In this document: in pieces, positions 1-64,000 of the stretch
How the letters are laid out: each line of letters starts with the position of its first letter
Numbering within the stretch: the first letter of the stretch is position 1
Assembly (NCBI GenBank): GCA_026388655.1
Contig: JAPLJI010000141.1
Span: forward strand, 5,890-69,889
Direction of reading: 5' to 3'
Length of the DNA: 64,000 bases
DNA from: Pseudomonadota bacterium
Lineage (GTDB): Bacteria; Desulfobacterota; JAPLJL01
Made by a program: the position numbers and the translations under genes
Notes under the pieces: model-generated
Databases searched by the model: none
The model's input: the letters and a program-made list of their open reading frames with translations, nothing else
What the model was told of the DNA's origin: nothing

Positions 1-845
1 GGGAGAAAAGATTTGAGGGGCCGCGCTTGTTGATCGTGAATACTGTGCAATCAGCGGCAGCAATCGCCGCTGAGATCGCCAAGCAATCTGGTCGAGCCCA
101 TGTTGAACATCTATCTACCGCGCTTTGCCCGAAGGACCGCAAAGCAATACTAGATCGTGTGAAAGAGCGTCTTGAAAAGGAATCTGACTGTGATTGGACT
201 TTGGTGGCGACATCATGCGTTGAAGCTGGACTAGATTTGTCCTTCCGCACAGGATTGCGCGAGCGTTGCAGCCTGAACAGTTTAATTCAAGTCGGGGGAC
301 GAGTTAATCGAAAAGGCGAATATACAAACGCTGAGGTCTGGGATTTTCGGCTTCTATACCCGGCATTTCCAGATAAAGGTTTGCTTCGGCCCCACCCAGC
401 ATTCAATACTTCGTCACATGTTCTGGGTGAGCTTTTCGCAGAGAATCTCATTGACCCTAAGTCTTGTACAATAGCGATGCGAAGGGAGATCCGCTCGAAA
501 AATACTGCGATAGCGAGTAATGATCCAATCGTGAAAGCGGAACAGGGAGGAAAATTCCCCGTCGTGGCTGATGAATTCAAGGTCATTGATTCTAATACTG
601 TAACAGCCATTGTGGATCAAGGTTTAATTGAGAAGTTGAAAAAGCGAGAAAAGATAGATAGCAATCTTATACAAACATTGAGCGTCCAGATTTGGCAGTA
701 CCGTCAGGTTGAATACGCATTAAAACTGATTCCGGAGTTCCCCGAACTCTATGTGTGGACATTAAAATATGACAACTTCTTGGGATATATGGCCGGTGTT
801 CTTCCGGTGGAGACACTTAAACAGCAAGGCGTCTCTGTGGTTTAG
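1..845 (+). CDS. cas3: Cas3-type superfamily-2 helicase, C-terminal part (gene continues beyond the left window edge)
   Basis: The frame is open from nt 3 with no upstream stop. Helicase C-terminal motifs are present (LVATSCVEAGLDLSF, motif V-like; QVGGRVNRKG, motif VI-like). It lies directly upstream of cas4/cas1/cas2 and a CRISPR array. Confidence 0.7.
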   Translation, partial: EKRFEGPRLLIVNTVQSAAAIAAEIAKQSGRAHVEHLSTALCPKDRKAILDRVKERLEKESDCDWTLVATSCVEAGLDLSFRTGLRERCSLNSLIQVGGRVNRKGEYTNAEVWDFRLLYPAFPDKGLLRPHPAFNTSSHVLGELFAENLIDPKSCTIAMRREIRSKNTAIASNDPIVKAEQGGKFPVVADEFKVIDSNTVTAIVDQGLIEKLKKREKIDSNLIQTLSVQIWQYRQVEYALKLIPEFPELYVWTLKYDNFLGYMAGVLPVETLKQQGVSVV

Positions 846-860
846 GGGAAAGGAAAATCC

Positions 861-986
861 ATGTTCACCGAAGACGAATTGCTCCCCATCTCCGCCCTTC
901 AACACCTGATCTTTTGCGAGCGGCAGTGCGGATTGATCCACATCGAGGGGGCTTGGATCGAGAACCGCTTGACGTTGGAAGCATGA
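861..986 (+). pseudogene. Truncated cas4 5-prime fragment (41 codons then TGA), diverged duplicate of the start of the intact cas4 at 1952
   Basis: Translation is [41 protein letters not shown]. About 35 of 41 residues match the N-terminus of the 1952..2635 product, and DNA identity is roughly 80% by eye. A GGAAAGGA RBS lies upstream. Confidence 0.75.
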
Positions 987-989
987 CGC

Positions 990-1883
990 ATGGACCGCCT
1001 CGTCGAAAAGAAGTTAGCCGCGCGGGCGGTGGAACTGGGGCGGGCTGGGGATGGGTCGGCGCTCCCGGAACTGATCGAACTACTCCAGAAGCCGTCTTCA
1101 GAGGTGCGCAGGCTGGCGGTGTCGGCCATCGGGAAACTCTCTGGCACCGCCGATGCCAAGGCCGCGATTACCGCGCTGCTGACGGTTCTGCGCGACGAGC
1201 ACCCACAGGTGAGGCAGTATGCGGTCAAAGGCCTGTCAGCCTATGGAGCCGCCGCCGAAGCTGCTTTGCCGGATCTCAGGGACATGGCTTCCGCCGGGCA
1301 TGAGAAGGAGTACAACCGACGCGACGCAGCCAGGGCGGTCGAAATCATTTCCGAAGCGTGCCGGTTAGCGGCCGCTCAAGAGGTGAAGGTCTGCCAGCGG
1401 TGCGGGGCGCGGGTGGACGCCGACGAGTACACACGCTCGCGCCGCGCCTTCGACCGCGTCTTTTGCGATCGGTGCTTCGACGAGGTCTACTTGAAGCGGC
1501 GCAACTTTGATACCAAGGTTGATCTCAACAAGACGATCCGCGCGCGGGACGGCAGCTTGGTTCAATCGGAAGGCGAGCGGCTGATCGCGGACTGGCTGCA
1601 CGCACGCAAGATCGCCTACCGGTATGACGAGCGCATCCGTATTGTCGAGGGGTACGCTATCCGCCCCGATTTCTATCTGCCTGAGTTTGACGTCTATATC
1701 GAATATTGGGGGATGGATACGATCGACTACCAGATAGGGATGCTCAAGAAAAAGAAACTTTATCAGCAGGAGGGAAAGCGGTTGATCTCGTTATCGTTCA
1801 AGGAAAAAGACCGGCTGTTTGAAGTATTGGGTAAGAAGCTGGAACGGTACACGCGGCTGACCGGCGAAGGCGGCACGGAGTAG
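990..1883 (+). CDS. HEAT-repeat / zinc-ribbon / PD-(D/E)xK nuclease-like fusion protein inserted between cas3 and cas4
   Basis: N-terminal PBS-lyase-type HEAT repeats (ELIELLQKPSSEVRRLAVSAIGKL, LLTVLRDEHPQVRQYAVKGL). Two CxxC pairs (CQRCG...CDRC). The C-terminus SEGERLIADWLHARKIAYRYDE...IRPDFYLPEFDVYIEYWG matches the Vsr/helicase-IV-N-terminal style restriction-endonuclease fold motif. GC is visibly higher than in cas3. Confidence 0.55.
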   Translation: MDRLVEKKLAARAVELGRAGDGSALPELIELLQKPSSEVRRLAVSAIGKLSGTADAKAAITALLTVLRDEHPQVRQYAVKGLSAYGAAAEAALPDLRDMASAGHEKEYNRRDAARAVEIISEACRLAAAQEVKVCQRCGARVDADEYTRSRRAFDRVFCDRCFDEVYLKRRNFDTKVDLNKTIRARDGSLVQSEGERLIADWLHARKIAYRYDERIRIVEGYAIRPDFYLPEFDVYIEYWGMDTIDYQIGMLKKKKLYQQEGKRLISLSFKEKDRLFEVLGKKLERYTRLTGEGGTE

Positions 1884-1951
1884 AGTCAAGCAGGAGAAAA
1901 AGCCGACTTTCTTCTCTGTCGCTTCGGAACGTCGGCCTTGACGAAAAAAAC

Positions 1952-2635
1952 ATGTATATCGAAGACGAACTTCTCCCCATCTCGGCGCTTCAGCACCTGA
2001 TTTTTTGCGAGCGGCAGTGTGGGTTGATTCACATCGAACAGGCCTGGGTAGAGAACCGCTTGACCGTTGAAGGGCGTTTTCTCCACGACCGGGTTGATGA
2101 ATATGAGGTTGAGGTCAGGGGTGAATTGCGCGTAGTCCGTAGCTTGCGGATTCGCTCGTTGGAACTCGGCCTGATCGGAAAAGCGGATTTGATCGAGTTT
2201 CATCAGCTAGTCGGCGAAGACAAAAATGGGATCGTTTTAAAAGATGCTTCGGGGTTTTGGTGCCCATTGCCCGTTGAATATAAACGGGGCCGTCCCAAAC
2301 CGGATATTTGCGATGAAGTCCAACTCTGCGCCCAGGCAATGTGCCTTGAAGAGATGCTTGGGGCTCAGGTGGTGGAGGGTCAGATATTTTACGGCAAACC
2401 CCGGCGGCGTCATGATGTGAAGTTTTCGGCTGATCTTCGCACGGCGACCCAACAAGCCGCCGCTCGCTTGCATGAGCTTATCCGGTTGGGCAAGACGCCA
2501 TCGGCAACCTATGAGAAGAAATGTGAGAGCTGTTCGCTCAAGGCAATATGCCTTCCGAAATCCGCCGACGGTAAGCATAGCGCCCGCAAGTATCTTTCGG
2601 AGAGCATGGCCGAGGTTGGAGCAGATGGAAAATGA
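1952..2635 (+). CDS. cas4: Cas4 RecB-like exonuclease with Fe-S cysteines
   Basis: N-terminal [11 protein letters not shown], a RecB-nuclease core and a C-terminal CESCSLKAIC cysteine cluster. Overlaps the cas1 start (ATGA). Confidence 0.85.
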   Translation: MYIEDELLPISALQHLIFCERQCGLIHIEQAWVENRLTVEGRFLHDRVDEYEVEVRGELRVVRSLRIRSLELGLIGKADLIEFHQLVGEDKNGIVLKDASGFWCPLPVEYKRGRPKPDICDEVQLCAQAMCLEEMLGAQVVEGQIFYGKPRRRHDVKFSADLRTATQQAAARLHELIRLGKTPSATYEKKCESCSLKAICLPKSADGKHSARKYLSESMAEVGADGK

Positions 2636-3519
2636 AGCATCTCCTGAATACCTTATACGTCACAACCCAAGGGGCCTATCTGTCGCGGGATGGGGAAACG
2701 GTTTTGGTCCGGGTTGAAAAGGAGACAAAGTTGCAGGTCCCCATCCATACCCTGGGCGGCATTGTCTGCTTTGGTCAGGTGTCCTGCAGTCCGCCGCTGA
2801 TGGAGCTTTGCGGCGAGCGGAATGTGACGATTTCTTTTTTAAGCGAGTATGGGAGATTCTGGGCGCGGGTGGAAGGGCCGGTTTCGGGGAATGTTCTGCT
2901 CCGGCGGGAACAATACCGCCGGGCCGATTCCGAAACGAGTTCGGCGGATATTGCCCGGGTGATAGTCACCGCCAAGGTTGCGAACGGCCGGACGGTGCTC
3001 CTTCGCGCCCTGCGGGATCATCCCGACAATTCCGGGGCTTCTGAGCTTGAGGACGCGGTTCTTAGGCTGGCCCGCCCGCCCCTGGACAATATGAACGCGC
3101 TTCTTTCGTTTCTTTACACCCTGCTGGTTCATGATGTGCGTTCCGCGCTCGAAACCGTCGGACTGGATCCCGCGGTGGGGTACTTGCATCGAGATCGTCC
3201 GGGGCGGCCGGGTTTGGCGCTCGATCTTATGGAAGAATTGCGTCCGTTCATCGCCGACCGGCTGGCACTTTCGCTCGTGAACCTTAAACAAATCAAAGGC
3301 AGTGGGTTTATAAAAACCGAAACCGGGGCGGTGATGATGGACGACACGACGAGGAAAGAATTGCTGGTGGCTTACCAAAAGCGGAAACAGGAAGAAATTC
3401 AGCATCCATTTCTGGGCGAAAAGATCGCCGTCGGGCTGATCCCCTATGTCCAGTCCTTACTATTGGCGCGTTATCTGCGCGGGGATCTGGACGGTTATCC
3501 ACCGTTTATTTGGAAGTGA
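2632..3519 (+). CDS. cas1: Cas1 integrase, type I-C-like, apparently carrying an in-frame internal deletion of about 48 codons
   Basis: The I-C Cas1 signature ends are present (MKHLLNTLYVTTQGAYLS..., ...LLLARYLRGDLDGYPPFIWK), as is [23 protein letters not shown]. The product is only 295 aa, and the segment carrying the GxEG glutamate and GRSRRPP appears missing at LRLA|RPPLDN (about nt 3070). Confidence 0.8.
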   Translation: MKHLLNTLYVTTQGAYLSRDGETVLVRVEKETKLQVPIHTLGGIVCFGQVSCSPPLMELCGERNVTISFLSEYGRFWARVEGPVSGNVLLRREQYRRADSETSSADIARVIVTAKVANGRTVLLRALRDHPDNSGASELEDAVLRLARPPLDNMNALLSFLYTLLVHDVRSALETVGLDPAVGYLHRDRPGRPGLALDLMEELRPFIADRLALSLVNLKQIKGSGFIKTETGAVMMDDTTRKELLVAYQKRKQEEIQHPFLGEKIAVGLIPYVQSLLLARYLRGDLDGYPPFIWK

Positions 3520-3526
3520 GGTTTAT

Positions 3527-3817
3527 ATGATGGTTCTCGTAACTTACGATGTGAATACCGAAACGCCCGAAGGCCGCAAGCGGTTAAGGCATATAGCCAG
3601 GGCTTGTAAGAATTACGGTCAACGGGTGCAAAAATCGGTTTTCGAGTGCCTGGTTGATCCTACCCAATGGGCAATCCTACACAACCAATTGGCGGATATT
3701 ATCAACTGCGAGAAGGATAGCCTGCGATTCTATTTTTTAGGGGCAAATTGGAAGCGGAGGGTTGAGCAGGTTGGGGCGGAAACATCTTATGACCCAGAGG
3801 GACCTCTGATTGTTTAA
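3527..3817 (+). CDS. cas2: Cas2
   Basis: MMVLVTYDVNTETPEGRKRLRHIARACKNYGQRVQKSVFEC is a typical Cas2 ferredoxin-fold N-terminus. A GAGGT RBS sits 6 nt upstream. The ORF-track start at 3446 overlaps cas1 and is unlikely. Confidence 0.85.
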   Translation: MMVLVTYDVNTETPEGRKRLRHIARACKNYGQRVQKSVFECLVDPTQWAILHNQLADIINCEKDSLRFYFLGANWKRRVEQVGAETSYDPEGPLIV

Positions 3818-4068
3818 AGGGTTTTAGGATGGATTGTTGTATGGGATTGTCATTCCTGCGCAAGCAGGAATCCAGTGCCTTATGTGTTCCGCGAATCTAT
3901 AGCAAACAAGGGTTTCGAGGGATGGTTCGCGGGGATGGCAACTATTTGATTTTAAAGAATAATTCTGGCGTTGGATTGAAAGTAAGATTTGCTGGTCTTT
4001 GAAAATTAAATAGTTTCGCGGGAAAGCCTTTTTTATTCTTTGAATTCTTTTTAGTTAGATAATGTACC
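3818..4068 (+). promoter_or_regulatory. Putative CRISPR leader (AT-rich at its 3-prime end)
   Basis: Non-coding stretch between cas2 and the first repeat. The last 130 nt or so are AT-rich, and the degenerate repeat lies at the far end of the array, consistent with this orientation. No promoter motif was pinned down. Confidence 0.4.
3849..3875. repeat. REP1 hairpin (GTCATTCC-N-GGAATCCAG family)
   Basis: gtcattcctgcgcaagcaggaatccag is a perfect stem. The same consensus recurs at least 8 times in the window. Confidence 0.8.
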
Positions 4069-4226
4069 TTCGCCCCCTGTACGGGGGCGTGGATTGAAAC
4101 TTCGCGCCCCGGCCTACGCGCGACTGATGACGATTCGCCCCCTGTACGGGGGCGTGGATTGAAACACCCTTGACCCTGTCGCCACTACCCCTATTACAGT
4201 TCGCCCCCTGTACGGGGGCGTGGATT
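4069..4226 (+). CRISPR. Mini CRISPR array: 3 repeats (32 nt, TTCGCCCCCTGTACGGGGGCGTGGATTGAAAC), 2 spacers (33 and 34 nt), last repeat degenerate
   Basis: Repeats lie at 4069-4100 and 4134-4165, with a truncated or diverged copy at 4200-4226 (tggattATCTG instead of tggattGAAAC). The internal palindrome and the ATTGAAAC 3-prime end are typical of type I-C repeats. Confidence 0.85.
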
Positions 4227-4280
4227 ATCTGGGAAGGGCAAAGAGCGAAGAGCAGAAAAAACGCTGAGATCAAATTCCTA

Positions 4281-4344
4281 TGGATTCCCGTTTGCGCGGG
4301 AATGACGGGGTAGAGGGTGGATTCTCGATCAAGTCGGGAATGAC
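4281..4344. repeat. Two tandem REP1 hairpins (inverse orientation)
   Basis: tggattcccgtttgcgcgggaatgac and tggattctcgatcaagtcgggaatgac. Confidence 0.75.
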
Positions 4345-4373
4345 GGGAAGGGAAATTTTAACAGAACGAATGA

Positions 4374-4592
4374 TTAAGCCGAGAGAACCAGCTTCTTGGA
4401 GGGAAAATCGCAAACCTCAAATTGGGAGAGATTTAAAATTTTACTTGCCCGATCAATATCTATTCCCACAATCTGATTATTTTCGTCAAAATCGACTACG
4501 ATACCCGGGGCAATCTCCAATGATTCCTTACTGCTTTTTTCACTCAGATCTATGTAGAGAGAATCTGTATCAGCATAATATTTAATTCTCAT
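4374..4592 (-). CDS. DUF2283-like small protein (putative antitoxin-type partner)
   Basis: 72 aa beginning MRIKYYADTDSLYIDLSEK...IVGIDIDRASK, the characteristic DUF2283 pattern. An AGGAGG RBS sits 8 nt upstream. Confidence 0.55.
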   Translation of the reverse strand: MRIKYYADTDSLYIDLSEKSSKESLEIAPGIVVDFDENNQIVGIDIDRASKILNLSQFEVCDFPSKKLVLSA

Positions 4593-4606
4593 CGCGGATA
4601 CCTCCT

Positions 4607-4834
4607 CTAAGATTTATACCCTCTGTCAATAAAAGCATTGTGGATGATGATACCGTCTTCCAAGGTAATAATCCTTATATATTTTCCTTCTAATTCCTCA
4701 ACCTTTCCCCAGAATCGAATCCGTCCATCTGATTGGATCTCCTTCTTGATAGGAATTTTAATCACTTTCCGACAAATCTCCTCGCTGAGATACCGCCTTT
4801 TTCTTAAAACATCCTTCTCAAAATAATCCGTAAT
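4607..4834 (-). pseudogene. DUF4258-like toxin-type ORF lacking any canonical start codon (possible 5-prime truncated remnant)
   Basis: A 75-codon open frame (ITDYFEKDVLRKRRYLSEEICRKVIKIP...GKYIRIITLEDGIIIHNAFIDRGYKS*) ends 14 nt before the DUF2283 ORF. There is no ATG, GTG or TTG in frame after the upstream TAA. The family assignment is from memory only. Confidence 0.3.
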
Positions 4835-5049
4835 TTATTTCATCAACTGGTCTTATTTCTTTTAGAATAACACCAAATCAAAAGAATTAAAAATGGTAAT
4901 TTGGCTGTGCCCCCGCGTGGGGGCGAGGATTACCGGGAAAAAGCAAAGTGCAGGGAGCAAAGGGCAAAATTAAATTGCGGATTTCGGAATGCGGAATGCG
5001 GAATAAAAAAAATAACCAGAACGGGAAAGAAGTCGAAGGCAGATAAAAC

Positions 5050-5106
5050 CTGGATTCCCGTTTCCAACTTCGCCAAGGCTTCGTCGGACAGGTGCACGGG
5101 AATGAC
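5050..5106. repeat. REP1 element, long-loop variant
   Basis: ctggattcccg ... cacgggaatgac termini enclose a 36-nt insert. Confidence 0.7.
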
Positions 5107-5132
5107 ATTTTAGAAAAAAGGTCTAAAACCCT

Positions 5133-6107
5133 CTAATAAATTTTCTGGGCTTTGCGGATGATATCCGGCGAGATTTTCACCCCGAGGGTCTGCGCGGTAT
5201 TGAGATTGAGATAAAGATCACCCTTGGGATAGACGGGAGGAAGACTTTTCGGGCTGGCTCCGTTCAGGATTTTTTCGGCCAACCGGGCGGATTCCTTTCC
5301 GATTTCTGAATAATCGGGAGAGAAAGAGGCCAGGGCCCCGGATTTAACCAAACCCTCCGAGAAGGCAAAAATCGGGACTTTCTGGTCCACGGTATGCTGA
5401 AGAATGTAAACGAAAGTGTCGCGGGACACCACGGTGGTATCGGGAATCAACCAGAGGGCGTTGACCTGGGGAATGATTTCTTTCAGGTTCTGGGCGATTT
5501 CCCCCGAGGAGGAAACGTGGCGCTCGATTATCTCCAGGTCGCTCCGGGCCAATACGCTTTTTGCGGCTTCGATCAGAGGAAGGGTTTTTTGAGGGTTGTA
5601 AACAACCCCCAGGCGTTTCAGGGCGGGTATGATGGATTTGAAGGCGGCAAATTGGGAATCGGGGGAAGAAACCATCAAGACCCCGGTCTGGTTGCCGTTC
5701 CGCAGTCCTAGTTCAAAAGGATTGAAGACCATGCAGTAGATCATGGGAATGTCCCCGGCCTGCTTGGCCGCGATTTCCGAGGCTTTGGCTCCAATGGTAA
5801 GCAGGATCGAGGGATTCCGGGCCTTGATTTGGGCGATGATTTTTCTCCCGATTTCCAGGTCGCCCTTCATGTTGAATTCGGTGATTCTTTCTTTAGCCAA
5901 ACTTCTTTTGAATTCGGAGAGGACGGTCTTGTAAGCCTCGGTGTCATCGCTGAGCAGGGCGGCGATTTCGGAGGGGAAAGCCGGGCGGGGGACCAGGCCA
6001 AGACTGAGAAGACAGAGAATCAAGGCGGCGGCCCGGGATTTCAGGCTCCGCGGTTTGATCGCCGGGTTAACAGTCTCGAATCGCATGTTCTTCCCTTTAA
6101 ATTTCAA
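5133..6107 (-). CDS. Periplasmic ABC-type substrate-binding protein (ABC_sub_bind/PF04392-like), last gene of the che operon strand
   Basis: Signal peptide (AAALILCLLSLGLVPRPAFPSE). Motifs ILLTIGAKASE, PMIYCMVFNP, LGVVYNP and PIFAFSEGLVKSGALAS are typical of this family. Confidence 0.6.
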   Translation of the reverse strand: MKFKGKNMRFETVNPAIKPRSLKSRAAALILCLLSLGLVPRPAFPSEIAALLSDDTEAYKTVLSEFKRSLAKERITEFNMKGDLEIGRKIIAQIKARNPSILLTIGAKASEIAAKQAGDIPMIYCMVFNPFELGLRNGNQTGVLMVSSPDSQFAAFKSIIPALKRLGVVYNPQKTLPLIEAAKSVLARSDLEIIERHVSSSGEIAQNLKEIIPQVNALWLIPDTTVVSRDTFVYILQHTVDQKVPIFAFSEGLVKSGALASFSPDYSEIGKESARLAEKILNGASPKSLPPVYPKGDLYLNLNTAQTLGVKISPDIIRKAQKIY

Positions 6108-6310
6108 GAGAGCTCCTGCAGGGTTCTTTCGCCAAATTCCCGCTTGAGGTGAAGCACCTCGTCCAGGAATTCCCGGGAATAAAGCTGGCCCGCGAAAACG
6201 GCCTGGATTTTCTGCGAGGCTTTTTCAATTTCTTTCAGGTCCAGGTCATTGAGCTTGACTCAGGATTTCAGTTGGAGACGGTGTTCGAAGACGGCTTCGA
6301 CTGAATAATA

Positions 6311-6685
6311 TCAGCGTTTCAAAATTGTCCCGATCTTGAGCACGAGGGCATCCATCCCGTCTCCCTTGGAGACGAAGCCGTCGGCGTTGGACTGGAGAGC
6401 CAGGACTTCCAGTTCTTCCTGGTCCATATCAGAGAAAAGGATAACTGGTATGGTTACCCCCAGGTGCTCTTTAAGCAGGGAGCAGAGGTCCTGACCGAAG
6501 ATCTCGGGCATCTTGATGTCGGCGACCAGAAGGTCGGGGTTAAACATTTCAATTTCATTTTCAAACTGTTTCAGGTCGATGGCGATGGCGACCAGACAAC
6601 CGGCTTTTTCCAGGGTTTCCTTGGCAATTTCCAGGACTACTTCGCTGTCGTCTATGATTAATATCTTGGCGGGTTTCTTTTCCAT
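6311..6685 (-). CDS. cheY: CheY-like single-domain response regulator
   Basis: KILIIDDSEVV, LLVADIKMPEIFG and the conserved K (VSKG) are present. The gene lies in the che cluster. Confidence 0.75.
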   Translation of the reverse strand: MEKKPAKILIIDDSEVVLEIAKETLEKAGCLVAIAIDLKQFENEIEMFNPDLLVADIKMPEIFGQDLCSLLKEHLGVTIPVILFSDMDQEELEVLALQSNADGFVSKGDGMDALVLKIGTILKR

Positions 6686-6744
6686 GGATTCGCTCCTTGA
6701 TTTTGATACGCGCTAATTACTGATACCAATTAATTGAATAAATA

Positions 6745-8283
6745 TCAATCTTTTCCCGGCAATTGTTTCTGGAGCAGACGGATGATTTCACGGCAGGTTT
6801 TGATCAGCAGGTTTTTTTCCAGGATGGGGCGGTCATCCGGGCACCAGTAGGAACCGATGAATTGCGGATAATCATTGTCATATCTTTCCACGGACCAGAT
6901 AGCGTAAGACAACTCCCGGATGGCCTGCTTGTAATTTCCCAGATCCCGGTAAATCAATCCCAGCATGAAGGAAGCCGGGGCCAGGGTTTCATTGACGAAA
7001 AGCCCCCTTTTGAAAAAGTTAATGGCGTTGTCCAGGTCGCCTTTTTTCCGGAGGGCGATTCCCAGCAGGAGATAAGATTCCGAGATCAGCGGATCTAGCT
7101 CAATGGCGGTCTGGTAGGATTTGATCGCCTCTTCAAACTGGCCGAGCTCGGTTTGAATATTCCCCCGGGTGAGGTAGGGAATCGGTTTCTGGGGGTTCTC
7201 CTGAATGTAGTTGTTGAGGAGGCTCAATCCCTGCTGGTAGTTCAACTCGGCGAATTCCAGAAGAGAAAGCTGGTAAAAATTGAGGGGAGGAGTGTCGGGA
7301 ACCGACGGTGCCGTTTTCGAAGGTTCCGGAGGTTGATGAAAAGGCTCGCTCGGGGAGGGGAGCGGCTCGGGAAAACGAAAATACTCGGGTGGAAAAGAGA
7401 GCGCTGCCGGGCTTCGGGATTCCTCGGTAACCTTGGGGGCGGAGGGTTTTTGCTTCCGGTAAATCAGGACATTTCCCTTTTCCACCAGCTTGAACCGGTC
7501 AAAGACCCGGAAGAGGGATTCGGAATGGCCGATGAAAAGATACCCGCCCTCCGCGATTACCTCGTAAAACTTCTCCATCAGGTTCCGGGTGGTGTTCAAA
7601 TTGAAGTAGATCGAGACATTGCGGCAGAAGATGATATCCCAGCTTCCCTGGGCCGGGATCGGGAACTCGGAACTGGCCAGGTTGTGAAACTGGAACTTGA
7701 TCATTTTCTTGACCGGGTCCGAGATCTTGAATTTATCCCCGTTGATTTGCTGGAAATAGCGTTGGATCAGGCTCTGGGGAATGTTGGCCAGCCGGCGCTG
7801 GGGATAAACGCCTTCCTGGGCCTGATTCAGAACCTCCTGGTTGATATCGGTGGCCAGGATCTGGACCGGGACCGGGGGATTGGAGCCGGAATTCTTGAGA
7901 AGGGAGAGGGCGATCGAGTAGGGTTCTTCCCCGGTGGAGCAACCGGCGCTCCAGATGGCCAGCTCCTGGTTTTCCCGGTTTTTCATGAGTTCCGGAAGGA
8001 TCCATTTCTCCAGGGCCTCGAATTGGGGGGGATTGCGGAAGAAATCGCTTTTGGTAATCGTGATGAGCTTGATAATTTCCTTCAGCTCATTGTGGCCGTC
8101 GGGGTGGTATTTGATGAAATTGAGATATTTGCCCAGGCTGCTGTGTTCCACGGTCTGCAGCCGGATCTGCAGACTGTTTTGCAGGGCCGGGGTTTTTTCC
8201 GGGGCGATGAAGATGCCGGTTTTTTCCCGGATGAATTCGCGGATCACGTCCAGGTCTTGGGGATTGATTTCCAGCTCGGCCAT
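6745..8283 (-). CDS. cheR: CheR methyltransferase fused to C-terminal TPR repeats
   Basis: CheR N and SAM-binding regions (TKSDFFRNPPQFEAL, IWSAGCSTGEEPYSIA, DIIFCRNVSIYF) are followed by a Pro-rich linker and TPR-like repeats. Confidence 0.85.
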   Translation of the reverse strand: MAELEINPQDLDVIREFIREKTGIFIAPEKTPALQNSLQIRLQTVEHSSLGKYLNFIKYHPDGHNELKEIIKLITITKSDFFRNPPQFEALEKWILPELMKNRENQELAIWSAGCSTGEEPYSIALSLLKNSGSNPPVPVQILATDINQEVLNQAQEGVYPQRRLANIPQSLIQRYFQQINGDKFKISDPVKKMIKFQFHNLASSEFPIPAQGSWDIIFCRNVSIYFNLNTTRNLMEKFYEVIAEGGYLFIGHSESLFRVFDRFKLVEKGNVLIYRKQKPSAPKVTEESRSPAALSFPPEYFRFPEPLPSPSEPFHQPPEPSKTAPSVPDTPPLNFYQLSLLEFAELNYQQGLSLLNNYIQENPQKPIPYLTRGNIQTELGQFEEAIKSYQTAIELDPLISESYLLLGIALRKKGDLDNAINFFKRGLFVNETLAPASFMLGLIYRDLGNYKQAIRELSYAIWSVERYDNDYPQFIGSYWCPDDRPILEKNLLIKTCREIIRLLQKQLPGKD

Positions 8284-8290
8284 TTTGGGT

Positions 8291-9337
8291 TTAGATCTCT
8301 CCCAGTATCCGGATGATTTCGGCGGCGATCAGATCCAGGGGCAGGACCTTGTCGACCGCCCCCAGTTCGATGGCGGCTTTGGGCATCCCGAAGACCACGC
8401 AGTCGCTTTCCGCCTGGGCGATGGTTTTCCCGCCCCGGATTTTAATCTCCAGGATTCCCTCCGCCCCATCGGATCCCATTCCCGAGAGGATGACGCCGAT
8501 GGTCCGGGGCCCGAAGGAATCGGCCACCGATTTCAGGAGAATAGTGCCGGAAGGCCGGTGGCTCATGATCGGAGGGCCAGAGTTAAAGGCAATCCTCCGG
8601 CTGGAATTAACGACCATATGAAAACCGGTGGGAGCGATGTACATCGTCCCCGCTTTCAGTTCCTCGCCTTTGGCGCCTTCCTTGACCTTCAACTTGGCTT
8701 CATGGTTCAACCAGCCGGCCAGCCCCGAAGCGAAACCTTCGGAGATGTGCTGAACCACCACGATCGGGGCGGGGAGATTTTCCGGAAGTCCCCGGAGGAT
8801 ATGGAGCAGGGCCTTGGGCCCGCCGGTGGAGGCGGCCACGGCCACGATTTTAAACTGGTCCGCGGCCCGGTATTCCTGCACCGCCGGCTCGAGGGGAGAT
8901 CGCTTCAGCTTTCCCCGCACGTGGGAAACCACCTTGACCCGCGAGAGCATCTTGACGAGCGTGGTAAATTCGATTTCCTTGGGAGTCAGCTCGGGTCCGG
9001 GGGAAAGGGTCGGTTTGTCAATGACCTCCAGCGCGCCCAGTTCGAGGGCGCGAAAGGAGATGGTTTTTCCTTCCCGGGCCAGGGCCGAGGTGGCCACGAG
9101 GATGGGAGTGGGATGGTAGGCCATGATTTTTTCAATGGCCTGGAAACCGTCCATCACCGGCATGTAGAGATCCATGATAATCAGGTCCGGGCGGAAATTC
9201 TGGGTGAGCCGGATCGCCTCGGACCCGTTTTCGGCCTGGCCAACTACGAAAAATTCAGGATCTTTTTCCAGGATCTTGATGATAATTTCCCGAATCAAGG
9301 GGGAATCATCAACCACGAGGATCCGAATGCGGCTCAT
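8291..9337 (-). CDS. cheB: CheB methylesterase with N-terminal receiver domain
   Basis: ILVVDDSPLIRE, IIMDLYMPVMDG, AVAASTGGPKAL and LSGMGSDGAEG. Confidence 0.9.
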   Translation of the reverse strand: MSRIRILVVDDSPLIREIIIKILEKDPEFFVVGQAENGSEAIRLTQNFRPDLIIMDLYMPVMDGFQAIEKIMAYHPTPILVATSALAREGKTISFRALELGALEVIDKPTLSPGPELTPKEIEFTTLVKMLSRVKVVSHVRGKLKRSPLEPAVQEYRAADQFKIVAVAASTGGPKALLHILRGLPENLPAPIVVVQHISEGFASGLAGWLNHEAKLKVKEGAKGEELKAGTMYIAPTGFHMVVNSSRRIAFNSGPPIMSHRPSGTILLKSVADSFGPRTIGVILSGMGSDGAEGILEIKIRGGKTIAQAESDCVVFGMPKAAIELGAVDKVLPLDLIAAEIIRILGEI

Positions 9338-9344
9338 ATTTTGT

Positions 9345-11348
9345 TTACTGGATCAGTCTCTGGATAATCTCGACGAGCTTTTCGTGATGGAACTCGCTTT
9401 TCGCGATATAGGCATCCGCTCCCACCTCCACGCCCCGCCGCCGGTCTTCGGGGGAAGAATGGGTCGAGACGATTATAACCGGGAGCGAACGGGTCCGGGC
9501 CTCGGCCCGGATCTTTACGGTCAGATCAAAGCCGTTGAGATTGGGCATTTCCACATCGGTAATGACCAGGTCGAAGGCTTCCTCCCGCAGGCGGGTCCAG
9601 GCCTGCAGGCCGTCTTCCGCTTCCTGGACCTGCCGGGAGCGGACCGATTCAAAGAGATCCGGGACATGCAGGAAGAAAGCCAGTTCGCCTTTCTCCAGGA
9701 GGGTGGCCCCGGCCAGGTTGCGGACCTCGCCCAGGAATTTGCCCAGGGGTTTAACCGCGATTTCCCGCTCGGAGATAATCCGGTCCGTAACCAGGGCCAG
9801 CTTCTCCCGGGTGGATTCGATGATGACCACCGGCCATTTGGATTTTCCTTTCGGCCGGGGAGGGGAATTGGGATAAAGGATGTCGGCGAGGTGAAAAATC
9901 GGAACGGTATTTCCCCGAAACTGGATGACTTTTTGACCTTCCACCGAAAGGGCCTCGGACGGCTGGATCTTGAGCACCTCCACCGCCGCTGAGGAGGGGA
10001 GGGCGAAAAGACTTTCATTCAGGGACAGGAGCAGAACCTTGATGATGTTTAGGCGCGGGGGGAGACGGAGGGTGAATTTGGTTCCTTTCCCGATTTCGCT
10101 CTGGATCTCGACCGACCCTTCCATGCTTTCAATGTTCTGCTTGACCACATCCAGACCCACGCCCCGGCCGGAAAGGTCGGTGATGACTTCCTTGGTGGAA
10201 AAGCCGGGGGTGAAAAGCAGGGAGAAAATATCCCGCTGGTTTAAACTTCCGGCTTCCGCCTGGGTCAGAAAGCGTTTTTTGACCGCGGAGGCGATGATCT
10301 CCTCGGGGTTGATGCCCCGGCCGTCGTCTTCGATCTCGATGATGATGTGGTCGCCCTCGGTGCGGGCGGTCAGGAAGATTTTCCCCAGCCGGGCTTTCCC
10401 GTTTTTGCTTCTCTCTTCCGGCGGTTCCACCCCGTGATCGATTGAGTTCCGGATCAGGTGGATGAGCGGATCCTTGATCCGGTCGAGTATGATTTTGTCG
10501 AGCTCGGCGGTCCCGCCCTGGGTTTCCAGCTGGATCTCCTTGCCGAATTCCTTGGCTAGGTCCCGGACCATCCGGGGAAAGAGGTCGAAAAGAGTGGAGA
10601 TCGGCAGCAGCCGGACTTCCCGAACCTGATCCTGGAGCACGGAAACCGCGTAATCCATTTTCGTGGTTTCGTCCTGGAATTCCTTGCTGAGCTGGTTCAA
10701 CTCCTTCTGTAGTTTTTTAAATTCTTCGACGCTGATGGTTCCGGTTTTTGATTCCAGGCATTCCCGGAACAGGTTTTTCAAGCTGCGCAGGGAAAAAGCC
10801 AGGTTATGGTAACGGATCTGGTTGATAAAGATGTCTCCGGAAACGTTGGAAAGCTGGTCGAGTTTCTCGATCCCGACCCGGATGGATTCCTCCGCCTGGG
10901 AAAGGAGCAGGGAGGCCGGGGATTCCGGGTGGCCGGCGGACGGGGTTTCCGGGGCTTTCCCTTCCACCGCGGCGGTGAGCTTGTTGGTCAGGCTGAGCAG
11001 GTCGACCGATTTCTTGTCTTCCCCGATTTTTTTCTGGACCAGCTTGCCGACCGCGTCCAGGCTTTCAAAGAGGATGTCGGTTTCGTTGGGCAAGAATTGA
11101 AACTCCCGCAGTTGCAGCGATTTCAGCAGGTCTTCAATCTTGTGAGCGATCAGGTTGACGTCCGAAAAACCCATCATGCGGGATTCACCCTTCAGGGTAT
11201 GGATTTCCCGCATCAGCTGGTTGATCAGGTTGGGATCGCGGTTTCCTTTTTCGATTTCCAGCAGGCCCTGGTTCAGGATGCGGAGACGGTCCAGGGTCAC
11301 GTCCCGGAATTTGTCCAGAAGTTTGCCGCGGGTGCTGGTCTCGTTCAT
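9345..11348 (-). CDS. cheA: CheA histidine kinase (Hpt, dimerisation, HATPase, CheW-like) with a C-terminal receiver domain that lacks its first strand and helix
   Basis: Hpt motif REIHTLKGESRMMGF, ATPase motifs HLIRNSIDHG, DDGRGI and GRGVGLD, then a CheW-like domain. The receiver starts abruptly at QVQEAEDGLQAW...DLVITDVEMP with no preceding xxVDD strand. Confidence 0.85.
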   Translation of the reverse strand: MNETSTRGKLLDKFRDVTLDRLRILNQGLLEIEKGNRDPNLINQLMREIHTLKGESRMMGFSDVNLIAHKIEDLLKSLQLREFQFLPNETDILFESLDAVGKLVQKKIGEDKKSVDLLSLTNKLTAAVEGKAPETPSAGHPESPASLLLSQAEESIRVGIEKLDQLSNVSGDIFINQIRYHNLAFSLRSLKNLFRECLESKTGTISVEEFKKLQKELNQLSKEFQDETTKMDYAVSVLQDQVREVRLLPISTLFDLFPRMVRDLAKEFGKEIQLETQGGTAELDKIILDRIKDPLIHLIRNSIDHGVEPPEERSKNGKARLGKIFLTARTEGDHIIIEIEDDGRGINPEEIIASAVKKRFLTQAEAGSLNQRDIFSLLFTPGFSTKEVITDLSGRGVGLDVVKQNIESMEGSVEIQSEIGKGTKFTLRLPPRLNIIKVLLLSLNESLFALPSSAAVEVLKIQPSEALSVEGQKVIQFRGNTVPIFHLADILYPNSPPRPKGKSKWPVVIIESTREKLALVTDRIISEREIAVKPLGKFLGEVRNLAGATLLEKGELAFFLHVPDLFESVRSRQVQEAEDGLQAWTRLREEAFDLVITDVEMPNLNGFDLTVKIRAEARTRSLPVIIVSTHSSPEDRRRGVEVGADAYIAKSEFHHEKLVEIIQRLIQ

Positions 11349-11404
11349 GGCTATGGCAGGGCTTAAAGTTTCAAGTTTAAAGTTTCAAGGTTGAATAAAT
11401 TATT

Positions 11405-11478
11405 GTAGTGGCCGACCTTGGTCGGCAAAGAAGTCGAGCAATCCTTCGCTTCGCTCGAGGACAAGGCTCGACCACTAC
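11405..11478. repeat. REP2-like composite palindrome (GTAGTGG ... CCACTAC bracket)
   Basis: gtagtggccgaccttggtcggc ... ggctcgaccactac, with two internal hairpins, between cheA and mcp. Confidence 0.6.
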
Positions 11479-11497
11479 TGAAAAGAATAATGATATG

Positions 11498-13288
11498 TTA
11501 GATCTTGAAGGCATCCACCAGGCCTTTAAGTTCATCCGCCAGCTGGGCCAGTTCGGTGGCCGACTGGGTGGCCTGTTTGTTCCCGGCGATGGTTTCCTTG
11601 GAGACCTTGGAAACCTCGTCCAGGGCCGCCACTACCTGTTCCGTCCCGCTCCGCTGCTGCTGGGTGGCGAAACTGATCTGCTTGGCCGCGTCCGTCGTCT
11701 CCCGGATCCGGGTGAAAATCCGCTCCAGGGATCCCTCCGTCCGCTTCATCATCTCCGTCCCCAGTTCCGTGGTCTTCAACCCCGCCTCCGTCGACATCAC
11801 CGCCGAATTGGTCGCCTCCTGGATCTCCCGGATAATCCGCTTGATCTCCTTGGTCGATTCCACCACGCTCTCCGCCAAACGCCGCATCTCCGCCGCCACC
11901 AGGGAAAAGCCTTTTCCCGCCTCGCCCGCCCTGGTTCCCTCCAGGGCCGCGTTCAAAGCCAGGAGATCGGTCTTGTCCGCGATTTCATCAATAATCTCCA
12001 CGATCGCCCCGATCTCCTTCGACTTTTCATTCAGCCGCAGGATCCGGTCCGCGATCGACTGGGTGTTTTTCCGGATCTCCTCCATTCCCTGCCGCGACTC
12101 GGAGAGCGTCTTCCGCCCCTCCTCCGCCGCCCGCAGGGTTTCGTCCGCCACCCGGGCTACCGACTCGGCGTTGTCGGCGATCTGCCGGCTGGTGCTGGAA
12201 AGCTCCTCCATGGTGGCCATCGTTTCATTGATGGAAGCGGCCTGCTCGGCCGAGCCCGATTCCTGCTCCCGGGCCGAGGCCAGGATCTCGCTGGCCGAGG
12301 TCGAGACCTGGAGACTGGCCTCCTTGATCCGCTTGACCAGGGCCCCCAGGTTGTCCACCATCAGGTTGAAGGAGTTGGCCAGGTCGCCCCGGATCTCCAC
12401 CCGGCGGGAAAGATCCCCCTCGGCGATCAGCCGGGCCTGCGTAGCCAGGTCGTTCAGACTGGTGATCATTTTCCGGAAGGCCTGGGCCAGCTTGCCGATT
12501 TCATCCTGGGAGACGATCTGGATGGACTGGGAGAGGTTTCCCTCCGAAATGGCTGAAGCGATATCCGCCATGTTGGTGATGGGGGAGATGATGACCCGGG
12601 CCAGGACCAAAGCGATCATAATGCCGGCCAGGATCAGGAGAATGGTGATCCCGGTACCCCAGAGGGTGTTGTTGAAAAGTTTCTGATTAATGGTTTTCGG
12701 GGAAATCCCGATCCGGATGAAACCGACGGTTTTTTCTTCCTTGGAGGAGCTGCCGGCCTTGGCGGCCTCCGGAGCGGCTTTGGGTTCGTCAAAGAACATG
12801 TCCTCACCCAGCCCGCGACCGGTCTTTTCGGCGGGGGCGGCGCCGGAGACCACCAGGGGGGCCGAAATGTCCCAGAGATTGTCGCTGACCATGGTTTTGC
12901 TCATCTGGTTTTTCTTCTGGATTTCCGGGAAAAGCTTGGCGTTGAGCGGTTCCCCCTGGTTCTGGGGATCAACCGCGGCCAGGACCCTTCCTTCCTGATC
13001 CAGGACGATCGAGTAAACCACGTCATCCTGTTCGCTGACGCCTTTCAAAAGCCGGTCCAGGCTTTCCATGTCCCCGACCCGGAGGGGAATCCGGCTGTTG
13101 TAGGCCAGGTTCTTGGCGATGGTGAACGCCCTTTTTTCAAACTGATCGAGAATACCGCTGCGGGACTGGTGCAGAAGGTACCAGCAAAGGGATCCCCCCA
13201 TCAGGATCATCGCCCCGGCGATCGAGATAATGAATTTGGAATGCAAGGTGGCGAACAAGGCGCGCCTGCGTTCCTGCTGTTGGTCCAT
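11498..13288 (-). CDS. mcp: Methyl-accepting chemotaxis protein (periplasmic sensor, HAMP, MA domain)
   Basis: Two TM segments, a HAMP domain (ISPITNMADIASAISEGNLSQ), and the highly conserved signalling hairpin IADKTDLLALNAALEGTRAGEAGKGFSLVAAEMRRLAE. Confidence 0.9.
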   Translation of the reverse strand: MDQQQERRRALFATLHSKFIISIAGAMILMGGSLCWYLLHQSRSGILDQFEKRAFTIAKNLAYNSRIPLRVGDMESLDRLLKGVSEQDDVVYSIVLDQEGRVLAAVDPQNQGEPLNAKLFPEIQKKNQMSKTMVSDNLWDISAPLVVSGAAPAEKTGRGLGEDMFFDEPKAAPEAAKAGSSSKEEKTVGFIRIGISPKTINQKLFNNTLWGTGITILLILAGIMIALVLARVIISPITNMADIASAISEGNLSQSIQIVSQDEIGKLAQAFRKMITSLNDLATQARLIAEGDLSRRVEIRGDLANSFNLMVDNLGALVKRIKEASLQVSTSASEILASAREQESGSAEQAASINETMATMEELSSTSRQIADNAESVARVADETLRAAEEGRKTLSESRQGMEEIRKNTQSIADRILRLNEKSKEIGAIVEIIDEIADKTDLLALNAALEGTRAGEAGKGFSLVAAEMRRLAESVVESTKEIKRIIREIQEATNSAVMSTEAGLKTTELGTEMMKRTEGSLERIFTRIRETTDAAKQISFATQQQRSGTEQVVAALDEVSKVSKETIAGNKQATQSATELAQLADELKGLVDAFKI

Positions 13289-13409
13289 GGTTTATCTCCT
13301 TTCAGTTCTAATCTCAGCTGAATTCGCCCGCATTTTTCGGGACGACTAGAATTTTATCGAAATAGTTCCCGTGATTCTACGCCCTACCTTTTCTATAAAG
13401 GACACGGGG

Positions 13410-13865
13410 TTAATTTTTTCCTGCATCATCAGTCTGGTTTGCGAGGTAAGCGATGGTTTTTTCCAGGTCCAGGAGCAAAACGACCTGCTGTTTGACCAGC
13501 GCGAAACCGATCAGGCCCGGGTGGGAGATGGATTCCCGGAGAATGGGGGGGGGAGAAAAAATCCGTTCCGATGGCACTTTGAAAATCCCGTTGATTTTCG
13601 TAACCGGGAAGGCGTGGGTTTTACCTCCGCCCTGCCAAAGGATCATCCGGGTGTCGGGCTGAAGCGGGTGAGGCCGGGAAAAAAGGGATTGCTGGAGATC
13701 AGAGATCAGGAGGCCAGGCCGGTCCTGGATTTCCTGATAAAGGGCGAAACTGGAGGCCTGGCCGAGGTCGCAGGCGAATTCCGCTTCCCCGAGCTGGAAA
13801 TTGATAATTTCAACCTCCGCGGCCGTCGGGGAATCTGAAGGATTTGATGAATTAAAAGCGGCCAT
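13410..13865 (-). CDS. cheW: CheW-like coupling protein (contains a C9 homopolymer, G9 on the plus strand at 13545-13553)
   Basis: FQLGEAEFACDL, GFALVKQQVVLLLDLEK, and che operon context. Confidence 0.7.
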   Translation of the reverse strand: MAAFNSSNPSDSPTAAEVEIINFQLGEAEFACDLGQASSFALYQEIQDRPGLLISDLQQSLFSRPHPLQPDTRMILWQGGGKTHAFPVTKINGIFKVPSERIFSPPPILRESISHPGLIGFALVKQQVVLLLDLEKTIAYLANQTDDAGKN

Positions 13866-13891
13866 GGGTTAGATTTTCCGGCCGGAACGCT

Positions 13892-14425
13892 TCAAGAAGT
13901 TTTTCGGCGTTGGATGCGGGCGCCTTCAATGATTTTATCAAGGTTGAGAAGGATGATCAGCCGGTCATTCAATAAAACCTCGCCCAGAAGGTAATCCGAT
14001 TTGATTTTTTCCAGAACCGTCAGCGGCGCCTGAATTTTATCGGCCGGGATCTGGGTGAGCTCGTAAACCTGGTCGGCTTTGATCCCGGCGGAAATATCCT
14101 GGCTTTGCACGATCAGGATGCGGGATTGCGGCGAGGACTGGCTTCCGGGCAATCCGAGGAGATTTTTCAGATCGACAATGGGGAGAATCTGTCCCCGGAA
14201 ATAAATCGCCCCCAGGATCCAATCGGGGGTACAGGGAACAGGATTGATGGCCTGATTAGGGATTATTTCGTTTACCTGAAAGGCTTCAACCCCGTAGTTT
14301 TCCTCCCCGAGGAGAAAACAGAGAAATTCCCGCATCGGGGCGGGGGCGGCCTGGACCTCGCGGATGGCTCCCCCCGAATCAGAGTCCAGAATCTTTCCCA
14401 GCTTGGTTCTTTTGGTTGTTTCCAT
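13892..14425 (-). CDS. cheW: CheW coupling protein
   Basis: FLCFLLGEENYGVEAFQVNEI, ILGAIYFRGQILPIVDLKNLLG and LIILLNLDKI. Confidence 0.8.
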   Translation of the reverse strand: METTKRTKLGKILDSDSGGAIREVQAAPAPMREFLCFLLGEENYGVEAFQVNEIIPNQAINPVPCTPDWILGAIYFRGQILPIVDLKNLLGLPGSQSSPQSRILIVQSQDISAGIKADQVYELTQIPADKIQAPLTVLEKIKSDYLLGEVLLNDRLIILLNLDKIIEGARIQRRKTS

Positions 14426-14758
14426 GGCGAAGGAATTTCCCCCTAGGTTAGCTTAAATAATTAACAGTATTATCGCCTGATCGTCAATAGAGCTTTCCCC
14501 TCAATTTACTTTAGAGACGATCATGACAAATGGTTGGGGGGAATCATTAATTTTAAAGATACTGGAGGGGTACTTAGGAGAAAGGTTTGGGGTTTACGCC
14601 GGGGGGGGGGAATTTCCCTCCCGGGAACTGATTTTTATATCTGGGATCCACCCCGGGCGCGTTTTTTCTGCCCGATCCCATGGGGATTGGCTCGACCGGG
14701 GGAAGGGAGAAAATCAGAGATGGAGAGGTTTAGGAAATTTCCAGGGATGGCTAAAAGT

Positions 14759-15450
14759 ATGGAAAAACGCGTTTTTACCCGAAGCTGGACGGTGCCTTTT
14801 TTTATTTTGTTCTTTTTCACCAGCCCGGCCCGGGTTTTTTCCTCCGAAGTCGCGGTTTTTTTGAGCGGTGACTCAGTATTCCAATCTGACGGGGGTGGCT
14901 TACCCGGAAGGGGTTTTAAAATTTAAGGCTGATTTCGAAAATATATATGACGAGGAATCCCGGGGGATCGAGGCCGAGGTCAAAGGGAATCCCTACCCCT
15001 GGCTGACCACTTTCGCGAATTACTCCTTTACCGACGTGATTTTTACCGGGTACAGGGTTAACGGGAAAATGCGCGGGATCGATCAGGCGCTTGATAGTCT
15101 GCTGGGATACCGGTTCGGGGGCAAAGCCGATCGAAGAACCCCCCGGCATAAAATCAACGGGGGGGGTAGCGGCCAGTCTGAAAAATGGAATATCGGCGAC
15201 GGTTCTGGTTCATTATGTCGGAAGCACCGATTGGCCGCCGAACCTGGATCGGGGGCTGGGTATTTTTCCCCTGGGGCCGCTTCCTGCTTACACCCTGGTT
15301 AACCTGAGGGTGGGATATCGGTTTTACCGGGACCAGGCGGAGGTGGCGGCCAGCGTTGCCAACCTCCTGAACGATGAGCATCAGGAATTTCCCCGATACG
15401 CCGAGACCATCGGCACCCAGTTCAACGGCAGCGTGCGGATATCTTTCTGA
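14759..15450 (+). pseudogene. TonB-dependent receptor relic: signal peptide joined to the last 190 or so residues of the barrel, with frameshifts (one at a G8 run, 15159-15166)
   Basis: A signal peptide (MEKRVFTRSWTVPFFILFFFTSPARVFS) is followed by three frames carrying TBDR C-terminal motifs (ESRGIEAEVKGNPYPWLTTFANYSFTD; TLVNLRVGYRF...SVRISF with terminal Phe). Removing one G from the G8 run restores PRHKINGGVAASLKNGISATVLVHYVGS. Confidence 0.6.
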
Positions 15451-15468
15451 TTGTTTTTTTCGGGATGG

Positions 15469-15497
15469 TTGACAACCTTGCCGCCGGGTTCTATTTT
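15469..15497 (+). promoter_or_regulatory. Sigma-70-type promoter candidate (TTGACA-17 nt-TATTTT) upstream of the B12 riboswitch
   Basis: ttgaca at 15469-15474 and tatttt at 15492-15497, with exactly 17 nt between them. Confidence 0.5.
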
Positions 15498-15499
15498 AT

Positions 15500-15730
15500 A
15501 GGGCGGTTTGGACATATCGTTCGGGTTTCGTAGGATTAATAGGGAAGGCCGTGAAAGTCGGCCGCGGTCCCGCCACTGTGATTGGGCTTGAGTCCCGAAC
15601 CTGAGTTTCGGTTCACCCCCGCGCCACTGTTTGCCTGGAAGCGAATGGGAAGGCCGGGGGAATCAGAAGATCGCCCATAAGCCAGGAAACCTGCCCGAAC
15701 GGCTGAGACCTTTAAGCTCTCCGCGTGAGG
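15500..15730 (+). promoter_or_regulatory. Cobalamin (B12) riboswitch, boundaries approximate
   Basis: The conserved core AATAGGGAAGGCCGTGAAAGTCGGCCGCGGTCCCGCCACTGT lies at 15538-15579. The B12 box AAGCCAGGAAACCTGCCC lies at 15679-15696. Located upstream of cobalamin salvage and uptake genes. Confidence 0.85.
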
Positions 15731-15752
15731 GGGCAGGGGTAAGGGAATTTTA

Positions 15753-15786
15753 CCCGGCGCTTCATAAGGAGTGCCGGGTTTTTTGT
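15753..15786 (+). terminator. Intrinsic terminator, likely the riboswitch expression platform
   Basis: cccggcgcttcataaggagtgccggg is followed by tttttt. Confidence 0.65.
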
Positions 15787-15923
15787 TATAAAAAACGGTT
15801 TGTTAGCAAGGCAAATTTGGATTATTACTTTAATTATAAAACTTGCCCGAATTGATTGTGATTTTGGGATTTGGCGATTGGGAGTTGTTTGGGATTTTGG
15901 ATTTGGAGCTTGGGATTTTAAAA

Positions 15924-16484
15924 ATGGGACACTGGACCTTAATAATCGGGGGGGCGAGGAGCGGCAAAAGCAGTCATGCGCTCAAAATGGCCAGGGGTTT
16001 CGGGCCGGCCAGGTATTACGTTGCCACTGCCAGGGCGGGTGATAAAGAAATGAGGGAAAGAATCCTGAATCATAAGAAAGAGAGGGGTTCCGATTTCCAG
16101 ACGATTGAGGAACAGCATGAATTAACCCGGGCGCTTCTGGGTTTACCGGCGGATGCCAGGGTGGTGGTAGTGGATTGTCTGACCCTGTGGGTAAACAACC
16201 TACTCCTCGCGGAGAAAAGAGAAGAAAAGATCAAGAAGATAATCGAAGAACTGTTGGAAACGAAAAAGCAGGTCAAGGTCCCGATAATCTGGGTTTCGAA
16301 TGAGGTGGGACAGGGGATAGTACCGAATGATCCGCTCTCCCGCCGGTACCAGGATCTCCTGGGGTGGACCAATCAGAGATTTGCCGGGGTTTCCAACCGG
16401 GTGATCCAGATGGTGGCGGGGTTACCGATTCAGGTAAAAAGCAGCAAGGAGGCCGGGCGTCCCGCCCGGCAAATTAGCCGGTAG
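15924..16484 (+). CDS. cobU: Adenosylcobinamide kinase / adenosylcobinamide-phosphate guanylyltransferase
   Basis: MGHWTLIIGGARSGKSSHA (P-loop) and VVVDCLTLWVNN. The ORF-track start at 15843 would translate a gggattt word repeat and is unlikely. Confidence 0.85.
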   Translation: MGHWTLIIGGARSGKSSHALKMARGFGPARYYVATARAGDKEMRERILNHKKERGSDFQTIEEQHELTRALLGLPADARVVVVDCLTLWVNNLLLAEKREEKIKKIIEELLETKKQVKVPIIWVSNEVGQGIVPNDPLSRRYQDLLGWTNQRFAGVSNRVIQMVAGLPIQVKSSKEAGRPARQISR

Positions 16485-16527
16485 CCGCAGGCTTTAGCCT
16501 GCGTAAAGTAAAAACGAAGGAGAAACA

Positions 16528-17607
16528 ATGACCGAGAAAGAGCTGAAAAAAATACTGGACCAGATCAAACCGCTGGATCGGGTTTTTTTTGAAAAGGCGC
16601 AAGCCCACTTGGACAATTTAACCAAACCGAAGGGGAGCCTGGGCCGCCTGGAGGAAATCGCCGCCCGGGTGGTGGCCATCACCGAGAAGTTGAGGCCCCA
16701 GGCCGCCCGGAAAAGGATCTACGTTTTCGCCGGGGATCACGGGGTGGAGGAGGAGGGGATAAGTTGTTTTCCCCGGGAAGTGACCGCGCAGATGGTGTTC
16801 AACTTTCTCCGGGGCGGGGCGGGGATAAATGTCCTGGCCCGGCAGGTCGGAGCGGAAGTCCTGGTGGTGGACGTCGGGGTGGATCATGACTTCCAGGGGA
16901 TCTCCGGGCTGTTCGACCGCAAGATCGCCCGGGGAACGAGAAACCTGGCCCGGGGTCCGGCCATGTCCAGGAAGCAGGCGATCCAGTCCTTGGCGGTCGG
17001 CATCGAACTGGCCCGCGAGGCTCACCGGGATGGGGTTAATCTCCTGGGATGCGGGGACATGGGGATTGCCAATACCACCCCCAGCTCGGCGATCACGGCG
17101 GTCATGACCGGCGAATCACTGGAAAAAATAACCGGCAAAGGCACCGGGATCGACCCGGAGAGATGGCGGAAGAAGGTGCGGATTATCCGCCAGGCCATCC
17201 GGAAAAATCGTCCCAACCGGAATGATCCGGTCGATGTTCTCGCCAAGGTGGGAGGCTTTGAGATCGGGGGGATAGCGGGTTTGATCCTGGGAGCGGCCTC
17301 GCTCCGGATTCCGGTGGTGATCGATGGCTTTATTTCCGGCGCCGGGGCTTTGATCGCCGCGGGACTTTCACCCCGGGTGGGCGAGTATATTTTTGCGTCT
17401 CACCAGTCGGTTGAACCCGGGCATCGGGCCATTTTAAAAGCCCTGCGGCAGAAGCCGATTCTGGAACTTGATCTCAGGCTCGGAGAGGGCACCGGGGCGG
17501 CTCTGGGAATAGGAATAGTGGAAGCGGCGGTTCGGGTTCTTAATGAAATGGCGGCATTCGGCGAGGTCAGCGTGAGCAGGGAAGTCAATCAAAGCATTGA
17601 AAAGTAA
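16528..17607 (+). CDS. cobT: Nicotinate-nucleotide--dimethylbenzimidazole phosphoribosyltransferase
   Basis: LTKPKGSLGRLEE, FAGDHGV, GDMGIANTT and LRLGEGTGAAL. A GAAGGAG RBS lies upstream. Confidence 0.9.
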   Translation: MTEKELKKILDQIKPLDRVFFEKAQAHLDNLTKPKGSLGRLEEIAARVVAITEKLRPQAARKRIYVFAGDHGVEEEGISCFPREVTAQMVFNFLRGGAGINVLARQVGAEVLVVDVGVDHDFQGISGLFDRKIARGTRNLARGPAMSRKQAIQSLAVGIELAREAHRDGVNLLGCGDMGIANTTPSSAITAVMTGESLEKITGKGTGIDPERWRKKVRIIRQAIRKNRPNRNDPVDVLAKVGGFEIGGIAGLILGAASLRIPVVIDGFISGAGALIAAGLSPRVGEYIFASHQSVEPGHRAILKALRQKPILELDLRLGEGTGAALGIGIVEAAVRVLNEMAAFGEVSVSREVNQSIEK

Positions 17608-17770
17608 AAGGTGAAAGGTCAAAGGTCAAAGGAAAAAATAGTATTTCAAAACGGAAACTGAAAATTGAAGAAAAAGCTGAAAGCTGACCGCTGATAGCTG
17701 AAAGCTCAAATCGTTTCAAGTTCAATAAACCGACATTGATACCGACAAGGACACTAAAAACTTGATTTCA

Positions 17771-18499
17771 ATGAAAATTTTGTTCCGTCCATTTTTTGAG
17801 GCGGTTAATTTCCTCACGATCATACCCGTTCCGATCCAGAGAGAAGGGGATCAGGCCGGGGACCTCGTCCATATCATTCCCTGGTTCCCGGCGGTGGGAT
17901 TGCTTCTGGGACTGTTGATGTATTTCCTCTATTGGCTTCTGCAAAATTTTCTGGCGGTTCCGATTTGCGCGGTCCTGACCCTGATGGTCTGGGAGATTGC
18001 CACCGGCGGGCTGCATCTCGACGGTCTGGCCGATACGGTGGACGGGGTGGCGGCCGGTGGGGGAAAAGAGGGGATCCTGCGGGCGATGCGGGACGGGCGG
18101 CTGGGGGTTTTCGCGGTGGCGGCGATCGTGCTGGTGCTCCTGGCCAAATTCAGCGCCATCAGTTCACTTTCAACCGAGCGCTTGGTCCTGGCCCCCGTAC
18201 TTGGCCGCTGGGCGATGATGGTCCTGGCCCGGACTTCTCCTCCCGCCCGGGCGGAAGGGATCGGAAAGGCTTTCGTTCCGTTTCGGAACGACAAAGGCAT
18301 GGTGATTTCCACGGCCGGGGTTCTGGCCGTCGCGGTTTTTCTCGAGGGTTTTTCCGCCTTGATCACCGTAGGAGCAGTGGCGCTTCTGGTTTGGGGAATA
18401 TCCCGCTTCTTCCTAGCAAAGATCGGCGGGATAACCGGCGATGTTTTCGGCTTCACCTGCGAGGCTACTGAGGTGCTGGCTCTGATCCTGGTTTTTTAG
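17771..18499 (+). CDS. cobS: Adenosylcobinamide-GDP ribazoletransferase (cobalamin synthase)
   Basis: Polytopic membrane protein with FLTIIPVP, GGLHLDGLADTVDG and GGITGDVFG. Confidence 0.85.
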   Translation: MKILFRPFFEAVNFLTIIPVPIQREGDQAGDLVHIIPWFPAVGLLLGLLMYFLYWLLQNFLAVPICAVLTLMVWEIATGGLHLDGLADTVDGVAAGGGKEGILRAMRDGRLGVFAVAAIVLVLLAKFSAISSLSTERLVLAPVLGRWAMMVLARTSPPARAEGIGKAFVPFRNDKGMVISTAGVLAVAVFLEGFSALITVGAVALLVWGISRFFLAKIGGITGDVFGFTCEATEVLALILVF

Positions 18500-18524
18500 G
18501 CGGGATTTTAGGGGAGATTTGCTG

Positions 18525-20483
18525 ATGAAGAAAAAATGGCCGCGATCGTTTTTCCTGGTTGTCCTGCTGACCGGGATAATTTGGAGTCAGGAGGCGGGAG
18601 AGGCGAGGGCAGACGAGCTTTCGCTTCCCGAAGTTGTCATTACTGATTCGCGGATAGAAACATTGATGAAAAACGCTGCCGGCTTTGTCTCGGTCATCCG
18701 CGGGGAAGAAATCCGGGGGCGTCTGGAAACCGTTTCCGAGGCCGTGGGCTGGGCGGTGGGAACGAATCTGCTTCCCTATGGAAGTCTGGGTGCATTTACC
18801 TCGAATCAACTCCGGGGGAGCACCAATGATCAGGTCCTGGTTCTGCTGGACGGGGTTCGCCTCAACACCGCCCAGGGGGGAGGTTTCGATCTGGGGATGC
18901 TGGCTTCCGCCCCGGTCGAAAGGATCGAGGTTCTGCGGGGCGGGGCCTCGGCCCTTTACGGGACGAACGCGGTCGGAGGAGTGATTAACATTGTCACCCG
19001 GCGACCGACGGAAAAGCCGGAGAATCATCTGGATCTTTCCTGGGGGAGCGACCTTTCCTTCCAGGGTTTTAATACTTACACGGCTTCCCTGGGGCGTTCC
19101 CAGAAGCTGCGGAATTTAAGCTATCAATTTGATTTCACCCACCAGCAATCCGAGGGGAATTTTCAACTTGGTCCCTACTCATATCAGAATCCCGCGGGGA
19201 ATGAAATTAAAAGGATGGATAATAATGCTTACCAATCCGAAGCGCTTTTCTTGCGGGTGGGTTTGGACCGGAAAGCTCAGACATTCGAGCTGACGAATGA
19301 TTTTTACCAGGGGAGAAAGGAACTCCCGGGGATGATCCCGGATTCTCCCACGCCGGAGGCGGAGCAGAAGGATCTCCGCAACCTCGTTTCCCTTTCGGGA
19401 CGGCAGTCGGGTTGGTGGGGCGTTGATTCTTCCCTGGGCGGGAGAATTTATTTCGGGGTTCAGCAGAGGGATTATTTCGACAATGTTTATGTTCTCCCAG
19501 AATATCCCGAGAAACATACAAATTACGGCCTGGGGGGGGAGATCAAATTGGATTATGGCCTGGGCTCCCGGCAATTATTGACGGTAGCCCCCGAGATTAA
19601 ACGGGAATGGATTGAAAGCAGTCGTTACCTGGAAGGCCATCAAAGGATTACCACCAGCATTTTTCTCCAGGATCGGGTCAATTTATTCTCGGAGAGATTT
19701 TTCCTGGCGCCGGCTTTTCGTTTTGATTATCACGATGATTTCGGGGGGGCCTGGAGCCCCAAGATCGGGGCGGTAATGGTCCTGCTTAAAGACCTGCGGT
19801 TGAAAATGAATGCCGGCCAGTCCTTCCGGGCTCCGAGCTTTGATGATCTTTACTGGCCGGAAGACGCTTATTCGAAAGGCAATCCTGACCTTAAATCCGA
19901 AAAAGCATTCAATTTGGATGGCGGTTTTTCCTTCCAGATCGAAAAGAAGTTCGCTTTGGAAATGGCGGGTTTTTATAACCAGATTGAAGATTTGATCCAA
20001 TGGGCTCCCGGCAATACCCCGGATGGAAAGTGGGCCCCGGAAAATGTCGGGAAGGCTCAGTTCTGGGGGATAGAATCGAATCTGGTGATCAGGCCGTTTT
20101 CGTTTCTTTCCCTGACCACGAACCACACCTACCTCCAGGCCCAGGATCATAGCGGCCGCCCCGGGGAGAATGGAAAAAACTTGATTTATCGTCCCCGGAA
20201 CAGAATCAATGTTAGCCTGGATGGCTCCTGGAAGATTTTTCGGGCTTTTGGGGAAGTCAAATGGGTTGATCGCCGCTATACCGGTTTTCCCGACCCCATA
20301 AGTAATGAAGATTTATTCCTGGAATCCTATGGTCTATTTAATCTAGGCCTGGGGATGACAATCCGAAAGAATGTAAAAGTTGTGGCCAAGATAAAAAATA
20401 TTACCAATGAAAGGTTCGAGGAAATGAAAGGATACCCGCAGCCGGGCCGGGAGTATGCACTGAGTTTTTCGACCAGGTTCTAA
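18525..20483 (+). CDS. btuB: TonB-dependent receptor, BtuB-like by context
   Basis: Signal peptide, TonB box ELSLPEVVITDSR, plug motifs (RGSTNDQVLVLLDGVRLN, IEVLRGGASALYG) and a C-terminal ...YALSFSTRF. It sits in a riboswitch-controlled B12 operon. The ATG at 18525 has an AGGGGAG RBS. Confidence 0.8.
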   Translation: MKKKWPRSFFLVVLLTGIIWSQEAGEARADELSLPEVVITDSRIETLMKNAAGFVSVIRGEEIRGRLETVSEAVGWAVGTNLLPYGSLGAFTSNQLRGSTNDQVLVLLDGVRLNTAQGGGFDLGMLASAPVERIEVLRGGASALYGTNAVGGVINIVTRRPTEKPENHLDLSWGSDLSFQGFNTYTASLGRSQKLRNLSYQFDFTHQQSEGNFQLGPYSYQNPAGNEIKRMDNNAYQSEALFLRVGLDRKAQTFELTNDFYQGRKELPGMIPDSPTPEAEQKDLRNLVSLSGRQSGWWGVDSSLGGRIYFGVQQRDYFDNVYVLPEYPEKHTNYGLGGEIKLDYGLGSRQLLTVAPEIKREWIESSRYLEGHQRITTSIFLQDRVNLFSERFFLAPAFRFDYHDDFGGAWSPKIGAVMVLLKDLRLKMNAGQSFRAPSFDDLYWPEDAYSKGNPDLKSEKAFNLDGGFSFQIEKKFALEMAGFYNQIEDLIQWAPGNTPDGKWAPENVGKAQFWGIESNLVIRPFSFLSLTTNHTYLQAQDHSGRPGENGKNLIYRPRNRINVSLDGSWKIFRAFGEVKWVDRRYTGFPDPISNEDLFLESYGLFNLGLGMTIRKNVKVVAKIKNITNERFEEMKGYPQPGREYALSFSTRF

Positions 20484-20507
20484 ACTTCCGGGGAGCAATA
20501 AAAAAAG

Positions 20508-21365
20508 ATGGTCAAGCTTATTAATGGTTGGATTTGCCGGTGCGCCATCCTGGGCGCTTTGCTTCCGGGAATCCTGACCTTCCCCCGGGTGGGTTTCGGA
20601 AGCGAGTTTCCCCAAAGGATAATCTCCCTGGGGCCGGGGATAACCGAGGAGCTTTATCTGCTGCAAGCCGGGGACCGGATCGTGGGAGTGACCACCTATT
20701 GCCGCCGGCCGGAGGAGGCCAGGAAAAAGGATAGGGTCGGCACGATCCTGGAGGTGAACCTCGAAGAGATTGTCGTCCGGAAGCCGGATCTGGTCCTGGC
20801 CACCCCCCTGACCGATCCCCGGGCGGTCGAGAAAATAAAAAGCCTGGGCCTCCGGGTTCACCAGTTTCCCCTGGCCCGGAATTTTTCCGAACTCAACCGG
20901 CAATTTCTGGAACTGGGCCGACTGATCGGAAAAGCCGGATTGGCGGAGGAAACCGTGGCCCGGGCTGAAGGCGAGGTGAGACGGATCCAGGACTCTTTAA
21001 AGGGCCGGCCCCGGATCCGGGTTTTCATTCAGGTGGGCGCGAAGCCGCTCTTCGCGGTCACCCGGGATTATTTCCTGAATGATTTTATCCAGCTGGCCGG
21101 GGGGATTAATACGTCCGCGGAAGCGGGAGCCGGGGGCCTGTACAGCCGGGAGAAGGTGATCCAGGACGATCCCGAAATTATTATCATCGCCGCCATGGGG
21201 CTGGCGGCCGAGGAAGAAAAGCGGAGCTGGGAAGGATTCCAAACATTGCGGGCGGTGAAAAACCGGAGAATTTATATTGTCGATCCGGATAAATATTGCA
21301 ATCCGACCCCCTTAAGCTTCGGGGAGGCGTTGAAAGAAATGGTGGGGATTTTACATCCCAATTAA
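20508..21365 (+). CDS. btuF: Periplasmic cobalamin/siderophore-type binding protein (BtuF-like)
   Basis: RIISLGPGITEELYLL, PDLVLA and PEIIIIAAMG; cluster A-II SBP pattern. Confidence 0.75.
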   Translation: MVKLINGWICRCAILGALLPGILTFPRVGFGSEFPQRIISLGPGITEELYLLQAGDRIVGVTTYCRRPEEARKKDRVGTILEVNLEEIVVRKPDLVLATPLTDPRAVEKIKSLGLRVHQFPLARNFSELNRQFLELGRLIGKAGLAEETVARAEGEVRRIQDSLKGRPRIRVFIQVGAKPLFAVTRDYFLNDFIQLAGGINTSAEAGAGGLYSREKVIQDDPEIIIIAAMGLAAEEEKRSWEGFQTLRAVKNRRIYIVDPDKYCNPTPLSFGEALKEMVGILHPN

Positions 21366-21537
21366 TGACTAATTTCTAATGTCTAATTAAATCCCAATGA
21401 CCAATGACAGAATTAGAATTAACTAAAAAATCAAAATTAGCATTGGAATCTGGATATTGATTTCGCATTAAGCCAATTAGACATTAGTCATTTTAGTAAG
21501 ATATTGATTAGAAATTCGTCATTAGGAATTAGGCATT
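21366..21537. repeat. Intercistronic word-repeat hairpin element (aatttctaatgtc / gacattagaaatt family), copy E1
   Basis: The left-arm words taatgactaatttctaatgtctaatt are mirrored by aattagacattagtcatt ... ttagaaattcgtcattag on the right. It fills the whole btuF-btuC gap. Confidence 0.7.
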
Positions 21538-22551
21538 ATGCAGAATAAACCATTAACCTGGCTCGGCTGGGTGCTTTTCTTGGGAGGGTTGCTTTTCGCG
21601 GCGGGCTTTCTGGCCCTGGCGATGGGTCCGGCGTCCATCCCGCTCGTCAAGATTCCGGCCCTGCTTTGGGGAAAAGAACCCGGGATTGAGGCGAGCATTT
21701 TGAGGGAGGTCCGCCTGCCGCGCCTGCTTCTGGGGTTCGCCGTCGGAGGGGCTTTGAGCGTCTCCGGGGTAATCCTGCAGGGAATGTTCCGGAACCCGCT
21801 GGTTGAACCTTATACCCTGGGGATTTCCGGGGGGGCGGCCCTGGGGGTCTGCCTGGCGATCGTGGGGAAATTGAATCGATGGCTGGGAATATTCTCCCTG
21901 CCCGCATCCGGATTTGCCGGGGCGGTCCTGGTGATTTTTTTAGTTTATTTTCTCAGTCTGAGGAAGGGGATAGTAAAGATTCAGGGTTTGCTTCTCACCG
22001 GGGTGATGATCAGCTTCGTCTCTTCCTCGTTGATTATGCTTTTAATGGCGATTTCCCGGGTGGAGGATCTGCACGGGATCATCTTTTGGACGCTGGGATC
22101 CCTGGGAGAAACCGATTGGATGCTGGTGAAAATTGCTTTGCTTACATCTTTTCTCGGTCTGCTGGCTTCCTATTTTTTTTGTTTTGACTTGAATGCTTTT
22201 TCGCTGGGAGAAGAAGAGGCTCTTCACCTCGGAGTAAATATCGAGCGGGACAAACGGATGCTTTTTCTCCTGGCCTCGTTTCTTACGGGTTTAAGCGTAT
22301 CACTTTCCGGAATCATCGGTTTCGTCGGGCTGGTGGTGCCGCATTTTGTCCGGATATTGGTAGGACCCGATCATCGCATCCTGCTGGTCTCCAGCTTCCT
22401 GCTGGGGGCGAGTTTTTTAATTCTGTGCGACACCCTGGCCCGGGTCGTGATCGCCCCGGTGGAATTACCCGTCGGGGTGATTACCGGGATCCTGGGCGGG
22501 GGAATATTCATTTACGCCCTGGCCAGATCAGAATTAATTTCGGGAAAGTGA
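21538..22551 (+). CDS. btuC: FecCD/BtuC-family ABC permease
   Basis: About 9-10 TM helices, with LREVRLPRLLLGFAVGGALSVSGVILQGMFRNPLVEPYTLGISGGAAL. Confidence 0.85.
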   Translation: MQNKPLTWLGWVLFLGGLLFAAGFLALAMGPASIPLVKIPALLWGKEPGIEASILREVRLPRLLLGFAVGGALSVSGVILQGMFRNPLVEPYTLGISGGAALGVCLAIVGKLNRWLGIFSLPASGFAGAVLVIFLVYFLSLRKGIVKIQGLLLTGVMISFVSSSLIMLLMAISRVEDLHGIIFWTLGSLGETDWMLVKIALLTSFLGLLASYFFCFDLNAFSLGEEEALHLGVNIERDKRMLFLLASFLTGLSVSLSGIIGFVGLVVPHFVRILVGPDHRILLVSSFLLGASFLILCDTLARVVIAPVELPVGVITGILGGGIFIYALARSELISGK

Positions 22552-22804
22552 AAAATAAGTTGATAGTGAAAAACCTGAAACGATCAGTGGCAAATTTCTA
22601 ATGTCTAATGACGAATTTCTAATCAACCCTTCGACTTCCCCGGTCTAAAGCCCGGGGTATGCTCAGGGTTGATCCTGAGCGAAGTCGATGGATCAATGTC
22701 CAAACTAAAAATGTCTAATCCTAAACTCTAAAAATCAATTAGTCATTGGGATTTAATTAGACATTAGAAATTAGTCATTAGTAATTTTTACGAGGAATTA
22801 TTCA
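22552..22804. repeat. Intercistronic word-repeat hairpin element, copy E2, with a nested REP (22625-22692)
   Basis: aatttctaatgtctaatgacgaatttctaat on the left is mirrored by attagacattagaaattagtcattag on the right. The centre carries ccttcgacttcc...gatcctgagcgaagtcgatgg. Confidence 0.7.
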
Positions 22805-23629
22805 GTGATACTGGATATCCAGAACCTGTCCTGCGGATATAACGGCAAGCCGGTCTTGCGGGAGATCAGTTTTTCGGTTCAATCCGGGGAAATCGTGGGA
22901 ATAATCGGTCCGAACGGTTCCGGGAAAACCACCTTGTTAAGAGCTCTGACCAAGATTTTGAAACCGGATCAGGGGCAGATTTTCTGGGATCGAAATGAGA
23001 TAAACAAAATGAAATTCAGGGAATTGGCCCAGAAGGTGGCGGTGGTTTCCCAGAATCCGGCTCTGGACCTGAACCTGACAGTTGAGGATTTTGTGCTTTT
23101 CGGAAGATTTCCCCATCGCCGGCACTTCCAGTTCCTCGAGGGCCAACGGGATAAGGAGATCGCGGAGAAAGCGATGGAACTGACCGGCGTTCTGAAAATC
23201 CGGGAGAGAATGCTGGGGAATTTAAGCGGGGGGGAAAGGAAACTCGCGCTGCTGGCCAGGGCTCTATGCCAGGAACCCGAGTTTTTACTTCTGGATGAGC
23301 CGACCGCCCACCTGGACATAACCCACCAGGTGGAGATCCTGGACCTGGTCCGCCGGCTCAATCGCCGGGAGGGGATGGGGGTAATCCTGGTCCTTCACGA
23401 CTTGAATTACGCCAGCGAGTATTGCGATCGCCTGGTCCTGCTCCACGGGGGCCGACTTTACCGGCTGGGCCCCCCGGAAGAGGTTTTAACCTACCAGATT
23501 ATTGAAGAAGTTTACCGGACCACGGTAGTGGTCAGATCCAACCCGATCTCCGGCCGTCCTTTTATCTTCCTGGTGTCGGAAGAGGAAAAGCGGGGGAAGC
23601 GAAGTTCCCCGGCCAAAAAACGAACCTGA
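22805..23629 (+). CDS. btuD: ABC transporter ATP-binding protein (BtuD/FepC-like), GTG start
   Basis: Walker A GPNGSGKTT, signature LSGGERK, Walker B LLLDEPTAHLD. Confidence 0.85.
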   Translation: MILDIQNLSCGYNGKPVLREISFSVQSGEIVGIIGPNGSGKTTLLRALTKILKPDQGQIFWDRNEINKMKFRELAQKVAVVSQNPALDLNLTVEDFVLFGRFPHRRHFQFLEGQRDKEIAEKAMELTGVLKIRERMLGNLSGGERKLALLARALCQEPEFLLLDEPTAHLDITHQVEILDLVRRLNRREGMGVILVLHDLNYASEYCDRLVLLHGGRLYRLGPPEEVLTYQIIEEVYRTTVVVRSNPISGRPFIFLVSEEEKRGKRSSPAKKRT

Positions 23630-23699
23630 CCCGCTCCGCTCGAGATTTCGAGCGAAAAAGCTGACGGTCAGGTTTTTTAGGCTTGGTTAAAAGGGACGG

Positions 23700-24032
23700 C
23701 TACCCGATTATTTCCACCGAATAGCGTTTCCCCTGCTTGCCGCCCAAGGCCTCGAGGATGGTGCGAATCGCCTGGATGTTCCTGCCCTTGCGTCCGATGA
23801 CTTTCCCGGTGTCGCTCTGGGCCACCCGGATTTCGAGCACCGAAACCTGCTCGCCGGCCAGCTCATTGACGACAACCTCGTTGGGGCTGTCCGACAGGAG
23901 TTGAACAATCTTCTCCACCAGTTCTTTGGCGGTCAAGCTGGATTCCGATTTGGCGGTCAAGCTGGATTCCGATTTGGCGCTCAAGTTGGATTCCGAGCTG
24001 GGTGATGGGTTGTCCTTTCCAAATAATGACAT
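23700..24032 (-). CDS. KH-domain RNA-binding protein (YlqC/UPF0109-like) with an N-terminal 3 x 8-aa tandem repeat extension
   Basis: The core is LVEKIVQLLSDSPNEVVVNE...VAQSDTGKVIGRKGRNIQAIRTILEAL. The N-terminus SESNLSAK-SESSLTAK-SESSLTAK is encoded by a 24-nt x 3 DNA repeat at about 23926-23997. Confidence 0.7.
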   Translation of the reverse strand: MSLFGKDNPSPSSESNLSAKSESSLTAKSESSLTAKELVEKIVQLLSDSPNEVVVNELAGEQVSVLEIRVAQSDTGKVIGRKGRNIQAIRTILEALGGKQGKRYSVEIIG

Positions 24033-24219
24033 TTTTCCTCCTCCTTTCCGATGAGAGTTTTGAACCCGGTTACCTTGCCTTAGGCAAGCGTTCCTGTTTC
24101 CTACAAAACCTGGAGCTTTGCCCCCTCAAGAACAGTTTTCCATATGTAAACTAGTTTAGCGTCCCAACGAAATCCTGACAATAGATATTTTTTTCGCAGG
24201 GAAATGGACAATCGGATGG

Positions 24220-24465
24220 CTATTTTTTCAGCTTCTTGGCTTTCTCCTCGAGGTCTTTGCGAGATTCTTTATGGCTGGGGTCCGGGACGCAGGCGTCAAC
24301 CGGACAGACGGAAGCGCACTGGGGCTCATCATGATAACCGACACATTCGGTGCATTTGCCAGGATCGATCTGGTATCTGTCGTCGGCTTCGCTGATCGCG
24401 TGGTTGGGACACTCCGGCTCGCAGGCGCCGCAACTGATGCATTCTTTGGTGATCTTCAAGGCCAT
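24220..24465 (-). CDS. 2x[4Fe-4S] ferredoxin (YfhL-like)
   Basis: [20 protein letters not shown] ... [18 protein letters not shown]. An AAAGGAG RBS precedes Met-22 of the longer ORF. Confidence 0.8.
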
Positions 24466-24531
24466 GGCTATTCTCCTTTCCGCTTTTGGGCAGTCCTTGG
24501 GAGCAATATTTAAGCTAAAAAAAATCACCTG

Positions 24532-25206
24532 TCAACTTGTGGCTTCGGTACTCAGGGAAATTTCTTCGGCTTTTTGGAGGTCATCGGGGGTATTGATATT
24601 GAAAAAGGAGAGACGCCGGGGATCAAGTTGATCGAGCTCGGTTCCGGAAACCTCCCGGGTCTTGAGCCGATAAAAGATAGGGGCGATGCGTAAGTTTTTC
24701 CCCTCCAGCTGTTCTTTGATTACGGGAAGACAGGTTTTGCGATAAACCGCGAAGAGGGGCTCCCGGTAACCCCCGTCGGCGGGAACCACGCAATCATAGT
24801 TTTTAGACCCGGCCAGCTGGAGGATGTATTTCATGAGATTGACCTGGGGAAAGGGCATATCGCAGGCAATGAAAAAATTCAGATCGGTGCCGGAACAGGT
24901 CAATCCCGTAAAGATCCCACCCAGAACCCCGGAACCCGGGATCAGGTCACCAACCTTGCGGACCGGGAGGGTGAACAGCCTGGACTCGGTTCCATAAACC
25001 AGGATGATCTCCTCAAATTCCAGGCGACTGAGTTCGGAAACGATCAGGTTGAGAATCGGCTTGCCACTGATGAGCAAAGTGGTTTTGTCCCGCTTCAGCC
25101 GGGTTCCCTTGCCCCCGGCGAGAATGATCGCGCTGGCCGGGTTCAGCGGCGCATTATTCGGGGTCAAGGGAGGAGGGGATTTCTGGTCGAGGTCCGCCTG
25201 GTTCAA
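24532..25206 (-). CDS. mobA: MobA-like molybdenum cofactor guanylyltransferase
   Basis: AIILAGGKGTRL...K, LIACDMPF-type motif (FFIACDMPFP), NINTPDD. Confidence 0.7.
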   Translation of the reverse strand: MNQADLDQKSPPPLTPNNAPLNPASAIILAGGKGTRLKRDKTTLLISGKPILNLIVSELSRLEFEEIILVYGTESRLFTLPVRKVGDLIPGSGVLGGIFTGLTCSGTDLNFFIACDMPFPQVNLMKYILQLAGSKNYDCVVPADGGYREPLFAVYRKTCLPVIKEQLEGKNLRIAPIFYRLKTREVSGTELDQLDPRRLSFFNINTPDDLQKAEEISLSTEATS

Positions 25207-25360
25207 ATTCTATTATTTTCTTGACAGAAAATGGTTTTACCTTTAGGTAATAATTAAAGCTATTATAATCAGCGGCTGGCTTTCCCAGAAAGGGGGGAGG
25301 TCAGGTTAGGATGGGAAGTGGTTGTTGAGATTTGGTTGCTGGTGATTAAAAATTGATCAT

Positions 25361-27652
25361 ATGACTTTCCCGGACCTGAACAAATTTTTTGAACCCCGTT
25401 CCATTGTTGTGATCGGGGCTTCCAATATTATCGGGAAATGGGGTTTCACGGTTCCCCTGAATATCCTGACCGGTGGATATCGGGGCCGACTTCACCTGAT
25501 TAATCCCAGAGAAAGAATAGTCCTGGGCCTGAGGGCCTTTCCCCACCTGCAATTCATTCCGGGGGAGATTGACCTGGCCATTCTTACCATTCCCGCCGAG
25601 CAGGTGGAAGAGTCCATCCGGCTCTGCGGCCGGCGCGGAATTCCCTTTGCCCTGGTGATTTCCTCCAATTTCGCCGAGGTCGGGAAGGAGGGGGAGGAAC
25701 GGGAACAACGGCTGGTGCAGGTGGCCCGGGAGGCGGGAATCCGGATGGTCGGTCCCAACACCATGGGATTTTTCAGCTGTCCCAACCGGCTTTCCGCGAT
25801 GGGTGCTCCCTTTCGACCACAGCGGGGCGAAATGGGGCTCGTGTCCCAGAGCGGCAACCTGGGACTGCAGTTGATCGGCCGGGGGATGGATGAAGGGGTC
25901 GGGATCAGCCGGTTCGTCGGTTCCGGGAACGAGGCCGATTTGACCACCGCCGATTTTATCGAGTTCCTGGGACGTGATCCCCAGACGAAGGTGATCGCCC
26001 TGTACCTGGAGGGGATTAAGGACGGCCGCCGCTTTTTCGAAACCGCCCGGAGAGTCAGCCGGGAAAAGCCGATCATTGTTTTGAAAACCGGGAAAACCGA
26101 GGTGGGGGCGCGGGCCGCCCGCTCCCATTCGGCGGCGATAGTCAATGATGCCGAGGTGGTGGCCACCGCTTTCCGGCAGGGCGGGGTAATCGAGGTGAAC
26201 ACGACCGATGAAGTTATTGACGTGGCCCGCGCCCTGCTGCATCTTCCCATTCCCGGGGGAGACCAGGTGGGGATTATGACCATGGGAGGCGGGTGGGGCG
26301 TGGTGACCGCCGAGGTTTGCGCCCGGGAGGGTCTTAACATTCCGGAACTCCCGGAAAGGCTCAGAAATTATTTCGATTCATTACTCCCGCCTTTCTGGAG
26401 CCGGGGGAATCCGGTGGACCTGGTCGGCACCGCCCGCCGGCGGCTCCAGTTCGAGGTGATTGAGAAAATGATCCAGGCCCCGGAATTCGATTTCCTGATT
26501 ATCATGGGGGTAATTGCCGGGGCGGTATATTCCGGCTGGGATGTATTCAAAAGATTTTTTGTTTCGGTCTACAACTTTGTCCGCAATCATTTCTCCGCGG
26601 CGCTGGTTTTTCCCCCCACCTTGATTCTGGGCATCCGCAAGTCTCTGAAGAAATCCCGGAAGGAGCGCCAGACCCGACAGATTAAAACCACGGGTGGAAT
26701 CGACCTGAGCGAAATCCGGGACTGGAATGACAAGGTCCTGGCCCGCCGGGTCAAGGAAATGATGGTCAGGTACCGCAAGCCGATCATTACAATCAGCGGT
26801 TCAAGGGATCAATTGCCGGGTCTGGCCCGGAAATATGACCTGATTGTTTATGATACGCCGGAGCGGGCGTCCCGGGTCGGGGCCCGGGTGGCCAGTTACG
26901 GGGTTTTCCGGAAACGGGATCTTCCGGGCACCGACATCGAGATCAATCCGGATCGGGTTAGCCAGGTTAAAACTTTAATCCAGGAGTTCCCGGGCCTGAT
27001 CCCGGAGCGGGTAGCCAAAGAGATCCTCGCCCTCTACGGGATCCCGGTAACCCGGGAAAAACTGGTGCGGAGCCCGGAAGAAGCGGTCCAGGCGGCCCGG
27101 GGCATCGGTTACCCGGTGGTGCTCAAGGTGGAATCGCCCCAGGTGGTTCATAAAACCGAAGCGGGAGGAGTCAAACTGGGCCTGGACTTTGATCCGGCGG
27201 TGCGGGAAGGTTTCGAGAACATTATCCGCTCGGTGGAACAATATGACCCCCACGCCCAGATCCGCGGGGTCTTGGTTCAGGAGATGGTCCGGGGCGGGGT
27301 GGAGGTTTTCGCGGGGGTTTCGCGGGATCCCTCGTTCGGACCGGTGCTCGCCTTCGGCCTGGGAGGGATATTTGTGGAGGTTTTGAAGGACATTTCTCTC
27401 CGGCTTCCTCCCATTACCCCGGAGGAAGCCCTGGCGATGATCACCTCCCTGCGCGGTTTTCCCCTGCTTTCCGGGGCCAGGGGAAAGGCGAAGACGGATG
27501 TTCTAAAAGCCGTCGAGATTCTCACCCAGCTTTCCACCTTGAGCCTGGAACTTAAGGATCTCGTCGCGGAGATTGACATAAATCCACTGATTCTTTTCGG
27601 CGAGGGCGAGGGAGCCAAGGCGGTGGACGCCCGGATGATCCGGAAGGATTAA
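25361..27652 (+). CDS. ADP-forming acetyl/acyl-CoA synthetase (fused CoA-binding, CoA-ligase and ATP-grasp domains)
   Basis: PRSIVVIGASN, VGPNTMG, SQSGNLG and a C-terminal ATP-grasp (GYPVVLKVESPQVVHKTEAGGVKLGL). Confidence 0.8.
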   Translation: MTFPDLNKFFEPRSIVVIGASNIIGKWGFTVPLNILTGGYRGRLHLINPRERIVLGLRAFPHLQFIPGEIDLAILTIPAEQVEESIRLCGRRGIPFALVISSNFAEVGKEGEEREQRLVQVAREAGIRMVGPNTMGFFSCPNRLSAMGAPFRPQRGEMGLVSQSGNLGLQLIGRGMDEGVGISRFVGSGNEADLTTADFIEFLGRDPQTKVIALYLEGIKDGRRFFETARRVSREKPIIVLKTGKTEVGARAARSHSAAIVNDAEVVATAFRQGGVIEVNTTDEVIDVARALLHLPIPGGDQVGIMTMGGGWGVVTAEVCAREGLNIPELPERLRNYFDSLLPPFWSRGNPVDLVGTARRRLQFEVIEKMIQAPEFDFLIIMGVIAGAVYSGWDVFKRFFVSVYNFVRNHFSAALVFPPTLILGIRKSLKKSRKERQTRQIKTTGGIDLSEIRDWNDKVLARRVKEMMVRYRKPIITISGSRDQLPGLARKYDLIVYDTPERASRVGARVASYGVFRKRDLPGTDIEINPDRVSQVKTLIQEFPGLIPERVAKEILALYGIPVTREKLVRSPEEAVQAARGIGYPVVLKVESPQVVHKTEAGGVKLGLDFDPAVREGFENIIRSVEQYDPHAQIRGVLVQEMVRGGVEVFAGVSRDPSFGPVLAFGLGGIFVEVLKDISLRLPPITPEEALAMITSLRGFPLLSGARGKAKTDVLKAVEILTQLSTLSLELKDLVAEIDINPLILFGEGEGAKAVDARMIRKD

Positions 27653-27895
27653 CTTCTGTATATTCCCAATTTTTCATATCAAAAAATACTTTTTAGTGGT
27701 AAGGTATTCGAAATTAATAACGGGCGGGACGAGGGGATCCTGCGTCCGTAATCAATGAAAATTCATCTCAATAATTTATCGTTCGCAACCTGCCCATTCG
27801 AGGTTTCAGGAAGGACCCTCAGGGTCCGAAGGAAAAGTTGCGGCTGCCGTTCTTTTGATGGTTTTCTTAAATTGGTTCCTTAGGTAATCGGCGAT

Positions 27896-29425
27896 ATGTT
27901 AGCCCGCGTGTTGTCCAGTTCGGTTCTGGGAGTGGAAGCCTACCAGGTCGAGGTAGAGGTGGATACCTCCCGGGGGCTGCCCCAGTTCAATCTGGTCGGG
28001 CTTCCGGAAGGGGCGGTCAAGGAAAGTAAGGAGCGGGTAAAATCGGCGATCCGGAATTCCGGCTATGAGTATCCCGCCGGGAAAATCACGGTCAACCTCG
28101 CCCCCGCGGATATCCGCAAGGAAGGATCGGCGTTTGATCTTCCCATCGCGATCGGGCTCTTGATCGCGGAGGGAGTCCTCCAGTCTTCCCGGGTCCAGGA
28201 TTACCTGGTCATGGGCGAGCTTTCCCTGGATGGAAGGCTGAAGCCGGTCCGGGGCGGTCTGCCCATCGCGATCCTGGCCCGGAATTCCGGCCGGCGCGGG
28301 CTGGTTCTGCCCTCGAGCAACGCCCGGGAAGCCGCGATCGTGGAAGGCATCGACGTTCTGGGGGTTGATCATCTGACCGAGGTGTTCGAATTTTTCAATT
28401 CGGACCGGGAGCTTTCCCCGGTCCGGGTGGACGTGAACGGCCTGTTTTCCCAGCATTCGGTTTACGAGTTCGATTTCAACGAAGTCCGGGGCCAGGAGCA
28501 CGCGAAGAGAGCCCTGGAGGTGGCCGCGGCCGGCGGACATAATATCCTGATGGTGGGGCCCCCGGGTTCGGGAAAAACCATGCTGGCCAAGCGCCTGCCG
28601 ACGGTTTTACCCCGGCTTTCCCTGGAGGAGGCGATCCAGACGACCAAGATTTACAGCGTCGCCGGGCTTTTGTCTTCGCAATCCGCGATCGTGGCCACCC
28701 GGCCTTTCCGTTCGCCGCACCATACCATTTCGGACGCCGGCCTGGTCGGGGGAGGGACCATTCCCCGCCCCGGGGAGGTCAGCCTCGCGCACAACGGGGT
28801 TTTATTCCTGGACGAGCTTCCGGAGTTCAGCCGGAACGTCCTGGAGGTTCTGCGCCAGCCGATTGAGGAAGGAAAAGTGACCATCTCCCGGGCCCTTTCT
28901 TCCATGACCTACCCCGCCAACTTCATGCTCGTCGGGGCGATGAACCCCTGTCCCTGCGGTTACCTGGGAGACCCGGCGCACAGCTGCCATTGCACCCCTC
29001 TGCAGATCCAGAGATACCGGTCCCGGATTTCCGGGCCGCTGCTGGACCGGATTGATATCCAGGTGGAGGTCCCGGCCGTCCGCTGGCAGGAATTGGCCCA
29101 GGAAACCGGGGGCGAGGCCTCGGCGGAAATCGGCGCGAGGGTAGAATTGGCCCGGAAGATCCAGGAAGACAGGTTTTCCCGGGCCAAGATCTTCTGCAAC
29201 GCCCAGATGGGCTCCCGGATGATCCGGAAATACTGCCAGCCGGAGAAGGAAGGCGAGAGGCTTTTACAGCTGGCGGTGGACAAGCTCGGAATGAGCGCCC
29301 GGGGGTATACCCGGGTTTTGAAGGTAGCCCGGACGATCGCGGATCTCGAGGACTCAGCGACCATGCGTTCGTCCCATGTTTCCGAAGCCATCCAGTACCG
29401 GAGCCTGGACCGATTGACGGAATAA
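27896..29425 (+). CDS. comM: YifB/ComM-family Mg-chelatase-like AAA+ protein
   Basis: Lon-protease-like N-terminal domain, [26 protein letters not shown] and RIDIQVEV. Confidence 0.85.
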
Positions 29426-29472
29426 ATCCGAAGAAATAAAGTAAATGAGCCCCTGAAAGCACGGAAATAAGC

Positions 29473-29874
29473 ATGATTCTGGGTTTAAATAATAATGTTC
29501 CCTATAAGGGAAATGTCTTCCATGTTCAAACGGAGGATTCCGGGAAGCAGAGCCCGCATATCTTCACCCATCTTTTCCACGGCGGCGACATCCTGGCCAC
29601 CAAAAAAGTCGATTACCATGACATCGTGCAGGTAGAGGGTTTGGAGGACATTGTCCGGGAGCTGATGAAAGAACAGCACCAGTTAATGGTCAAGGAACTC
29701 CAGGGCGGCACTTATGATGGTAAAATCGCGGCCTTTTTCAAGGCCGAGGAAAAGGGCGCGCCCCCGCCCAAGGTTCAGGAAGTCGAACGCCGGGTGACCG
29801 AGAAATCCCTGACCAACAAAAGCCTGGATGAGGTGATCCTGGACTACCTGTCCCGGGATTCGGAAGGAGAATAA
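29473..29874 (+). CDS. Hypothetical protein
   Basis: 133-aa ORF in an otherwise empty interval, with coding-like composition (FHVQTEDSGKQSPHIFTHLFHGGDIL). No domain recognised. Confidence 0.4.
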   Translation: MILGLNNNVPYKGNVFHVQTEDSGKQSPHIFTHLFHGGDILATKKVDYHDIVQVEGLEDIVRELMKEQHQLMVKELQGGTYDGKIAAFFKAEEKGAPPPKVQEVERRVTEKSLTNKSLDEVILDYLSRDSEGE

Positions 29875-29876
29875 AC

Positions 29877-30701
29877 ATGGCCACCCCAGCGCAAGTGGAA
29901 AACCTGCGGAAGATTGCCAAGGGGATCAGGATCAATATCCTGAAAATGCTGAACACGGCCGGATCAGGGCATACCGGAGGCTCGCTTTCATCCGTGGAAA
30001 TTATGACCTCCCTGTTTTTTTCCGAAATGAGGTACCGGGCGAACGATCCCTGCTGGGAGGGCCGGGACCATTTCATCCTCTCCAAGGGTCACGCCGCCCC
30101 GGTGCTTTACGCCACCCTGGCCCAGGCGGAGTTTTTCGCCGCCGCCGAGCTTTCCCAGCTCCGAAAGCTCGGCCGCAGTCTCCAGGGCCATCCTTCCTGT
30201 GTCTCCACCCCGGGGGTGGAGGTTTCCACCGGGTCCCTGGGGCAGGGTCTCTCCATGGCACTCGGGCTGGCCCTGGCGGTCCGGCTCGATCAAAAGCCTT
30301 CCCGGGTTTACGCCCTCTGCGGGGACGGCGAAATGCAGGAAGGACAGATCTGGGAAGCGGCCATGGCCGCGGCCCATTACGGGGTGGATAATCTCTGCGC
30401 GATTGTCGACAATAACGGCCTCCAGATCGACGGCCCGGTCGCCAAGATCATGGGCATCGAGCCCCTCTGGAAAAAGTGGGAGGATTTCGGCTGGGGGGTG
30501 CAGCGGATTGACGGCCATAACCTGGAAGAGATCCTGGATGCCCTCGCCACCGCCCGGCAGATCCGGGGACGACCAGCGGTGATCATCGCCAAGACCGTGA
30601 AGGGCAAGGGCGTTTCCTTCTTCGAGAACAAGGTGGAATATCACGGGGTGGCCCCTTCGGCGGGCGAATTGAAGCGGGCGCTCAAGGAGTTGGAAGGGTG
30701 A
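29877..30701 (+). CDS. Transketolase, N-terminal (TPP-binding) subunit
   Basis: GSGHTGGSLS, ILSKGHAAP, CGDGEMQEGQIWEA and IVDNNGLQIDG. Confidence 0.9.
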   Translation: MATPAQVENLRKIAKGIRINILKMLNTAGSGHTGGSLSSVEIMTSLFFSEMRYRANDPCWEGRDHFILSKGHAAPVLYATLAQAEFFAAAELSQLRKLGRSLQGHPSCVSTPGVEVSTGSLGQGLSMALGLALAVRLDQKPSRVYALCGDGEMQEGQIWEAAMAAAHYGVDNLCAIVDNNGLQIDGPVAKIMGIEPLWKKWEDFGWGVQRIDGHNLEEILDALATARQIRGRPAVIIAKTVKGKGVSFFENKVEYHGVAPSAGELKRALKELEG

Positions 30702-30904
30702 ATTGCTATAAGTATCTTTTAATTTCTAATTTCTAATGACGAATTTCTAACCAATGATTAAAATCGAATTTCTAATTTCTGAGTTTCTGAGTTGGTCATT
30801 GGAAATTGGGATTTGATTAGGAATTAGAAATTTGTCATTAGGCATTTGTGTAGGATTTAAGATTTCACTATGACCTTCAATTTAAAATGCGATTAGGATA
30901 AGGA
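30702..30904. repeat. Intercistronic word-repeat hairpin element, copy E3, splitting the two transketolase subunit genes
   Basis: taatttctaatttctaatgacgaatttctaacc is mirrored by ttaggaattagaaatttgtcattagg. Confidence 0.7.
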
Positions 30905-31897
30905 ATGAACTCTTTAAAAATGACACCGAAGATTGTCCGGGAGGATTGCCTGGAAAAACCGGACCCCCAGGCCCTCCGGGACGCTTATGGGTCCACCCTG
31001 GTCAAGCTGGGAGAGAAGGACCGGAACGTGGTGGTTCTGGACGCGGATCTTTCTTCCTCCACCCGCACCTCGATGTTCGCGGCCAAGTTCCCCGACCGCT
31101 TTTTCAATATGGGGCTGGCCGAGCAGAACATGATGGGGACGGCCGCGGGCCTGGCCAAGGGGGGCAAGATTCCCTTCGCCAGCACTTTCGCCATTTTCGC
31201 CTCCGGGCGGGCCTGGGAGCAGATCCGGCAATCCATCGCTTACTCGCGGCTGAACGTAAAGATCGTGGCCACCCACGGGGGAATTACAGTCGGTGAAGAC
31301 GGGCCATCTCACCAGACGGCGGAAGACCTGGCGATCATGAGGGTGATTCCCGGGATGACGCTGATCGTCCCGGCCGACGCGGTCGAAACGGGCCAGGCGG
31401 TGGAAGCGGCTTACCGCCACCAGGGCCCGGTTTTCATGCGCCTGACCCGGGGCAAGTTCCCCACCGTTTTCACCGAGGATTACGAATTCCAGATCGGGAA
31501 GGGGACGGTGGTGAATGAAGGGGAGGATCTGACCATCTTCGCCTGCGGCCTGATGGTTTACCATGCCCTCCAGGCGGCCAAGATCCTGTCGGAAAAAGGG
31601 ATTTCGGCGCGGGTGGTCAACCTTTCCACCCTGAAACCCCTGGACCGGGAATTGATCGTGGAGTCGGCGAAGAAGACCCGGGCGGTAGTGACCGCGGAGG
31701 AACACTCGATAATCGGCGGATTGGGAAGCGCGGTCACCGAGGTCCTTTCCACCGCTTTTCCGGTCCCGGTGGAAATGATCGGGGTCAAGGATTCCTTTGG
31801 AACCTCCGGCCAGGCCGAGGAACTTTTAAAATATTTTGAGCTGGAGCCCGGCGATCTCGCGCGGGCCGGCCTGCGCGCAGTCGAGAGGAAGTCATAA
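30905..31897 (+). CDS. Transketolase, C-terminal (pyrimidine-binding) subunit
   Basis: RDAYGSTLVKLGE, FFNMGLAEQNM, THGGITVGEDGPSHQ and EEHSIIGGLGSAV. The start could instead be the ATG at 30920. Confidence 0.9.
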   Translation: MNSLKMTPKIVREDCLEKPDPQALRDAYGSTLVKLGEKDRNVVVLDADLSSSTRTSMFAAKFPDRFFNMGLAEQNMMGTAAGLAKGGKIPFASTFAIFASGRAWEQIRQSIAYSRLNVKIVATHGGITVGEDGPSHQTAEDLAIMRVIPGMTLIVPADAVETGQAVEAAYRHQGPVFMRLTRGKFPTVFTEDYEFQIGKGTVVNEGEDLTIFACGLMVYHALQAAKILSEKGISARVVNLSTLKPLDRELIVESAKKTRAVVTAEEHSIIGGLGSAVTEVLSTAFPVPVEMIGVKDSFGTSGQAEELLKYFELEPGDLARAGLRAVERKS

Positions 31898-32156
31898 AAG
31901 TCCAAAAAGGGTTCAAGGGGCCTAGGGTTCGAGGGTTCCAGGGACAAGATCAAGTTCAAATTTCAAAGTTCAAATGTCAAATCAAACCCCAAGCTCAAAG
32001 GTCAAAGATTTGAATAGAAAACGGACGAATGATCACCATGTTTTTTCGTTTGGATTTTGAGCTTTGAAATTGATTTGAACTTTGGATTTTGTCATTTGAA
32101 CTTAGATGTGGGATTTGTTTGGGATTTGGGATTTGGAAATTGGGAGTTGATTTATT
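31898..32156. repeat. Long imperfect inverted repeat built from caaag/gttcaaat/gggattt words, copy E4
   Basis: caagttcaaatttcaaagttcaaatgtcaaatc... is mirrored by ...gattttgtcatttgaacttag around a loop of about 35 nt. Confidence 0.6.
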
Positions 32157-33461
32157 ATGAGCGGACATCATCATCGAACCTACCATCATCTCGAAAAACG
32201 CCTGGATGCCTATCCGGTCGGGGCTCCCTCGGCCCCGCTTTTCCGGAAGGTCCTCAGCATGCTTTTCAGCAGGGAAGAGGCTGAGGTGGCGACCAAGATG
32301 CCTCCCCAGCTTACCGACCTTTCCGCCCTGAGCCGGAGAACCGGGATCCCTTCGAAAAAACTCCAGAACATGCTGGAGAAAATGGCCGACCGCGGCCTGG
32401 TCCTGGATCTTGAAAAGGACGGGAAAACCTATTACATCCTGGCGCCGACCGTTCCGGGGATAATCGAGATGACTCTGATGCGGGAAAGGGATGACATCCC
32501 CCAGAAGGAGATCGCGGAGCTTTTATATCATAGCCAGCTCGATCAGCGTTTTCTCCGGGCGGTTTTCGGAGGCGACACCCAGTTCGGCCGGGTTCTTCCC
32601 TACGAAGGAACGATCGCGGAAAAATATCATCACCAGGTTGCTTCTTACGAGAGGGGCGAGGATGTGATCCGGGAGGCCCGGGCCATTTCCGTCACCCTCT
32701 GTTACTGCCGTCATGAAAAGAAATTGAACGAGGAGGAGTGCACGCACCCCCTGGAGGTCTGCACCGCTTTCAACACCGCCGCGGAATTTCTGGTCCGTCA
32801 CGACCTGGGCCGCAAGATCGAGAAGGAGGAGGCCCTGGACATCCTGGCCCGGACCGGGGAGCTCGGGATGGTGCACGTGATCGATAACGTCCGGCAACGG
32901 CCTACCTTCATCTGCCACTGCTGTTCCTGTTCCTGCGGGATCATGCGGGCTTTCCGGGCCTTCGAAGAATTCCCGACAGTGGTGTCCTCTAATTACCTGG
33001 CGCGGGTGGAAGCGGATAAATGCATTGGCTGCGGACGCTGCGCCCGGGCCTGCCCGGTGGGGGCGATCAACCTGGAGAAAATCTGGGAGCCGAAAACCAA
33101 CCTGCGGGTGGAGGTGGATAATTCCGTCTGCATCGGCTGCGGGGTCTGCGTCAAATCCTGCCGGAAAGACGCGCTCAAGCTCGAGCCCCGGAAAGAGCGG
33201 AAGATCACGCCGGAAACCACCTTTCACCGCCTGGCCCTGATGGCGATGGAAAGAGGCAAGCTGGCCGACCTGATGTTTTATGATCCCACGAAGGTGACCC
33301 ACCGGGTCGGGAAGATCATGCTCAAGTCTTTTCTGAAGATGCCGCTTTTAAAGCGGCCGGACCGAGATGGGCTGGGTGTTCGAAGAACTCTAAAACCAGT
33401 CCGAAGTTCCAAGTTTAAGAAAAAACGGCGACCTTTCAAAACAACCATTTTGTCATTCTGA
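32157..33461 (+). CDS. 4Fe-4S dicluster domain-containing protein (function unknown)
   Basis: Two CxxCxxCxxxCP motifs (CIGCGRCARACP, CIGCGVCVKSC) plus extra Cys clusters (CHCCSCSCG). The basic C-terminal tail may be over-extended into a REP element. Confidence 0.6.
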   Translation: MSGHHHRTYHHLEKRLDAYPVGAPSAPLFRKVLSMLFSREEAEVATKMPPQLTDLSALSRRTGIPSKKLQNMLEKMADRGLVLDLEKDGKTYYILAPTVPGIIEMTLMRERDDIPQKEIAELLYHSQLDQRFLRAVFGGDTQFGRVLPYEGTIAEKYHHQVASYERGEDVIREARAISVTLCYCRHEKKLNEEECTHPLEVCTAFNTAAEFLVRHDLGRKIEKEEALDILARTGELGMVHVIDNVRQRPTFICHCCSCSCGIMRAFRAFEEFPTVVSSNYLARVEADKCIGCGRCARACPVGAINLEKIWEPKTNLRVEVDNSVCIGCGVCVKSCRKDALKLEPRKERKITPETTFHRLALMAMERGKLADLMFYDPTKVTHRVGKIMLKSFLKMPLLKRPDRDGLGVRRTLKPVRSSKFKKKRRPFKTTILSF

Positions 33462-33546
33462 ACCCCCGCAATAGGCGGGGGTGAAGAATCTCTTTTCCGA
33501 CAGGTGGCGATGGGAAACCAGATCCTTCGCTGGTGCTCAGGATGAC
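33452..33546. repeat. REP1b composite (GTCATTCTGA ... CTCAGGATGAC)
   Basis: gtcattctgaacccccgcaataggcgggggtgaagaatc ... gtgctcaggatgac. Confidence 0.7.
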
Positions 33547-33594
33547 AATTTAAATGCTTCGAAACGCTCTGACTCATTTTGTTGCCTCGGTTTG

Positions 33595-33648
33595 AATCAG
33601 GCTTTTAAATTCCCCCTAAGCCGGCTTGGTGGTGCCGTCGGGGAGGTT
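33595..33648. repeat. Decayed direct-repeat copy of the 3-prime end of the glycosidase gene (partner at 34689-34742)
   Basis: 54 nt with 4 mismatches by eye. This copy has an in-frame TAG where the gene copy has TAT. Confidence 0.75.
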
Positions 33649-33660
33649 TGAGTCCGATCG

Positions 33661-33697
33661 TTGACTTATCTAAAACATACTCTTACCATTAGGTAAG
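33661..33697 (+). promoter_or_regulatory. Candidate vapBC promoter (TTGACT-17-TACCAT) overlapping a perfect palindrome CTTACC-ATTA-GGTAAG (possible operator)
   Basis: ttgact at 33661-33666, taccat at 33684-33689, palindrome at 33682-33697, about 20 nt upstream of the vapB RBS. Confidence 0.4.
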
Positions 33698-33716
33698 ATA
33701 TAAGGAGGAGTTGGAT

Positions 33717-33947
33717 ATGAAAACTATATTATCAACCAAGGGGCAGGTGGTGATTCCCAGCGGGGTTAGGGAACAATTATCACTGAAGCAGAATACAGAA
33801 TTGCAGGTAAGAATTGAAAATGACCGGATTGTTTTAATCCCGATCAGAAAAGATGGCTGGAAAGGTTTGCGGGGAATACTTCGCGGAAAGAGGCTCACCC
33901 GGGGATTGGAAACCGAGCATCGAAAAGAGATCGAAAAATATAAATGA
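33717..33947 (+). CDS. vapB: AbrB/SpoVT-fold antitoxin (VapB-type)
   Basis: KTILSTKGQVVIPSGVREQLSL is a SpoVT-AbrB loop-hinge motif. An AAGGAGG RBS is present, and the stop overlaps the vapC start (ATGA). Confidence 0.75.
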   Translation: MKTILSTKGQVVIPSGVREQLSLKQNTELQVRIENDRIVLIPIRKDGWKGLRGILRGKRLTRGLETEHRKEIEKYK

Positions 33948-34363
33948 AAAAGCCGATCAAGGTGCTTGACGCCTGGGCGATTCTGGCCTGGATTGGGGAT
34001 GAATTGCCGGCGGCGGAAGAGGTAAATCTGTTGTTGAGAAAGGCTGAACAGGGATCGGTTAAGATTCTTATCTCCATTATCAATCTGGGAGAGGCATATT
34101 ATCGTTTGGCTAAAACAGATCGAGATGTGGCTGAGCGGATGAGGCATGAGTTTTCTTCTGGACCTTTCAAAATCATTTCCTTAACTGACGAGCAGGTCTG
34201 GCAAGCCGCCGGTTTAAAAGCCGACTACGCAATTTCCTCCGCGGATGCATTTGCGGCGAGCCTGGCGATGGAAATGGGGGCGGAACTGGTAACCGGTGAT
34301 CCGGATTTTAAAGAATTGGAAAGAGAAGGTAGTTTGAAAATAGAGTGGTTGAAAAGAAAGTAA
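33944..34363 (+). CDS. vapC: PIN-domain toxin (VapC-type)
   Basis: The acidic residues sit in the expected PIN order (VLDAWA, NLGEAYY, SSADAF, VTGDPDF). Confidence 0.75.
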   Translation: MKKPIKVLDAWAILAWIGDELPAAEEVNLLLRKAEQGSVKILISIINLGEAYYRLAKTDRDVAERMRHEFSSGPFKIISLTDEQVWQAAGLKADYAISSADAFAASLAMEMGAELVTGDPDFKELEREGSLKIEWLKRK

Positions 34364-34367
34364 GAAT

Positions 34368-34421
34368 GTAGTCTGCCGATTTATCGGCGTATTAAAACCG
34401 CCCAATGAATTGGGCAGCTAC
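34368..34421. repeat. REP2 element (GTAGTCTGCCGATTTATCGGC ... GCCCAATGAATTGGGCAGCTAC)
   Basis: Two adjacent hairpins bracketed by GTAG/CTAC. There are four clear copies in the window. Confidence 0.8.
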
Positions 34422-34528
34422 CGTTCCAGGTCTTTTCTGAAGTATTTTGTTATAGGCTATGTGTAATGACACACCACGATATCATATGGATTCATATTTT
34501 TTCGAGAAGTTTACAAACCCACCCAAAA

Positions 34529-34566
34529 TGTCATCCTGATCCCGCCTCTGGCGGGGCTCAGAATGA
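34529..34566. repeat. REP1b hairpin
   Basis: gtcatcctgatcccgcctctggcggggctcagaatgac. Confidence 0.75.
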
Positions 34567-34673
34567 CAGGAAGCGCATTTTGCCACGGGCTCATTTATCA
34601 ATTAACAAGGAACAAGCGTATATATCATTCGATCGAAGCATTACAGCTATGCGCTATAGGCCATTTGCATCCG

Positions 34674-36227
34674 CTATCTGCTATTTTCAATCAGACTTTT
34701 AAATTCCCCATAAGCCGGCTTGGTGGTTCCGTCGGGGTAGGTGAGACCCCAGTAATACTCGACCGCCTGGAGGTCGTTGGGGCCGGGCGTTCCCGGGGGA
34801 TCCTCGAGGTGGAAATAAAAATATCCGGCCCCCGCATTCTCGGAAGTGATCAGGGTTGATTTGCTCAGATATTGAACCTGGAGGTTTTCCGAATAACCTT
34901 TGGCGGCCGGTCCGGAGGGATAACCGGTTTCGAGGACCAGGACCGGTTTGTCGGTTAGACCTTTCGTATTTAGCACCGCGTCGGCCAGGAGCGAAGACAT
35001 AATCGGGGAGGCGAAAAGGTAATTGGGATAAGCCCCGAGTCCGATGAGATCCAGGGGACCGGTCCAATCGCTGATTTTCTGAAGATAGGCCGGGTCGTGG
35101 ATGTTAAAGTTCATGGTCGCCAGCGCGGAGGGATTCCCGGCTTTGATTCCGTCCGCCAGGGTTTTTAAAATCCGGCGGCAGAATTCCGGGTCGGACCAGG
35201 CGTTACCCACCCGCCAGCCGGCCACGCCGGTATGGACATAGGCCCAGTTCAGCTCATTTTCCAAATTCCAAATGCCAATCCTATCCCGGTATCTCCGGGC
35301 CAGGGCGGCGGCATGCAAATAGGCTTGGGCCAGGTAAGCATCGCGTCCGATCCCGACATAATCCACGCAGGTGCCGAGGATGCAGGCCGAGCCGGTCCAG
35401 CCCGTGTCTTCCGGAGCGATCCGGGCTTGTGTGCCGGGGGCGAGAGGAGCGGTGGTGGCGTCGGCAATCAGAGGCAGAGGGGCAATCCCGGCCGAGCGCA
35501 GGTTTTGAACGAAAGTGTCGAATTCGGTCCAGGTCAGATGATTGGCATATTCATCAATCAGGTTCGAGTTTCCCGCGATGGATTCGAGGGAGGGGTAGGA
35601 ATAAGCGGAATTATTTCCCCAGACCACCTCTTGAGCCGCGGGATTGAAACGAAAGGCCGTGACTTGGATTTTGGACCAGTCGAGCCAGAAGCGTCCGAAA
35701 TCCACGCCGAGGTCTTTCATATTCCCGACCTGGTCGGATAGATTTCTTTGCCCTGGAATAAAAACCACCCCCCACTGGAAGCCGACCAGGATCGGGACGA
35801 GTATGGAAGCCTGGGTTCCCTCCGGCCATTTCAGAGTAAGATCCAGATGGTTTAACCTATATAGCCGTCCGTCAATCTCAACCTGAAATCGATAAATTAT
35901 TTCCGTCGGGGATGATTTCCGTTCTCCATTTTCAAGCAAATCAATCTTTTCCTGATTGAGAGGACCCAGGTCGAGAACGGCTTCCCCTGGCATTTTGATA
36001 CCTTTGGGAATACCGAGGCTAAAAGTAACCGCGCGGTTTTCGGCAGGGGAAATCCAGACGGGCTCGGCCTTGATCCAGATCCGGTTTTGAGCCGAAGAGG
36101 ATGGGGATTTCTCGGAACAACCAGACAAAATAATAGCAGGGATAAAAACCAAAAAGGTTAAACAAAACCGCAGGGTTTTGGAATACCAAGTCAAATAGTT
36201 TTTTACATCTAGGGGGATAAATTTCAT
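34674..36227 (-). CDS. Clan GH-A (TIM-barrel) glycoside hydrolase-like lipoprotein
   Basis: Lipobox ILSGC, an acid/base-type IWNLENELNW and a nucleophile-type VLVLETGYPS. The start was chosen at Met-61 of the long ORF (36227) because the longer form overlaps the divergent gene. Confidence 0.55.
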   Translation of the reverse strand: MKFIPLDVKNYLTWYSKTLRFCLTFLVFIPAIILSGCSEKSPSSSAQNRIWIKAEPVWISPAENRAVTFSLGIPKGIKMPGEAVLDLGPLNQEKIDLLENGERKSSPTEIIYRFQVEIDGRLYRLNHLDLTLKWPEGTQASILVPILVGFQWGVVFIPGQRNLSDQVGNMKDLGVDFGRFWLDWSKIQVTAFRFNPAAQEVVWGNNSAYSYPSLESIAGNSNLIDEYANHLTWTEFDTFVQNLRSAGIAPLPLIADATTAPLAPGTQARIAPEDTGWTGSACILGTCVDYVGIGRDAYLAQAYLHAAALARRYRDRIGIWNLENELNWAYVHTGVAGWRVGNAWSDPEFCRRILKTLADGIKAGNPSALATMNFNIHDPAYLQKISDWTGPLDLIGLGAYPNYLFASPIMSSLLADAVLNTKGLTDKPVLVLETGYPSGPAAKGYSENLQVQYLSKSTLITSENAGAGYFYFHLEDPPGTPGPNDLQAVEYYWGLTYPDGTTKPAYGEFKSLIENSR

Positions 36228-36270
36228 TTCCAAATATTTTAAGCTAACATTAATAAAATAAGGAGAGAAA

Positions 36271-38070
36271 ATGAAATTTTTCAAAATATTCATTAAATTT
36301 TCCTGGGTATTTTGGTTTATTTTGATTTTCGGTTGCCAGGGTGAAAAAGCCAAGATGCCATCTCCCGCCGCACCTTCAGACCTCGCGGCCACGGCGGTTT
36401 CGACCACCCAGATTGATCTGGCCTGGCAGGATCATACTGACTACGAGGAAGGCTTTCGGATCGAGCGAAAGACCGGGAGCAGCTCCTACGCGCTGCTCGC
36501 CGAGATCCCGCTGAATACGGTTTCTTATTCGGACAACGGTTTGAACCCGGATGCCGCCTATTCCTACCGGGTTTACGCTTTTAACCAGGCCGGTGATTCC
36601 AATTATTCAAACGAGGTTACCGTCCAGACCCTGAGCAATCTCCCCGGCGCCCCCTCCGGGCTCGTGGCCGAGGCGGTTCCCGGCCACCAGATCAATCTTT
36701 CCTGGTCGGCCGGTTCCAACAATCAAGACGGTTTTGAGATTGAACGCAAAGCGGGAGACACGGGCACTTACGTTTCCCTGGGCATATTGGGAGCCGGTGT
36801 TCTTACTTATTCCGACGTTAATCTTACCCCGGGCGTTGATTATTATTACCGGCTCAGGGCTTTCAACCTTTACGGAAATTCCATTTTTTCCAACGAAGCC
36901 TTCGCCCGGGCTCTCGAGCCGGCCAGCCAGGTCTCGGCGGGAGGATTCCATACCTGCGCCTTATTGCCCGGGGGGAAGGTTCAATGCTGGGGGGATAATT
37001 CCTACGGCCAGCTCGGAAATGGGACCACCACCAGCGTGAATGTCCCGGTCCCGGTTTCGGGCTTGACCGAGGAGGTAGCCGCCATCTCGTCCGGGGATTC
37101 CCATACCTGCGTTTTAACCCACTCCGGCGGAGTTAAATGCTGGGGGCGGAACGATGATGGACAGCTGGGAATGGGAAACAGCACCGGTCCGGAATCATGC
37201 TGGGAAAATATCCCTTGCAGTAAGTCCCCGGTAGACGTGACGGGGCTTGGCTCCGGGGTCGCCGTGGTTTCCGCGGGGATGCGGCACACCTGTGCGGTCA
37301 CCGGGGCGGGAAAGGCCGAATGCTGGGGCTATGACGGCTACGGCCAGCTCGGGGATGGAAACAAAACGGGCCGGAGCGCCGTCCCGGTGGACGTGGCGGG
37401 TTTTGCTTCCGGGGTGACCGGGATTTCCGCCGGGGCCTATCATACCTGCGCGGTAACCAGCGTGGGAGCGGTGAAGTGCTGGGGGTGGAATGATTCGGGG
37501 CAGTTGGGGATCGGAACCAACAATGGCCCGGAATACTGCACCGCCGATCTCAGCTGCAGTTCCACGCCCCTCGGCGTATCCGGACTCACCTCGGGATTTA
37601 CGGCCGTTTCCGCCGGCGGATTGCACTCCTGCGCCTTGAATTGCGAGGGAGGAATTCAGTGCTGGGGGTATAACGGGGACGGGGAACTGGGAGACGACCC
37701 CCAGGACAGCTCGTTGAACTTTAACAGTAACCCGGTCTGGGTATTCTACTTTTCCCATACTGGAGTCAAAGCCATTTCCGCGGGGGCTTACCATACCTGC
37801 GCTTTGACCACCGAAGGAGGTTTGAAATGCTGGGGTACTGGTGAAGCCGGTCAGCTGGGGAATGGAACCACGGTCAGATCGAAGATCCCGGAAGCGGTGA
37901 CCGGATTGGCTTCCGGGGTAATCGGGATTTCTTCCGGGGCCTGGCATACCTGCGCTTTAATCGAAGGAGGATGGGCCAAGTGCTGGGGTAATAACGATTA
38001 CGGACAGCTCGGGGATGGGACCCAGACCCTCAGTGACACCCCTGTAGGCGTGGTTGGGATAGGCCCATGA
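36271..38070 (+). CDS. Secreted lipoprotein with 2 fibronectin type III domains and about 7 RCC1-like beta-propeller repeats
   Basis: Lipobox IFGCQ and two repeats of PSxLxAxAVSxxQIxLxWxD...GFxIERK. A reiterated HTCA(L/V)xxxGxxxCWGxNxxGQLG motif is also present. Confidence 0.75.
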   Translation: MKFFKIFIKFSWVFWFILIFGCQGEKAKMPSPAAPSDLAATAVSTTQIDLAWQDHTDYEEGFRIERKTGSSSYALLAEIPLNTVSYSDNGLNPDAAYSYRVYAFNQAGDSNYSNEVTVQTLSNLPGAPSGLVAEAVPGHQINLSWSAGSNNQDGFEIERKAGDTGTYVSLGILGAGVLTYSDVNLTPGVDYYYRLRAFNLYGNSIFSNEAFARALEPASQVSAGGFHTCALLPGGKVQCWGDNSYGQLGNGTTTSVNVPVPVSGLTEEVAAISSGDSHTCVLTHSGGVKCWGRNDDGQLGMGNSTGPESCWENIPCSKSPVDVTGLGSGVAVVSAGMRHTCAVTGAGKAECWGYDGYGQLGDGNKTGRSAVPVDVAGFASGVTGISAGAYHTCAVTSVGAVKCWGWNDSGQLGIGTNNGPEYCTADLSCSSTPLGVSGLTSGFTAVSAGGLHSCALNCEGGIQCWGYNGDGELGDDPQDSSLNFNSNPVWVFYFSHTGVKAISAGAYHTCALTTEGGLKCWGTGEAGQLGNGTTVRSKIPEAVTGLASGVIGISSGAWHTCALIEGGWAKCWGNNDYGQLGDGTQTLSDTPVGVVGIGP

Positions 38071-38280
38071 GGTTATTGACGCATAGCGAGGAATGATGAA
38101 TTGTCAAGTAATCAAGGGGAATAATCTATTGTTTTTATTTTTCCGAAAAGAGTAAAATATAAGCAATAGGGGTTATTATAAGTCAAAATCACGGTGTTCA
38201 AATTTCTGGTTGGAGGGCAAAGCTATCGCCTTAAATAAAGACCAGAAAAACCAACTTAACCAGCCAGGCGGAGGGAAGTC

Positions 38281-39870
38281 GTGAAGAAATTCGGTCGGTT
38301 TGGCTTCATGGCTTTCGGGATGGTTTTGGTTGGCCTGATCTTTTGCTGGGGAACAGGTTGCTCCAGCGACAAGCCCAAGGACAAGGAAAATATCGCCAAG
38401 GGCAAATCCCTCCTGGCGGAGGGCAAAGGCGACGACGCCCGGGTGATATTCTCCGCGGAACTGAGCGACAATCCGAACAGTTGCGATGGCTTGTACGGAA
38501 GGGTTCTCGCCGATTTCCAGGCCCTTTTAAGGCTGACCAACGACCTCCTGGCCGCCGGGGCCGGACTGTTGGTGGGGGGGATCGAACCGAAAATGGTGGT
38601 GGATGCCTACCCCTACCTTGACTCCTTCCTGGATCCGTTCCGGAAAATTTTTATCGAGATGGAGGCGGATACCGACCGGATCGCGGAACTCAATTGCACC
38701 TTTTTTACCGACTCTTATAAAATCCTGCTGACTACCGAGGGAGAAGACCCCGTCCTGAACGTCGTGCTTTCGGGGGAATGGTCCAAGGTTGAAGCCCTGT
38801 TTATCGGGGGCCAGCTCCACATGATTCTGGGCCTGATCGATTACATCTCCGCCCATAACCTGATGGTGGATCTGGACAGTCTCCTGAATATGGTCCAGTT
38901 CGACGTCCAGGGAAGCAAGTTTATCTTCCAGGCGCGCTCCCTGGGAGGATTTATCCAGGTCAATCCTTATTTTCTGGGCCAGAGCGAGAACCGCTGGGAA
39001 ATGATGGGAAAGGTGGACGATGAATGGGCGGAAGGGCTGGCGGAGTACTCCGGGATGCTCGAGGCGCTTGAGTCGGAGAAAGATGATCCTTCCGATGATA
39101 TCGTGGGATTTATCGATAATGATAATAACGGTTTCAGCGCGGGTGATGAAATCACCCTGGGAACCGAACGGGTCAGCACCGTGGGCGGTTCCACCTTCCT
39201 GGGACGGATCAGGGTTCTGGTCCCGGATTATGTCTCCCGCGATGTTATCCTGAGCTTGAAGGGCTTTCTGGATAAAGCCCGGGCGGCCCTGGAAGCCGTG
39301 GACGGCGGGGGCCCGGCGGAGCGGATCGTGCTGGCGGATCTCAACCCGGTGCTGGAGGTTTTTTACCGGGAGATCGGGGCTGCGCTTTCCTTCACTCCGA
39401 CCCAAACCTTTCCGGATGTAATCCAGCTGGACCTCAAGGCCTTTTTCACCGATCCCAAGCCGCTCCGGAATTTTCTACCGGCGATCTCGGAGGTGCGGAG
39501 CGGGGTTTACGAATTCATGATCGAAGGCGAGGCGGCTCCGGGCGCGGGTTGCCCTTCGGAATGTATGGCCGACGGGGTGACGATCGTGGTGGGGGATGCC
39601 ACCCATTTCCAGGATGGCTACCTGATCCCGGCCGATTGTATTACCGCGGAGGCGGACGGAATTATTAACCCGATTCCTTATATCGCTTTTACTGATCCGA
39701 CTTTTAACGGACTGCTCTGGGTCAACCTGGAACCGATTGATGATAACGTGGGTTCCTGCCCGGCCGACCCGGCCGGGTACCAGACCGCAAACCGGTATTC
39801 TTTAAACAAGTTGATCGCCGGTCTGATCGTGGGGAAAATTCAGATCCCTGATTTCGGGATTTTTTTCTAA
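38281..39870 (+). CDS. Hypothetical lipoprotein (GTG start)
   Basis: Signal and lipobox (LIFCWGTGCSSD) and a GGAGGGA RBS. No domain recognised. Confidence 0.5.
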   Translation: MKKFGRFGFMAFGMVLVGLIFCWGTGCSSDKPKDKENIAKGKSLLAEGKGDDARVIFSAELSDNPNSCDGLYGRVLADFQALLRLTNDLLAAGAGLLVGGIEPKMVVDAYPYLDSFLDPFRKIFIEMEADTDRIAELNCTFFTDSYKILLTTEGEDPVLNVVLSGEWSKVEALFIGGQLHMILGLIDYISAHNLMVDLDSLLNMVQFDVQGSKFIFQARSLGGFIQVNPYFLGQSENRWEMMGKVDDEWAEGLAEYSGMLEALESEKDDPSDDIVGFIDNDNNGFSAGDEITLGTERVSTVGGSTFLGRIRVLVPDYVSRDVILSLKGFLDKARAALEAVDGGGPAERIVLADLNPVLEVFYREIGAALSFTPTQTFPDVIQLDLKAFFTDPKPLRNFLPAISEVRSGVYEFMIEGEAAPGAGCPSECMADGVTIVVGDATHFQDGYLIPADCITAEADGIINPIPYIAFTDPTFNGLLWVNLEPIDDNVGSCPADPAGYQTANRYSLNKLIAGLIVGKIQIPDFGIFF

Positions 39871-40097
39871 GGCCTGGTCCGGGGGGCAGAAAAGATTCCT
39901 TCTGGATCAACTTTTCCGGTTAAAAAAAGAGAGCGGCATGAAAACGCCAAGATTAATTAAGGCCCTGGTCTGGGTAGGGGCAGCGGTTACCATTTTCGGT
40001 TTTCCGGGCACCCTCCAGAAATACCCCCGGGATTTGATGCAAAAGATAGTTAACAGCCTGAGGGAATCCCGGGCCAGGTAACTTCCCCCGCGGCCAG

Positions 40098-40892
40098 ATG
40101 ATCCGGATTGGCACCTCGGGCTACAGCTACGCGGACTGGCGCGGATTTTTTTATCCTCCCCAACTGGCCGAAAAGGATTTCCTGGAATATTACTCCCGCC
40201 AATTCAACGTCTGCGAGCTGAATTTTACCTATTACCAGATCCCCAGCACCAAAACCTTTGACCGGATGATTGAGAAATCCGGGGGAAAGGTTGAGTTTGT
40301 CGCTAAAGCTCACCAATCCATCACCCACAGCCGGGACGCTGGGATCGAGGGAATCACCCGTTTCGGGAAATCGCTGGAGCCGCTCTGGCGGGCCAAGTTG
40401 CTGGGGGGAATTCTTTTCCAGTTTCCCTTTTCTTTCAGGTCCGACAAGATCAACTACGAGTACGTGCGGAGGCTCCGGGATTCTTTTGCCGATCTTCCCC
40501 TGGTGGCGGAATTCCGGAAACGCTCCTGGATCAAGGAGAGAACCTTTGATTTTCTCCGGGAGATCAATATCGGGTTCTGCAACGTGGATGAACCCCAGTT
40601 GCCGGGATTGATGCCGCCTACGGCGGAGGCCACTTCCGAAATCGGGTATTTCCGCTTCCACGGCCGGAATAAGGCCAAGTGGTGGGAGCACGAGGATCAG
40701 GCCGAGCGTTATGATTATCTATATGCCGAGGAGGAGTTGCGGGAGTGGGTACCCCGGATTCGGAGCGTGGAATCGAAAACCAAAATAACATATGTTTTTA
40801 CCAATAATCATTTCCAGGCCAAGGCGGTAACCAACGCTGGGATGTTGAAGGACCTGTTGAAAAAAGAGGAAAAAGAAGAGCCAGAGAAATAA
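40098..40892 (+). CDS. DUF72 (UPF0759) family protein
   Basis: IRIGTSGYSYADWRGFFYP, FNVCELNFTYY, FQFPFSF and FRFHGRN. Confidence 0.8.
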   Translation: MIRIGTSGYSYADWRGFFYPPQLAEKDFLEYYSRQFNVCELNFTYYQIPSTKTFDRMIEKSGGKVEFVAKAHQSITHSRDAGIEGITRFGKSLEPLWRAKLLGGILFQFPFSFRSDKINYEYVRRLRDSFADLPLVAEFRKRSWIKERTFDFLREINIGFCNVDEPQLPGLMPPTAEATSEIGYFRFHGRNKAKWWEHEDQAERYDYLYAEEELREWVPRIRSVESKTKITYVFTNNHFQAKAVTNAGMLKDLLKKEEKEEPEK

Positions 40893-40985
40893 ATTTCATT
40901 CAAACCAACAGGTTTTTTATCTTGAGTGAGAGTTCCGAGTTCTATCATTACTGTGTAAACAGGAATCTAGAACTTATTGATTTTT

Positions 40986-41013
40986 CTGGATTCCGGATCA
41001 AGTCCGGAATGAC
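40986..41013. repeat. REP1 hairpin
   Basis: ctggattccggatcaagtccggaatgac. Confidence 0.75.
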
Positions 41014-41064
41014 AATCAAAGGAAAAGGGTTTCCGACGCATTACCCGAGCGGGATTAATTAATC

Positions 41065-41718
41065 ATGGGAAAAAAGCCTAAATCCAAAAAGAAAACCTCG
41101 GGGAAAATCTGGATCCTGGTTCTGATCCTGGCTCTGGGTTTTTGCGCTTGGGTTTACTGGGGGAATATCCCGGAACGCCCCCGGCCGGTTTCACCCCCAG
41201 CCCGGCCGCAGGCGGTTGCCCCGGGTGGAGGTGGGCAAACCGGGATGGTACCGGGCGGGGTAAAATCTTCCCTGCCGGCGGGAAAACCAACCCGGTCTGT
41301 GGCGGGAAAAATAAATCCCGCTGATAACGAGGAACAATCCTTAATGGAAAAAATCCAGCGCAGCGAAGCGGCGGGGAGGATGGAGGAAGCGGCCCGGTCC
41401 CGGTTTGAACTTTCGGATTTGTATCTGCAAAAAGCCCTCTGGGAGTGGACCGAGTTCGGGCGGAAAGAACCGGACCCGGATTTGATCCGCGGGGCCCGGG
41501 GGGAACTTGACGAGGTGATCCGCCGGCGGCCGGGAACCGAGCTGGCGGCGGAGGCCCAGCTCCGGCGGGCGAAGATTTATCAAAATGGCTTGAGCGGTCT
41601 CTGGGATCAAGCCCATCGGAAGGAGGCCCGGGAGGAGTTGAACAAGGTCCTGGAGGCTTATCCTCGCAGTTCCGCCGCCCGGGAGGCCAGGGAAATGCTG
41701 GCCAATCTGGGAAAGTGA
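41065..41718 (+). CDS. Membrane-anchored hypothetical protein with Pro-rich linker and helical (TPR-like) C-terminal region
   Basis: A basic N-terminus and one TM segment (IWILVLILALGFCAWVYW), with a C-terminus resembling YbgF/BamD-type helical repeats. No firm family call. Confidence 0.4.
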   Translation: MGKKPKSKKKTSGKIWILVLILALGFCAWVYWGNIPERPRPVSPPARPQAVAPGGGGQTGMVPGGVKSSLPAGKPTRSVAGKINPADNEEQSLMEKIQRSEAAGRMEEAARSRFELSDLYLQKALWEWTEFGRKEPDPDLIRGARGELDEVIRRRPGTELAAEAQLRRAKIYQNGLSGLWDQAHRKEAREELNKVLEAYPRSSAAREAREMLANLGK

Positions 41719-42338
41719 GAAGTATTTTGCAGATCGAGGTCGAACGCAAAGCCTGGGTTCCGGATCCGGAAAAACTCGAAAGGGAGATCCGGAAGATCGC
41801 CCGGCCGGGAAAAACCGGGCGCAAAGCCGATTTTTATTATGCCCCCGCCGGGGATCGGGACCCGATCAAGAACTGTTTCCGGATCAGGCTGGAAGGGGGC
41901 AAATCCTGGGTGACCTTCAAGGATAAAAAAATCCTGCGCCAGAGCGAGATCAACCGGGAAACGGAAGTGCCGATCAAGAATCCCGCCCTTTGGGCCGGGC
42001 TTTTCGAAAGTGTCGGTTTCCGGATGTTTGTCCGGAAAGAGAAGCATTCCCGAATCTATCGGCACCGGCAGGACCCGGAAATCACCATTGAGCTCAACCG
42101 GGTTTCCGACCTGGGGAACTTCATCGAGGTGGAGATTCTCTGCCGGGAGAAAAGGGAAGCGCCGCAGGCCCTCCGGAAGATCGAAAAGGTTTTCCGGGAT
42201 CTCGGGATCGGCCGCCGGGAGGTAGAACCGCGGCTTTATATTGAAATCCTTTGGGAAAAGATGAAAGGAAAAAGATACAGGTTCCAGCCGCGCGCCCGGG
42301 GCCTGGAAAGGGCCTATTCCTTGCCTGCGCGTGATTGA
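41715..42338 (+). CDS. CYTH-domain protein (class IV adenylate cyclase / triphosphatase family)
   Basis: N-terminal ExExK signature (IEVERKAW) and beta-rich repeats ending IELNRVSDLGNFIEVEI. The start is uncertain (GTG 41715 or TTG 41727). Confidence 0.65.
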   Translation: MRSILQIEVERKAWVPDPEKLEREIRKIARPGKTGRKADFYYAPAGDRDPIKNCFRIRLEGGKSWVTFKDKKILRQSEINRETEVPIKNPALWAGLFESVGFRMFVRKEKHSRIYRHRQDPEITIELNRVSDLGNFIEVEILCREKREAPQALRKIEKVFRDLGIGRREVEPRLYIEILWEKMKGKRYRFQPRARGLERAYSLPARD

Positions 42339-42396
42339 CAGGCCGGGGGGATCGGCATTACTTTTGAAAGGTTTTTAGGGTGTTGGAAATGTTCAT

Positions 42397-42472
42397 GGCG
42401 GTGTAGCTCAGTCGGTAGAGCAAGCGGCTCATATCCGCTAGGTCGGGGGTTCAAGTCCCTCCACCGCCACCA
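42397..42472 (+). tRNA. tRNA with CAT anticodon (elongator Met or lysidine-dependent Ile2), CCA encoded
   Basis: Cloverleaf by eye: acceptor GGCGGTG/CACCGCC, D arm GCTC-AGTCGGT-AGAGC. The anticodon arm is AGCGG-CTCATAT-CCGCT and the T arm GGGGG-TTCAAGT-CCCTC. It lacks initiator features (no 1:72 mismatch, no GGG/CCC anticodon stem). Confidence 0.85.
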
Positions 42473-42564
42473 TTATTAAATCCCAAATCATAAATTCCAA
42501 GCTCCAAATCCCAAACAAACAACAAATTTTTAGTTCAAAATAAATTCCATTCTGAAGGCCGCAG

Positions 42565-43611
42565 GTGAGGGAAAACAAAAAAAGCCGTATTTTTCTAAGG
42601 AAGGTCGCGGAAACCATCCGGAAATATCAAATGATTGAACCCCAGGACCGGGTTCTGGCGGCCGTTTCCGGGGGGCCGGATTCCACGGCCCTGCTCCTGG
42701 CGCTCCGGGAGCTCCGGGAACGCCTGGGTTTTGAACTGGCCGTGGCTTGCTTCCACCACGGTCTCCGGAAGGAAGCCGGCCGCGAGTTGGAATGGGTCCG
42801 AAAAAAATCCCTGAGCCTGGGAGTGCCTTTTTTCGCCGGGAAAGCGGGAAAAGATTTAAAGAAGAAGGATTCCCGTTCCCCGCAGGAAAGGGCCCGCCGG
42901 GCCCGGTATGATTTCCTGGGGAAAATCGCCGGGGAAAACGGGTTCAACCGGATCGCGCTCGGTCATACCGCTACCGACCAGTCCGAAACAGTCTTGTTGG
43001 AAATCATCCGGGGAACGGGACGATCCGGTCTCGCCGGTATTCCCCCCCGGCGTCCCTTAAGCCCAAAATCCGGAAACTCCATCATGGTGATCCGCCCCCT
43101 GCTGGAGAGAACCCGGGAAGAGATCGTCGGATACCTCCGGGAAAAGAAGACCAACTGGCAGGAAGACCGGTCCAACCGGGATCCTAAGTACCTTCGCAAC
43201 CGGATCCGGGGGAGGATTATGCCGGTGATTCGAAAGGAGGTTGCTCCCCACCTCGATAAAATGGTTCTCCGGCTTTCGGAGATTTTAAGGGATGAAGAGG
43301 AATTTCTGGAGACCTTGGCCCAGGAAGCTTTTAAAAAATGCCGATTGGCTGAAGATAAAGGCATTGGTTTGTCAGTAGCAATGCTTGGGAGCCTGCCTCC
43401 GGCGATTCGCCGGAGGGTTTTACGTTTAGCCATTTCCAAGGTTAAGGAGAATCTGCCACCCCCGGGCTGGGAGGTTCTCCGCGAGCTGGAGGTAGTTTTG
43501 GGTCCGGGAAGACCGACCCGCCGGCTTTCACTTCCGGGCGGAGTGCGGGCGGAGCGGGTTTGCGATCGACTGAGAATTACCCCCGGGGGTCAAAAGCGAA
43601 GAAATCGATAA
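42565..43611 (+). CDS. tilS: tRNA(Ile)-lysidine synthetase
   Basis: PP-loop AAVSGGPDSTALL, ALGHTATDQSET, and the classical position upstream of ftsH. Confidence 0.85.
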   Translation: MRENKKSRIFLRKVAETIRKYQMIEPQDRVLAAVSGGPDSTALLLALRELRERLGFELAVACFHHGLRKEAGRELEWVRKKSLSLGVPFFAGKAGKDLKKKDSRSPQERARRARYDFLGKIAGENGFNRIALGHTATDQSETVLLEIIRGTGRSGLAGIPPRRPLSPKSGNSIMVIRPLLERTREEIVGYLREKKTNWQEDRSNRDPKYLRNRIRGRIMPVIRKEVAPHLDKMVLRLSEILRDEEEFLETLAQEAFKKCRLAEDKGIGLSVAMLGSLPPAIRRRVLRLAISKVKENLPPPGWEVLRELEVVLGPGRPTRRLSLPGGVRAERVCDRLRITPGGQKRRNR

Positions 43612-43613
43612 AG

Positions 43614-43808
43614 GGAATTGACGATTGACGATTTACGAATGACGAGTGAAAAACCAAGAAATTGACGAATGACGATTGACGAATGACGAGTGAAAAACCA
43701 AGAAATTGACGATTGACGAATGACGAATGACGAGTGAAAAACCAAGAAATTGACGAATGACGATTGACGAATGACGAATGGGGAAAAAATAATCGTCAAT
43801 CGTCAATT
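43614..43808. repeat. Tandem repeat, 44-nt unit x about 3.9 (built from TGACGAA/TGACGAT heptamers), ending with an inverted copy of its first 18 nt
   Basis: Units lie at 43614-43657, 43658-43701, 43702-43745 and 43746-about 43783. aatcgtcaatcgtcaatt at 43790-43808 is the reverse complement of aattgacgattgacgatt. Confidence 0.85.
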
Positions 43809-43868
43809 AGCAGCCTTGCTGACAGACGGAAGATTGAAGTTTGGGAAAACATTTCCTATTATTCAAGT

Positions 43869-45830
43869 ATGAAAAATATCTCGAAAAATTTAATGCTCTG
43901 GGCGATTATCATCCTGACCATGATCGTGCTGTTCAATCTCTTCCGCCAGGAAAAGAAAAAAGTAACGGAGCTGAAATATTCCGAGTTTATCAGTTCGGTC
44001 GAGCTGGGGAAGATCACCGAGGTGACCATCGACGGCCGCCGGATCAAGGGTACCCTCGGGGACGAGCCTTTCACCGTGATCGACCCGGGAGACCAGGATT
44101 TGATTCGCTTCCTGAAGGAGAAAAAGGTCCAGATCAGCGCCAAGATTACGGACGAGAACTGGACCTGGAAGGGGTTCCTGATCACCTGGATACCTTTCCT
44201 TTTGATCATTGTTCTCTGGGTAGTAATTTACCGGCAGATCCAGACCGGGGGAGGCAAGGCCCTTTCCTTCGGGAAGAGCCGGGCCCGGCTCCTGACCGAG
44301 AGCCAGCACAAGGTGACCTTCAAGGACGTGGCCGGGATTGACGAGGCCAAAAACGAACTGGAAGAGATTATCGAGTTCCTGCGCGATCCCCAGAAATTCA
44401 CCCGCCTGGGGGGAAGAATTCCCAAGGGGGTTTTGCTGGTCGGCCCCCCCGGAACGGGGAAAACCCTCCTGGCCCGGGCGATTGCCGGAGAGGCCGAGGT
44501 GCCTTTCTTTTCCATTTCCGGCTCCGATTTCGTCGAGATGTTTGTCGGGGTCGGGGCCTCCCGGGTGCGGGATCTTTTCAACCAGGGGAAAAAGCACGCC
44601 CCCTGCATCATTTTCATCGACGAGATTGACGCGGTGGGGAGGCAAAGGGGCGCCGGGCTGGGAGGAGGCCACGACGAGCGGGAACAGACCCTGAACCAGC
44701 TCCTGGTGGAGATGGACGGGTTTGAGTCCAATGAAGGGGTGATCCTGATTTCGGCCACCAACCGTCCGGATGTGCTGGACCCGGCCCTGCTGCGCCCGGG
44801 CCGGTTTGACCGCCGGGTGGTGGTGCACCGTCCGGATCTGAATGGGCGGGTGGGAATCTTGAAAGTGCACACGCGCAAAACCCCTCTTGCCGATGATGTC
44901 AACCTGGAAACCATTGGCCGGGGAACCCCCGGTTTTTCCGGGGCGGATCTGGAGAACTTGGTCAACGAGGCGGCCCTCCTGGCGGCGCGGAAAAACCAGG
45001 ATAACCTGAAGATGCCCGATTTTGAAGAAGCCAAGGACAAGGTCTTGATGGGTGTGGAACGAAAATCCATGATCATCAACGAAGAGGAGAAGCGCCTGAC
45101 CGCTTATCACGAGTCGGGGCATACCCTGGCGGCCAAGCTCACCCCGGGGGCGGATCCGATTCATAAGGTGACCATCGTCCCCCGGGGGATGTCCCTGGGG
45201 GTGACCCAGCAACTCCCCATCGACGACCGCCATAATTACACCCGGGATTATCTGCTCGCGATGGTCACGGTCCTGCTCGGGGGCAGGGCGGCGGAGGAAA
45301 TCGTACTCGGTTCGATCACCACCGGGGCCGGCAACGACCTGGAGCGCGCCACCGAAATCGCCCGCAAAATGGTCTGCGAATGGGGGATGAGCGAAAAACT
45401 CGGGCCCCTGACCTACGGGAGAAAGGACGAACTGATCTTTTTAGGGCGGGATTTCGTCCAGTCCAAGGACTACAGCGACACTACCGCCCGGCTGATTGAC
45501 CAGGAAGTCAAGCGCATCGTTTCGGAATGCCATGAACGGGCCCGATCGATTATCCAGGCCAACCGGGAGACCCTGGAGCGCCTGGCCACCGCCCTTCTGA
45601 AAAAAGAGGTGTTGGACGGGCCGGAGATCGAGGAGATCATCCAGGGGAAAAATAGCGTCCCCGATTCCGGCGGCGACCAGAAAACGAATCGGCCCCGCCG
45701 GTTTGAAGCGGTTTCTGAACGAGGGGCGAGAAGGTATTGCCAGTTATTGATCGCAAAAAATAAAAAAGCAAATATTTTGGGGGCACGGCCGAATGTGCCC
45801 CTATTTTTTTATGAAGCGGATTTGTTTTAA
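43869..45830 (+). CDS. ftsH: ATP-dependent zinc metalloprotease FtsH
   Basis: Two TM segments, [27 protein letters not shown] region and HESGHTL zinc site. The start was chosen at [16 protein letters not shown]. The last 40 codons or so run through AT-rich, intergenic-looking DNA and a terminator-like hairpin. Confidence 0.9.
45780..45810 (+). terminator. Terminator-like hairpin plus T-run lying inside the ftsH 3-prime tail, immediately before the folP ATG
   Basis: GGGGCAC-ggccgaat-GTGCCCC followed by tattttttt. Confidence 0.45.
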
Positions 45831-46683
45831 AAATCGGATCCTGGAACTGGACGGGGTTCCCCTGATAATGGGGATTCTGAATGTCACCCCGGATTCTTTC
45901 TACGACGGGGGCCGTTATTTCGACCGGTCCCGGGCGGAGGAGAGGGCCTTCCGGCTGGTGGAGGAGGGCGCGGACCTTCTGGATATCGGGGGAGAATCAA
46001 CCCGTCCCGGTTCGGATTCAGTCACTCCGGAGGAAGAAATCCGCCGGGTGGTTCCGCTGATTGAATTTCTGGCCGGGAGGATACCCATCCCGATTTCCAT
46101 TGATACTTACAAGGCCGAGGTCGCCCGGGTTTCCCTGCAGGCCGGGGCGGAGATGATCAACGACATCAGCGGGTTGACCTTTGACCCGGACCTGGTCTCG
46201 GTGGTGGCGGAGTCGGGTGTACCGGTGGTTCTGATGCATACCCTCGGGCGGCCCCAGGTGATGCAGGAAAACCCGGTTTATCGGGATTTAATTGCGGAAA
46301 TCAAGGAATTCCTGGCTGGGGCGATTCAAAAAGCCGAGAGGAGCGGGGTCAGGCCGGAAAATATTATTATCGATCCCGGTATCGGTTTCGGAAAAACGAT
46401 GGAACATAATCTGGAGATCATTAACCGCCTGGCGGATTTCCAGGCCCTGGGCAAGCCGGTGATGGTGGGTCCTTCCCGGAAGTCTTTTGTCGGCAAGATC
46501 TTGGACGAGCCGGTTGACGAGCGGCTGGAGGGCACCCTGGCGGCGGTGGCGATTGCCGCCTGGAATGGGGCGGAAATTATCCGGGTGCACGATGTCCGGG
46601 CGGCCCGGAAAGTGGTCCGGATAGTAACCGCGATAAAAAATGTGAAAAGGGAAAAGCTTGCCCTGAGCGAAGTCGATGGGTAA
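45811..46683 (+). CDS. folP: Dihydropteroate synthase
   Basis: [32 protein letters not shown] and DPGIGFGK. Confidence 0.9.
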
Positions 46684-46844
46684 AAAGTGAGATAGGGTAA
46701 AAAGAAAAAGATATTTATTAAACGTGAAAAACAAGAAGTGAAAAGGAAATAAAAAAGCTTGGAAATATTTTAATCGGGGTTTAAAATAATAACAGCTTTT
46801 GAGGGGATTATTTAATATTTTTCATCTTTCACTTTTAACTGGTT

Positions 46845-47609
46845 ATGCCGGATTTCTTTCACGGTTTTAATTGGCTCCGGGATGTTATTGACATCCTGAT
46901 CGTGGCCTATGTGATCTACCGGATGATCCTCCTCATCCGGGGCACCCGGGCCGCGCAGATGCTGATCGGCCTCGCGGTGGTCGTCGGCGCTTTTATCATT
47001 TCCCAGCGTTTGGAACTCATTACTCTGAGCTGGATCCTGGATAACCTGCTCAGCTCGATTGTCCTGATCATCATCGTGATTTTCCAGCATGACATCCGGC
47101 GCGCCCTCTCCCAATTCGGGCGAAACCCGTTCTGGGGGAGGAAGGCCGGTTCCCTGGAGGCCGCCCTGGTGGAGGAACTGGTAAAAGCCGGTGTTTCCCT
47201 GGCCAACAAACGCATCGGGGCCTTGATTGTCCTGGGTCGGAAAACAGGCCTGAATGATTATCTGGAGAGCGGGGTGCAGATAGATGCCCAGGTGGTCAAG
47301 GAGCTGATCATCAGCATTTTCCTGCCCTATTCACCGATTCATGACGGGGCGGTCATTATTCAGGAGGGCCGGATCGTGGCCGCCGGTTGTTTTCTCCCCC
47401 TCACGGTTAATCCCAACGTCAGCAAGGAAATGGGGACCCGGCACCGGGCGGCCATCGGTTTGAGCGAAGAGACCGATGCCCTGGTGATTGTGGTCTCCGA
47501 GGAGTCCGGCCGGATTTCTCTGGCGATCGAGGGAGCTATCATCACCAATCTGGATGGGCCTTCCCTGCGGGAAAAACTCTACCAGGAGTTTGTCAACCCG
47601 CAAAAATAA
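46845..47609 (+). CDS. cdaA: Diadenylate cyclase CdaA (membrane-anchored DAC domain)
   Basis: Three N-terminal TM helices, DAC motifs IHDGAVII and GTRHRAAIGLSEETDALVIVVSEE, and the conserved ftsH-folP-cdaA neighbourhood. Confidence 0.85.
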   Translation: MPDFFHGFNWLRDVIDILIVAYVIYRMILLIRGTRAAQMLIGLAVVVGAFIISQRLELITLSWILDNLLSSIVLIIIVIFQHDIRRALSQFGRNPFWGRKAGSLEAALVEELVKAGVSLANKRIGALIVLGRKTGLNDYLESGVQIDAQVVKELIISIFLPYSPIHDGAVIIQEGRIVAAGCFLPLTVNPNVSKEMGTRHRAAIGLSEETDALVIVVSEESGRISLAIEGAIITNLDGPSLREKLYQEFVNPQK

Positions 47610-47869
47610 CCAGCCCTTCAACTTTACCCGTTCAATTCCCGGGGTCCGCTCAAAGTTGAGAGGGCGGGATTCTGGCGTTATCGAAGTATTACGAACGGCC
47701 TTTGGGGGCGCAGCCTCCGCCCCCGCGAATGTTTTCTGACGCTTTCTTTAACATCTTAATATTTGACAATAATATTATTATTTATGATCATATTTTAAGC
47801 TAATTTGCCGGAGGGGTTTGTTTTTCTTGACCTTATATTTTTTTCGCACGGGCGAAGGAGACCGCCGAT

Positions 47870-49390
47870 TTGTCAACGCAATTAGGCAAAATCCTGGTTG
47901 TTGATGACGACCCAAGCATCCGGGAAACCCTGGAAGCAGTGCTGGCCGGCCATTATCCCGTTCTCACCGCCCCAGACGGGGAGACCGCTTTATCCCTGGT
48001 TGAAGATGAAGACGTTCGGATTGTCCTTCTGGATATTCTTATGCCCGGGATTGATGGGATTGAGGTTTTACGGAGGATAAAAGCGAGATTCGATGATGTG
48101 GATGTGGTGATGGTGACCATGGTGCGGGAGGTGGAAAAAGCCGTCGCCGCGATGAAACTGGGAGCCTACGACTATATCACCAAGGAAATCAATTACGATG
48201 AGGTTCTGAACCTGGTTAACCGCATTTATGAAAAACAGGAGCAAGCCCGCCAGATTCGTTATCTCACCTGTGAAATCGAATCGGTGATCCCTCAGGATAT
48301 TATCATTGGAGAGAACCCGAAGATGCAGGCGATTTATGATGTGGTTAAACGGGTCTCTTCCCTGCCGGCGACCGTCCTTTTAATGGGGGAAAGCGGCACC
48401 GGCAAGGATCTGATCGCGCGCATGATCCATAAAAACAGCGACCGGTCCGAGGCCCCTTTCGTAACGGTCAACCTGGCTTCCATTCCCAAGGACCTGCTGG
48501 AGAGCACGCTTTTCGGTCATGAAAAGGGCGCTTTCACCGGCGCGCACAAGATGCATTTCGGCAAATTCGAGCTGGCCAACGGGGGCACGATTTTTCTGGA
48601 TGAAATCGGCGATCTGCCCTTCGATCTCCAGGCTAAACTGCTCCGGGTGATCCAATCCGGCGAGATCGAGAGAGTAGGGGGGAGTAAAACCATCCGGATA
48701 GACACCCGGATCATCGCGGCCACCAATCTGGATTTGAAGAAGGCGGTGGAGGCGGGTAAGTTCCGCGAGGATCTTTATTACCGGCTCAACGTCATTCCCA
48801 TCACGCTACCCCCCTTGCGGGAACGATTGGAGGACATTCCGGAACTCGTAAATCTTTTTATCGAAAGGTACAACCGTCGTTTTCGCAAATCGGTGCGGGG
48901 GGTGGCTGCGGAAGTAATCAGACTCTTCTCCCGTTATAACTGGCCCGGGAATATCCGGGAGCTCGAGAATGTAATCGAGCGGATGGTGGCGATAGTACCC
49001 CGGGAGGTTATTACCATCGAGGATCTGCCGATGGAATTCTGCTTTGAGAGTTTTCAGGATTATTCCGCCGAGGCCGGAACCGCCCCCCGCCGGCATCGCT
49101 TCAATACCCTCCGAAAAGCCAAGGAGGCTTTTGAAAGCCAGTATATTCTCCGGGTTTTGGAGAGATGCCGCTGGAACCAGACGGAAACCGCCCGGGAATT
49201 GAACATTAACCTCAGCAGCCTGAAATACCGCATGCGTCGCCTGGGGTTGGAAAAAGCGTCCAAGCCTCACACCACTCGGGGTCGGCCCCTGAAGTATTAT
49301 CGCCACCCGGTAACCGTCCACCGGGTTTTACACGCGAGAAAGAGACGAAAATCATTGGTCCTGCCCGCCGAAGAGGAAAAAAAAGAGTAG
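47870..49390 (+). CDS. NtrC-type sigma-54-dependent response regulator (REC + AAA+ + Fis-type HTH), TTG start
   Basis: ILVVDDDPSIRE, VLLDILMPGIDG, GESGTGKDLIA, the GAFTGA loop (EKGAFTGA), FLDEIGDL and C-terminal NQTETARELNINLSSLKYRMRRLG. Confidence 0.85.
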   Translation: MSTQLGKILVVDDDPSIRETLEAVLAGHYPVLTAPDGETALSLVEDEDVRIVLLDILMPGIDGIEVLRRIKARFDDVDVVMVTMVREVEKAVAAMKLGAYDYITKEINYDEVLNLVNRIYEKQEQARQIRYLTCEIESVIPQDIIIGENPKMQAIYDVVKRVSSLPATVLLMGESGTGKDLIARMIHKNSDRSEAPFVTVNLASIPKDLLESTLFGHEKGAFTGAHKMHFGKFELANGGTIFLDEIGDLPFDLQAKLLRVIQSGEIERVGGSKTIRIDTRIIAATNLDLKKAVEAGKFREDLYYRLNVIPITLPPLRERLEDIPELVNLFIERYNRRFRKSVRGVAAEVIRLFSRYNWPGNIRELENVIERMVAIVPREVITIEDLPMEFCFESFQDYSAEAGTAPRRHRFNTLRKAKEAFESQYILRVLERCRWNQTETARELNINLSSLKYRMRRLGLEKASKPHTTRGRPLKYYRHPVTVHRVLHARKRRKSLVLPAEEEKKE

Positions 49391-49402
49391 GAAACAATCT
49401 CC

Positions 49403-51439
49403 ATGAGGGCAGAGAGGATATTCGCCGGCTACTTTTTCCCAATATTGTTTTTACTGGTTTTAATATTCCCGGTTCGGATTTTCGGCCAGGATAGTTCCGA
49501 TCAGCCGGTCCAACTCACGCCGGTCGAGATTACTTCCACCCGGATTCCCGGTCCGGTGGACGAAGCCACCGATTCGATAACTATCATTAATACGAGGGAG
49601 GTCCGAGCCGATTCCGCTCCTTTAATTTCAGAACAGCTCCGGATGGTTTCGGGGGTGGGGGTACAAACCTCCGGGTCCGTGGGCGAGCAGACGGAGATCC
49701 GGATTCGCGGGAGCGAAAATAATCAAAGCCTGATCCTTTTCGACGGGGTGAGATTGAATTCGCCCTATACCCGGGCCGCCGACCTGGGGGATTTCTTCGT
49801 GGCCGGTTTGGATCGGATCGAGATCGTCCGGGGGGCTTATAGTTCGCTTTACGGGAGCGACGCCATCGGCGGGGTGATCAATCTGATTCCTTATCCCGGC
49901 CGCTCCCTCCTGCATGGAATCAGGAAGGAAAAGGGAATTTCCGCCTGGGCCGAGGGCGGTAGTTTTTCCACTTCTAAGGAACGGGCGGAATTCACCGCCG
50001 CGGGGGAAGAAAGCGCTTTTTCGCTGGCATTGGCCCGGGTGGACAGCGGGGGCCGGAATGCCCGGGACGGTTTTGCCGGTAACCTGGCCACGGGCAAGTT
50101 TCAGGTCCTGATCCCCGGAGGGGTGGAGGTGGGAATCTCCGCCCTTTTCTCCCAGTCGAAAAAGGAGCTTTATCTGGATACCCCTATTTCTTTGTATATT
50201 CAGAACGAGGTGTTGACCCAGGTGAAAGATTCCAATTACTCGGAAGAGAGAGAAACCCTGCTGACGGCGGTTTCTCTCCGGAAGTCGCTTTTTCTGAACG
50301 GAGAATTACAAATCCATGGTTCGGTCCTGCGCGGTGAAGATGATTTGATGAATCCTTCCGATCCCGGATGGACGGATTACCACGCCTCCTGGACGAACGC
50401 GATGAGAAGAGGCGCGGGAATCCAGATGTATTTGACCCCGGTCGAAATGAATTCCGTCCTTTTGGGTACGGAGTACTCCGAAGAAAACGCCATACAGACT
50501 ATGGAAACCAACCTGCCTCTGGCTGGGCAGGGTGATCCGCTATGGTTGAAAATAGACGGTAAACGGATCGAAAGGACGTTTTTTCTTGAGGATCGGTTGA
50601 AGATGATGGGTTTCTTCTATCTGAACGCGGGACTTCGGATGGATTTCAGCTCGGATCGACCCGATTCCGAACCTTTTATCTCCCCCCGCGGTTCGGCGGC
50701 TTTCAAACTGGATAGGTTAGGGACTAAGATCCGGGGAGGTTTTGGGAGGGGTTACCGCAACCCCTCAATTGATGAAAGATTCTTCCCCATAAAGGGGAAT
50801 CCGGAACTCAAGCCGGAAGAAGCCTGGAGCTACGACGCCGGTTTGGAGCAGGAGTTTAAAGAATACGGAATAAAATTTGACCTGACCGGATTCTGGATCA
50901 GATATGAGAATTTGATCGGATTGGTTCCGGATTCTTTCCAGCTGCAGAATTCCGACCTGGCCAAGTCCGATGGTTTGGAGACCAGTTTGGTTTTTCAGCC
51001 GGACAAGCGTATTAAAATAAGATTCGGCTACACCTTTAACCAGATGCGAAAAAGAACTTATGAATTTGATGAAGTTAGCGGACAACCGATGGAGAAGTGG
51101 GTGAACTTTTTCTGGAGACCCGAGCATAGCTTCAGCGGGACGCTGAGCGTTTTGCCGATGGAAAAATTGTATGTCGGACTTTCCTGGGAAAATCGGGGGA
51201 GGTTTGACGAACCTTATGATATTCTCAATCCCGGAGGGACATTGCTGAAGGGGAATAATCCGGGGTTCAACCGGCTCAACCTTTTCTCCGAATATACGGT
51301 TCCGTATTCGCTCCAACCGATGGAAAGCCTGTCGGTGTTTTTCCGGGGAGAAAACCTTCTTAACAAGAAGTATTCCGAGGTTAAAGGTTTCCCTCTTCCC
51401 GGGATTTCTTTTTACGGCGGCATAAATTTAAAGATTTAA
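49403..51439 (+). CDS. TonB-dependent receptor (substrate unknown)
   Basis: Signal peptide, TonB-box-like QLTPVEITSTR, plug motifs (IRIRGSENNQSLILFDGVRLNS, IEIVRGAYSSLYGSDAIGGVINLI) and a C-terminal barrel ending GGINLKI. It starts 12 nt after the activator gene. Confidence 0.8.
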   Translation: MRAERIFAGYFFPILFLLVLIFPVRIFGQDSSDQPVQLTPVEITSTRIPGPVDEATDSITIINTREVRADSAPLISEQLRMVSGVGVQTSGSVGEQTEIRIRGSENNQSLILFDGVRLNSPYTRAADLGDFFVAGLDRIEIVRGAYSSLYGSDAIGGVINLIPYPGRSLLHGIRKEKGISAWAEGGSFSTSKERAEFTAAGEESAFSLALARVDSGGRNARDGFAGNLATGKFQVLIPGGVEVGISALFSQSKKELYLDTPISLYIQNEVLTQVKDSNYSEERETLLTAVSLRKSLFLNGELQIHGSVLRGEDDLMNPSDPGWTDYHASWTNAMRRGAGIQMYLTPVEMNSVLLGTEYSEENAIQTMETNLPLAGQGDPLWLKIDGKRIERTFFLEDRLKMMGFFYLNAGLRMDFSSDRPDSEPFISPRGSAAFKLDRLGTKIRGGFGRGYRNPSIDERFFPIKGNPELKPEEAWSYDAGLEQEFKEYGIKFDLTGFWIRYENLIGLVPDSFQLQNSDLAKSDGLETSLVFQPDKRIKIRFGYTFNQMRKRTYEFDEVSGQPMEKWVNFFWRPEHSFSGTLSVLPMEKLYVGLSWENRGRFDEPYDILNPGGTLLKGNNPGFNRLNLFSEYTVPYSLQPMESLSVFFRGENLLNKKYSEVKGFPLPGISFYGGINLKI

Positions 51440-51458
51440 GGTCTTTTGTATTTAATTT

Positions 51459-51513
51459 GTAGTTTGCCGATTTATCGGCTTAATTAAAACCGCCCAATAA
51501 ATTGGGCAACTAC
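51459..51513. repeat. REP2 element
   Basis: gtagtttgccgatttatcggcttaattaaaaccgcccaataaattgggcaactac. Confidence 0.8.
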
Positions 51514-51651
51514 CCTGAACTCGATTCCAACTTTTTTAAGAATGAACCAAATTTAATTTTTAGATTGAGAACTTTTTTTAATTTACCGGGTCAAAATAGA
51601 TAGAGAATGGGTAATTAGAAATCATCGCCCATCCTTTTTACCTCCTTGTGA

Positions 51652-51680
51652 ATCCCGGGATCAGACCCGGGATTTTTTTT
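51652..51680 (+). terminator. Intrinsic terminator downstream of the TonB-dependent receptor gene
   Basis: atcccggg-atcaga-cccgggat followed by T8. Confidence 0.65.
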
Positions 51681-52004
51681 GCCTAATTAACCGCCTTTTT
51701 CTGGCTAATTATATTTTTCCTTTGATTTCGATTAGTTACGCAAGTATTCAGTTAATATCCATGAAAAAATATCGTTAATTTGTTTAATTAAGAATATTTT
51801 AAGTTTATTTAGGATCATATCTTTTTTCCATTCTGCCGATTTTATCCAAAGCAATCATGAGTTTTTTTCTTATTGCGTATTTGCTCGCAAACATTAAATA
51901 GTTGTGATTTTTTAATATCTTACGTGAAGCAGGAAAAAAGATCGGGGTATAAAAAAGATTGATATTCGAAACAATCCGTAGTGGGAACGTGGTCTTCCAC
52001 CTCT

Positions 52005-52019
52005 TGGTATTGATATTGC
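52005..52019 (+). promoter_or_regulatory. Sigma-54 (-24/-12) promoter candidate TGGTAT-N5-TTGC, 29 nt upstream of the radical SAM start codon
   Basis: tGGtattgatatTGCt with the GG and GC at the canonical 11-nt register. It lies at the end of a 370-nt AT-rich non-coding region, with an NtrC-type activator encoded 2.6 kb upstream. Confidence 0.55.
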
Positions 52020-52047
52020 TTATGTATTCTTACAGGGTTCAACATTT

Positions 52048-53355
52048 ATGGTTCCGTCTAAATTCAATATCATTATTCCGAGCGAGGCTGGAGATTTTAA
52101 ATATACCCTTTATAACACCTTCAGCGACAGCCAGGCCCAGATTGGATCGGATGTCCTGGCGCTTCTCGAACCCGGACATAAAATCGCGGCGAAAAAGAGA
52201 GAAAAACTCCTGGTAAAATACGCCGGGAGTTTAAAAGAGCTGGGATTCCTGGTCGAGAACAGGAAGAATGAAGATAAGGCGGTTAAGGATTGGTTTTATC
52301 AAAAACAAATCAATCAAGAGGAATTGCAAATAACGGTTTTGCCGACCTATAGATGCAATCTGGCCTGTGTATATTGTTTCCAATCTCATATAGACACATC
52401 CGAAAAAAATAAAAATATCAGCAAAAAAACCATCCTACGCCTGGTCAAATGGGCCGGGGAGAGGATGGATTCGATCCATCCCAGAAAGCTTCAACTTTTA
52501 TTTTATGGAGGGGAACCGCTTTGCCGGGAGCGGGACGTCCTGGCTATTTCCACCCTGGTTTCCAACGAAGCCAAGAAAAGGTCAATCGGCCTTTCTATCC
52601 AGATGATCACCAATGGGACCCTTCTCCAAGCCGGTTTTATAAATTCAATGGTTCCGTTGGGGCTGGAATGCGTAAAGATAACAATTGACGGTACTAAAGA
52701 TAAGCATAATCAGCTCAGGATCGGGAAAAAAAGTAAAAGAACATTTGATATTATCATTGGTAATTTATTGAAAACAAAAGATAAATTAAAATTCATCATT
52801 GGCTCGAATTATAACCTCGAAAATTTCAACAGCATTCCAAAATTATACGATCATTTAATCGGTATAGGTTTGCGGAAATCGATTTCGCGGGTGAATTTCA
52901 GGCCCATTTTCCAAGGTGGCACCCGCTACAACTGCGATGTCTGTTCGTTTTCGGAGTCGGACCCATCCACCCAACTCTGGCTTTATGAAGAGGCCCGGAA
53001 AAGAGGGTTGGAAACGATGGATTTACTGTCGTTAGGACCTTGCGGATTTCATAAACGCGACGCGTATACGATTGATCCCGAGGGGAAGGTTTACAAATGC
53101 GAGGGCTTGATCGGGATGGAAGGGGCCGAGTTGGGGGATCTTTATACCGGCGACATTGAGGAAAAATCCGAGAGCTTTATCGCCAGGTTCGACTTATTCG
53201 GGAATTGCGGCGAGTGCGGATACCTTCCGATCTGCGGCGGCGGCTGCCGGTATTGGGCTTATGTAAAAACCGGGGATTTTTTCGGGACGGCCTGCGAAAA
53301 GAAATACTTCGATTTCGTGTCAAAGGAAATCATCCCGGGAAGGGCGATGGCTTAA
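52048..53355 (+). CDS. Radical SAM / SPASM-domain enzyme with a 100-aa N-terminal extension (RRE-like), i.e. a peptide-maturase-type architecture
   Basis: CNLACVYC (Cys103/107/110), GGEPL, and C-terminal SPASM cysteines (CGFHKRDAYTIDPEGKVYKC ... CGECGYLPICGGGCRYWAY). Confidence 0.8.
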   Translation: MVPSKFNIIIPSEAGDFKYTLYNTFSDSQAQIGSDVLALLEPGHKIAAKKREKLLVKYAGSLKELGFLVENRKNEDKAVKDWFYQKQINQEELQITVLPTYRCNLACVYCFQSHIDTSEKNKNISKKTILRLVKWAGERMDSIHPRKLQLLFYGGEPLCRERDVLAISTLVSNEAKKRSIGLSIQMITNGTLLQAGFINSMVPLGLECVKITIDGTKDKHNQLRIGKKSKRTFDIIIGNLLKTKDKLKFIIGSNYNLENFNSIPKLYDHLIGIGLRKSISRVNFRPIFQGGTRYNCDVCSFSESDPSTQLWLYEEARKRGLETMDLLSLGPCGFHKRDAYTIDPEGKVYKCEGLIGMEGAELGDLYTGDIEEKSESFIARFDLFGNCGECGYLPICGGGCRYWAYVKTGDFFGTACEKKYFDFVSKEIIPGRAMA

Positions 53356-53381
53356 TGAGGGTATACAACGGATACCAGAGC

Positions 53382-53435
53382 GCAGTTGCCCGATTTGACG
53401 GGCACATAACGATTGCCGATAAATCGGCGGACTAC
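53382..53435. repeat. REP2 element (inverse orientation), with a partial copy at about 53469-53490
   Basis: gcagttgcccgatttgacgggcacataacgattgccgataaatcggcggactac. Confidence 0.75.
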
Positions 53436-53542
53436 ATAATTCCCCGGGGATTGGGGATTAATAACCGCGTAGTTGTCCGATTTATTTATCCCGAAAAACG
53501 AGGGATCGGGCCGAATTGGGACGGTTTTTTCCAAACCATCGG

Positions 53543-53567
53543 GAGCCGCTTCAGCGGCTCTTTTTTT
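53543..53567 (+). terminator. Intrinsic terminator 190 nt downstream of the radical SAM gene
   Basis: GAGCCGC-ttca-GCGGCTC followed by T7. Confidence 0.7.
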
Positions 53568-53669
53568 GGGGTAAAGGAGCCCCTTCCTGGCCGGATTTGC
53601 CCGGGCTCGGGCAGGCTGAGGGCTTCTTTCTCGGGTTATGAAAATCATTAAGAAAGGAGGTGAAGACGA

Positions 53670-53744
53670 ATGAAGATTATCCGAAAAGGAAACCGGCGGA
53701 GTAACCCAGGCACCAATCGTTGCGTGTGGGTAATTATGCAGTGA
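53670..53744 (+). CDS. 24-codon ORF with a perfect Shine-Dalgarno: candidate precursor or signal peptide MKIIRKGNRRSNPGTNRCVWVIMQ
   Basis: AAGGAGGTGA (10-nt match to the anti-SD) ends 7 nt before the ATG, the strongest RBS seen in the window. It lies between the radical SAM/SPASM gene and a peptide-binding SBP gene. A 9-bp-stem hairpin follows at 53777-53808. There is no homology evidence. Confidence 0.35.
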   Translation: MKIIRKGNRRSNPGTNRCVWVIMQ

Positions 53745-53862
53745 TAATGATAGGAAAAAGCAGGGATTGAAAGATTCGGTTTGAATTTCAAATCTGGTTT
53801 TCAAACCGGAAGAAAAATGATAAATTTGATAGGCGAATTGTAGTTCGCCTTATTTTTATCTG

Positions 53863-55470
53863 ATGAATATTTCCCCCAGAAAGATAATAGCATCGATAAT
53901 TTTATCACTGCTTTTAATTTCATCCTGCCATCGGAAAAGTGATCATGAAAAAAAGGATTATGGAGATTGGGTATATTTCGGCGTTTATGACAAATTGACC
54001 GGAATAGATCCGCTCAAGGATGTTTCCACTCTATCTTCCATACTTTCCGATGTTATTTTTAACGGGTTGGTGGGGATTGATGAAAATGGGGAGATTGTTC
54101 CAGATCTGGCTAAAGGTTGGGAATGGTCGGAGGATAAGAAAAGTATTAATTTTTATTTGAAAGAAGGAATAAAATTTCACGATGGGTTTGTTTATGATGC
54201 AAGTGATGTAGATTTTACCTTCCGGCAAATCCTAGCCCCGTCATATTCTGGAAGCGGTAACTATGATTTGACCATGGTTGAGAATGTTAAGGTATTGGAT
54301 AATCAAACCATTTCTTTCGGTCTTAAGGGGATATCAAATCTCTTTCTTTTTAACTCGATAATTCAGATTCTCCCTCGTCATATTTTTGAGAATGATATTG
54401 GCGGCAGGGAGAGATTTTTATGGAACCCAATCGGCACGGGCCCATTTAAAGTGGTACGTTTGTCCGGATCGGAGGCTGTTTTGGAAGCAAATCGAGATTA
54501 CTTTAAGGGAAGGCCTTTTTTAGACGGGATAGTCGTAAAATCCTATAAAAACCAGGACGAGGTTTGGGCGAGACTTTTAACGGAGGAGGTCGATTTTTGT
54601 TTGCCCTTATCCCCGGGCCAGGTTGATTTCATGAAAAACAATACAAATATCAAAATTTATTCATATCTTTCCCCTTATTATTATCTTTTGGCTTTCAACG
54701 GGAAAAATCCATTATTTCAAAGTAGAAAGGTGAGGGTTGCTTTAAATCAGGCAATAGATCGCGATGAGATCATCGAAAAAATCCTGAATAATCACGGGAG
54801 ATTATGCTCAGGCACGGTTTACCCTTATTCATGGGCGTTTGATCCGGAACTTAAACCTTATTCATATGACCCGGCGACCGCCTTAAAAATGATTATGGAA
54901 GAGGGTTGGATAAGGGATAAGAACGGTATTCTTAAGAAGAATGGCAAGCCATTTGAATTTACGGTTTTGATTATCTCGGGAGAAAATCAATCAGAGAATT
55001 TAGTATTGTCAATTGAAAAATATCTTGCCGAAATAGGAATTAAAATTAAGATCCAGCCGGTGACCATGGGTGAACTGAATCGTAAGTATTTGTTTTCTAA
55101 AAAGTTTGAAGCGGCTCTATTCAGTTTTGATTCCGGGATTCATCCGGGATATTTAAATTACCGGATATGGCATTCCTCTCAGATACAAAAAGGTTTGAAT
55201 GTTTTTTCCTATCAAAATGCGGAAGTGGACGAAGATTTGGAACTTGTTCTGCGGGTCGGAGATAGGATCGAAGAAAAGAAATATTATTATAAATTTCAAA
55301 GAGAAATATTCGACGATCCGCCCGGGGTTTTCCTTTTCTGGAAAGAAGAAATGGTTCCGATTCATAAAAGATTTCGAGGAATTAAAGCCGGACCCGAGAA
55401 ATTGTTTGTATCCATTCCGGAATGGTGGGTTCCGAAGAATGAACAAAAATATAAAATCGGTCCAAATTGA
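53863..55470 (+). CDS. Family-5 (OppA/DppA/NikA-type) periplasmic peptide/metallophore-binding lipoprotein, with no cognate permease or ATPase genes nearby
   Basis: Lipobox LLISSC, with family-5 motifs (GIDPLKD, FHDGFVYDASDVDFTF, GTGPFKVV, NRDYFKGRPFLDGIVV, FEFTVLI). The family call is from the motif pattern only. Confidence 0.7.
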   Translation: MNISPRKIIASIILSLLLISSCHRKSDHEKKDYGDWVYFGVYDKLTGIDPLKDVSTLSSILSDVIFNGLVGIDENGEIVPDLAKGWEWSEDKKSINFYLKEGIKFHDGFVYDASDVDFTFRQILAPSYSGSGNYDLTMVENVKVLDNQTISFGLKGISNLFLFNSIIQILPRHIFENDIGGRERFLWNPIGTGPFKVVRLSGSEAVLEANRDYFKGRPFLDGIVVKSYKNQDEVWARLLTEEVDFCLPLSPGQVDFMKNNTNIKIYSYLSPYYYLLAFNGKNPLFQSRKVRVALNQAIDRDEIIEKILNNHGRLCSGTVYPYSWAFDPELKPYSYDPATALKMIMEEGWIRDKNGILKKNGKPFEFTVLIISGENQSENLVLSIEKYLAEIGIKIKIQPVTMGELNRKYLFSKKFEAALFSFDSGIHPGYLNYRIWHSSQIQKGLNVFSYQNAEVDEDLELVLRVGDRIEEKKYYYKFQREIFDDPPGVFLFWKEEMVPIHKRFRGIKAGPEKLFVSIPEWWVPKNEQKYKIGPN

Positions 55471-55582
55471 ACTTGCAATTCCTCGTGGTCTTGCCACGGC
55501 GTTACCTTATTTTCGTCATTCCGCACTTGATGCGGAATCCAGTTATTTTGTTTTTCTGGATTCCTGCTTCCGCAGGAATGAC
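55464..55582. repeat. Composite element: REP3 (ATTGAACTTGCAATTCCTCGTGGTCTTGCCACGGCGTTACC) plus two REP1 hairpins
   Basis: A near-identical composite occurs at 63709-63857. The REP1 copies are gtcattccgcacttgatgcggaatccag and ctggattcctgcttccgcaggaatgac. Confidence 0.75.
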
Positions 55583-55606
55583 AAATAAAATGACATAAAT
55601 ATAAAA

Positions 55607-57352
55607 ATGAAACGTCTTTCTTTAAAATTTATTTTACTCCTTTTGGTGGTTGCTTTGATTCCTATTATTTTATTCGGGGCCATTTCGATTTACTCCTCCT
55701 TAAGGGTGACTTACCAAAGGGTCATGCAGGGGAATCAAAACGTGACCAGACGGGCCGCCAGTGAGATAGAAACCTATCTGAAAAACTCGATTGATACGAT
55801 GAGAACCCTGGCTGATAACCTGAGCAACGTAAATCTAAATTCCGCGCAAAAAGAAAGGATTATTAAAAATTATGTTATAGATTACGGGAGGTTGGAAGAA
55901 GTTTTGTTGATCGATCAAGAAACGAATGAAAGGATATCCACCCGTCCGGAAACGGATTTTAAAACGATTTTAGATTCGGATGAATTCAAGATCTCGGCGG
56001 GAGGGAAGATATCCCTCTCCGACATAATCATCTCGTCTTCCCTGGCCCCGACAATGAAGATCTTGGTTCCGATTTTCCATCTCGGTAAAGTGCGGGGCGC
56101 GTTAATCGGGAATTTCAATCTCATTGATATGTGGAGTCTGGTTGATTCGATCAAGATCGGGAACACCGGTTTCGCCTATGTGGTTACCGATTCCGGGCGG
56201 TTGATCGCCCATGGAAACGATAACCGCAAAGCGGATGTTCTTCGAGGGATTAACATTGCCGGCCTGCCGCCGGTCAAATCGGTTCTCCAGGGGGATTCCC
56301 GGCCGGTTATATACCGAGAAAAAGGGGGGACAAAGTCGTTGTCGGTGGCGTCTCCGGTTATTCTCCCGGACGGTCGGAGATGGGGGGTGGTGATTGAGCA
56401 ATCCACCCGGGAAGCCTTCCGGGCCGCTTACCTCCTAGCCTTTGAATTGGCTGGACTGGTTATAGTGTTCCTGGTGTTGATGAGCCTGGTCGGATATTTC
56501 GGGGGAAAGGGTATTGCCAAGCCTCTGGGCGAACTTGTTTTCGCCACGGGAATGATCGCCCGGGGAGATTTGAATGTCCGCGTCCGGATAAAAAGTCGGG
56601 ACGAACTGGCCGATCTGGGTGATTCATTCAATAAAATGGCGGAAAAGCTCGGCGATCTTACCGAAGAGATTCGGAGAAAGGAGAGAGTGGCGACCTTCGG
56701 GCGGATTGCCGCCGGCCTGGTGCACGATCTCCGCCACCCGATTCAGAACATTCAAAATTCCTCTAACCTGATTGTTCAGAAACCGGATGATCCGCAAATC
56801 CGAAAGGTATTTAAAAATACCGTAGAGAGGGAGTTTACTAATATCAACGAATTTCTGGATCGCTTGCGAAATCTAACCAAACCCTCCCGGATTCAAATCG
56901 TTGAAATCGAGGTTAACGGGTTTTTATCCGAAATATTGAAAATATATCGCAATGATTCATCCTTGAATAAGCTGGAATGGATTGCGGAGCTCGAGCCGGA
57001 GAACCCCAGGATCAGGGCCGACCGTTTTGTTTTGGAACGGGCCTGTAAAAATATCCTCACCAACGCGATTGAAGCGGTCGGTGGGCAAGGGAAAATAAAG
57101 ATAACCACCAGAGTGGACAACCATTTGGTTTTTATAGAATTTTTAGATAGCGGCCCGGGTATTTCTCCTGAAAGACTAAAGAACATTTTTGAGGATTTCT
57201 CCACCACGAAACGGAGAGGATTAGGTCTCGGATTGGCCACGGCCAAAAAGCTGACCGAGGAAATTGGCGGACGGATCGGGATAGATAGTCAGCCAGGGCA
57301 AGGCACCAAGGCAAAGCTCATCTTTCCCGTCACAACCGACACCAACACTTAA
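55607..57352 (+). CDS. Sensor histidine kinase: TM, periplasmic Cache-like domain, TM, HAMP, NtrB/AtoS-type HisKA, HATPase
   Basis: Two TM segments flank a 260-aa periplasmic region. HAMP (PLGELVFATGMIARGDLNVRV), H-box FGRIAAGLVHDLRHPIQN, N-box NILTNAIEA and G-boxes DSGPGI and GLGLGLA follow. Confidence 0.85.
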   Translation: MKRLSLKFILLLLVVALIPIILFGAISIYSSLRVTYQRVMQGNQNVTRRAASEIETYLKNSIDTMRTLADNLSNVNLNSAQKERIIKNYVIDYGRLEEVLLIDQETNERISTRPETDFKTILDSDEFKISAGGKISLSDIIISSSLAPTMKILVPIFHLGKVRGALIGNFNLIDMWSLVDSIKIGNTGFAYVVTDSGRLIAHGNDNRKADVLRGINIAGLPPVKSVLQGDSRPVIYREKGGTKSLSVASPVILPDGRRWGVVIEQSTREAFRAAYLLAFELAGLVIVFLVLMSLVGYFGGKGIAKPLGELVFATGMIARGDLNVRVRIKSRDELADLGDSFNKMAEKLGDLTEEIRRKERVATFGRIAAGLVHDLRHPIQNIQNSSNLIVQKPDDPQIRKVFKNTVEREFTNINEFLDRLRNLTKPSRIQIVEIEVNGFLSEILKIYRNDSSLNKLEWIAELEPENPRIRADRFVLERACKNILTNAIEAVGGQGKIKITTRVDNHLVFIEFLDSGPGISPERLKNIFEDFSTTKRRGLGLGLATAKKLTEEIGGRIGIDSQPGQGTKAKLIFPVTTDTNT

Positions 57353-57585
57353 TTAATTTCGAGTTTCTGGTTTCACCTGCCCAAGCCGACGGATCAAGTC
57401 GGCCAGGAAATATCGAGCTAAAACCCACTCTTTTTTGAAGCTTTCCAGCCTTTTAGTTTTTACGCGTTTTTCTCCTTAATTGTTTTTTTCCCAAAGTAAC
57501 CGGTTTCCGGTTATTGGCTACTTGTAATGCCTCAACGATGCCATACGTGTTTAAATTTCGAGATCGCTGCCAAATCACTAAAAAT

Positions 57586-57684
57586 GTCATCCTGAGCGAT
57601 AGCGAAGGATCTGGTTTTTCTGAGTTTTCCAACGCAAAAAAAACGAGATTCTTCGCCCTTCGGCAGGCTCAGGGCTCAGAATGA
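57586..57684. repeat. REP1b composite, itself bracketed by a 13-nt inverted repeat (TGTAATGCCTCAA at 57523-57535 / TTGAGGCATTACA at 57708-57720)
   Basis: gtcatcctgagcgatagcgaaggatc ... ggctcagggctcagaatgac. The outer arms were read directly. Confidence 0.7.
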
Positions 57685-57755
57685 CAAAAAGAAAGTATGT
57701 CATTTGCTTGAGGCATTACAGCTACTGGCATCTTTTCTTGGTTTTTTACCATTCC

Positions 57756-57770
57756 TGGCACGGATTTTGC
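57756..57770 (+). promoter_or_regulatory. Sigma-54 promoter, perfect consensus TGGCACG-N4-TTGC
   Basis: ctGGCACGgattTTGCtt, 46 nt upstream of the ATG at 57816. Confidence 0.75.
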
Positions 57771-57815
57771 TTGGTAAATACAGAGGGCAACCATTTTTTA
57801 AGAAAGGGGCTTTAT

Positions 57816-58079
57816 ATGGCACGTATATTATCCAGAACAATCCGGCTGGGGCCTGAACTTTCAGGGCTTGAGGTCCGAACTTATTACCACCAGCTGGCTA
57901 ATGGGGAATCTTTTTTCAGCTCAGAGGCGGAGTTAAGCCCGGGGGACCGGATTGTGGTGGATGGTCGTTCGGCATCTCAGTCCGAGCGCCGTTTGCAGGG
58001 ATTGATTCCGGTCAGTCTTATCTGCCGGGAGGTGGAGGGGAGGAAAAATGGTTCAAAAACACCGCGTTCTAATGATTGA
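57816..58079 (+). CDS. Small hypothetical protein (87 aa), first gene behind the sigma-54 promoter
   Basis: MARILSRTIRLGPELSGLEVRTYYHQLANGESFF... with an AAAGGGG RBS. It overlaps the receiver gene by 32 nt. No domain recognised. Confidence 0.35.
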   Translation: MARILSRTIRLGPELSGLEVRTYYHQLANGESFFSSEAELSPGDRIVVDGRSASQSERRLQGLIPVSLICREVEGRKNGSKTPRSND

Positions 58080-58464
58080 TGACGACCAACTGATTCTCCG
58101 GGCCTTTTCCCGCCTGCTTAATGATGGGGATTATGAGCTCCTGACCGTTTCGGATGGAGAGGGAGCAATCAGGATTCTCCAAGAGAAACCGGTTTCGGTG
58201 GTTATTTCCGATGAGATCTTAACCAGCGACGAGGGTTCTCCGGTTCTGGAAGCCTTGATGTCGAAGCATTCGTGTACCCAGAGAATAATATTTACCGGGT
58301 GGCCCCGGGAGACACTTTGCTGGGAAAAGATCAAGGCTTGCAAGCCATTCGCCGTGGTGGCCAAGCCCGATATTGATAACCGGCTCCGGAAGGCCATCCG
58401 CGCGGCGATTAAAGAATACGAAAACAGTCCGCTCTTTAGCCGGGGAATTAATATTTATTATTAA
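58048..58464 (+). CDS. Stand-alone receiver-domain response regulator
   Basis: VLMIDDDQLILRAF, VVISDE (phospho-acceptor Asp), IIFTG and KP. A strong GGAGGGGAGG RBS is present. Confidence 0.75.
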   Translation: MVQKHRVLMIDDDQLILRAFSRLLNDGDYELLTVSDGEGAIRILQEKPVSVVISDEILTSDEGSPVLEALMSKHSCTQRIIFTGWPRETLCWEKIKACKPFAVVAKPDIDNRLRKAIRAAIKEYENSPLFSRGINIYY

Positions 58465-58466
58465 TA

Positions 58467-58516
58467 ATCCTGAGCATACCCCGAGCTTGGGACCGGTGAA
58501 GTCGAAGGGTTGACCG
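58467..58516. repeat. REP (atcctgagcataccccg...gaagtcgaagggttg), inverse copy of the element at 22625-22692
   Basis: Its reverse complement aligns with ccttcgacttc...ggggtatgctcagg at 22625. Confidence 0.7.
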
Positions 58517-58883
58517 TTTTATCTCCCGGTAATTACTGGGAAATCCACATCCCAAAATTACAATTCGGTTTCCGAAACCCGGGATTTTTTGTACATTTTT
58601 CACTTCTTCCTTGTGTTCTTATCCTAAAATCGATTTAATGGATCAAGCACTGCAATATGGTGACTTGACAAAGGTTAAATTTTATTTTAGCTTCTCCGAA
58701 AAAATCCAAGAATATTTTTATGTTTGATAATTTGGAATGGGAGGTGAAAATTAGATGAAGAAGATTTCGGGAAATCACAGCAATGCCTGGCCGCCTTAGG
58801 GATCGGAAATCGTATTTTTTTCCGCGGGAAGTTTTTTAGGAGCTTTAACGTTTTATTAACCAATTTGTAGGAGGGATTCAGAA

Positions 58884-59309
58884 ATGAAAAAGGTTATGTA
58901 TGTTTCTCTGGCTTTGGGATTAGCTCTGGCTTTTGCATGCGCGAAGAAACCCGGCACAATCGAAGGAAAAGCCACCCTGGATGGCGCCGCGGCCGGTAAT
59001 GCCGGGATCGCAATTTCCGTGGCGGGAACAACCCTGACTGCTACCACTGATGACGCGGGTGCTTACAAAATCGAAGGGGTAGTCGCCAGCCAGTACACCC
59101 TGGAAGCGAAGAAGGAAGGATACGATTCCAAGCCGTTGGTGGGTATCGTTGTCGAAGCGGGGAAAACCCTCAGCGGACAGGATATCAATCTTACCAAGAT
59201 CGTTCCTCCGGCTCCGGAAGGTGCCACCGCGCCGGCTGGCGCCACCGCTCCGATTGGCGCCCCTGCGGCTCCGGTTCCGGCCGCTCCGGCGAAGCCCGCT
59301 GGCAAATAA
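58884..59309 (+). CDS. Lipoprotein with carboxypeptidase-regulatory-like (CarboxypepD_reg) beta-sandwich and an Ala/Pro-rich tail
   Basis: Lipobox LAFAC, GKATLDG...AGIAISVAGTTLTATTDDAGAYKIEGV...YTLEAKKEGY, and tail PAPEGATAPAGATAPIGAPAAPVPAAPAKPAGK. Confidence 0.6.
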   Translation: MKKVMYVSLALGLALAFACAKKPGTIEGKATLDGAAAGNAGIAISVAGTTLTATTDDAGAYKIEGVVASQYTLEAKKEGYDSKPLVGIVVEAGKTLSGQDINLTKIVPPAPEGATAPAGATAPIGAPAAPVPAAPAKPAGK

Positions 59310-59347
59310 TACAATCCGCGCAAGCAATATTTTCCGAATTGATTATC

Positions 59348-59375
59348 AGGGCCCCGTTTCCGGGGCCCTTTTTTT
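59348..59375 (+). terminator. Intrinsic terminator
   Basis: AGGGCCCCG-tttc-CGGGGCCCT followed by a T-run. Confidence 0.75.
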
Positions 59376-59430
59376 ATCCCGAAAAAAGCATTTGAATCCA
59401 AATCACTGTTTTTCACGACCGGATCTTTTT

Positions 59431-59486
59431 GTAGTCTGCCGATTCATCGGCGGTTTTTAAAAGCGCCCGATAAATCGGGCGACTAC
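59431..59486. repeat. REP2 element
   Basis: gtagtctgccgattcatcggcggtttttaaaagcgcccgataaatcgggcgactac. Confidence 0.8.
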
Positions 59487-59567
59487 ATGACTACCTGGGA
59501 ATACCAACTGTATTTTTCGGGTTTACGGTGCGCCGGGCAGGCCACATTCAGCTATCAGTAACAAGCT

Positions 59568-60899
59568 TTATTTTTTTGATTCCATCCGCGGAAGAACCAC
59601 GTTATTGACGAACTGCGTGATCTGGTCCTGGATGGATTCCACCGGGGTGACCCGGGGGTCGAACATGTCGAACTCGAATACGAGCAGGGGCATCCCGATC
59701 TCCCGGGACTTTTCCTTAAGCAGGCCGAGCCCGCCCCAGGCGTGCTTGCAGGCGACATGGCCGGCGAAAATACCGAAGTCGGCTTTATATTCCCGGCAGA
59801 GGGTGAGGTAGTCGTTCAGGTACCATTCAATCGGTCCCTTGAATTGCCGGGACATCGGCATGACCCGGATGAAGCGGTGGGCTAGGCCCCGAATCATGCT
59901 TTCCCGGGAGCTGACATCAATCATGCCTTCCGGGGCGTGATAGCCGAAAAGGTCCATCGGGATAACCATTTTCAACTCGCTTTCCATCCAGTCGTAGAAT
60001 TGCAGGTCAAACCAGACCGGGTCCTGGTACCAGACCGCCCGGATTTTTTCGCCTTCCACCGCGGCCTCGCCCCGCTCGCTCCTTTCCCGGGCTTCCGCGG
60101 CCAGCTCCGCGGCGGTGACCACGCCGGTTTCGGTCCCGGCAAAGGTGATGAAAAGGGGCACCATCAGGCAGATGATCTTGGATATCTGCGGGCAGGGGAC
60201 CGCCTTCCGGAATTCATTCCAGGCCAGGAGGTTTTCACTCATCCGGTTCGCCCGCAGGCAGATTTCCCGGAAGCGCTCCCAGCTGAATTTCCTACCGGTA
60301 TGTTTTTCCAGGAAGGGAATGGCGTCCCGGATCTGCCGGGCCACATATTCAACTTCCCTTTCTCCATAAAGGTAAGGGATGTCGATCAGAAACATGGGGG
60401 CTTCCGCAATCTCGGCCACCGAGGGCAGGGCGGCCAGCTGGGAATCACAGGGGGTATTGACCCCCAGGATACAGGAAGGCTTCGGCATGATGCCTTTCAA
60501 GACCGCTCCCACCCCGGCCTTGTCCACCGAGCACACCTCGGGGGGGAGACCGTGGGCCTCGGCCCGGTCGATGTAATCCAGGGTGAAGTTGACGTCGCCG
60601 ACAATGTTCTGGAGGGCGGGATAGGCCTCGATCGGGATATTGTGAACGTCTTCCAGGGCGAGGATCAGCTCCGGACTCATTCCGAGGTTGTACCAGACCA
60701 CCGGCTGCTTATCGTCGAAGGGCCGGCAGAGATTCTCGACCAGCTGGGAGAAAGCCTTGAAGTAGGCGTTCAGGCCCCGCGAGGCGGGGTCTTCTTTGTA
60801 AATCTCGAGCATCCCCGTGATTCCTTCGTGGATTGCTTCCAGGTCCTCAAAGCGTTCTTTGCCGAGAATGGCCATTAGCACCCTCCGGGGAAATCCCAA
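59568..60899 (-). CDS. 2-hydroxyacyl-CoA dehydratase / benzoyl-CoA reductase subunit-family protein (HGD-D family), large subunit
   Basis: Family-typical layout with conserved Cys positions (GVNTPCDS, HVACKHAWG). It is clustered with a BcrAD/BadFG-type activator ATPase. The call is from memory of the family. Confidence 0.6.
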   Translation of the reverse strand: MGFPRRVLMAILGKERFEDLEAIHEGITGMLEIYKEDPASRGLNAYFKAFSQLVENLCRPFDDKQPVVWYNLGMSPELILALEDVHNIPIEAYPALQNIVGDVNFTLDYIDRAEAHGLPPEVCSVDKAGVGAVLKGIMPKPSCILGVNTPCDSQLAALPSVAEIAEAPMFLIDIPYLYGEREVEYVARQIRDAIPFLEKHTGRKFSWERFREICLRANRMSENLLAWNEFRKAVPCPQISKIICLMVPLFITFAGTETGVVTAAELAAEARERSERGEAAVEGEKIRAVWYQDPVWFDLQFYDWMESELKMVIPMDLFGYHAPEGMIDVSSRESMIRGLAHRFIRVMPMSRQFKGPIEWYLNDYLTLCREYKADFGIFAGHVACKHAWGGLGLLKEKSREIGMPLLVFEFDMFDPRVTPVESIQDQITQFVNNVVLPRMESKK

Positions 60900-61038
60900 T
60901 TAATAAATCCCAAATCCCAAACAAATCCCAAGCGCCAAATCCCAATAATTAAGCAATGACCAATAACCAAATCCCAATCACCAAACAATGACCAATGACC
61001 AAATTCCAAAGAACTTGAACCTTGAACTATGAACCTTA
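60900..61038. repeat. Intercistronic word repeat (aaatcccaa / caatgaccaa / gaaccttgaac)
   Basis: The words are the complement of the gggattt/ttgggatt words at 15843-15923 and 32100-32150. aaatcccaaacaaa also occurs at 42522. Confidence 0.65.
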
Positions 61039-61647
61039 TTAAGAAAGGATCAAATCCTGACGGCCCAGCTTTTTCAAATAAAGTTTATAGAACCCGTACA
61101 TCGGCCCCAGGATTTTCACCAGCTTGAGAATCTTGGGAATGGAGCCGCGGGCTACAATGTCTTTTTTGGTCAGGGCGATAGCCAGGTTGACCTTGCCGTT
61201 CCAGAATTTATTGGCGAAATCCGCTTTGAGACTGAAATCCGCCGAGGGTTTTCGGGTCTGGTCATTAATATATACCCCGATCGGGTTTTCGGTGGCGTCG
61301 ATGATAATCGAAAGGTCAGGTTCCCGGAGGTTGAAACGGAGGATCATCTGGGCGGACTGGAGAGTCTCCTCGACGAACTTGCCCTGTTTCAGGATTTCGG
61401 CCTCCGCCTGTTTGATCTGCTCGGGATTGCCGCCGGCGATATACCCCAGGTATTGCTGGATGAGTTTCTTGTCCCCGTCGGTCATGATCTCGAAAAATTC
61501 CTCCGCCAGGGAGTGGTTTTGCGGATCGGTCAGGACCCCGATGTAGGCGTCGATCAAACCGCGCTCTCCCTTGGGGATCATGACCGCTTCCCGGAAATAT
61601 CCTCCCAGGATCTTTTCCAGTTCCGGGGAATCCTTGAAGATGCTCAT
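61039..61647 (-). CDS. Hypothetical protein with SCP2 (sterol-carrier) like C-terminal domain
   Basis: ADFSLKADFANKFWNGKVNLAIALTKKDIVARGSIPKILKL resembles the SCP2 C-terminal helix pattern. It is embedded in the dehydratase cluster. Confidence 0.4.
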   Translation of the reverse strand: MSIFKDSPELEKILGGYFREAVMIPKGERGLIDAYIGVLTDPQNHSLAEEFFEIMTDGDKKLIQQYLGYIAGGNPEQIKQAEAEILKQGKFVEETLQSAQMILRFNLREPDLSIIIDATENPIGVYINDQTRKPSADFSLKADFANKFWNGKVNLAIALTKKDIVARGSIPKILKLVKILGPMYGFYKLYLKKLGRQDLILS

Positions 61648-61719
61648 GTTTTATCCTCCTTTCTTAAATAGATTCAGACGGATTATTCATCCGTTTGCAT
61701 CAGTTTTAATCCGTATGAA

Positions 61720-62565
61720 TCATTTGTTTACCTTTTCCGCGGCGATCACCGCCGCCCCTAAAGCGCCGATCAGCTGGGGGTCAAAATCCCCGGGCAGGGA
61801 TTTCAACTCGACCTCCAGTTTTTCCTCCAGGCATTTTATCACCCCGGGATTTTTCGCCACGCCCCCGGTGATCACCACTTCCGGGACGAGGCCGACCCGG
61901 CGGGCGATGGAGTTGATCCGGCTGGCCACCGAAAGATGCAGGCCTTTCACCACGCTGGCGAGAGGGGCGCCCTCGTTGATCAGGTTGATGACTTCGGACT
62001 CGGCGAAAACGCTGCACATGTGGCTGATGGTGACCGGTTCGCCCGTTTCGAAATGATGCCGGCCCAGATCGGACACCTTCAGGCCCAGGCTTCCGGCGAT
62101 GAAATCCAGGAAACGGCCGGTCCCGGCCGCGCATTTGTCGTTCACCCCGAAATCCTGAAGCCTGCCCTGGGCGTCCACGGAAATAACCTTGGTATCCTGG
62201 CCACCGATGTCGATGACGGTGCGCACGGTGGGAACCAGGAAATGGGCTCCCTTGCCATGGCAGGAGATCTCGGAAATGTTTTCGTTGGCAAAAGCCACCC
62301 GGGCCCGGCCGTAACCGGTCCCGACAATATGCCTGACCTCGTTTCGCTCGATCCGGGCTTCCTCCAAGGCTTTCCGGAACACCTCCTCGGCGGTTTTGGT
62401 GGGATTGGTCGAGCTCGGGCCGATAAAGGTTCCCGCGATCCGGTGGCCTTGGAGGATCACCGCCTTGCTGGTGGTGGAGCCGATGTCAACACCGGCCACA
62501 ATCACGGTTTCGGGTTTCGGGTTTCTAGTTTCGGGTTGAAGACTTGGAATTGAGCAATTTGTCAT
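61720..62565 (-). CDS. BcrAD/BadFG/HgdC-type activator ATPase (acetate/sugar kinase fold, bridging [4Fe-4S])
   Basis: AGVDIGSTTSKAVIL, DIGGQDTKVI, NDKCAAGTGRFL and ITGGVAKN. The first 20 codons come from a cccgaaac word repeat, so the true start may be the GTG at 62505. Confidence 0.8.
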   Translation of the reverse strand: MTNCSIPSLQPETRNPKPETVIVAGVDIGSTTSKAVILQGHRIAGTFIGPSSTNPTKTAEEVFRKALEEARIERNEVRHIVGTGYGRARVAFANENISEISCHGKGAHFLVPTVRTVIDIGGQDTKVISVDAQGRLQDFGVNDKCAAGTGRFLDFIAGSLGLKVSDLGRHHFETGEPVTISHMCSVFAESEVINLINEGAPLASVVKGLHLSVASRINSIARRVGLVPEVVITGGVAKNPGVIKCLEEKLEVELKSLPGDFDPQLIGALGAAVIAAEKVNK

Positions 62566-62695
62566 TGTCCGATTACTGGGATTTGGAATTTGCCATTGGG
62601 CCTCGCTCTCAGCTATCCGCTCTTATCTATTCGCTTTTTGTTTTTTGTCCGAGCTCTTTACCCCTTGCTCTCAGCTCCCTGCGCCTTGCCTTTTT

Positions 62696-63691
62696 TCACT
62701 TGCCCATGCTTTCCAGAAATGCCTGGACCCGGGTTTGGACCTGGCCTGAGGCGGGAACCAGGTATTCCCTGTCGAGGACCAAAATGGGGATCCCGGCTTT
62801 TTTCATCCGCCAGAACATATTGTGGGATTCGCCGGCCCAGATATCGCAGAACTTCATGCGCTGGAAAATGATCCCGTCCGCCTTGAAGCGGATGGCAAAG
62901 CAGACATCGTCCGCCACCACCTGGCCGCCCTGTTCCTCGATGTTCCGGATGAATTGCGGTTCGTCCAGCTCACCCCCGGCCACCACCAGCCGGGCGCGGG
63001 CGGGCTGGCCGCCGCCGGATTTTTTCAGGCCGGCTAGAAGGTCCTCCAGGAGGGGGATCAGGTCCCGTTCCGGGATGAGCTGGGAAGCCACCGAGACGGT
63101 CAGGGCTTCGGCGCCGGAAAGAGGGGCAGGATCCATTTTTCGGAGGTCCAGCAGTTCCTTGAGTAGAATCCGGGCCCGATTGTGGAGGGTAATGGCGGAA
63201 CTTAGCCCTTCCGGGGTGACCTTTTTCCCAAAATGATCTTCCAACGCTTTTTTCAGGCCTTCCATCTCCTCCTCGAACCAGAAGAGAACGCGGTCATCCT
63301 GAACTCTCGGGACCGAGATAAAGTATGAAAATTTTGGTTTGACCTTGATTTTCCAGAGGTCGAAACCCCGGCGGATATGATCACAGGAATTCAACGAAAC
63401 CACGCCATCCAGGAAATCGAGTTCCCCGGAAAGCGCCAGGGCGAGGCTATGACGGACAAAGGTGCAGAGGCGGGCGGAGAGATAGGCATCCGCCACGGAG
63501 GAATCCTTGCTGCCGGCGCCGCGGATCCGGTAGGGAAAAACCCCCAGGGCGGTGAACAACTCCTCCGGGATATAGGAACAGTAATATCCCACGATCTTGT
63601 TCCCCGAGTCCTTCCAGCGGGAGACATACCGGTTCATCGGACCGGATATGACCTGGCCGAATATCTCCAAGATTTCCTGTTTGTCTTTCAT
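62696..63691 (-). CDS. 2-hydroxyacyl-CoA dehydratase / benzoyl-CoA reductase subunit-family protein, small subunit
   Basis: YCSYIPEELFTALGVFPYRIRG, SARLCTFVRHSL and LNSCDHIRR are typical of the HgdA/BcrC/BadD family. Confidence 0.6.
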   Translation of the reverse strand: MKDKQEILEIFGQVISGPMNRYVSRWKDSGNKIVGYYCSYIPEELFTALGVFPYRIRGAGSKDSSVADAYLSARLCTFVRHSLALALSGELDFLDGVVSLNSCDHIRRGFDLWKIKVKPKFSYFISVPRVQDDRVLFWFEEEMEGLKKALEDHFGKKVTPEGLSSAITLHNRARILLKELLDLRKMDPAPLSGAEALTVSVASQLIPERDLIPLLEDLLAGLKKSGGGQPARARLVVAGGELDEPQFIRNIEEQGGQVVADDVCFAIRFKADGIIFQRMKFCDIWAGESHNMFWRMKKAGIPILVLDREYLVPASGQVQTRVQAFLESMGK

Positions 63692-63708
63692 GGCCTCCCT
63701 CGATTATT

Positions 63709-63857
63709 GAACTTGTAATTCCCCGTGGTCTGGCCACGGGGTTTCCTTGTTGCTGTCATTCCCGCGGCCTCCGGCCTGGAGGGGCCTACGCCCCGGAGGG
63801 AAGCGGGAATCCAGTTTTTTTCGAAAGTCTCTGGATCCCTGCTTTCGCAGGGATGAC
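63709..63857. repeat. Composite REP3 + REP1 element, sister of 55464-55582
   Basis: attgaacttgtaattccccgtggtctggccacggggtttcc is followed by gtcattcccgcgg...gcgggaatccag and ctggatccctgctttcgcagggatgac. A further REP3-like hairpin lies at 63883-63912. Confidence 0.75.
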
Positions 63858-64000
63858 GGACGTCTTAACAACATTACTTAGATACCCCGCGGTCTTGTCG
63901 CGGGGAGGTTCATTGACCAATGACCAGATCACCAGCATAAAACAAAAATTACCAATAATTTTACGTTTCAGGGATGGAATTGAAAAACCGGCAATTCATT

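Follow-up and report, generated by a model that had tools for sequence, protein, structure and literature searches.

A radical SAM/SPASM maturase locus with an orphan binding protein and a Cache kinase: a candidate peptide-signal cassette in an uncultured outer-membrane-bearing bacterium

Described systems that resemble the locus

In the agr (AgrB/D/C/A) and comQXPA systems of Firmicutes, a small precursor and the dedicated enzyme that modifies it are combined with a sensor kinase and a response regulator under autoinduction; strains exchange the hypervariable block of maker and sensor genes, whereas its flanks are conserved. In LuxP/LuxQ, TorT/TorS and AioX/AioS/AioR, an orphan periplasmic binding protein that lacks an ABC permease is encoded next to a membrane kinase. 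These systems sense small molecules made elsewhere, and AioXSR ends in a sigma-54 activator. The locus described here lies in a 64-kb window (the whole stretch of DNA that was analysed) from an uncultured outer-membrane-bearing bacterium. It resembles agr and comQXPA in its exchanged maker-plus-sensor block and its set of precursor, enzyme, kinase and regulator, but the parts are unrelated, and it differs in its outer-membrane host, separate periplasmic binding protein, sigma-54 output and optional TonB receptor. Unlike the ligands of the three binding protein-kinase systems, its presumed ligand is encoded and matured within the cassette.

At the level of the enzyme, the closest described systems are CteB/thermocellin, PapB, CefB and TIGR04463, which share with the window enzyme an N-terminal RRE, a CxxxCxxC motif and a full set of SPASM cysteines. 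CteB-type systems, like the window, encode a Cys-containing precursor beside the enzyme; CteB is the best PDB sequence and fold match, although the window enzyme is only 17–18% identical to it. The nearest named relative is TIGR04280, "geopeptide radical SAM maturase", a hypothetical equivalog that is defined only by its HMM and for which no publication was found. Its clade is sister to that of the window enzyme in our tree and has the same RRE-rSAM-SPASM build. Geopeptide loci are ordered receptor, CC peptide, maturase, PF04392 binding protein, sCache_4-HAMP kinase and activator, and thus follow the same logic as the window: a receptor, an orphan binding protein, a Cache-HAMP kinase and a sigma-54 activator. 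The precursors are also alike, with a basic K-x-I-x-V/I-L-KK-G leader and Cys about 10 residues further on, but the window peptide has a single Cys, usually in C-x-W, where geopeptides have CC. Likewise, the window encodes a family 5 (PF00496) binding protein and a dCache_1 sensor in place of PF04392 and sCache_4. Geopeptide loci are a parallel design with analogous replacement of the binding protein and the Cache sensor, which favours a signalling role.

All genes and motifs listed in the first-pass annotation of this DNA are present on the plus strand (Table 1). That annotation knew of no described system of this composition; we also found no publication, and no description of a comparable peptide cell-to-cell signal in outer-membrane-bearing bacteria, but it had overlooked the geopeptide maturases. 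What was established directly comprises the gene content, conservation of the peptide, the RRE/SPASM build of the enzyme, the promoter motifs, conserved co-occurrence and an allelic swap. The best reading of the locus, to which we give about an even chance of being correct, is a self-contained autoinducing RiPP peptide-signal cassette.

Table 1 Features of the locus, in coordinates of the 64-kb window.
Feature	Position	Strand	Basis and remarks
Sigma-70-like promoter TTGACA-17-GATCAT	47763..47791	+	Predicted by consensus scan, 10/12 matches; ahead of activator-receptor pair
NtrC/AtoC-type sigma-54 activator	47870..49390	+	Receiver, Sigma54_activat (AAA+) and HTH_8 (Pfam/NCBIfam)
TonB-dependent outer-membrane receptor	49403..51439	+	Plug and barrel domains; begins 12 nt past activator stop
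Exchangeable allelic cassette	51549..57329	+	P1, maturase, peptide, binding protein, kinase; window versus L001
Upstream regulatory region	51680..52004	+	Conserved, AT-rich; candidate activator and IHF sites; putative function
Sigma-54 -24/-12 promoter P1, TGGTATTGATATTGCT	52005..52020	+	Exact consensus; 43 nt before maturase ATG
RRE, radical SAM and SPASM peptide maturase	52048..53355	+	HMM, PDB profile and AlphaFold/Foldseek matches
Precursor peptide, MKIIRKGNRRSNPGTNRCVWVIMQ (24-codon ORF)	53670..53744	+	SD GGAGGTGA 6 nt upstream; comparative conservation
Orphan family-5 solute-binding lipoprotein	53863..55470	+	SBP_bac_5 9e-75; lipobox LISSC
dCache_1-HAMP-HisKA-HATPase membrane histidine kinase	55607..57352	+	Pfam, NCBIfam; AtoS/ZraS-like transmitter
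Sigma-54 -24/-12 promoter P2, TGGCACGGATTTTGCT	57756..57771	+	Exact consensus
87-aa conserved protein	57816..58079	+	Corrected gene model; within mechanical 132-aa ORF 57681-58079
Stand-alone CheY-like receiver	58048..58464	+	Response_reg 4e-12

The maturase and its precursor peptide

The best HMM matches of the maturase are RiPP maturases, namely the geopeptide model TIGR04280 (243 bits, cutoff 400), CefB (185 bits), TIGR04463 and PapB; all named models score below cutoff, and the families nearest to the enzyme all act on Cys-containing peptides. The enzyme does not fall into a characterised non-RiPP family: its anSME score is 67 bits (cutoff 349), in agreement with the earlier remark that its architecture is not that of sulfatase maturases. 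The protein contains C103, C107 and C110 plus nine C-terminal cysteines, and its PDB profile match is CteB (4e-43). In the AlphaFold (AF2) model (pLDDT 86) the N-terminus forms a beta-beta-beta-alpha-alpha-alpha domain, and HMM and fold matches identify an RRE domain where an RRE-like extension had been suspected. Foldseek aligned the model over its full length to CteB (TM 0.69) and to TigE (TM 0.70), an enzyme that figures in a paper on radical SAM cyclopropyl synthases. Since TigE fits the fold as well as CteB, the fold leaves the reaction unfixed. Judged from these profile and model comparisons, the maturase is a CteB-type RRE/SPASM peptide maturase in an unnamed sister clade of TIGR04280.

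The small ORF downstream of the maturase, already singled out for its Shine-Dalgarno sequence, keeps that sequence, its length, its leader and its Cys and Trp codons in the homologous loci L001 and L003, while its middle part varies and conservation ends past the stop codon. The same peptide type adjoins the maturase in 26 loci, with a leader of the form MK-I/V-x-I/V-I/V-KK-G/A and an invariant Cys, often in C-x-W. On this comparative evidence the ORF is a real gene. The peptide always adjoins the enzyme, on either side and regardless of the position of the binding-protein gene, as would suit a signal. A terminator-like hairpin between the maturase and peptide genes (53541-53562) counts against that reading.

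Recurrence of the gene set and exchange of the cassette

Within a monophyletic clade of 28 loci from Acidobacteriota, Omnitrophota, Planctomycetota, Auribacterota and unclassified lineages, the family-5 binding protein, dCache kinase and activator are found repeatedly; about 40 outgroup loci lack them. The earlier expectation that homologous loci keep the flanking genes holds for the binding protein (26/28 loci), the dCache-HAMP kinase (24/28), the activator (22/28; orthologues about 50% identical, adjoining the maturase) and the small ORF (26), but not for the TonB receptor, found in only 7 of the 28. The receptor, encoded in about 13/20 geopeptide loci and in none of the outgroup loci, is an accessory component in the clade of the window enzyme. 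In the loci examined the kinase gene follows that of the binding protein, and pairwise identities of maturases and binding proteins correlate across loci (r = 0.83). As it recurs across phyla, the neighbourhood is not due to chance. A fortuitous adjacency of unrelated genes and a spurious small ORF is hardly credible and, from these comparisons, is already contradicted: the gene set and peptide type recur between differing outer flanks.

The binding protein, which we propose as the receptor for the mature peptide, is closest in structure to the nonapeptide binder AppA of B. subtilis (3e-61), which argues for a peptide ligand. Its description as an orphan holds: the window cluster yielded neither an ABC permease nor an ATPase, and the annotations of the homologous loci list none either. 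Like MbnT/MbnE of methanobactin loci, to which it had been compared, the window pairs a TonB receptor with an orphan family-5 protein beside RiPP genes. The likeness is one of function only: the binding protein is AppA-like rather than of the nickel/metallophore type, the regulator type differs, and most relatives dispense with the receptor. Each protein of the window cluster matched an unrelated family or none in Pfam/NCBIfam, with no MbnB/MbnC-type enzyme, and the 60 top PDB sequence matches listed for the binding protein include no chain named MbnE.

The locus could instead be a metallophore system like those of methanobactin or the opine metallophores. The Cys peptide would chelate metal outside the cell, the receptor would re-import the complex, the family-5 protein would hold it, and the kinase and activator would sense the loaded form and raise production, as PfeS/PfeR do on sensing enterobactin. 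The invariant Cys, the receptor and binding protein, and the frequency of receptors in the sister geopeptide clade agree with this, and family 5 does include nickel/metallophore binders. These match the protein at weaker scores, however (NikA, about 1e-18), only 7 of the 28 clade loci have a receptor, the loci examined yielded no inner-membrane importer, no regulator responsive to metals and no metal enzyme, and a chelator would not be expected to diversify allelically together with its sensor. We therefore consider a metallophore unlikely.

Such diversification was seen in a comparison of the window with L001. The two are near-isogenic strains in which exactly the promoter, maturase, peptide, binding protein and kinase have been replaced. 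Nucleotide identity is 74–78% in the cassette and 98–100% downstream, and 900 nt at the 3' end of the receptor gene are 100% identical; dS is 1.06 to over 6 in the cassette versus 0–0.02 in the flanks. Each allele is backed by at least two separate assembly records. The most diverged product is the peptide (46% identity, dN/dS about 1). The swap resembles agr/comQXP pherotypes, by analogy, but a single swap is insufficient as proof of selection. Two features count against a signal: the kinase has not diverged chiefly in its sensor domain (80% versus 76% identity), and the TonB receptor lies outside the exchanged cassette. Of the two roles first suggested, signalling is better supported than uptake, because no locus examined yielded an inner-membrane importer and maker and sensor genes were swapped jointly.

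Allelic cassettes are also common at bacteriocin loci, and the relatives of the maturase produce sactipeptides and ranthipeptides, among them some antibiotics. An antimicrobial RiPP of the microcin or sactibiotic type could use the kinase to induce its own production, a behaviour known from nisin and subtilin. An ABC exporter in L023 fits this, and equally, with MFS exporters in L015 and L026, a secreted signal; the window cluster itself encodes neither an exporter nor a leader protease, which weighs against the signal reading too. Given that neither the window nor most loci yielded an immunity gene, a dedicated exporter or a leader protease, that the peptides, besides being very short, are strongly basic, and that producers would encode a putative uptake receptor and high-affinity binder for their own product, an antimicrobial role is also unlikely, slightly more so than a chelator.

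Slightly less probable again is an intracellular cofactor or redox molecule comparable to PQQ or mycofactocin, which the binding protein, kinase and activator would merely regulate in answer to some unrelated ligand in the periplasm, for example a peptide from the environment. The precursor is of PQQ-like size, the enzyme is of the SPASM type and the window lacks an exporter. Against this, partner enzymes such as analogues of PqqB/C or MftD/E are missing, as is a dependent dehydrogenase; the maturase, peptide, binding-protein and kinase genes are replaced together, the identities of maturase and binding protein covary, and non-homologous binding protein-kinase pairs take the same position in the sister clade.

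Regulation and the proposed circuit

P1 and P2 are the only exact TGGYAY-N5-TTGCW matches in the 64 kb (0.08 expected). P1 ends the 608-nt receptor-maturase gap (GC 0.32) and occupies the same position in L001 and L003; the aligned region 51640-52050 of the three loci has a mean column identity of 84%, above that of the adjacent coding DNA. Across the clade, 17 of the 28 loci have a -24/-12 site no more than 300 nt ahead of the maturase/peptide unit (0.6 expected). P2, with its 5' UTR and SD, is likewise conserved in L001 and L003. It had been correctly recognised as a perfect second promoter, but it sits inside the mechanical 132-codon ORF, so the small gene had to be redrawn; the 87-aa model rests on 87-aa homologues in other metagenomes (80–91% identity) and the conserved SD/5' UTR. 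The product has no Pfam or NCBIfam match, and relatives of about 30% identity are encoded directly after the kinase in five Acidobacteriota loci (L016, L019, L022, L025 and L048). The receiver has Asp-rich motifs that, as assigned by eye, would fit an acidic pocket and a phospho-acceptor. Its gene overlaps that of the 87-aa protein, which makes transcription of the two from P2 probable. No motif common to the P1 and P2 upstream regions was found; control of both by one activator is thus unsupported.

The activator has a GAFTGA motif at residue 220. Upstream, a terminator-like hairpin (47703-47725) lies between cdaA and the Sigma-70-like promoter. No RpoN-box motif occurs within the 64-kb window, which is all the DNA available. 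The closest solved relative of the receptor is the BtuB plug. The kinase, whose best named relatives are AtoS and ZraS, has two TM segments around a periplasmic domain of about 245 aa.

Enzyme-family scores and the recurrence of the flanking genes thus support the initial interpretation of the locus, and for the peptide-signal cassette we infer the maturation chemistry, secretion, binding, phosphotransfer partners and autoinduction as follows. The RRE domain would bind the 24-residue Cys peptide through its MKIIRKG leader, and the radical SAM enzyme probably acts on it at the invariant Cys18 or from there, most likely to form a thioether-type cross-link with a residue close by, for which Trp20 is a candidate. 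The modified peptide would leave the cell and return to the periplasm, at this locus aided by the TonB-dependent receptor. There it appears to be re-sensed: the lipoprotein would capture it and, once loaded, dock on the dCache domain of the kinase, which would phosphorylate the NtrC-type activator. The activator would fire P1 ahead of the maturase, peptide, binding-protein and kinase genes, giving positive feedback, and may also fire P2.

If this is true, signal and sensor would diversify jointly as strain-specific alleles, and the cassette would encode a kind of peptide signalling between cells of which we found no description in outer-membrane-bearing bacteria.

Gene content and promoters of the cluster

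The gene list of the first-pass annotation (activator, receptor, radical SAM/SPASM enzyme, 24-codon ORF, binding protein, kinase and receiver) was borne out by an ORF listing and by profile searches. Upstream of the cluster lie the housekeeping genes tRNA, tilS, ftsH, folP and cdaA. The FtsH protein shares 94% identity with that of an unclassified MAG and no more than 71% with sequences of named phyla. An Rfam scan of the intergenic regions found neither a riboswitch nor an sRNA.

Features of the cluster and of its surroundings in the window
Feature	Position	Strand	Basis or remark
Cobalamin riboswitch	15506-15712	+	95 bits; upstream of an ORF run
ORF run	15843-20483	+	
599-aa protein	36271-38070	+	two fibronectin type III domains, seven RCC1 repeats
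NtrC/AtoC-type sigma-54 activator	47870-49390	+	ORF and profile searches; GAFTGA at residue 220
TonB-dependent receptor	49403-51439	+	begins 12 nt past the activator
Gap between receptor and maturase	608 nt		GC 0.32
Hairpin	51650-51675		terminator-like
CTAATTA boxes	51683-51689; 51705-51711		candidate activator sites, 22 nt apart
P1	52005-52020	+	sigma-54 site before the maturase
Radical SAM/SPASM enzyme (maturase)	52048-53355	+	ORF and profile searches
Hairpin	53541-53562		
24-codon ORF	53670-53744	+	preceded by SD GGAGGTGA
Hairpin	53831-53850		
SBP_bac_5 lipoprotein	53863-55470	+	profile search
dCache_1-HAMP kinase	55607-57352	+	transmitter nearest AtoS and ZraS
P2	57756-57771	+	sigma-54 site before the 87-aa gene
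87-aa protein	57816-58079	+	corrected gene model
Stand-alone receiver	58048-58464	+	profile search
14-codon ORF	58756-58800	+	candidate
141-aa CarboxypepD_reg-domain gene	58884-59309		

Sequence motifs suggest how the cluster may be transcribed. A sigma-70-like promoter would serve the activator-receptor pair and be followed by the terminator-like hairpin; P1 would then precede the maturase, a hairpin, the peptide gene, another hairpin, and the binding protein with the kinase. P2 would drive the 87-aa protein and the receiver. The pattern TGGYAY-N5-TTGCW has exactly two matches in the 64 kb (0.08 expected), and these are P1 and P2. Similar -24/-12-like sites stand no more than 300 nt ahead of the maturase/peptide unit in 17 of the 28 loci of the clade to which the window maturase belongs, against 0.6 expected from the background rate measured in those same loci. 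No RpoN-box motif was found within the 64-kb window; rpoN is implied, though not proven, by the GAFTGA-bearing activator.

An activator site common to P1 and P2 was rejected, as no 7-9-mer is shared upstream of the two. The two CTAATTA boxes lie about 300 nt upstream of P1 within an unusually conserved AT-rich region, and are conserved in the window and in two of its closest homologous loci, L001 and L003. In L001 (about 10150-10200) and L003 (about 15440-15487), four tandem (T/C)GAAACC heptads lie directly 5' of the P2 -24 element, and an inverted GGTTTC repeat set is located just past the kinase stop (57357-57380 in the window, which retains the left set only). These repeats could be a regulator binding array.

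The second sigma-54 promoter had been described as driving a small protein plus a receiver. The promoter is an exact match, but it falls inside a mechanically called 132-aa ORF, and the gene had to be corrected to 87 aa. This model agrees with a conserved SD and 5' UTR and with metagenome homologues that are all 87 aa long. The protein has no family assignment, and its AlphaFold model (pLDDT 52) is too poor to classify. Relatives of about 30% identity were found after the kinase in the Acidobacteriota loci L016, L019, L022, L025 and L048, and the motif PGDRI-(V/I)-(V/L)-D...LVP is conserved through to this phylum, always after the kinase. The 87-aa protein is therefore probably a genuine component of the system.

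Several other features of the window were recorded. A candidate 14-codon ORF, MKKISGNHSNAWPP, shares its strong SD, GGAGGTGAA, with the precursor peptide and is followed after about 80 nt by the CarboxypepD_reg-domain gene; the copies of the ORF available for comparison are near-identical only. The domain combination of the 599-aa protein is unusual in bacteria. Short MITE-like intergenic repeats such as GTCATCCTGAGCGATAGCGAAGGATC are scattered through the window, for example at 57585-57617 (copy at 33515-33547), 55556-55584 (3847-3875) and 58469-58513 (22623-22667). Two explanations of the inverted repeats around the maturase (51458-51479 and 53415-53436), as the ends of a transposon and as sites for the activator, were rejected: the repeats are REP/BIME-like palindromes with a GTAG head, which recur at 34.4 kb and 59.4 kb and are polymorphic between near-identical strains. 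Such palindromes stand in inverted pairs at 34368-34421, 51459-51513, 53382-53485 and 59431-59486 (nine matches, 0.85 expected). Contig L092, 97-99.6% identical, has nothing that aligns with 51440-51548 and 59376-59572, the stretches containing two of the pairs; these thus look like strain insertion polymorphisms.

A radical SAM maturase and its precursor peptide

The enzyme had been described as a peptide maturase, rather than a sulfatase maturase, with an RRE-like N-terminal extension. Profile searches agree: the NCBIfam model that it fits best is TIGR04280 ("geopeptide radical SAM maturase"), with 242.9 bits, below the curated cutoff of 400. Its clade relatives score 240-330 bits, and true geopeptide maturases 525-644 bits. 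CefB, TIGR04463, Clo7bot and PapB follow; wherever the description of one of these runner-up models gives a substrate, it is a Cys-rich or ranthipeptide precursor. The anSME model TIGR03942 gave 66.9 bits against a cutoff of 349, and neither the cluster genes nor the scanned neighbours include a sulfatase. The radical SAM cysteines of the CxxxCxxC motif (C103, C107, C110) and the SPASM cysteines C332, C351, C387, C390, C396, C400 and C416 show no variation among 27 homologues; the window enzyme additionally has C296 and C299.

The AlphaFold model (pLDDT 86, pTM 0.86) places a domain of RRE topology before the radical SAM barrel and the SPASM domain. Three strands (7-11, 19-23, 28-32) and three helices up to residue 87 are predicted for this N-terminal domain. 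Foldseek aligned the model over its full length with CteB (TM 0.69, 446 columns) and TigE (TM 0.70) and with anSME over the core only; the C-terminal fold matches those of CteB, anSME and SuiB. A profile built from the 27 homologues found CteB in the PDB at 4e-43. The enzyme is thus of the RRE-rSAM-SPASM (CteB-type) maturase class and lies outside TIGR04280 by that family's own cutoff. CteB is reportedly known from structural work on how thioethers form and TigE is said to be the subject of a paper on radical SAM cyclopropyl synthases, so the fold does not fix the reaction.

A 24-codon ORF with an identical SD is present in all of the three closest loci. The encoded peptides are MKIIRKGNRRSNPGTNRCVWVIMQ in the window, MKIIRKGTRKDDRKTTFCAWAVIH in L001 and MKIIKKGTRRNSRSVNRCVWVISH in L003, and L093 holds a fourth variant. 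In the DNA alignment of the three loci the SD and leader codons are invariant, the middle is variable and in frame, the TGC and TGG codons are conserved, and conservation ends after the stop codon. More distant loci have a 21-36-codon ORF of the same design adjoining the enzyme on either side: an MK-I/V-x-I/V-I/V-KK-G/A leader, a linker of about 8-10 residues, then Cys. Examples are MKITVIKKAATTRKPQSFCPWIQDEITEKKN from Acidobacteriota, MKVKVLKKGVTPERVCLWFKY and MKLVIMRKGSDDARNATTRGCCIPGAFRRRLPN. In the alignment of 28 peptides this Cys is the sole invariant residue, with an aromatic residue at +2 in most. The leader of the window peptide resembles the geopeptide type, whereas its core has a single Cys (C-x-W) in place of the CC of the geopeptide loci examined. 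None of 20 candidate peptides, those of true geopeptide loci among them, matched a relevant family in NCBIfam.

We also considered the small ORF as an upstream leader ORF of the binding-protein gene; this was rejected, as it tracks the maturase instead (L005, L023, L027, L031, L043). The peptide gene of L001 begins 18 nt past the maturase stop, and therefore the 315-nt spacer of the window is a REP-containing insertion.

Conservation and allelic exchange of the cassette

The neighbourhoods of 80 genome loci and of further metagenome loci were compared by tblastn with the window proteins; a metagenome scan with the enzyme as query returned 99%-identical copies only. A neighbour-joining tree unites the loci related to the window (28, non-redundant) in a clade that has the true TIGR04280 clade as its sister. 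The first-pass annotation had proposed that receptor, binding protein, kinase, activator and small ORF belong together. This held for four of them: the family-5 binding protein is present in 26 of the 28 loci, the dCache kinase in 24 (absences are mostly at contig ends), and an NtrC-type activator of about 50% identity in 22; a conserved small ORF adjoins the enzyme in 26 loci. The receptor was found in only seven of the 28, and is thus accessory in this clade. Neither the binding protein nor the kinase occurs in any of about 40 outgroup loci; the activator gave weak, mostly receiver-level matches in a few of them, which were not counted.

Gene order is variable, though the peptide always adjoins the enzyme and the kinase follows the binding protein in the examined loci. 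In L005 the order is receptor, binding protein, kinase, receiver, maturase, peptide, and in L023 it is activator, receptor, binding protein, peptide, maturase, ABC exporter, kinase. Exporters of the ABC or MFS type were found in L023, L015 and L026; neither an exporter nor a protease is encoded in the window, and an intracellular cofactor is a possible alternative product. Since the outer flanks vary by locus, for instance between L001 and L003, the conserved gene set travels as a unit.

Geopeptide loci of Nitrospirota and Desulfobulbales are arranged as receptor, CC-type peptide, maturase, PF04392 binding protein, sCache_4-HAMP kinase and sigma-54 activator, and about 13 of 20 true geopeptide loci have an adjoining receptor. 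A non-homologous binding protein and a different Cache sensor thus occupy the same positions, which argues that binding-protein-mediated sensing is the selected function and not an accident of neighbourhood.

The genomes of the window and L001 are near-identical: downstream genes share 98-100% identity (dS 0-0.02), and over its final 900 nt the receptor gene matches at every position. Between them, from just past the receptor stop to just past the kinase stop (about 51.5-57.3 kb), lies a swapped block of 74-78% identity, the cassette of P1, maturase, peptide, binding protein and kinase. Protein identity and dS are 73% and 1.3 for the maturase, 46% and 0.39 for the peptide (dN/dS about 1), 65% and saturated (over 6) for the binding protein, and 78% and 1.06 for the kinase, whose divergence is not concentrated in the sensor domain. 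The block has a GC of about 0.40, against 0.55-0.60, and is low in all three lineages. Two or more separate assembly records contain each allele; the contigs with either allele are named from the same Ga03152xx JGI series, and both alleles came from sediment samples (Ga0315285, Ga0315289 and Ga0315295 series).

The receptor gene sits outside the block. It is itself a mosaic (49403-51439 against 1998-3995 of L001), and since the 5' part of the gene shows 79-84% identity and the final 900 nt show no difference, a recombination breakpoint is placed within it near 50350.

The hallmark of agr and comQXP pherotypes is that the genes for making and for sensing the signal are exchanged together between conserved flanks, and such co-divergence of maker and sensor is seen for the window and L001 too. 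The swap is consistent with co-adapted specificity of signal and sensor but is not proof of it, because the comparison covers one allele pair on a shared background, a single event. A bacteriocin with autoinduction is another possible reading of the locus.

A proposed peptide-signalling circuit

From the parts, motifs, co-occurrence and allelic structure we infer the following circuit. The RRE would bind the MKIIRKG leader, and the enzyme would modify the peptide at Cys18, most likely by a thioether to a nearby residue. The product would be exported, and the receptor, where present, may help it to cross the outer membrane. The family-5 lipoprotein would bind the product; once loaded, it would activate the dCache kinase, which would phosphorylate the activator and fire P1, giving positive feedback. 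The closest solved relative of the lipoprotein is the nonapeptide binder AppA (3e-61); NikA matches at only about 1e-18. A metallophore system is a possible alternative to peptide signalling. The cluster is not a methanobactin system: the MbnB/MbnC enzymes and an MbnA-type precursor were not found, and its proteins all matched other, unrelated families or had no match.

The circuit would work like agr and comQXP, with which it has no parts in common, and would join their signalling logic to a binding-protein-dependent kinase of the LuxPQ/AioXSR type. Dedicated modified-peptide quorum sensing is established mainly in Gram-positives, and diderms are known chiefly for small-molecule signals. Tentatively, and with the balance leaning somewhat against us, we suggest that the window cassette and the "geopeptide" systems (Geobacter-like, Nitrospirota, Desulfobulbales) form a large uncharacterised superfamily of strain-specific RiPP quorum sensing in diderms. 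Its autoinducer would be a radical-SAM-modified Cys peptide, its receptor an orphan periplasmic binding protein coupled to a Cache kinase, and its output sigma-54; the TonB-dependent receptor would be optional, serving passage of the signal across the outer membrane, and the systems would form pherotypes. No publication on geopeptides or on such a gene combination was found in the literature covered, which takes in a minority of subscription journals.

The cassette is compact and conserved across phyla, and strains swap its cognate alleles jointly. Should the circuit be confirmed, the orphan "geopeptide" family would gain a function and radical SAM chemistry a new reaction, with a minimal substrate of 24 aa, and a portable, orthogonal set of peptide, sensor and promoter would become available. 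It would also mean that private peptide languages are in use among the Acidobacteriota, Nitrospirota, Omnitrophota and Desulfobacterota, soil and sediment lineages that are abundant and for the most part uncultured.

Follow-up and report, generated by a model that had tools for sequence, protein, structure and literature searches.

A conserved 24-codon gene probably encodes the precursor peptide of an adjacent radical SAM/SPASM enzyme

Introduction

Which peptide does a radical SAM/SPASM enzyme modify when no precursor gene is annotated beside it? This question is raised by a locus within the stretch of DNA analyzed here (64,000 nucleotides; hereafter, the window), in which a 24-codon ORF without prior annotation lies at positions 53670..53744 of the plus strand, between the gene for such an enzyme and the gene for an orphan solute-binding lipoprotein. 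Precursor genes of 21-36 codons slip past gene callers, which is why a clade of hundreds of radical SAM (rSAM) enzymes stands annotated without a substrate. Identification of the substrate makes the chemistry of the enzyme directly testable with two small genes. A preliminary description of the window, made from its sequence, had proposed that the ORF is a real small gene and that it supplies the RiPP precursor of the neighboring enzyme.

Results

The small ORF runs from ATG to TGA. Its product, MKIIRKGNRRSNPGTNRCVWVIMQ, consists of a conserved leader (approximately residues 1-9, MKIIRKGNR), a basic and variable linker (residues 10-17), and a core of the form C18-x-W20-hydrophobic. The gene is preceded by the Shine-Dalgarno (SD) sequence AAGGAGGTGA (53654..53663, plus strand), which had been described as a 10-nt complement of the anti-SD and the best SD in the window, the latter statement being borne out. 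This 10-mer has a single occurrence in the 64 kb window, both strands counted, against 0.14 expected from shuffled sequences, and its predicted duplex with the anti-SD has an energy of -17.8 kcal/mol, a canonical 16S tail being assumed for all SD energies as the window contains no 16S gene. For the 45 long ORFs of the window, the median is -4.2 when the first start codon is used and -6.9 when the best one is used, and the strongest value is -11.9; thus, no long ORF of the window matches the SD strength of the small ORF. The spacer between the SD and the ATG measures 6 nt (AGACGA, 53664-53669), not 7 nt as initially given.

A second copy of the 5' end of the ORF (ATGAAAATCATTAAGAAAGG, 53638..53673, plus strand) forms an 11-codon upstream ORF in the window (MKIIKKGGEDE followed by a stop), whose stop codon shares bases with the main start codon (ATGA). 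Four related loci (L001, L002, L063, and L069) lack the ATG of this copy, and translation of the upstream ORF is therefore doubtful. Several other candidates in this region were discarded. A stem that would sequester the SD is predicted from pairing of CUUCUUUCU with AGAAAGGAG in the window, but L001, L063, and L069 do not conserve its upstream arm. Two overlapping ORFs on the minus strand (53352-53804, 150 aa; 53648-53791, 47 aa) are not conserved, the longest open stretch shrinking from 165 codons to 83-105 codons in relatives, and a plus-strand ORF of 148 aa (53205-53651), spanning the end of the rSAM gene, a REP element, and a terminator, was judged spurious.

Five syntenic loci (L001, L002, L004, L063, and L069) were compared with the window. 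In every complete one of them (all except L004, where the start of the ORF is identical to that in the window), the ORF is uninterrupted and has exactly 24 codons, and the rSAM proteins of these relatives are only 71-74% identical. All syntenic relatives retain the SD, which is invariant in four aligned loci. No indels were found in the ORF, which ends with two different stop codons at the same position, and the flanking intergenic DNA is rich in indels and rearranged REP elements. A scan of genome contigs with a tight pattern returned the genome of L002 only. Among five alleles, pN/pS within the ORF is approximately 0.4-1 overall (Nei-Gojobori method), constraint being confined to codons 1-9, Cys18, and Trp20. 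Conservation of the SD and the first 25 nt extends to the nucleotides themselves, including synonymous sites. The conservation check suggested in the preliminary description was thus passed, in that start, length, and frame are kept; only in part borne out is the expected bias of substitutions, which are not clearly synonymous-biased. Given these pN/pS values, the evidence for coding rests on the conservation of frame, length, and motif. Judged from these comparisons, the ORF is, as had been proposed, a genuine small gene; it is conserved and predicted to be highly translated.

A small SD-led ORF was also detected beside the rSAM gene in approximately 15 distant loci, whose rSAM proteins are 26-47% identical and whose DNA is unalignable. 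It is located upstream or downstream of the rSAM gene, irrespective of gene order. Some of these loci were found by a DNA pattern based on the peptide (L032, L040, L039/L075/L057, L033, and L065), and nine were found from rSAM homologs alone (L081, L082, L084, L086, and L088 to L092). The former were selected for GGAGG plus MKII.KG, so that the presence of both features in this subset is partly by construction. Extended SDs of the GG(A/G)GGTGA type precede the homologous ORFs in distant loci. In the encoded peptides, a K-rich N-terminus (MKIIKKG or MKVKVLKKG, for example) is combined with a core of the form C(C)-x-[W/F]-hydrophobic, the peptide of L091 being more divergent. The members of this family are 21-36 codons long and contain one or two Cys residues. 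In an alignment of 14 peptides, Cys occupies the only invariant column, an aromatic residue is found at +1 or +2 in most sequences, and His or Met is frequent at the C-terminus. In one locus (L058), the peptide gene adjoins genes for a TonB-dependent receptor and a solute-binding protein (SBP), and no rSAM gene lies within the locus sequence examined. None of ten family peptides was present in an exact look-up among approximately 15 billion predicted proteins, and nine family peptides searched against Pfam and NCBIfam at E <= 10 matched no peptide family, although HMMER filters may drop such short matches. In addition, a literature search that included a review and a compendium on rSAM RiPPs returned no description of this system.

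The product of the adjacent gene (52048..53355, plus strand) is a radical SAM/SPASM peptide maturase (Pfam Radical_SAM, E = 1e-14) that begins with an RRE-like domain. In an alignment of 64 sequences, the three Cys residues of the CX3CX2C motif (C103, C107, and C110) are invariant, as are seven Cys residues of the SPASM region (C332, C351, C387, C390, C396, C400, and C416; spacing CX2CX5CX3C). The AF2 model has a pLDDT of 91 and begins with a beta3-alpha3 unit (strands 7-11, 19-23, and 28-32; helices 34-40, 48-65, and 72-88; pLDDT 77-96) that, as far as a predicted structure can tell, has the organization of a PqqD-like RRE. The best full-length fold match is CteB (5wgg, TM 0.72), followed by SuiB, the ChlB-leader complex, and TigE; the alignment with CteB extends over the whole length, including the N-terminal peptide-binding domain, at approximately 18% sequence identity. 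The nearest NCBIfam models are all RiPP maturases. The best of them, TIGR04280, gives 242.9 bits against a cut-off of 400 bits, and it is also the best model for all nine clade members examined (232-330 bits, full-length matches over RRE-rSAM-SPASM), which places the clade outside the curated TIGR04280 family. Scores for PapB (114 bits versus 340) and the SCIFF maturase (70 versus 425) likewise show that the enzyme is not a member of these families, and the YhhB model gives 76.5 bits against a cut-off of 445. The rSAM clade comprises 507 members at E <= 1e-40, which carry no labels other than 'radical SAM protein' and 'SPASM domain-containing protein'; no source annotation of the homologs carries the name 'geopeptide maturase'.

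With the ORF present in syntenic loci and its homologs lying beside rSAM genes in distant ones, the proposal that it encodes the RiPP precursor, i.e., the substrate peptide, of the adjacent rSAM/SPASM enzyme is supported, and we give it a probability of about 0.8. The conserved, basic, and beta-strand-prone N-terminus MKII[K/R]KG would dock on the N-terminal recognition domain of the enzyme, and 5'-deoxyadenosyl-radical chemistry would then introduce an intramolecular cross-link into the C-terminal core. This cross-link would use Cys18, the position that is invariant in the peptide alignment. Its most plausible form is a thioether that joins the sulfur to a carbon of a neighboring residue, for example the aromatic residue at +2 (C-x-W/F). 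An invariant Cys and a CteB-like fold are consistent with a thioether of the sacti- or ranthipeptide type.

The precursor and enzyme genes are surrounded by genes for sensing and transport on the plus strand. Upstream are a response regulator with a sigma-54 activator AAA+ domain and a Fis-type HTH, i.e., an enhancer-binding protein (47870..49390; Pfam Response_reg, Sigma54_activat, and HTH_8), and a TonB-dependent outer-membrane receptor (49403..51439; Pfam Plug and TonB_dep_Rec_b-barrel). Downstream are the orphan family-5 SBP, an OppA/AppA-like lipoprotein (53863..55470; Pfam SBP_bac_5; lipobox LISSC in the translation), a sensor histidine kinase with dCache-HAMP-HisKA-HATPase architecture according to a domain scan (55607..57352), and a stand-alone receiver-domain response regulator (58048..58464; Pfam Response_reg), which is conserved in L001 and L002. 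An SBP lies beside the rSAM gene or the peptide gene in nearly every locus examined, and the Cache kinase, the TonB receptor, and the sigma-54 regulator gene type recur in eleven, seven, and six loci, respectively. Such pairing suggests that uncultured diderm bacteria use a peptide-based system to communicate or to sense. Between the window and L001, the flanks are 97-100% identical in nucleotide sequence and the rSAM-peptide-SBP-kinase block (approximately 51.8-57.7 kb) is only 53-81% identical, a divergence that is read from metagenome contigs and could also arise from chimeric assembly. The peptide core reads RCVWVIMQ in the window allele and FCAWAVIH in the L001 allele. Within this comparison, the kinase co-varies with the peptide and the enzyme, and the C-terminal half of the TonB receptor does not.

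It is possible, at somewhat less than even odds, that the mature peptide is a sensed signaling peptide. The peptide would reach the periplasm, and re-entry would take place via the TonB-dependent receptor; the orphan OppA-like lipoprotein would bind the peptide and act through the Cache histidine kinase on the sigma-54 response regulator, whose output may close an autoinduction loop. Of these steps, the passage of the peptide out of the cell, its capture by the SBP, and the feedback are conjectural. This signaling layer is proposed because SBP_bac_5 and dCache kinase genes recur without importer permeases in most loci, because the closest solved relative of the SBP is the oligopeptide binder AppA of B. 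subtilis (E = 3e-61), and because of the sigma-54-type promoters described below, the ABC exporters, and the block divergence between the window and L001. As for export, the annotated genes around the cluster in the window include neither an exporter nor a leader peptidase; two relatives (L086 and L090) carry dedicated ABC exporters.

The same neighbors could also serve a methanobactin-like metallophore or nutrient RiPP, in which a secreted Cys peptide captures metal, is re-imported through the TonB receptor, and is bound by the family-5 SBP, while the kinase merely reports uptake. In methanobactin operons, MbnT (a TonB receptor) and MbnE (an SBP_bac_5 protein) adjoin the RiPP precursor, and the present arrangement resembles this; moreover, the invariant Cys, the frequent C-terminal His or Met, and the occurrence of NikA/CntA-type metal-complex binders among the weaker relatives of the SBP all point in this direction. 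However, permease or ATPase genes for import across the inner membrane were found in none of the loci examined, a single Cys is a poor chelator, and the SBP is nearest to a binder of oligopeptides. Nor does the C-terminal half of the TonB receptor follow the peptide and the enzyme in the block divergence, as the kinase does. Finally, the MbnB/MbnC pair that stands beside the methanobactin precursor was not found among the annotated neighbors, where maturation would instead be carried out by the rSAM enzyme. We therefore consider a metallophore unlikely.

The complication for transcription noted at the outset, a terminator and a REP element between the ORF and the rSAM gene, was confirmed for the window and applies equally to L002, L004, and L063. 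In the window, an intrinsic-terminator-like hairpin with a T run lies 3' of the rSAM gene (53541..53569, plus strand; stem 53541-53562), and the space between the rSAM stop codon and this terminator holds a REP-like palindromic element (approximately 53384..53436, minus strand; a repeat of family D11 in inverted orientation). In L001, by contrast, the small ORF begins 18 nt past the rSAM stop codon with no terminator in between. Other copies of the D11 repeat occur in the window at 34367, 51458, and 59430, and the position and orientation of REP elements vary among syntenic loci. The 86 nt that separate the rSAM terminator from the SD were searched for sigma-70-type and sigma-54-type promoters, and none was found. 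A sigma-54-type promoter-like site, TGGTATTGATATTGCT (52005..52020, plus strand), with the GG-N10-GC spacing kept, is located 28 nt upstream of the rSAM ATG, and the block CTTGGTATTG(A/T)TATTGCTTAT is invariant in an alignment of five loci. L075/L039, L082, L086 (perfect consensus), and L088 have analogous sites shortly before the gene that opens the operon, and five lineages have a sigma-54-type promoter in this place. Transcription of the precursor gene may thus start 5' of the rSAM gene, with read-through of the post-rSAM terminator, or at an unrecognized promoter.

Two hairpins follow the ORF (z = -3.6 for the region). The first, which had been placed at 53777-53808, is a stable hairpin at 53775..53810 (plus strand); it is near-identical in L063 and L069 and was not recovered in L001 or L002. 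The second, a terminator or attenuator hairpin with a T run (53831..53856, plus strand; hairpin 53831-53850), had received no emphasis before. It ends 7 nt ahead of the SBP ATG and is retained by L001 and L002, in which both members of one pair have changed. A terminator downstream of the ORF is shared by all syntenic relatives. Terminator-like hairpins are also found 3' of the homologous ORF in L032, L033, L065, and L089. Together with the strong SD, a terminator at this place would raise the output of the peptide well above that of the downstream proteins.

These hairpins could alternatively be the target of a leader-peptide attenuator, in which translation of the ORF tunes the downstream hairpins and terminator, and hence expression of the SBP and the kinase, and the peptide itself has no function. 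The position and conservation of the second hairpin, and an SBP gene that has neither an SD nor room for its own promoter, are in keeping with such a device. The terminator fits a precursor gene equally well, since a terminator after the precursor gene is the usual RiPP arrangement. The stop codon lies approximately 30 nt ahead of the first hairpin, beyond the reach of a terminating ribosome, and the conserved alternative pairing expected of an anti-terminator was not found. Moreover, the homologous ORF precedes the rSAM gene, and not the SBP gene, in seven loci (L033, L065, L086, L088, L089, L090, and L092), which identifies the rSAM gene as its constant partner, and the K-rich N-terminal strand and the Cys-x-aromatic motif are kept as amino acids where the DNA is unalignable. 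Attenuation is thus quite improbable. A regulatory RNA or DNA element with an incidental ORF is more improbable still: conservation of the SD and the first 25 nt down to synonymous sites and a pN/pS not clearly below 1 would agree with it, but frame, start, and stop position are kept in all relatives, the peptide architecture recurs in unalignable DNA, the overlapping 150-aa minus-strand ORF is not conserved, and a known ncRNA was excluded by Rfam scans, which matched nothing at gathering thresholds and gave, for 53300-53950 at E <= 1, no more than sub-threshold hits at chance level.

Discussion

As the precursor of an rSAM/SPASM enzyme, the peptide can be compared with several known systems. 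TIGR04280 ('geopeptide radical SAM maturase', a hypothetical equivalog) and its siblings CefB (NF038107), TIGR04463, and the Clo7bot maturase (TIGR04334) all represent maturases of short Cys-containing peptides, as is proposed here, although the present clade scores below the TIGR04280 cut-off and the peptides resemble no NCBIfam or Pfam peptide model within the limits of HMMER filtering for such short sequences. The likeness to CteB/CteA (SCIFF) and to sacti- and ranthipeptides consists in the full-length CteB fold and in Cys being the sole invariant residue, as expected for a thioether donor. SCIFF peptides, however, carry six Cys residues in 45 residues, compared with one or two in 21-36 residues here. 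We know of no sacti- or ranthipeptide cluster with the SBP-kinase-TonB receptor context.

The streptide system (StrA/StrB/StrC) has a precursor of approximately 30 aa with a Trp-containing core, a single rSAM/SPASM enzyme, and quorum-sensing control (PMC10114670). The present system resembles it in the short precursor, the single enzyme, the Trp in the C-terminal core, and the link to signaling, and SuiB is among the top fold matches. In contrast to streptide, the hosts are diderm, no shp/rgg regulator is present, Cys is conserved, and the conserved Lys-x-x-x-Trp motif is absent; a periplasmic SBP with a kinase is proposed as the receptor, in place of a cytoplasmic Rgg. In triceptides of the YhhB/XyeB type (three-residue cyclophanes), the aromatic residue leads the required aromatic-X-X motif, and the order Cys-X-aromatic of the present core differs from this YhhB-type arrangement.

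The gene cassette looks like a widespread, undescribed peptide-signaling circuit of uncultured diderm bacteria, in which, to our knowledge, ribosomal peptide pheromones are essentially unknown. The agrBDC, comQXP, and comCD systems are polymorphic peptide-pheromone cassettes, and LuxP/LuxQ and AioX/AioS/AioR (the last with a sigma-54 regulator) are SBP-dependent kinase systems. The former are similar to the present cassette in that enzyme, peptide, and receptor stand together and diverge blockwise between near-identical strains, and the latter in that a sigma-54 activator and a sensor kinase accompany an orphan periplasmic binding protein. Both are analogies of logic only: there is no homology beyond generic domains, and we claim no membership in either group. 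More tentatively, and with the odds against it, the cassette may belong to an unrecognized, phylum-spanning class of diderm peptide-pheromone circuits, in which a peptide of 20-35 residues, cross-linked by an rSAM enzyme, would be taken up by a TonB receptor and perceived by an OppA-like lipoprotein, a Cache kinase, and a sigma-54 activator that drives the peptide operon, the enzyme-peptide-SBP-kinase block being exchanged as a specificity ('pherotype') cassette. On this reading, the linkage formed by the enzyme could also be a new one between Cys and an aromatic residue. Blockwise allele replacement between near-identical strains would then provide natural specificity variants. The cassette pairing was found in MAGs labeled Omnitrophica, Latescibacteria, Poribacteria, Nitrospinota, and Nitrospirae, as well as in unclassified lineages. 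FtsH said little about the taxonomy of the window: its nearest named relatives, at approximately 68% identity, come from Deltaproteobacteria or Thermodesulfobacteriota MAGs.

A further sigma-54 promoter sequence, TGGCACGGATTTTGCT (57756..57771, plus strand), matches the consensus with 0 mismatches and lies upstream of the stand-alone response regulator gene, within a domain-less ORF (57681-58079).

A conserved small ORF beside the radical SAM/SPASM gene

The small ORF at 53670-53744 (+ strand, ATG to TGA, 24 codons) encodes the peptide MKIIRKGNRRSNPGTNRCVWVIMQ and is preceded by the Shine-Dalgarno (SD) sequence AAGGAGGTGA at 53654-53663 (+), 6 nt before the ATG and not 7 nt as initially given. 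This 10-mer occurs only once on both strands of the window (chance expectation 0.14), and its predicted duplex with the canonical anti-SD tail reaches -17.8 kcal/mol, compared with medians of -4.2 (first start) and -6.9 (best start) and a strongest value of -11.9 kcal/mol for 45 long ORFs, which upholds its description as the best SD of the window. The flanking genes are practically devoid of an SD by duplex energy (-3.8 for the radical SAM/SPASM (rSAM) gene and about 0 for the gene of the family-5 solute-binding lipoprotein, SBP). A second copy of the first 20 nt of the small ORF lies 32 nt upstream at 53638-53657, overlapping the SD (ATGAAAATCATTAAGAAAGG). In the window it forms an 11-codon uORF (53638-53673, MKIIKKGGEDE), and the TGA of this uORF and the main ATG overlap as ATGA; in relatives the sequence is retained (AAAATCATTAAGAAAGGAGG) and its ATG is missing. 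The copy has the appearance of an ancient duplication of the small ORF's 5' end that now provides the SD.

Homologs of the rSAM protein with 71-74% identity were found in three loci of identical gene order (L001, L002, and L004). When the rSAM-SBP spacers were aligned, the SD, the ATG, and the small ORF formed the sole strongly conserved island, surrounded by big indels and by a REP element and a terminator that shift in position and orientation between syntenic loci. The syntenic peptides are MKIIRKGNRRSNRGTNRCVWVIMQ (L069), MKIIRKGTRKDDRKTTFCAWAVIH (L001), MKIIKKGTRRNSRSVNRCVWVISH (L002), MKIIKKGTRRNNRKTNYCIWALMR (L063), and MKIIKKGNRRNNRGTNFCAW... (L004, partial at a contig end). Every complete copy has 24 codons, zero indels, and a stop (TGA or TAG) at the same position. 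Of the two signs of purifying selection, a conserved reading frame was confirmed and synonymous-biased substitution was not. Codons 1-9 are near-invariant, synonymous sites included; the rate at codons 10-17 is roughly neutral, and Cys18 and Trp20 are fixed among the syntenic alleles. Since pN/pS is not clearly below 1, the coding case rests on conservation of frame, length, and motif rather than on synonymous bias.

The two hairpins of the preliminary description were recovered, namely an intrinsic terminator 3' of the rSAM gene (53541-53562 plus T run, +) and a hairpin 3' of the small ORF (53775-53810, +). A second terminator-like hairpin (53831-53850 plus T run, +) ends 7 nt before the ATG of the SBP gene. 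The separation of the ORF from the rSAM gene by a terminator and a REP-like element (an inverted copy of repeat family D11, about 53384-53436) holds in the window but not in L001, where the ORF begins 18 nt past the rSAM stop with no terminator between them. A terminator after the small ORF fits a RiPP precursor, which is needed at a high ratio to its enzyme, and it may simultaneously throttle expression of the SBP and the kinase.

Distant homologs of the peptide

Metagenomes were scanned with a pattern comprising the SD and the first seven codons, followed by a short-ORF filter and tblastn against the window proteins. In the loci found, the short ORF adjoins an rSAM homolog of 26-38% identity, and an SBP homolog is usually present as well. 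The peptides lie beside the rSAM gene in L032 (MKIIKKGSKIIVPRPDCQWVLDHR), L040 (MKIIKKGSKVATRYLGCDWYIDRGPLR), L039/L075 (MKIIKKGDRKENSKPVFCAFFIM), and L057 (...YCMFFIM), upstream of it in L033 (MKIIKKGKKAQTDRCYYAHCVEYWM), between a TonB receptor and the rSAM gene in L065 (MKIIHKGKSVKEIAANMACCKAGAPSAAK), and after a TonB receptor and SBP in L058 (MKIIKKGIKNPAAVSPTGCCNLGPSPFRA). Because the start of the peptide itself had served to select these loci, a second set of contigs was chosen by the rSAM homolog alone and then examined for small ORFs next to the enzyme. It yielded MKVIKVGKKYGRVHPMGCCWYIYGGYMLGF (L081), MKVKTVKKAGKKEVKTLYCLFYMGG (L082), VKVKVLKKGVTPERVCLWFKY (L084), MEIVRHGSDQVVEATPRRCCFPIGTLSYRRL (L086), MKLHVLKEGSKKEIRLGFCCSPPWTFSLW... 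(L088), MIVKVLDRGTENPVDILAFCCLWFEGDYA (L089), MQLEIIVEGAQAADAIEMGCCGFDVSFRRPYVADEE (L090), MELRTLKKGSKTKIVLGVCCASPWTYSAW... (L092), and a more divergent peptide with an acidic leader and the C-terminal end ...SACCATSYTNYGG (L091), each ORF being preceded by an SD of the GGAGG or GGGGGTGA type. Two of these (L088, 5780-5959; L092, 297-503), from a 5.7-Mb contig and a Latescibacteria MAG, represent a subfamily of longer precursors (59-68 aa) that share an extended C-terminal tail as well as the core G-x-CC-x-(S)PW-T-x-S-x-W, neighbored by rSAM, Cache kinase, and sigma-54 regulator genes.

In an alignment of 14 peptides, Cys is the only invariant column, and most members have an aromatic residue at +1 or +2. 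Gene order varies (rSAM-peptide-SBP, SBP-peptide-rSAM, or TonB receptor-peptide-rSAM), but the peptide remains a neighbor of the rSAM gene, which speaks against its ORF being no more than a uORF of the SBP gene. An ORF acting only as an attenuator, or a methanobactin-like metallophore, would not explain this constant adjacency together with motif conservation at the amino acid level; a non-coding element fails on the same grounds. The small ORF is real, and its conservation in relatives and constant rSAM adjacency support the original proposal of an unannotated RiPP precursor gene; we put the probability that it is translated and serves the rSAM enzyme as a precursor at roughly 80%.

The probable maturase and the novelty of the family

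The best NCBIfam model for the enzyme (52048-53355) is TIGR04280, "geopeptide maturase" (243 bits versus a cut-off of 400 bits), followed by CefB, TIGR04463, Clo7bot, and PapB, the best models all being RiPP maturases. Across 64 homologs, neither the CX3CX2C motif nor any of seven SPASM cysteines varies. In the AlphaFold model (pLDDT 91.4), an N-terminal unit of three strands and three helices precedes the rSAM barrel, and the model's top full-length PDB match is CteB, a thioether-forming SCIFF maturase (TM 0.72), ahead of SuiB, anSME, the ChlB-leader complex, and TigE; sequence searches concur. To our knowledge, rSAM/SPASM peptide cross-links involving Cys are all S-C thioethers. As Cys is also the sole invariant peptide residue, a thioether from Cys18 would be the most economical prediction.

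None of ten family peptides, including one from an NCBI-annotated MAG (L002), was present in a collection of 15 billion protein sequences, and Pfam and NCBIfam peptide models gave no match. Some longer members (29-68 aa; L089, L090, and L092) had already been annotated as hypothetical genes by the source annotators. None of the clade enzymes tested reaches the TIGR04280 cut-off, and their sources name them only "radical SAM" or "SPASM domain-containing protein"; 507 proteins match one clade member at E <= 1e-40. A literature search found no description of an rSAM-peptide-SBP-kinase system. We read the peptide as a new precursor family, so far without annotation, that belongs to a large rSAM/SPASM clade bordering on TIGR04280 but not included in it, and it sits within a conserved sensing cassette.

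Gene neighborhood and a possible signaling role

The genes are arranged as follows: sigma-54 response regulator (47870-49390), TonB-dependent receptor (49403-51439), rSAM enzyme, small ORF, SBP (53863-55470), dCache-HAMP histidine kinase (55607-57352), and receiver-only regulator (58048-58464). In most loci the rSAM gene is accompanied by SBP_bac_5 and dCache-HAMP kinase genes, frequently also by a sigma-54 regulator, a TonB receptor, and extra receivers. The closest solved relative of the SBP is the oligopeptide binder AppA (3e-61), and no permeases of an SBP-dependent importer were seen in the loci examined. The rSAM ATG is preceded, at a distance of 28 nt, by a sigma-54-type promoter-like site (TGGTATTGATATTGCT) that forms part of a block invariant in five loci; in L075/L039, L082, L086 (where the consensus is perfect), and L088, comparable sites are found ahead of the operon's first gene. 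A perfect consensus (TGGCACGGATTTTGCT) is also found at 57756-57771, about 290 nt upstream of the receiver gene, inside a domain-less ORF (57681-58079, 132 aa) that is probably not a gene.

Compared with L001, the window has 99-100% nucleotide identity over 50.4-51.4 kb and 97-100% over 57.8-59.0 kb, but just 53-81% over about 51.8-57.7 kb, exactly the rSAM-peptide-SBP-kinase segment, in a comparison built on metagenome assemblies, which can be chimeric. Protein identities are 74% (rSAM), 54% (peptide, 13/24), 65% (SBP), and 78% (kinase), versus 92-98% for flanking genes. The TonB receptor is 73-88% identical in its N-terminal half (49400-50400) and 100% in its C-terminal half. In peptide pheromone systems, specificity cassettes are marked by the replacement of enzyme, peptide, and receptor together as a block, and the pattern seen here resembles this.

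Based on the SBP/kinase context, the sigma-54-type sites, and this block-wise divergence, we tentatively propose, at somewhat less than even odds, that the mature peptide is a signal. It would be present outside the cell or in the periplasm and be captured by the SBP, and the kinase would pass the signal on to the sigma-54 regulator. A weak point is that no exporter or peptidase was found in the vicinity of the window's cluster; L086 and L090 carry ABC exporters.

Other features of the window

A cobalamin riboswitch (15506-15712, 95 bits) lies upstream of a cluster including a CobT-type phosphoribosyltransferase (16528-17607) and a second TonB-dependent receptor (18519-20483). A short CRISPR-like array (D15, 4069-4231) has three copies of a 32-nt repeat (TTCGCCCCCTGTACGGGGGCGTGGATTGAAAC) spaced by 65-66 nt, the last degenerate. 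REP-like D11 copies occur in direct orientation at 34367, 51458, and 59430 and inverted at about 53384-53436, and further palindromic intergenic pairs at 3847-3875/55556-55584, 22623-22670/58466-58513, and 33515-33559/57573-57617; in one 29-nt pair (97% complementary), an arm falls between the genes for the SBP and the kinase. The positions of these elements vary among otherwise syntenic loci. Low-complexity intergenic arrays in both orientations, with units such as GGGATTTGG, AATGACGA, and TAATTTCTAA, mark many gene boundaries (15864-15918, 21363-21422, 22593-22780, 30720-30850, 32040-32150, 42485-42519, 43616-43790, and 60891-61020), one being a 44-nt tandem triplet directly upstream of ftsH. 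The repeat search itself is dominated by D1, D2, and D5, which are internal DNA repeats of a gene (36271-38070) for a protein with an fn3 domain and RCC1 repeats.
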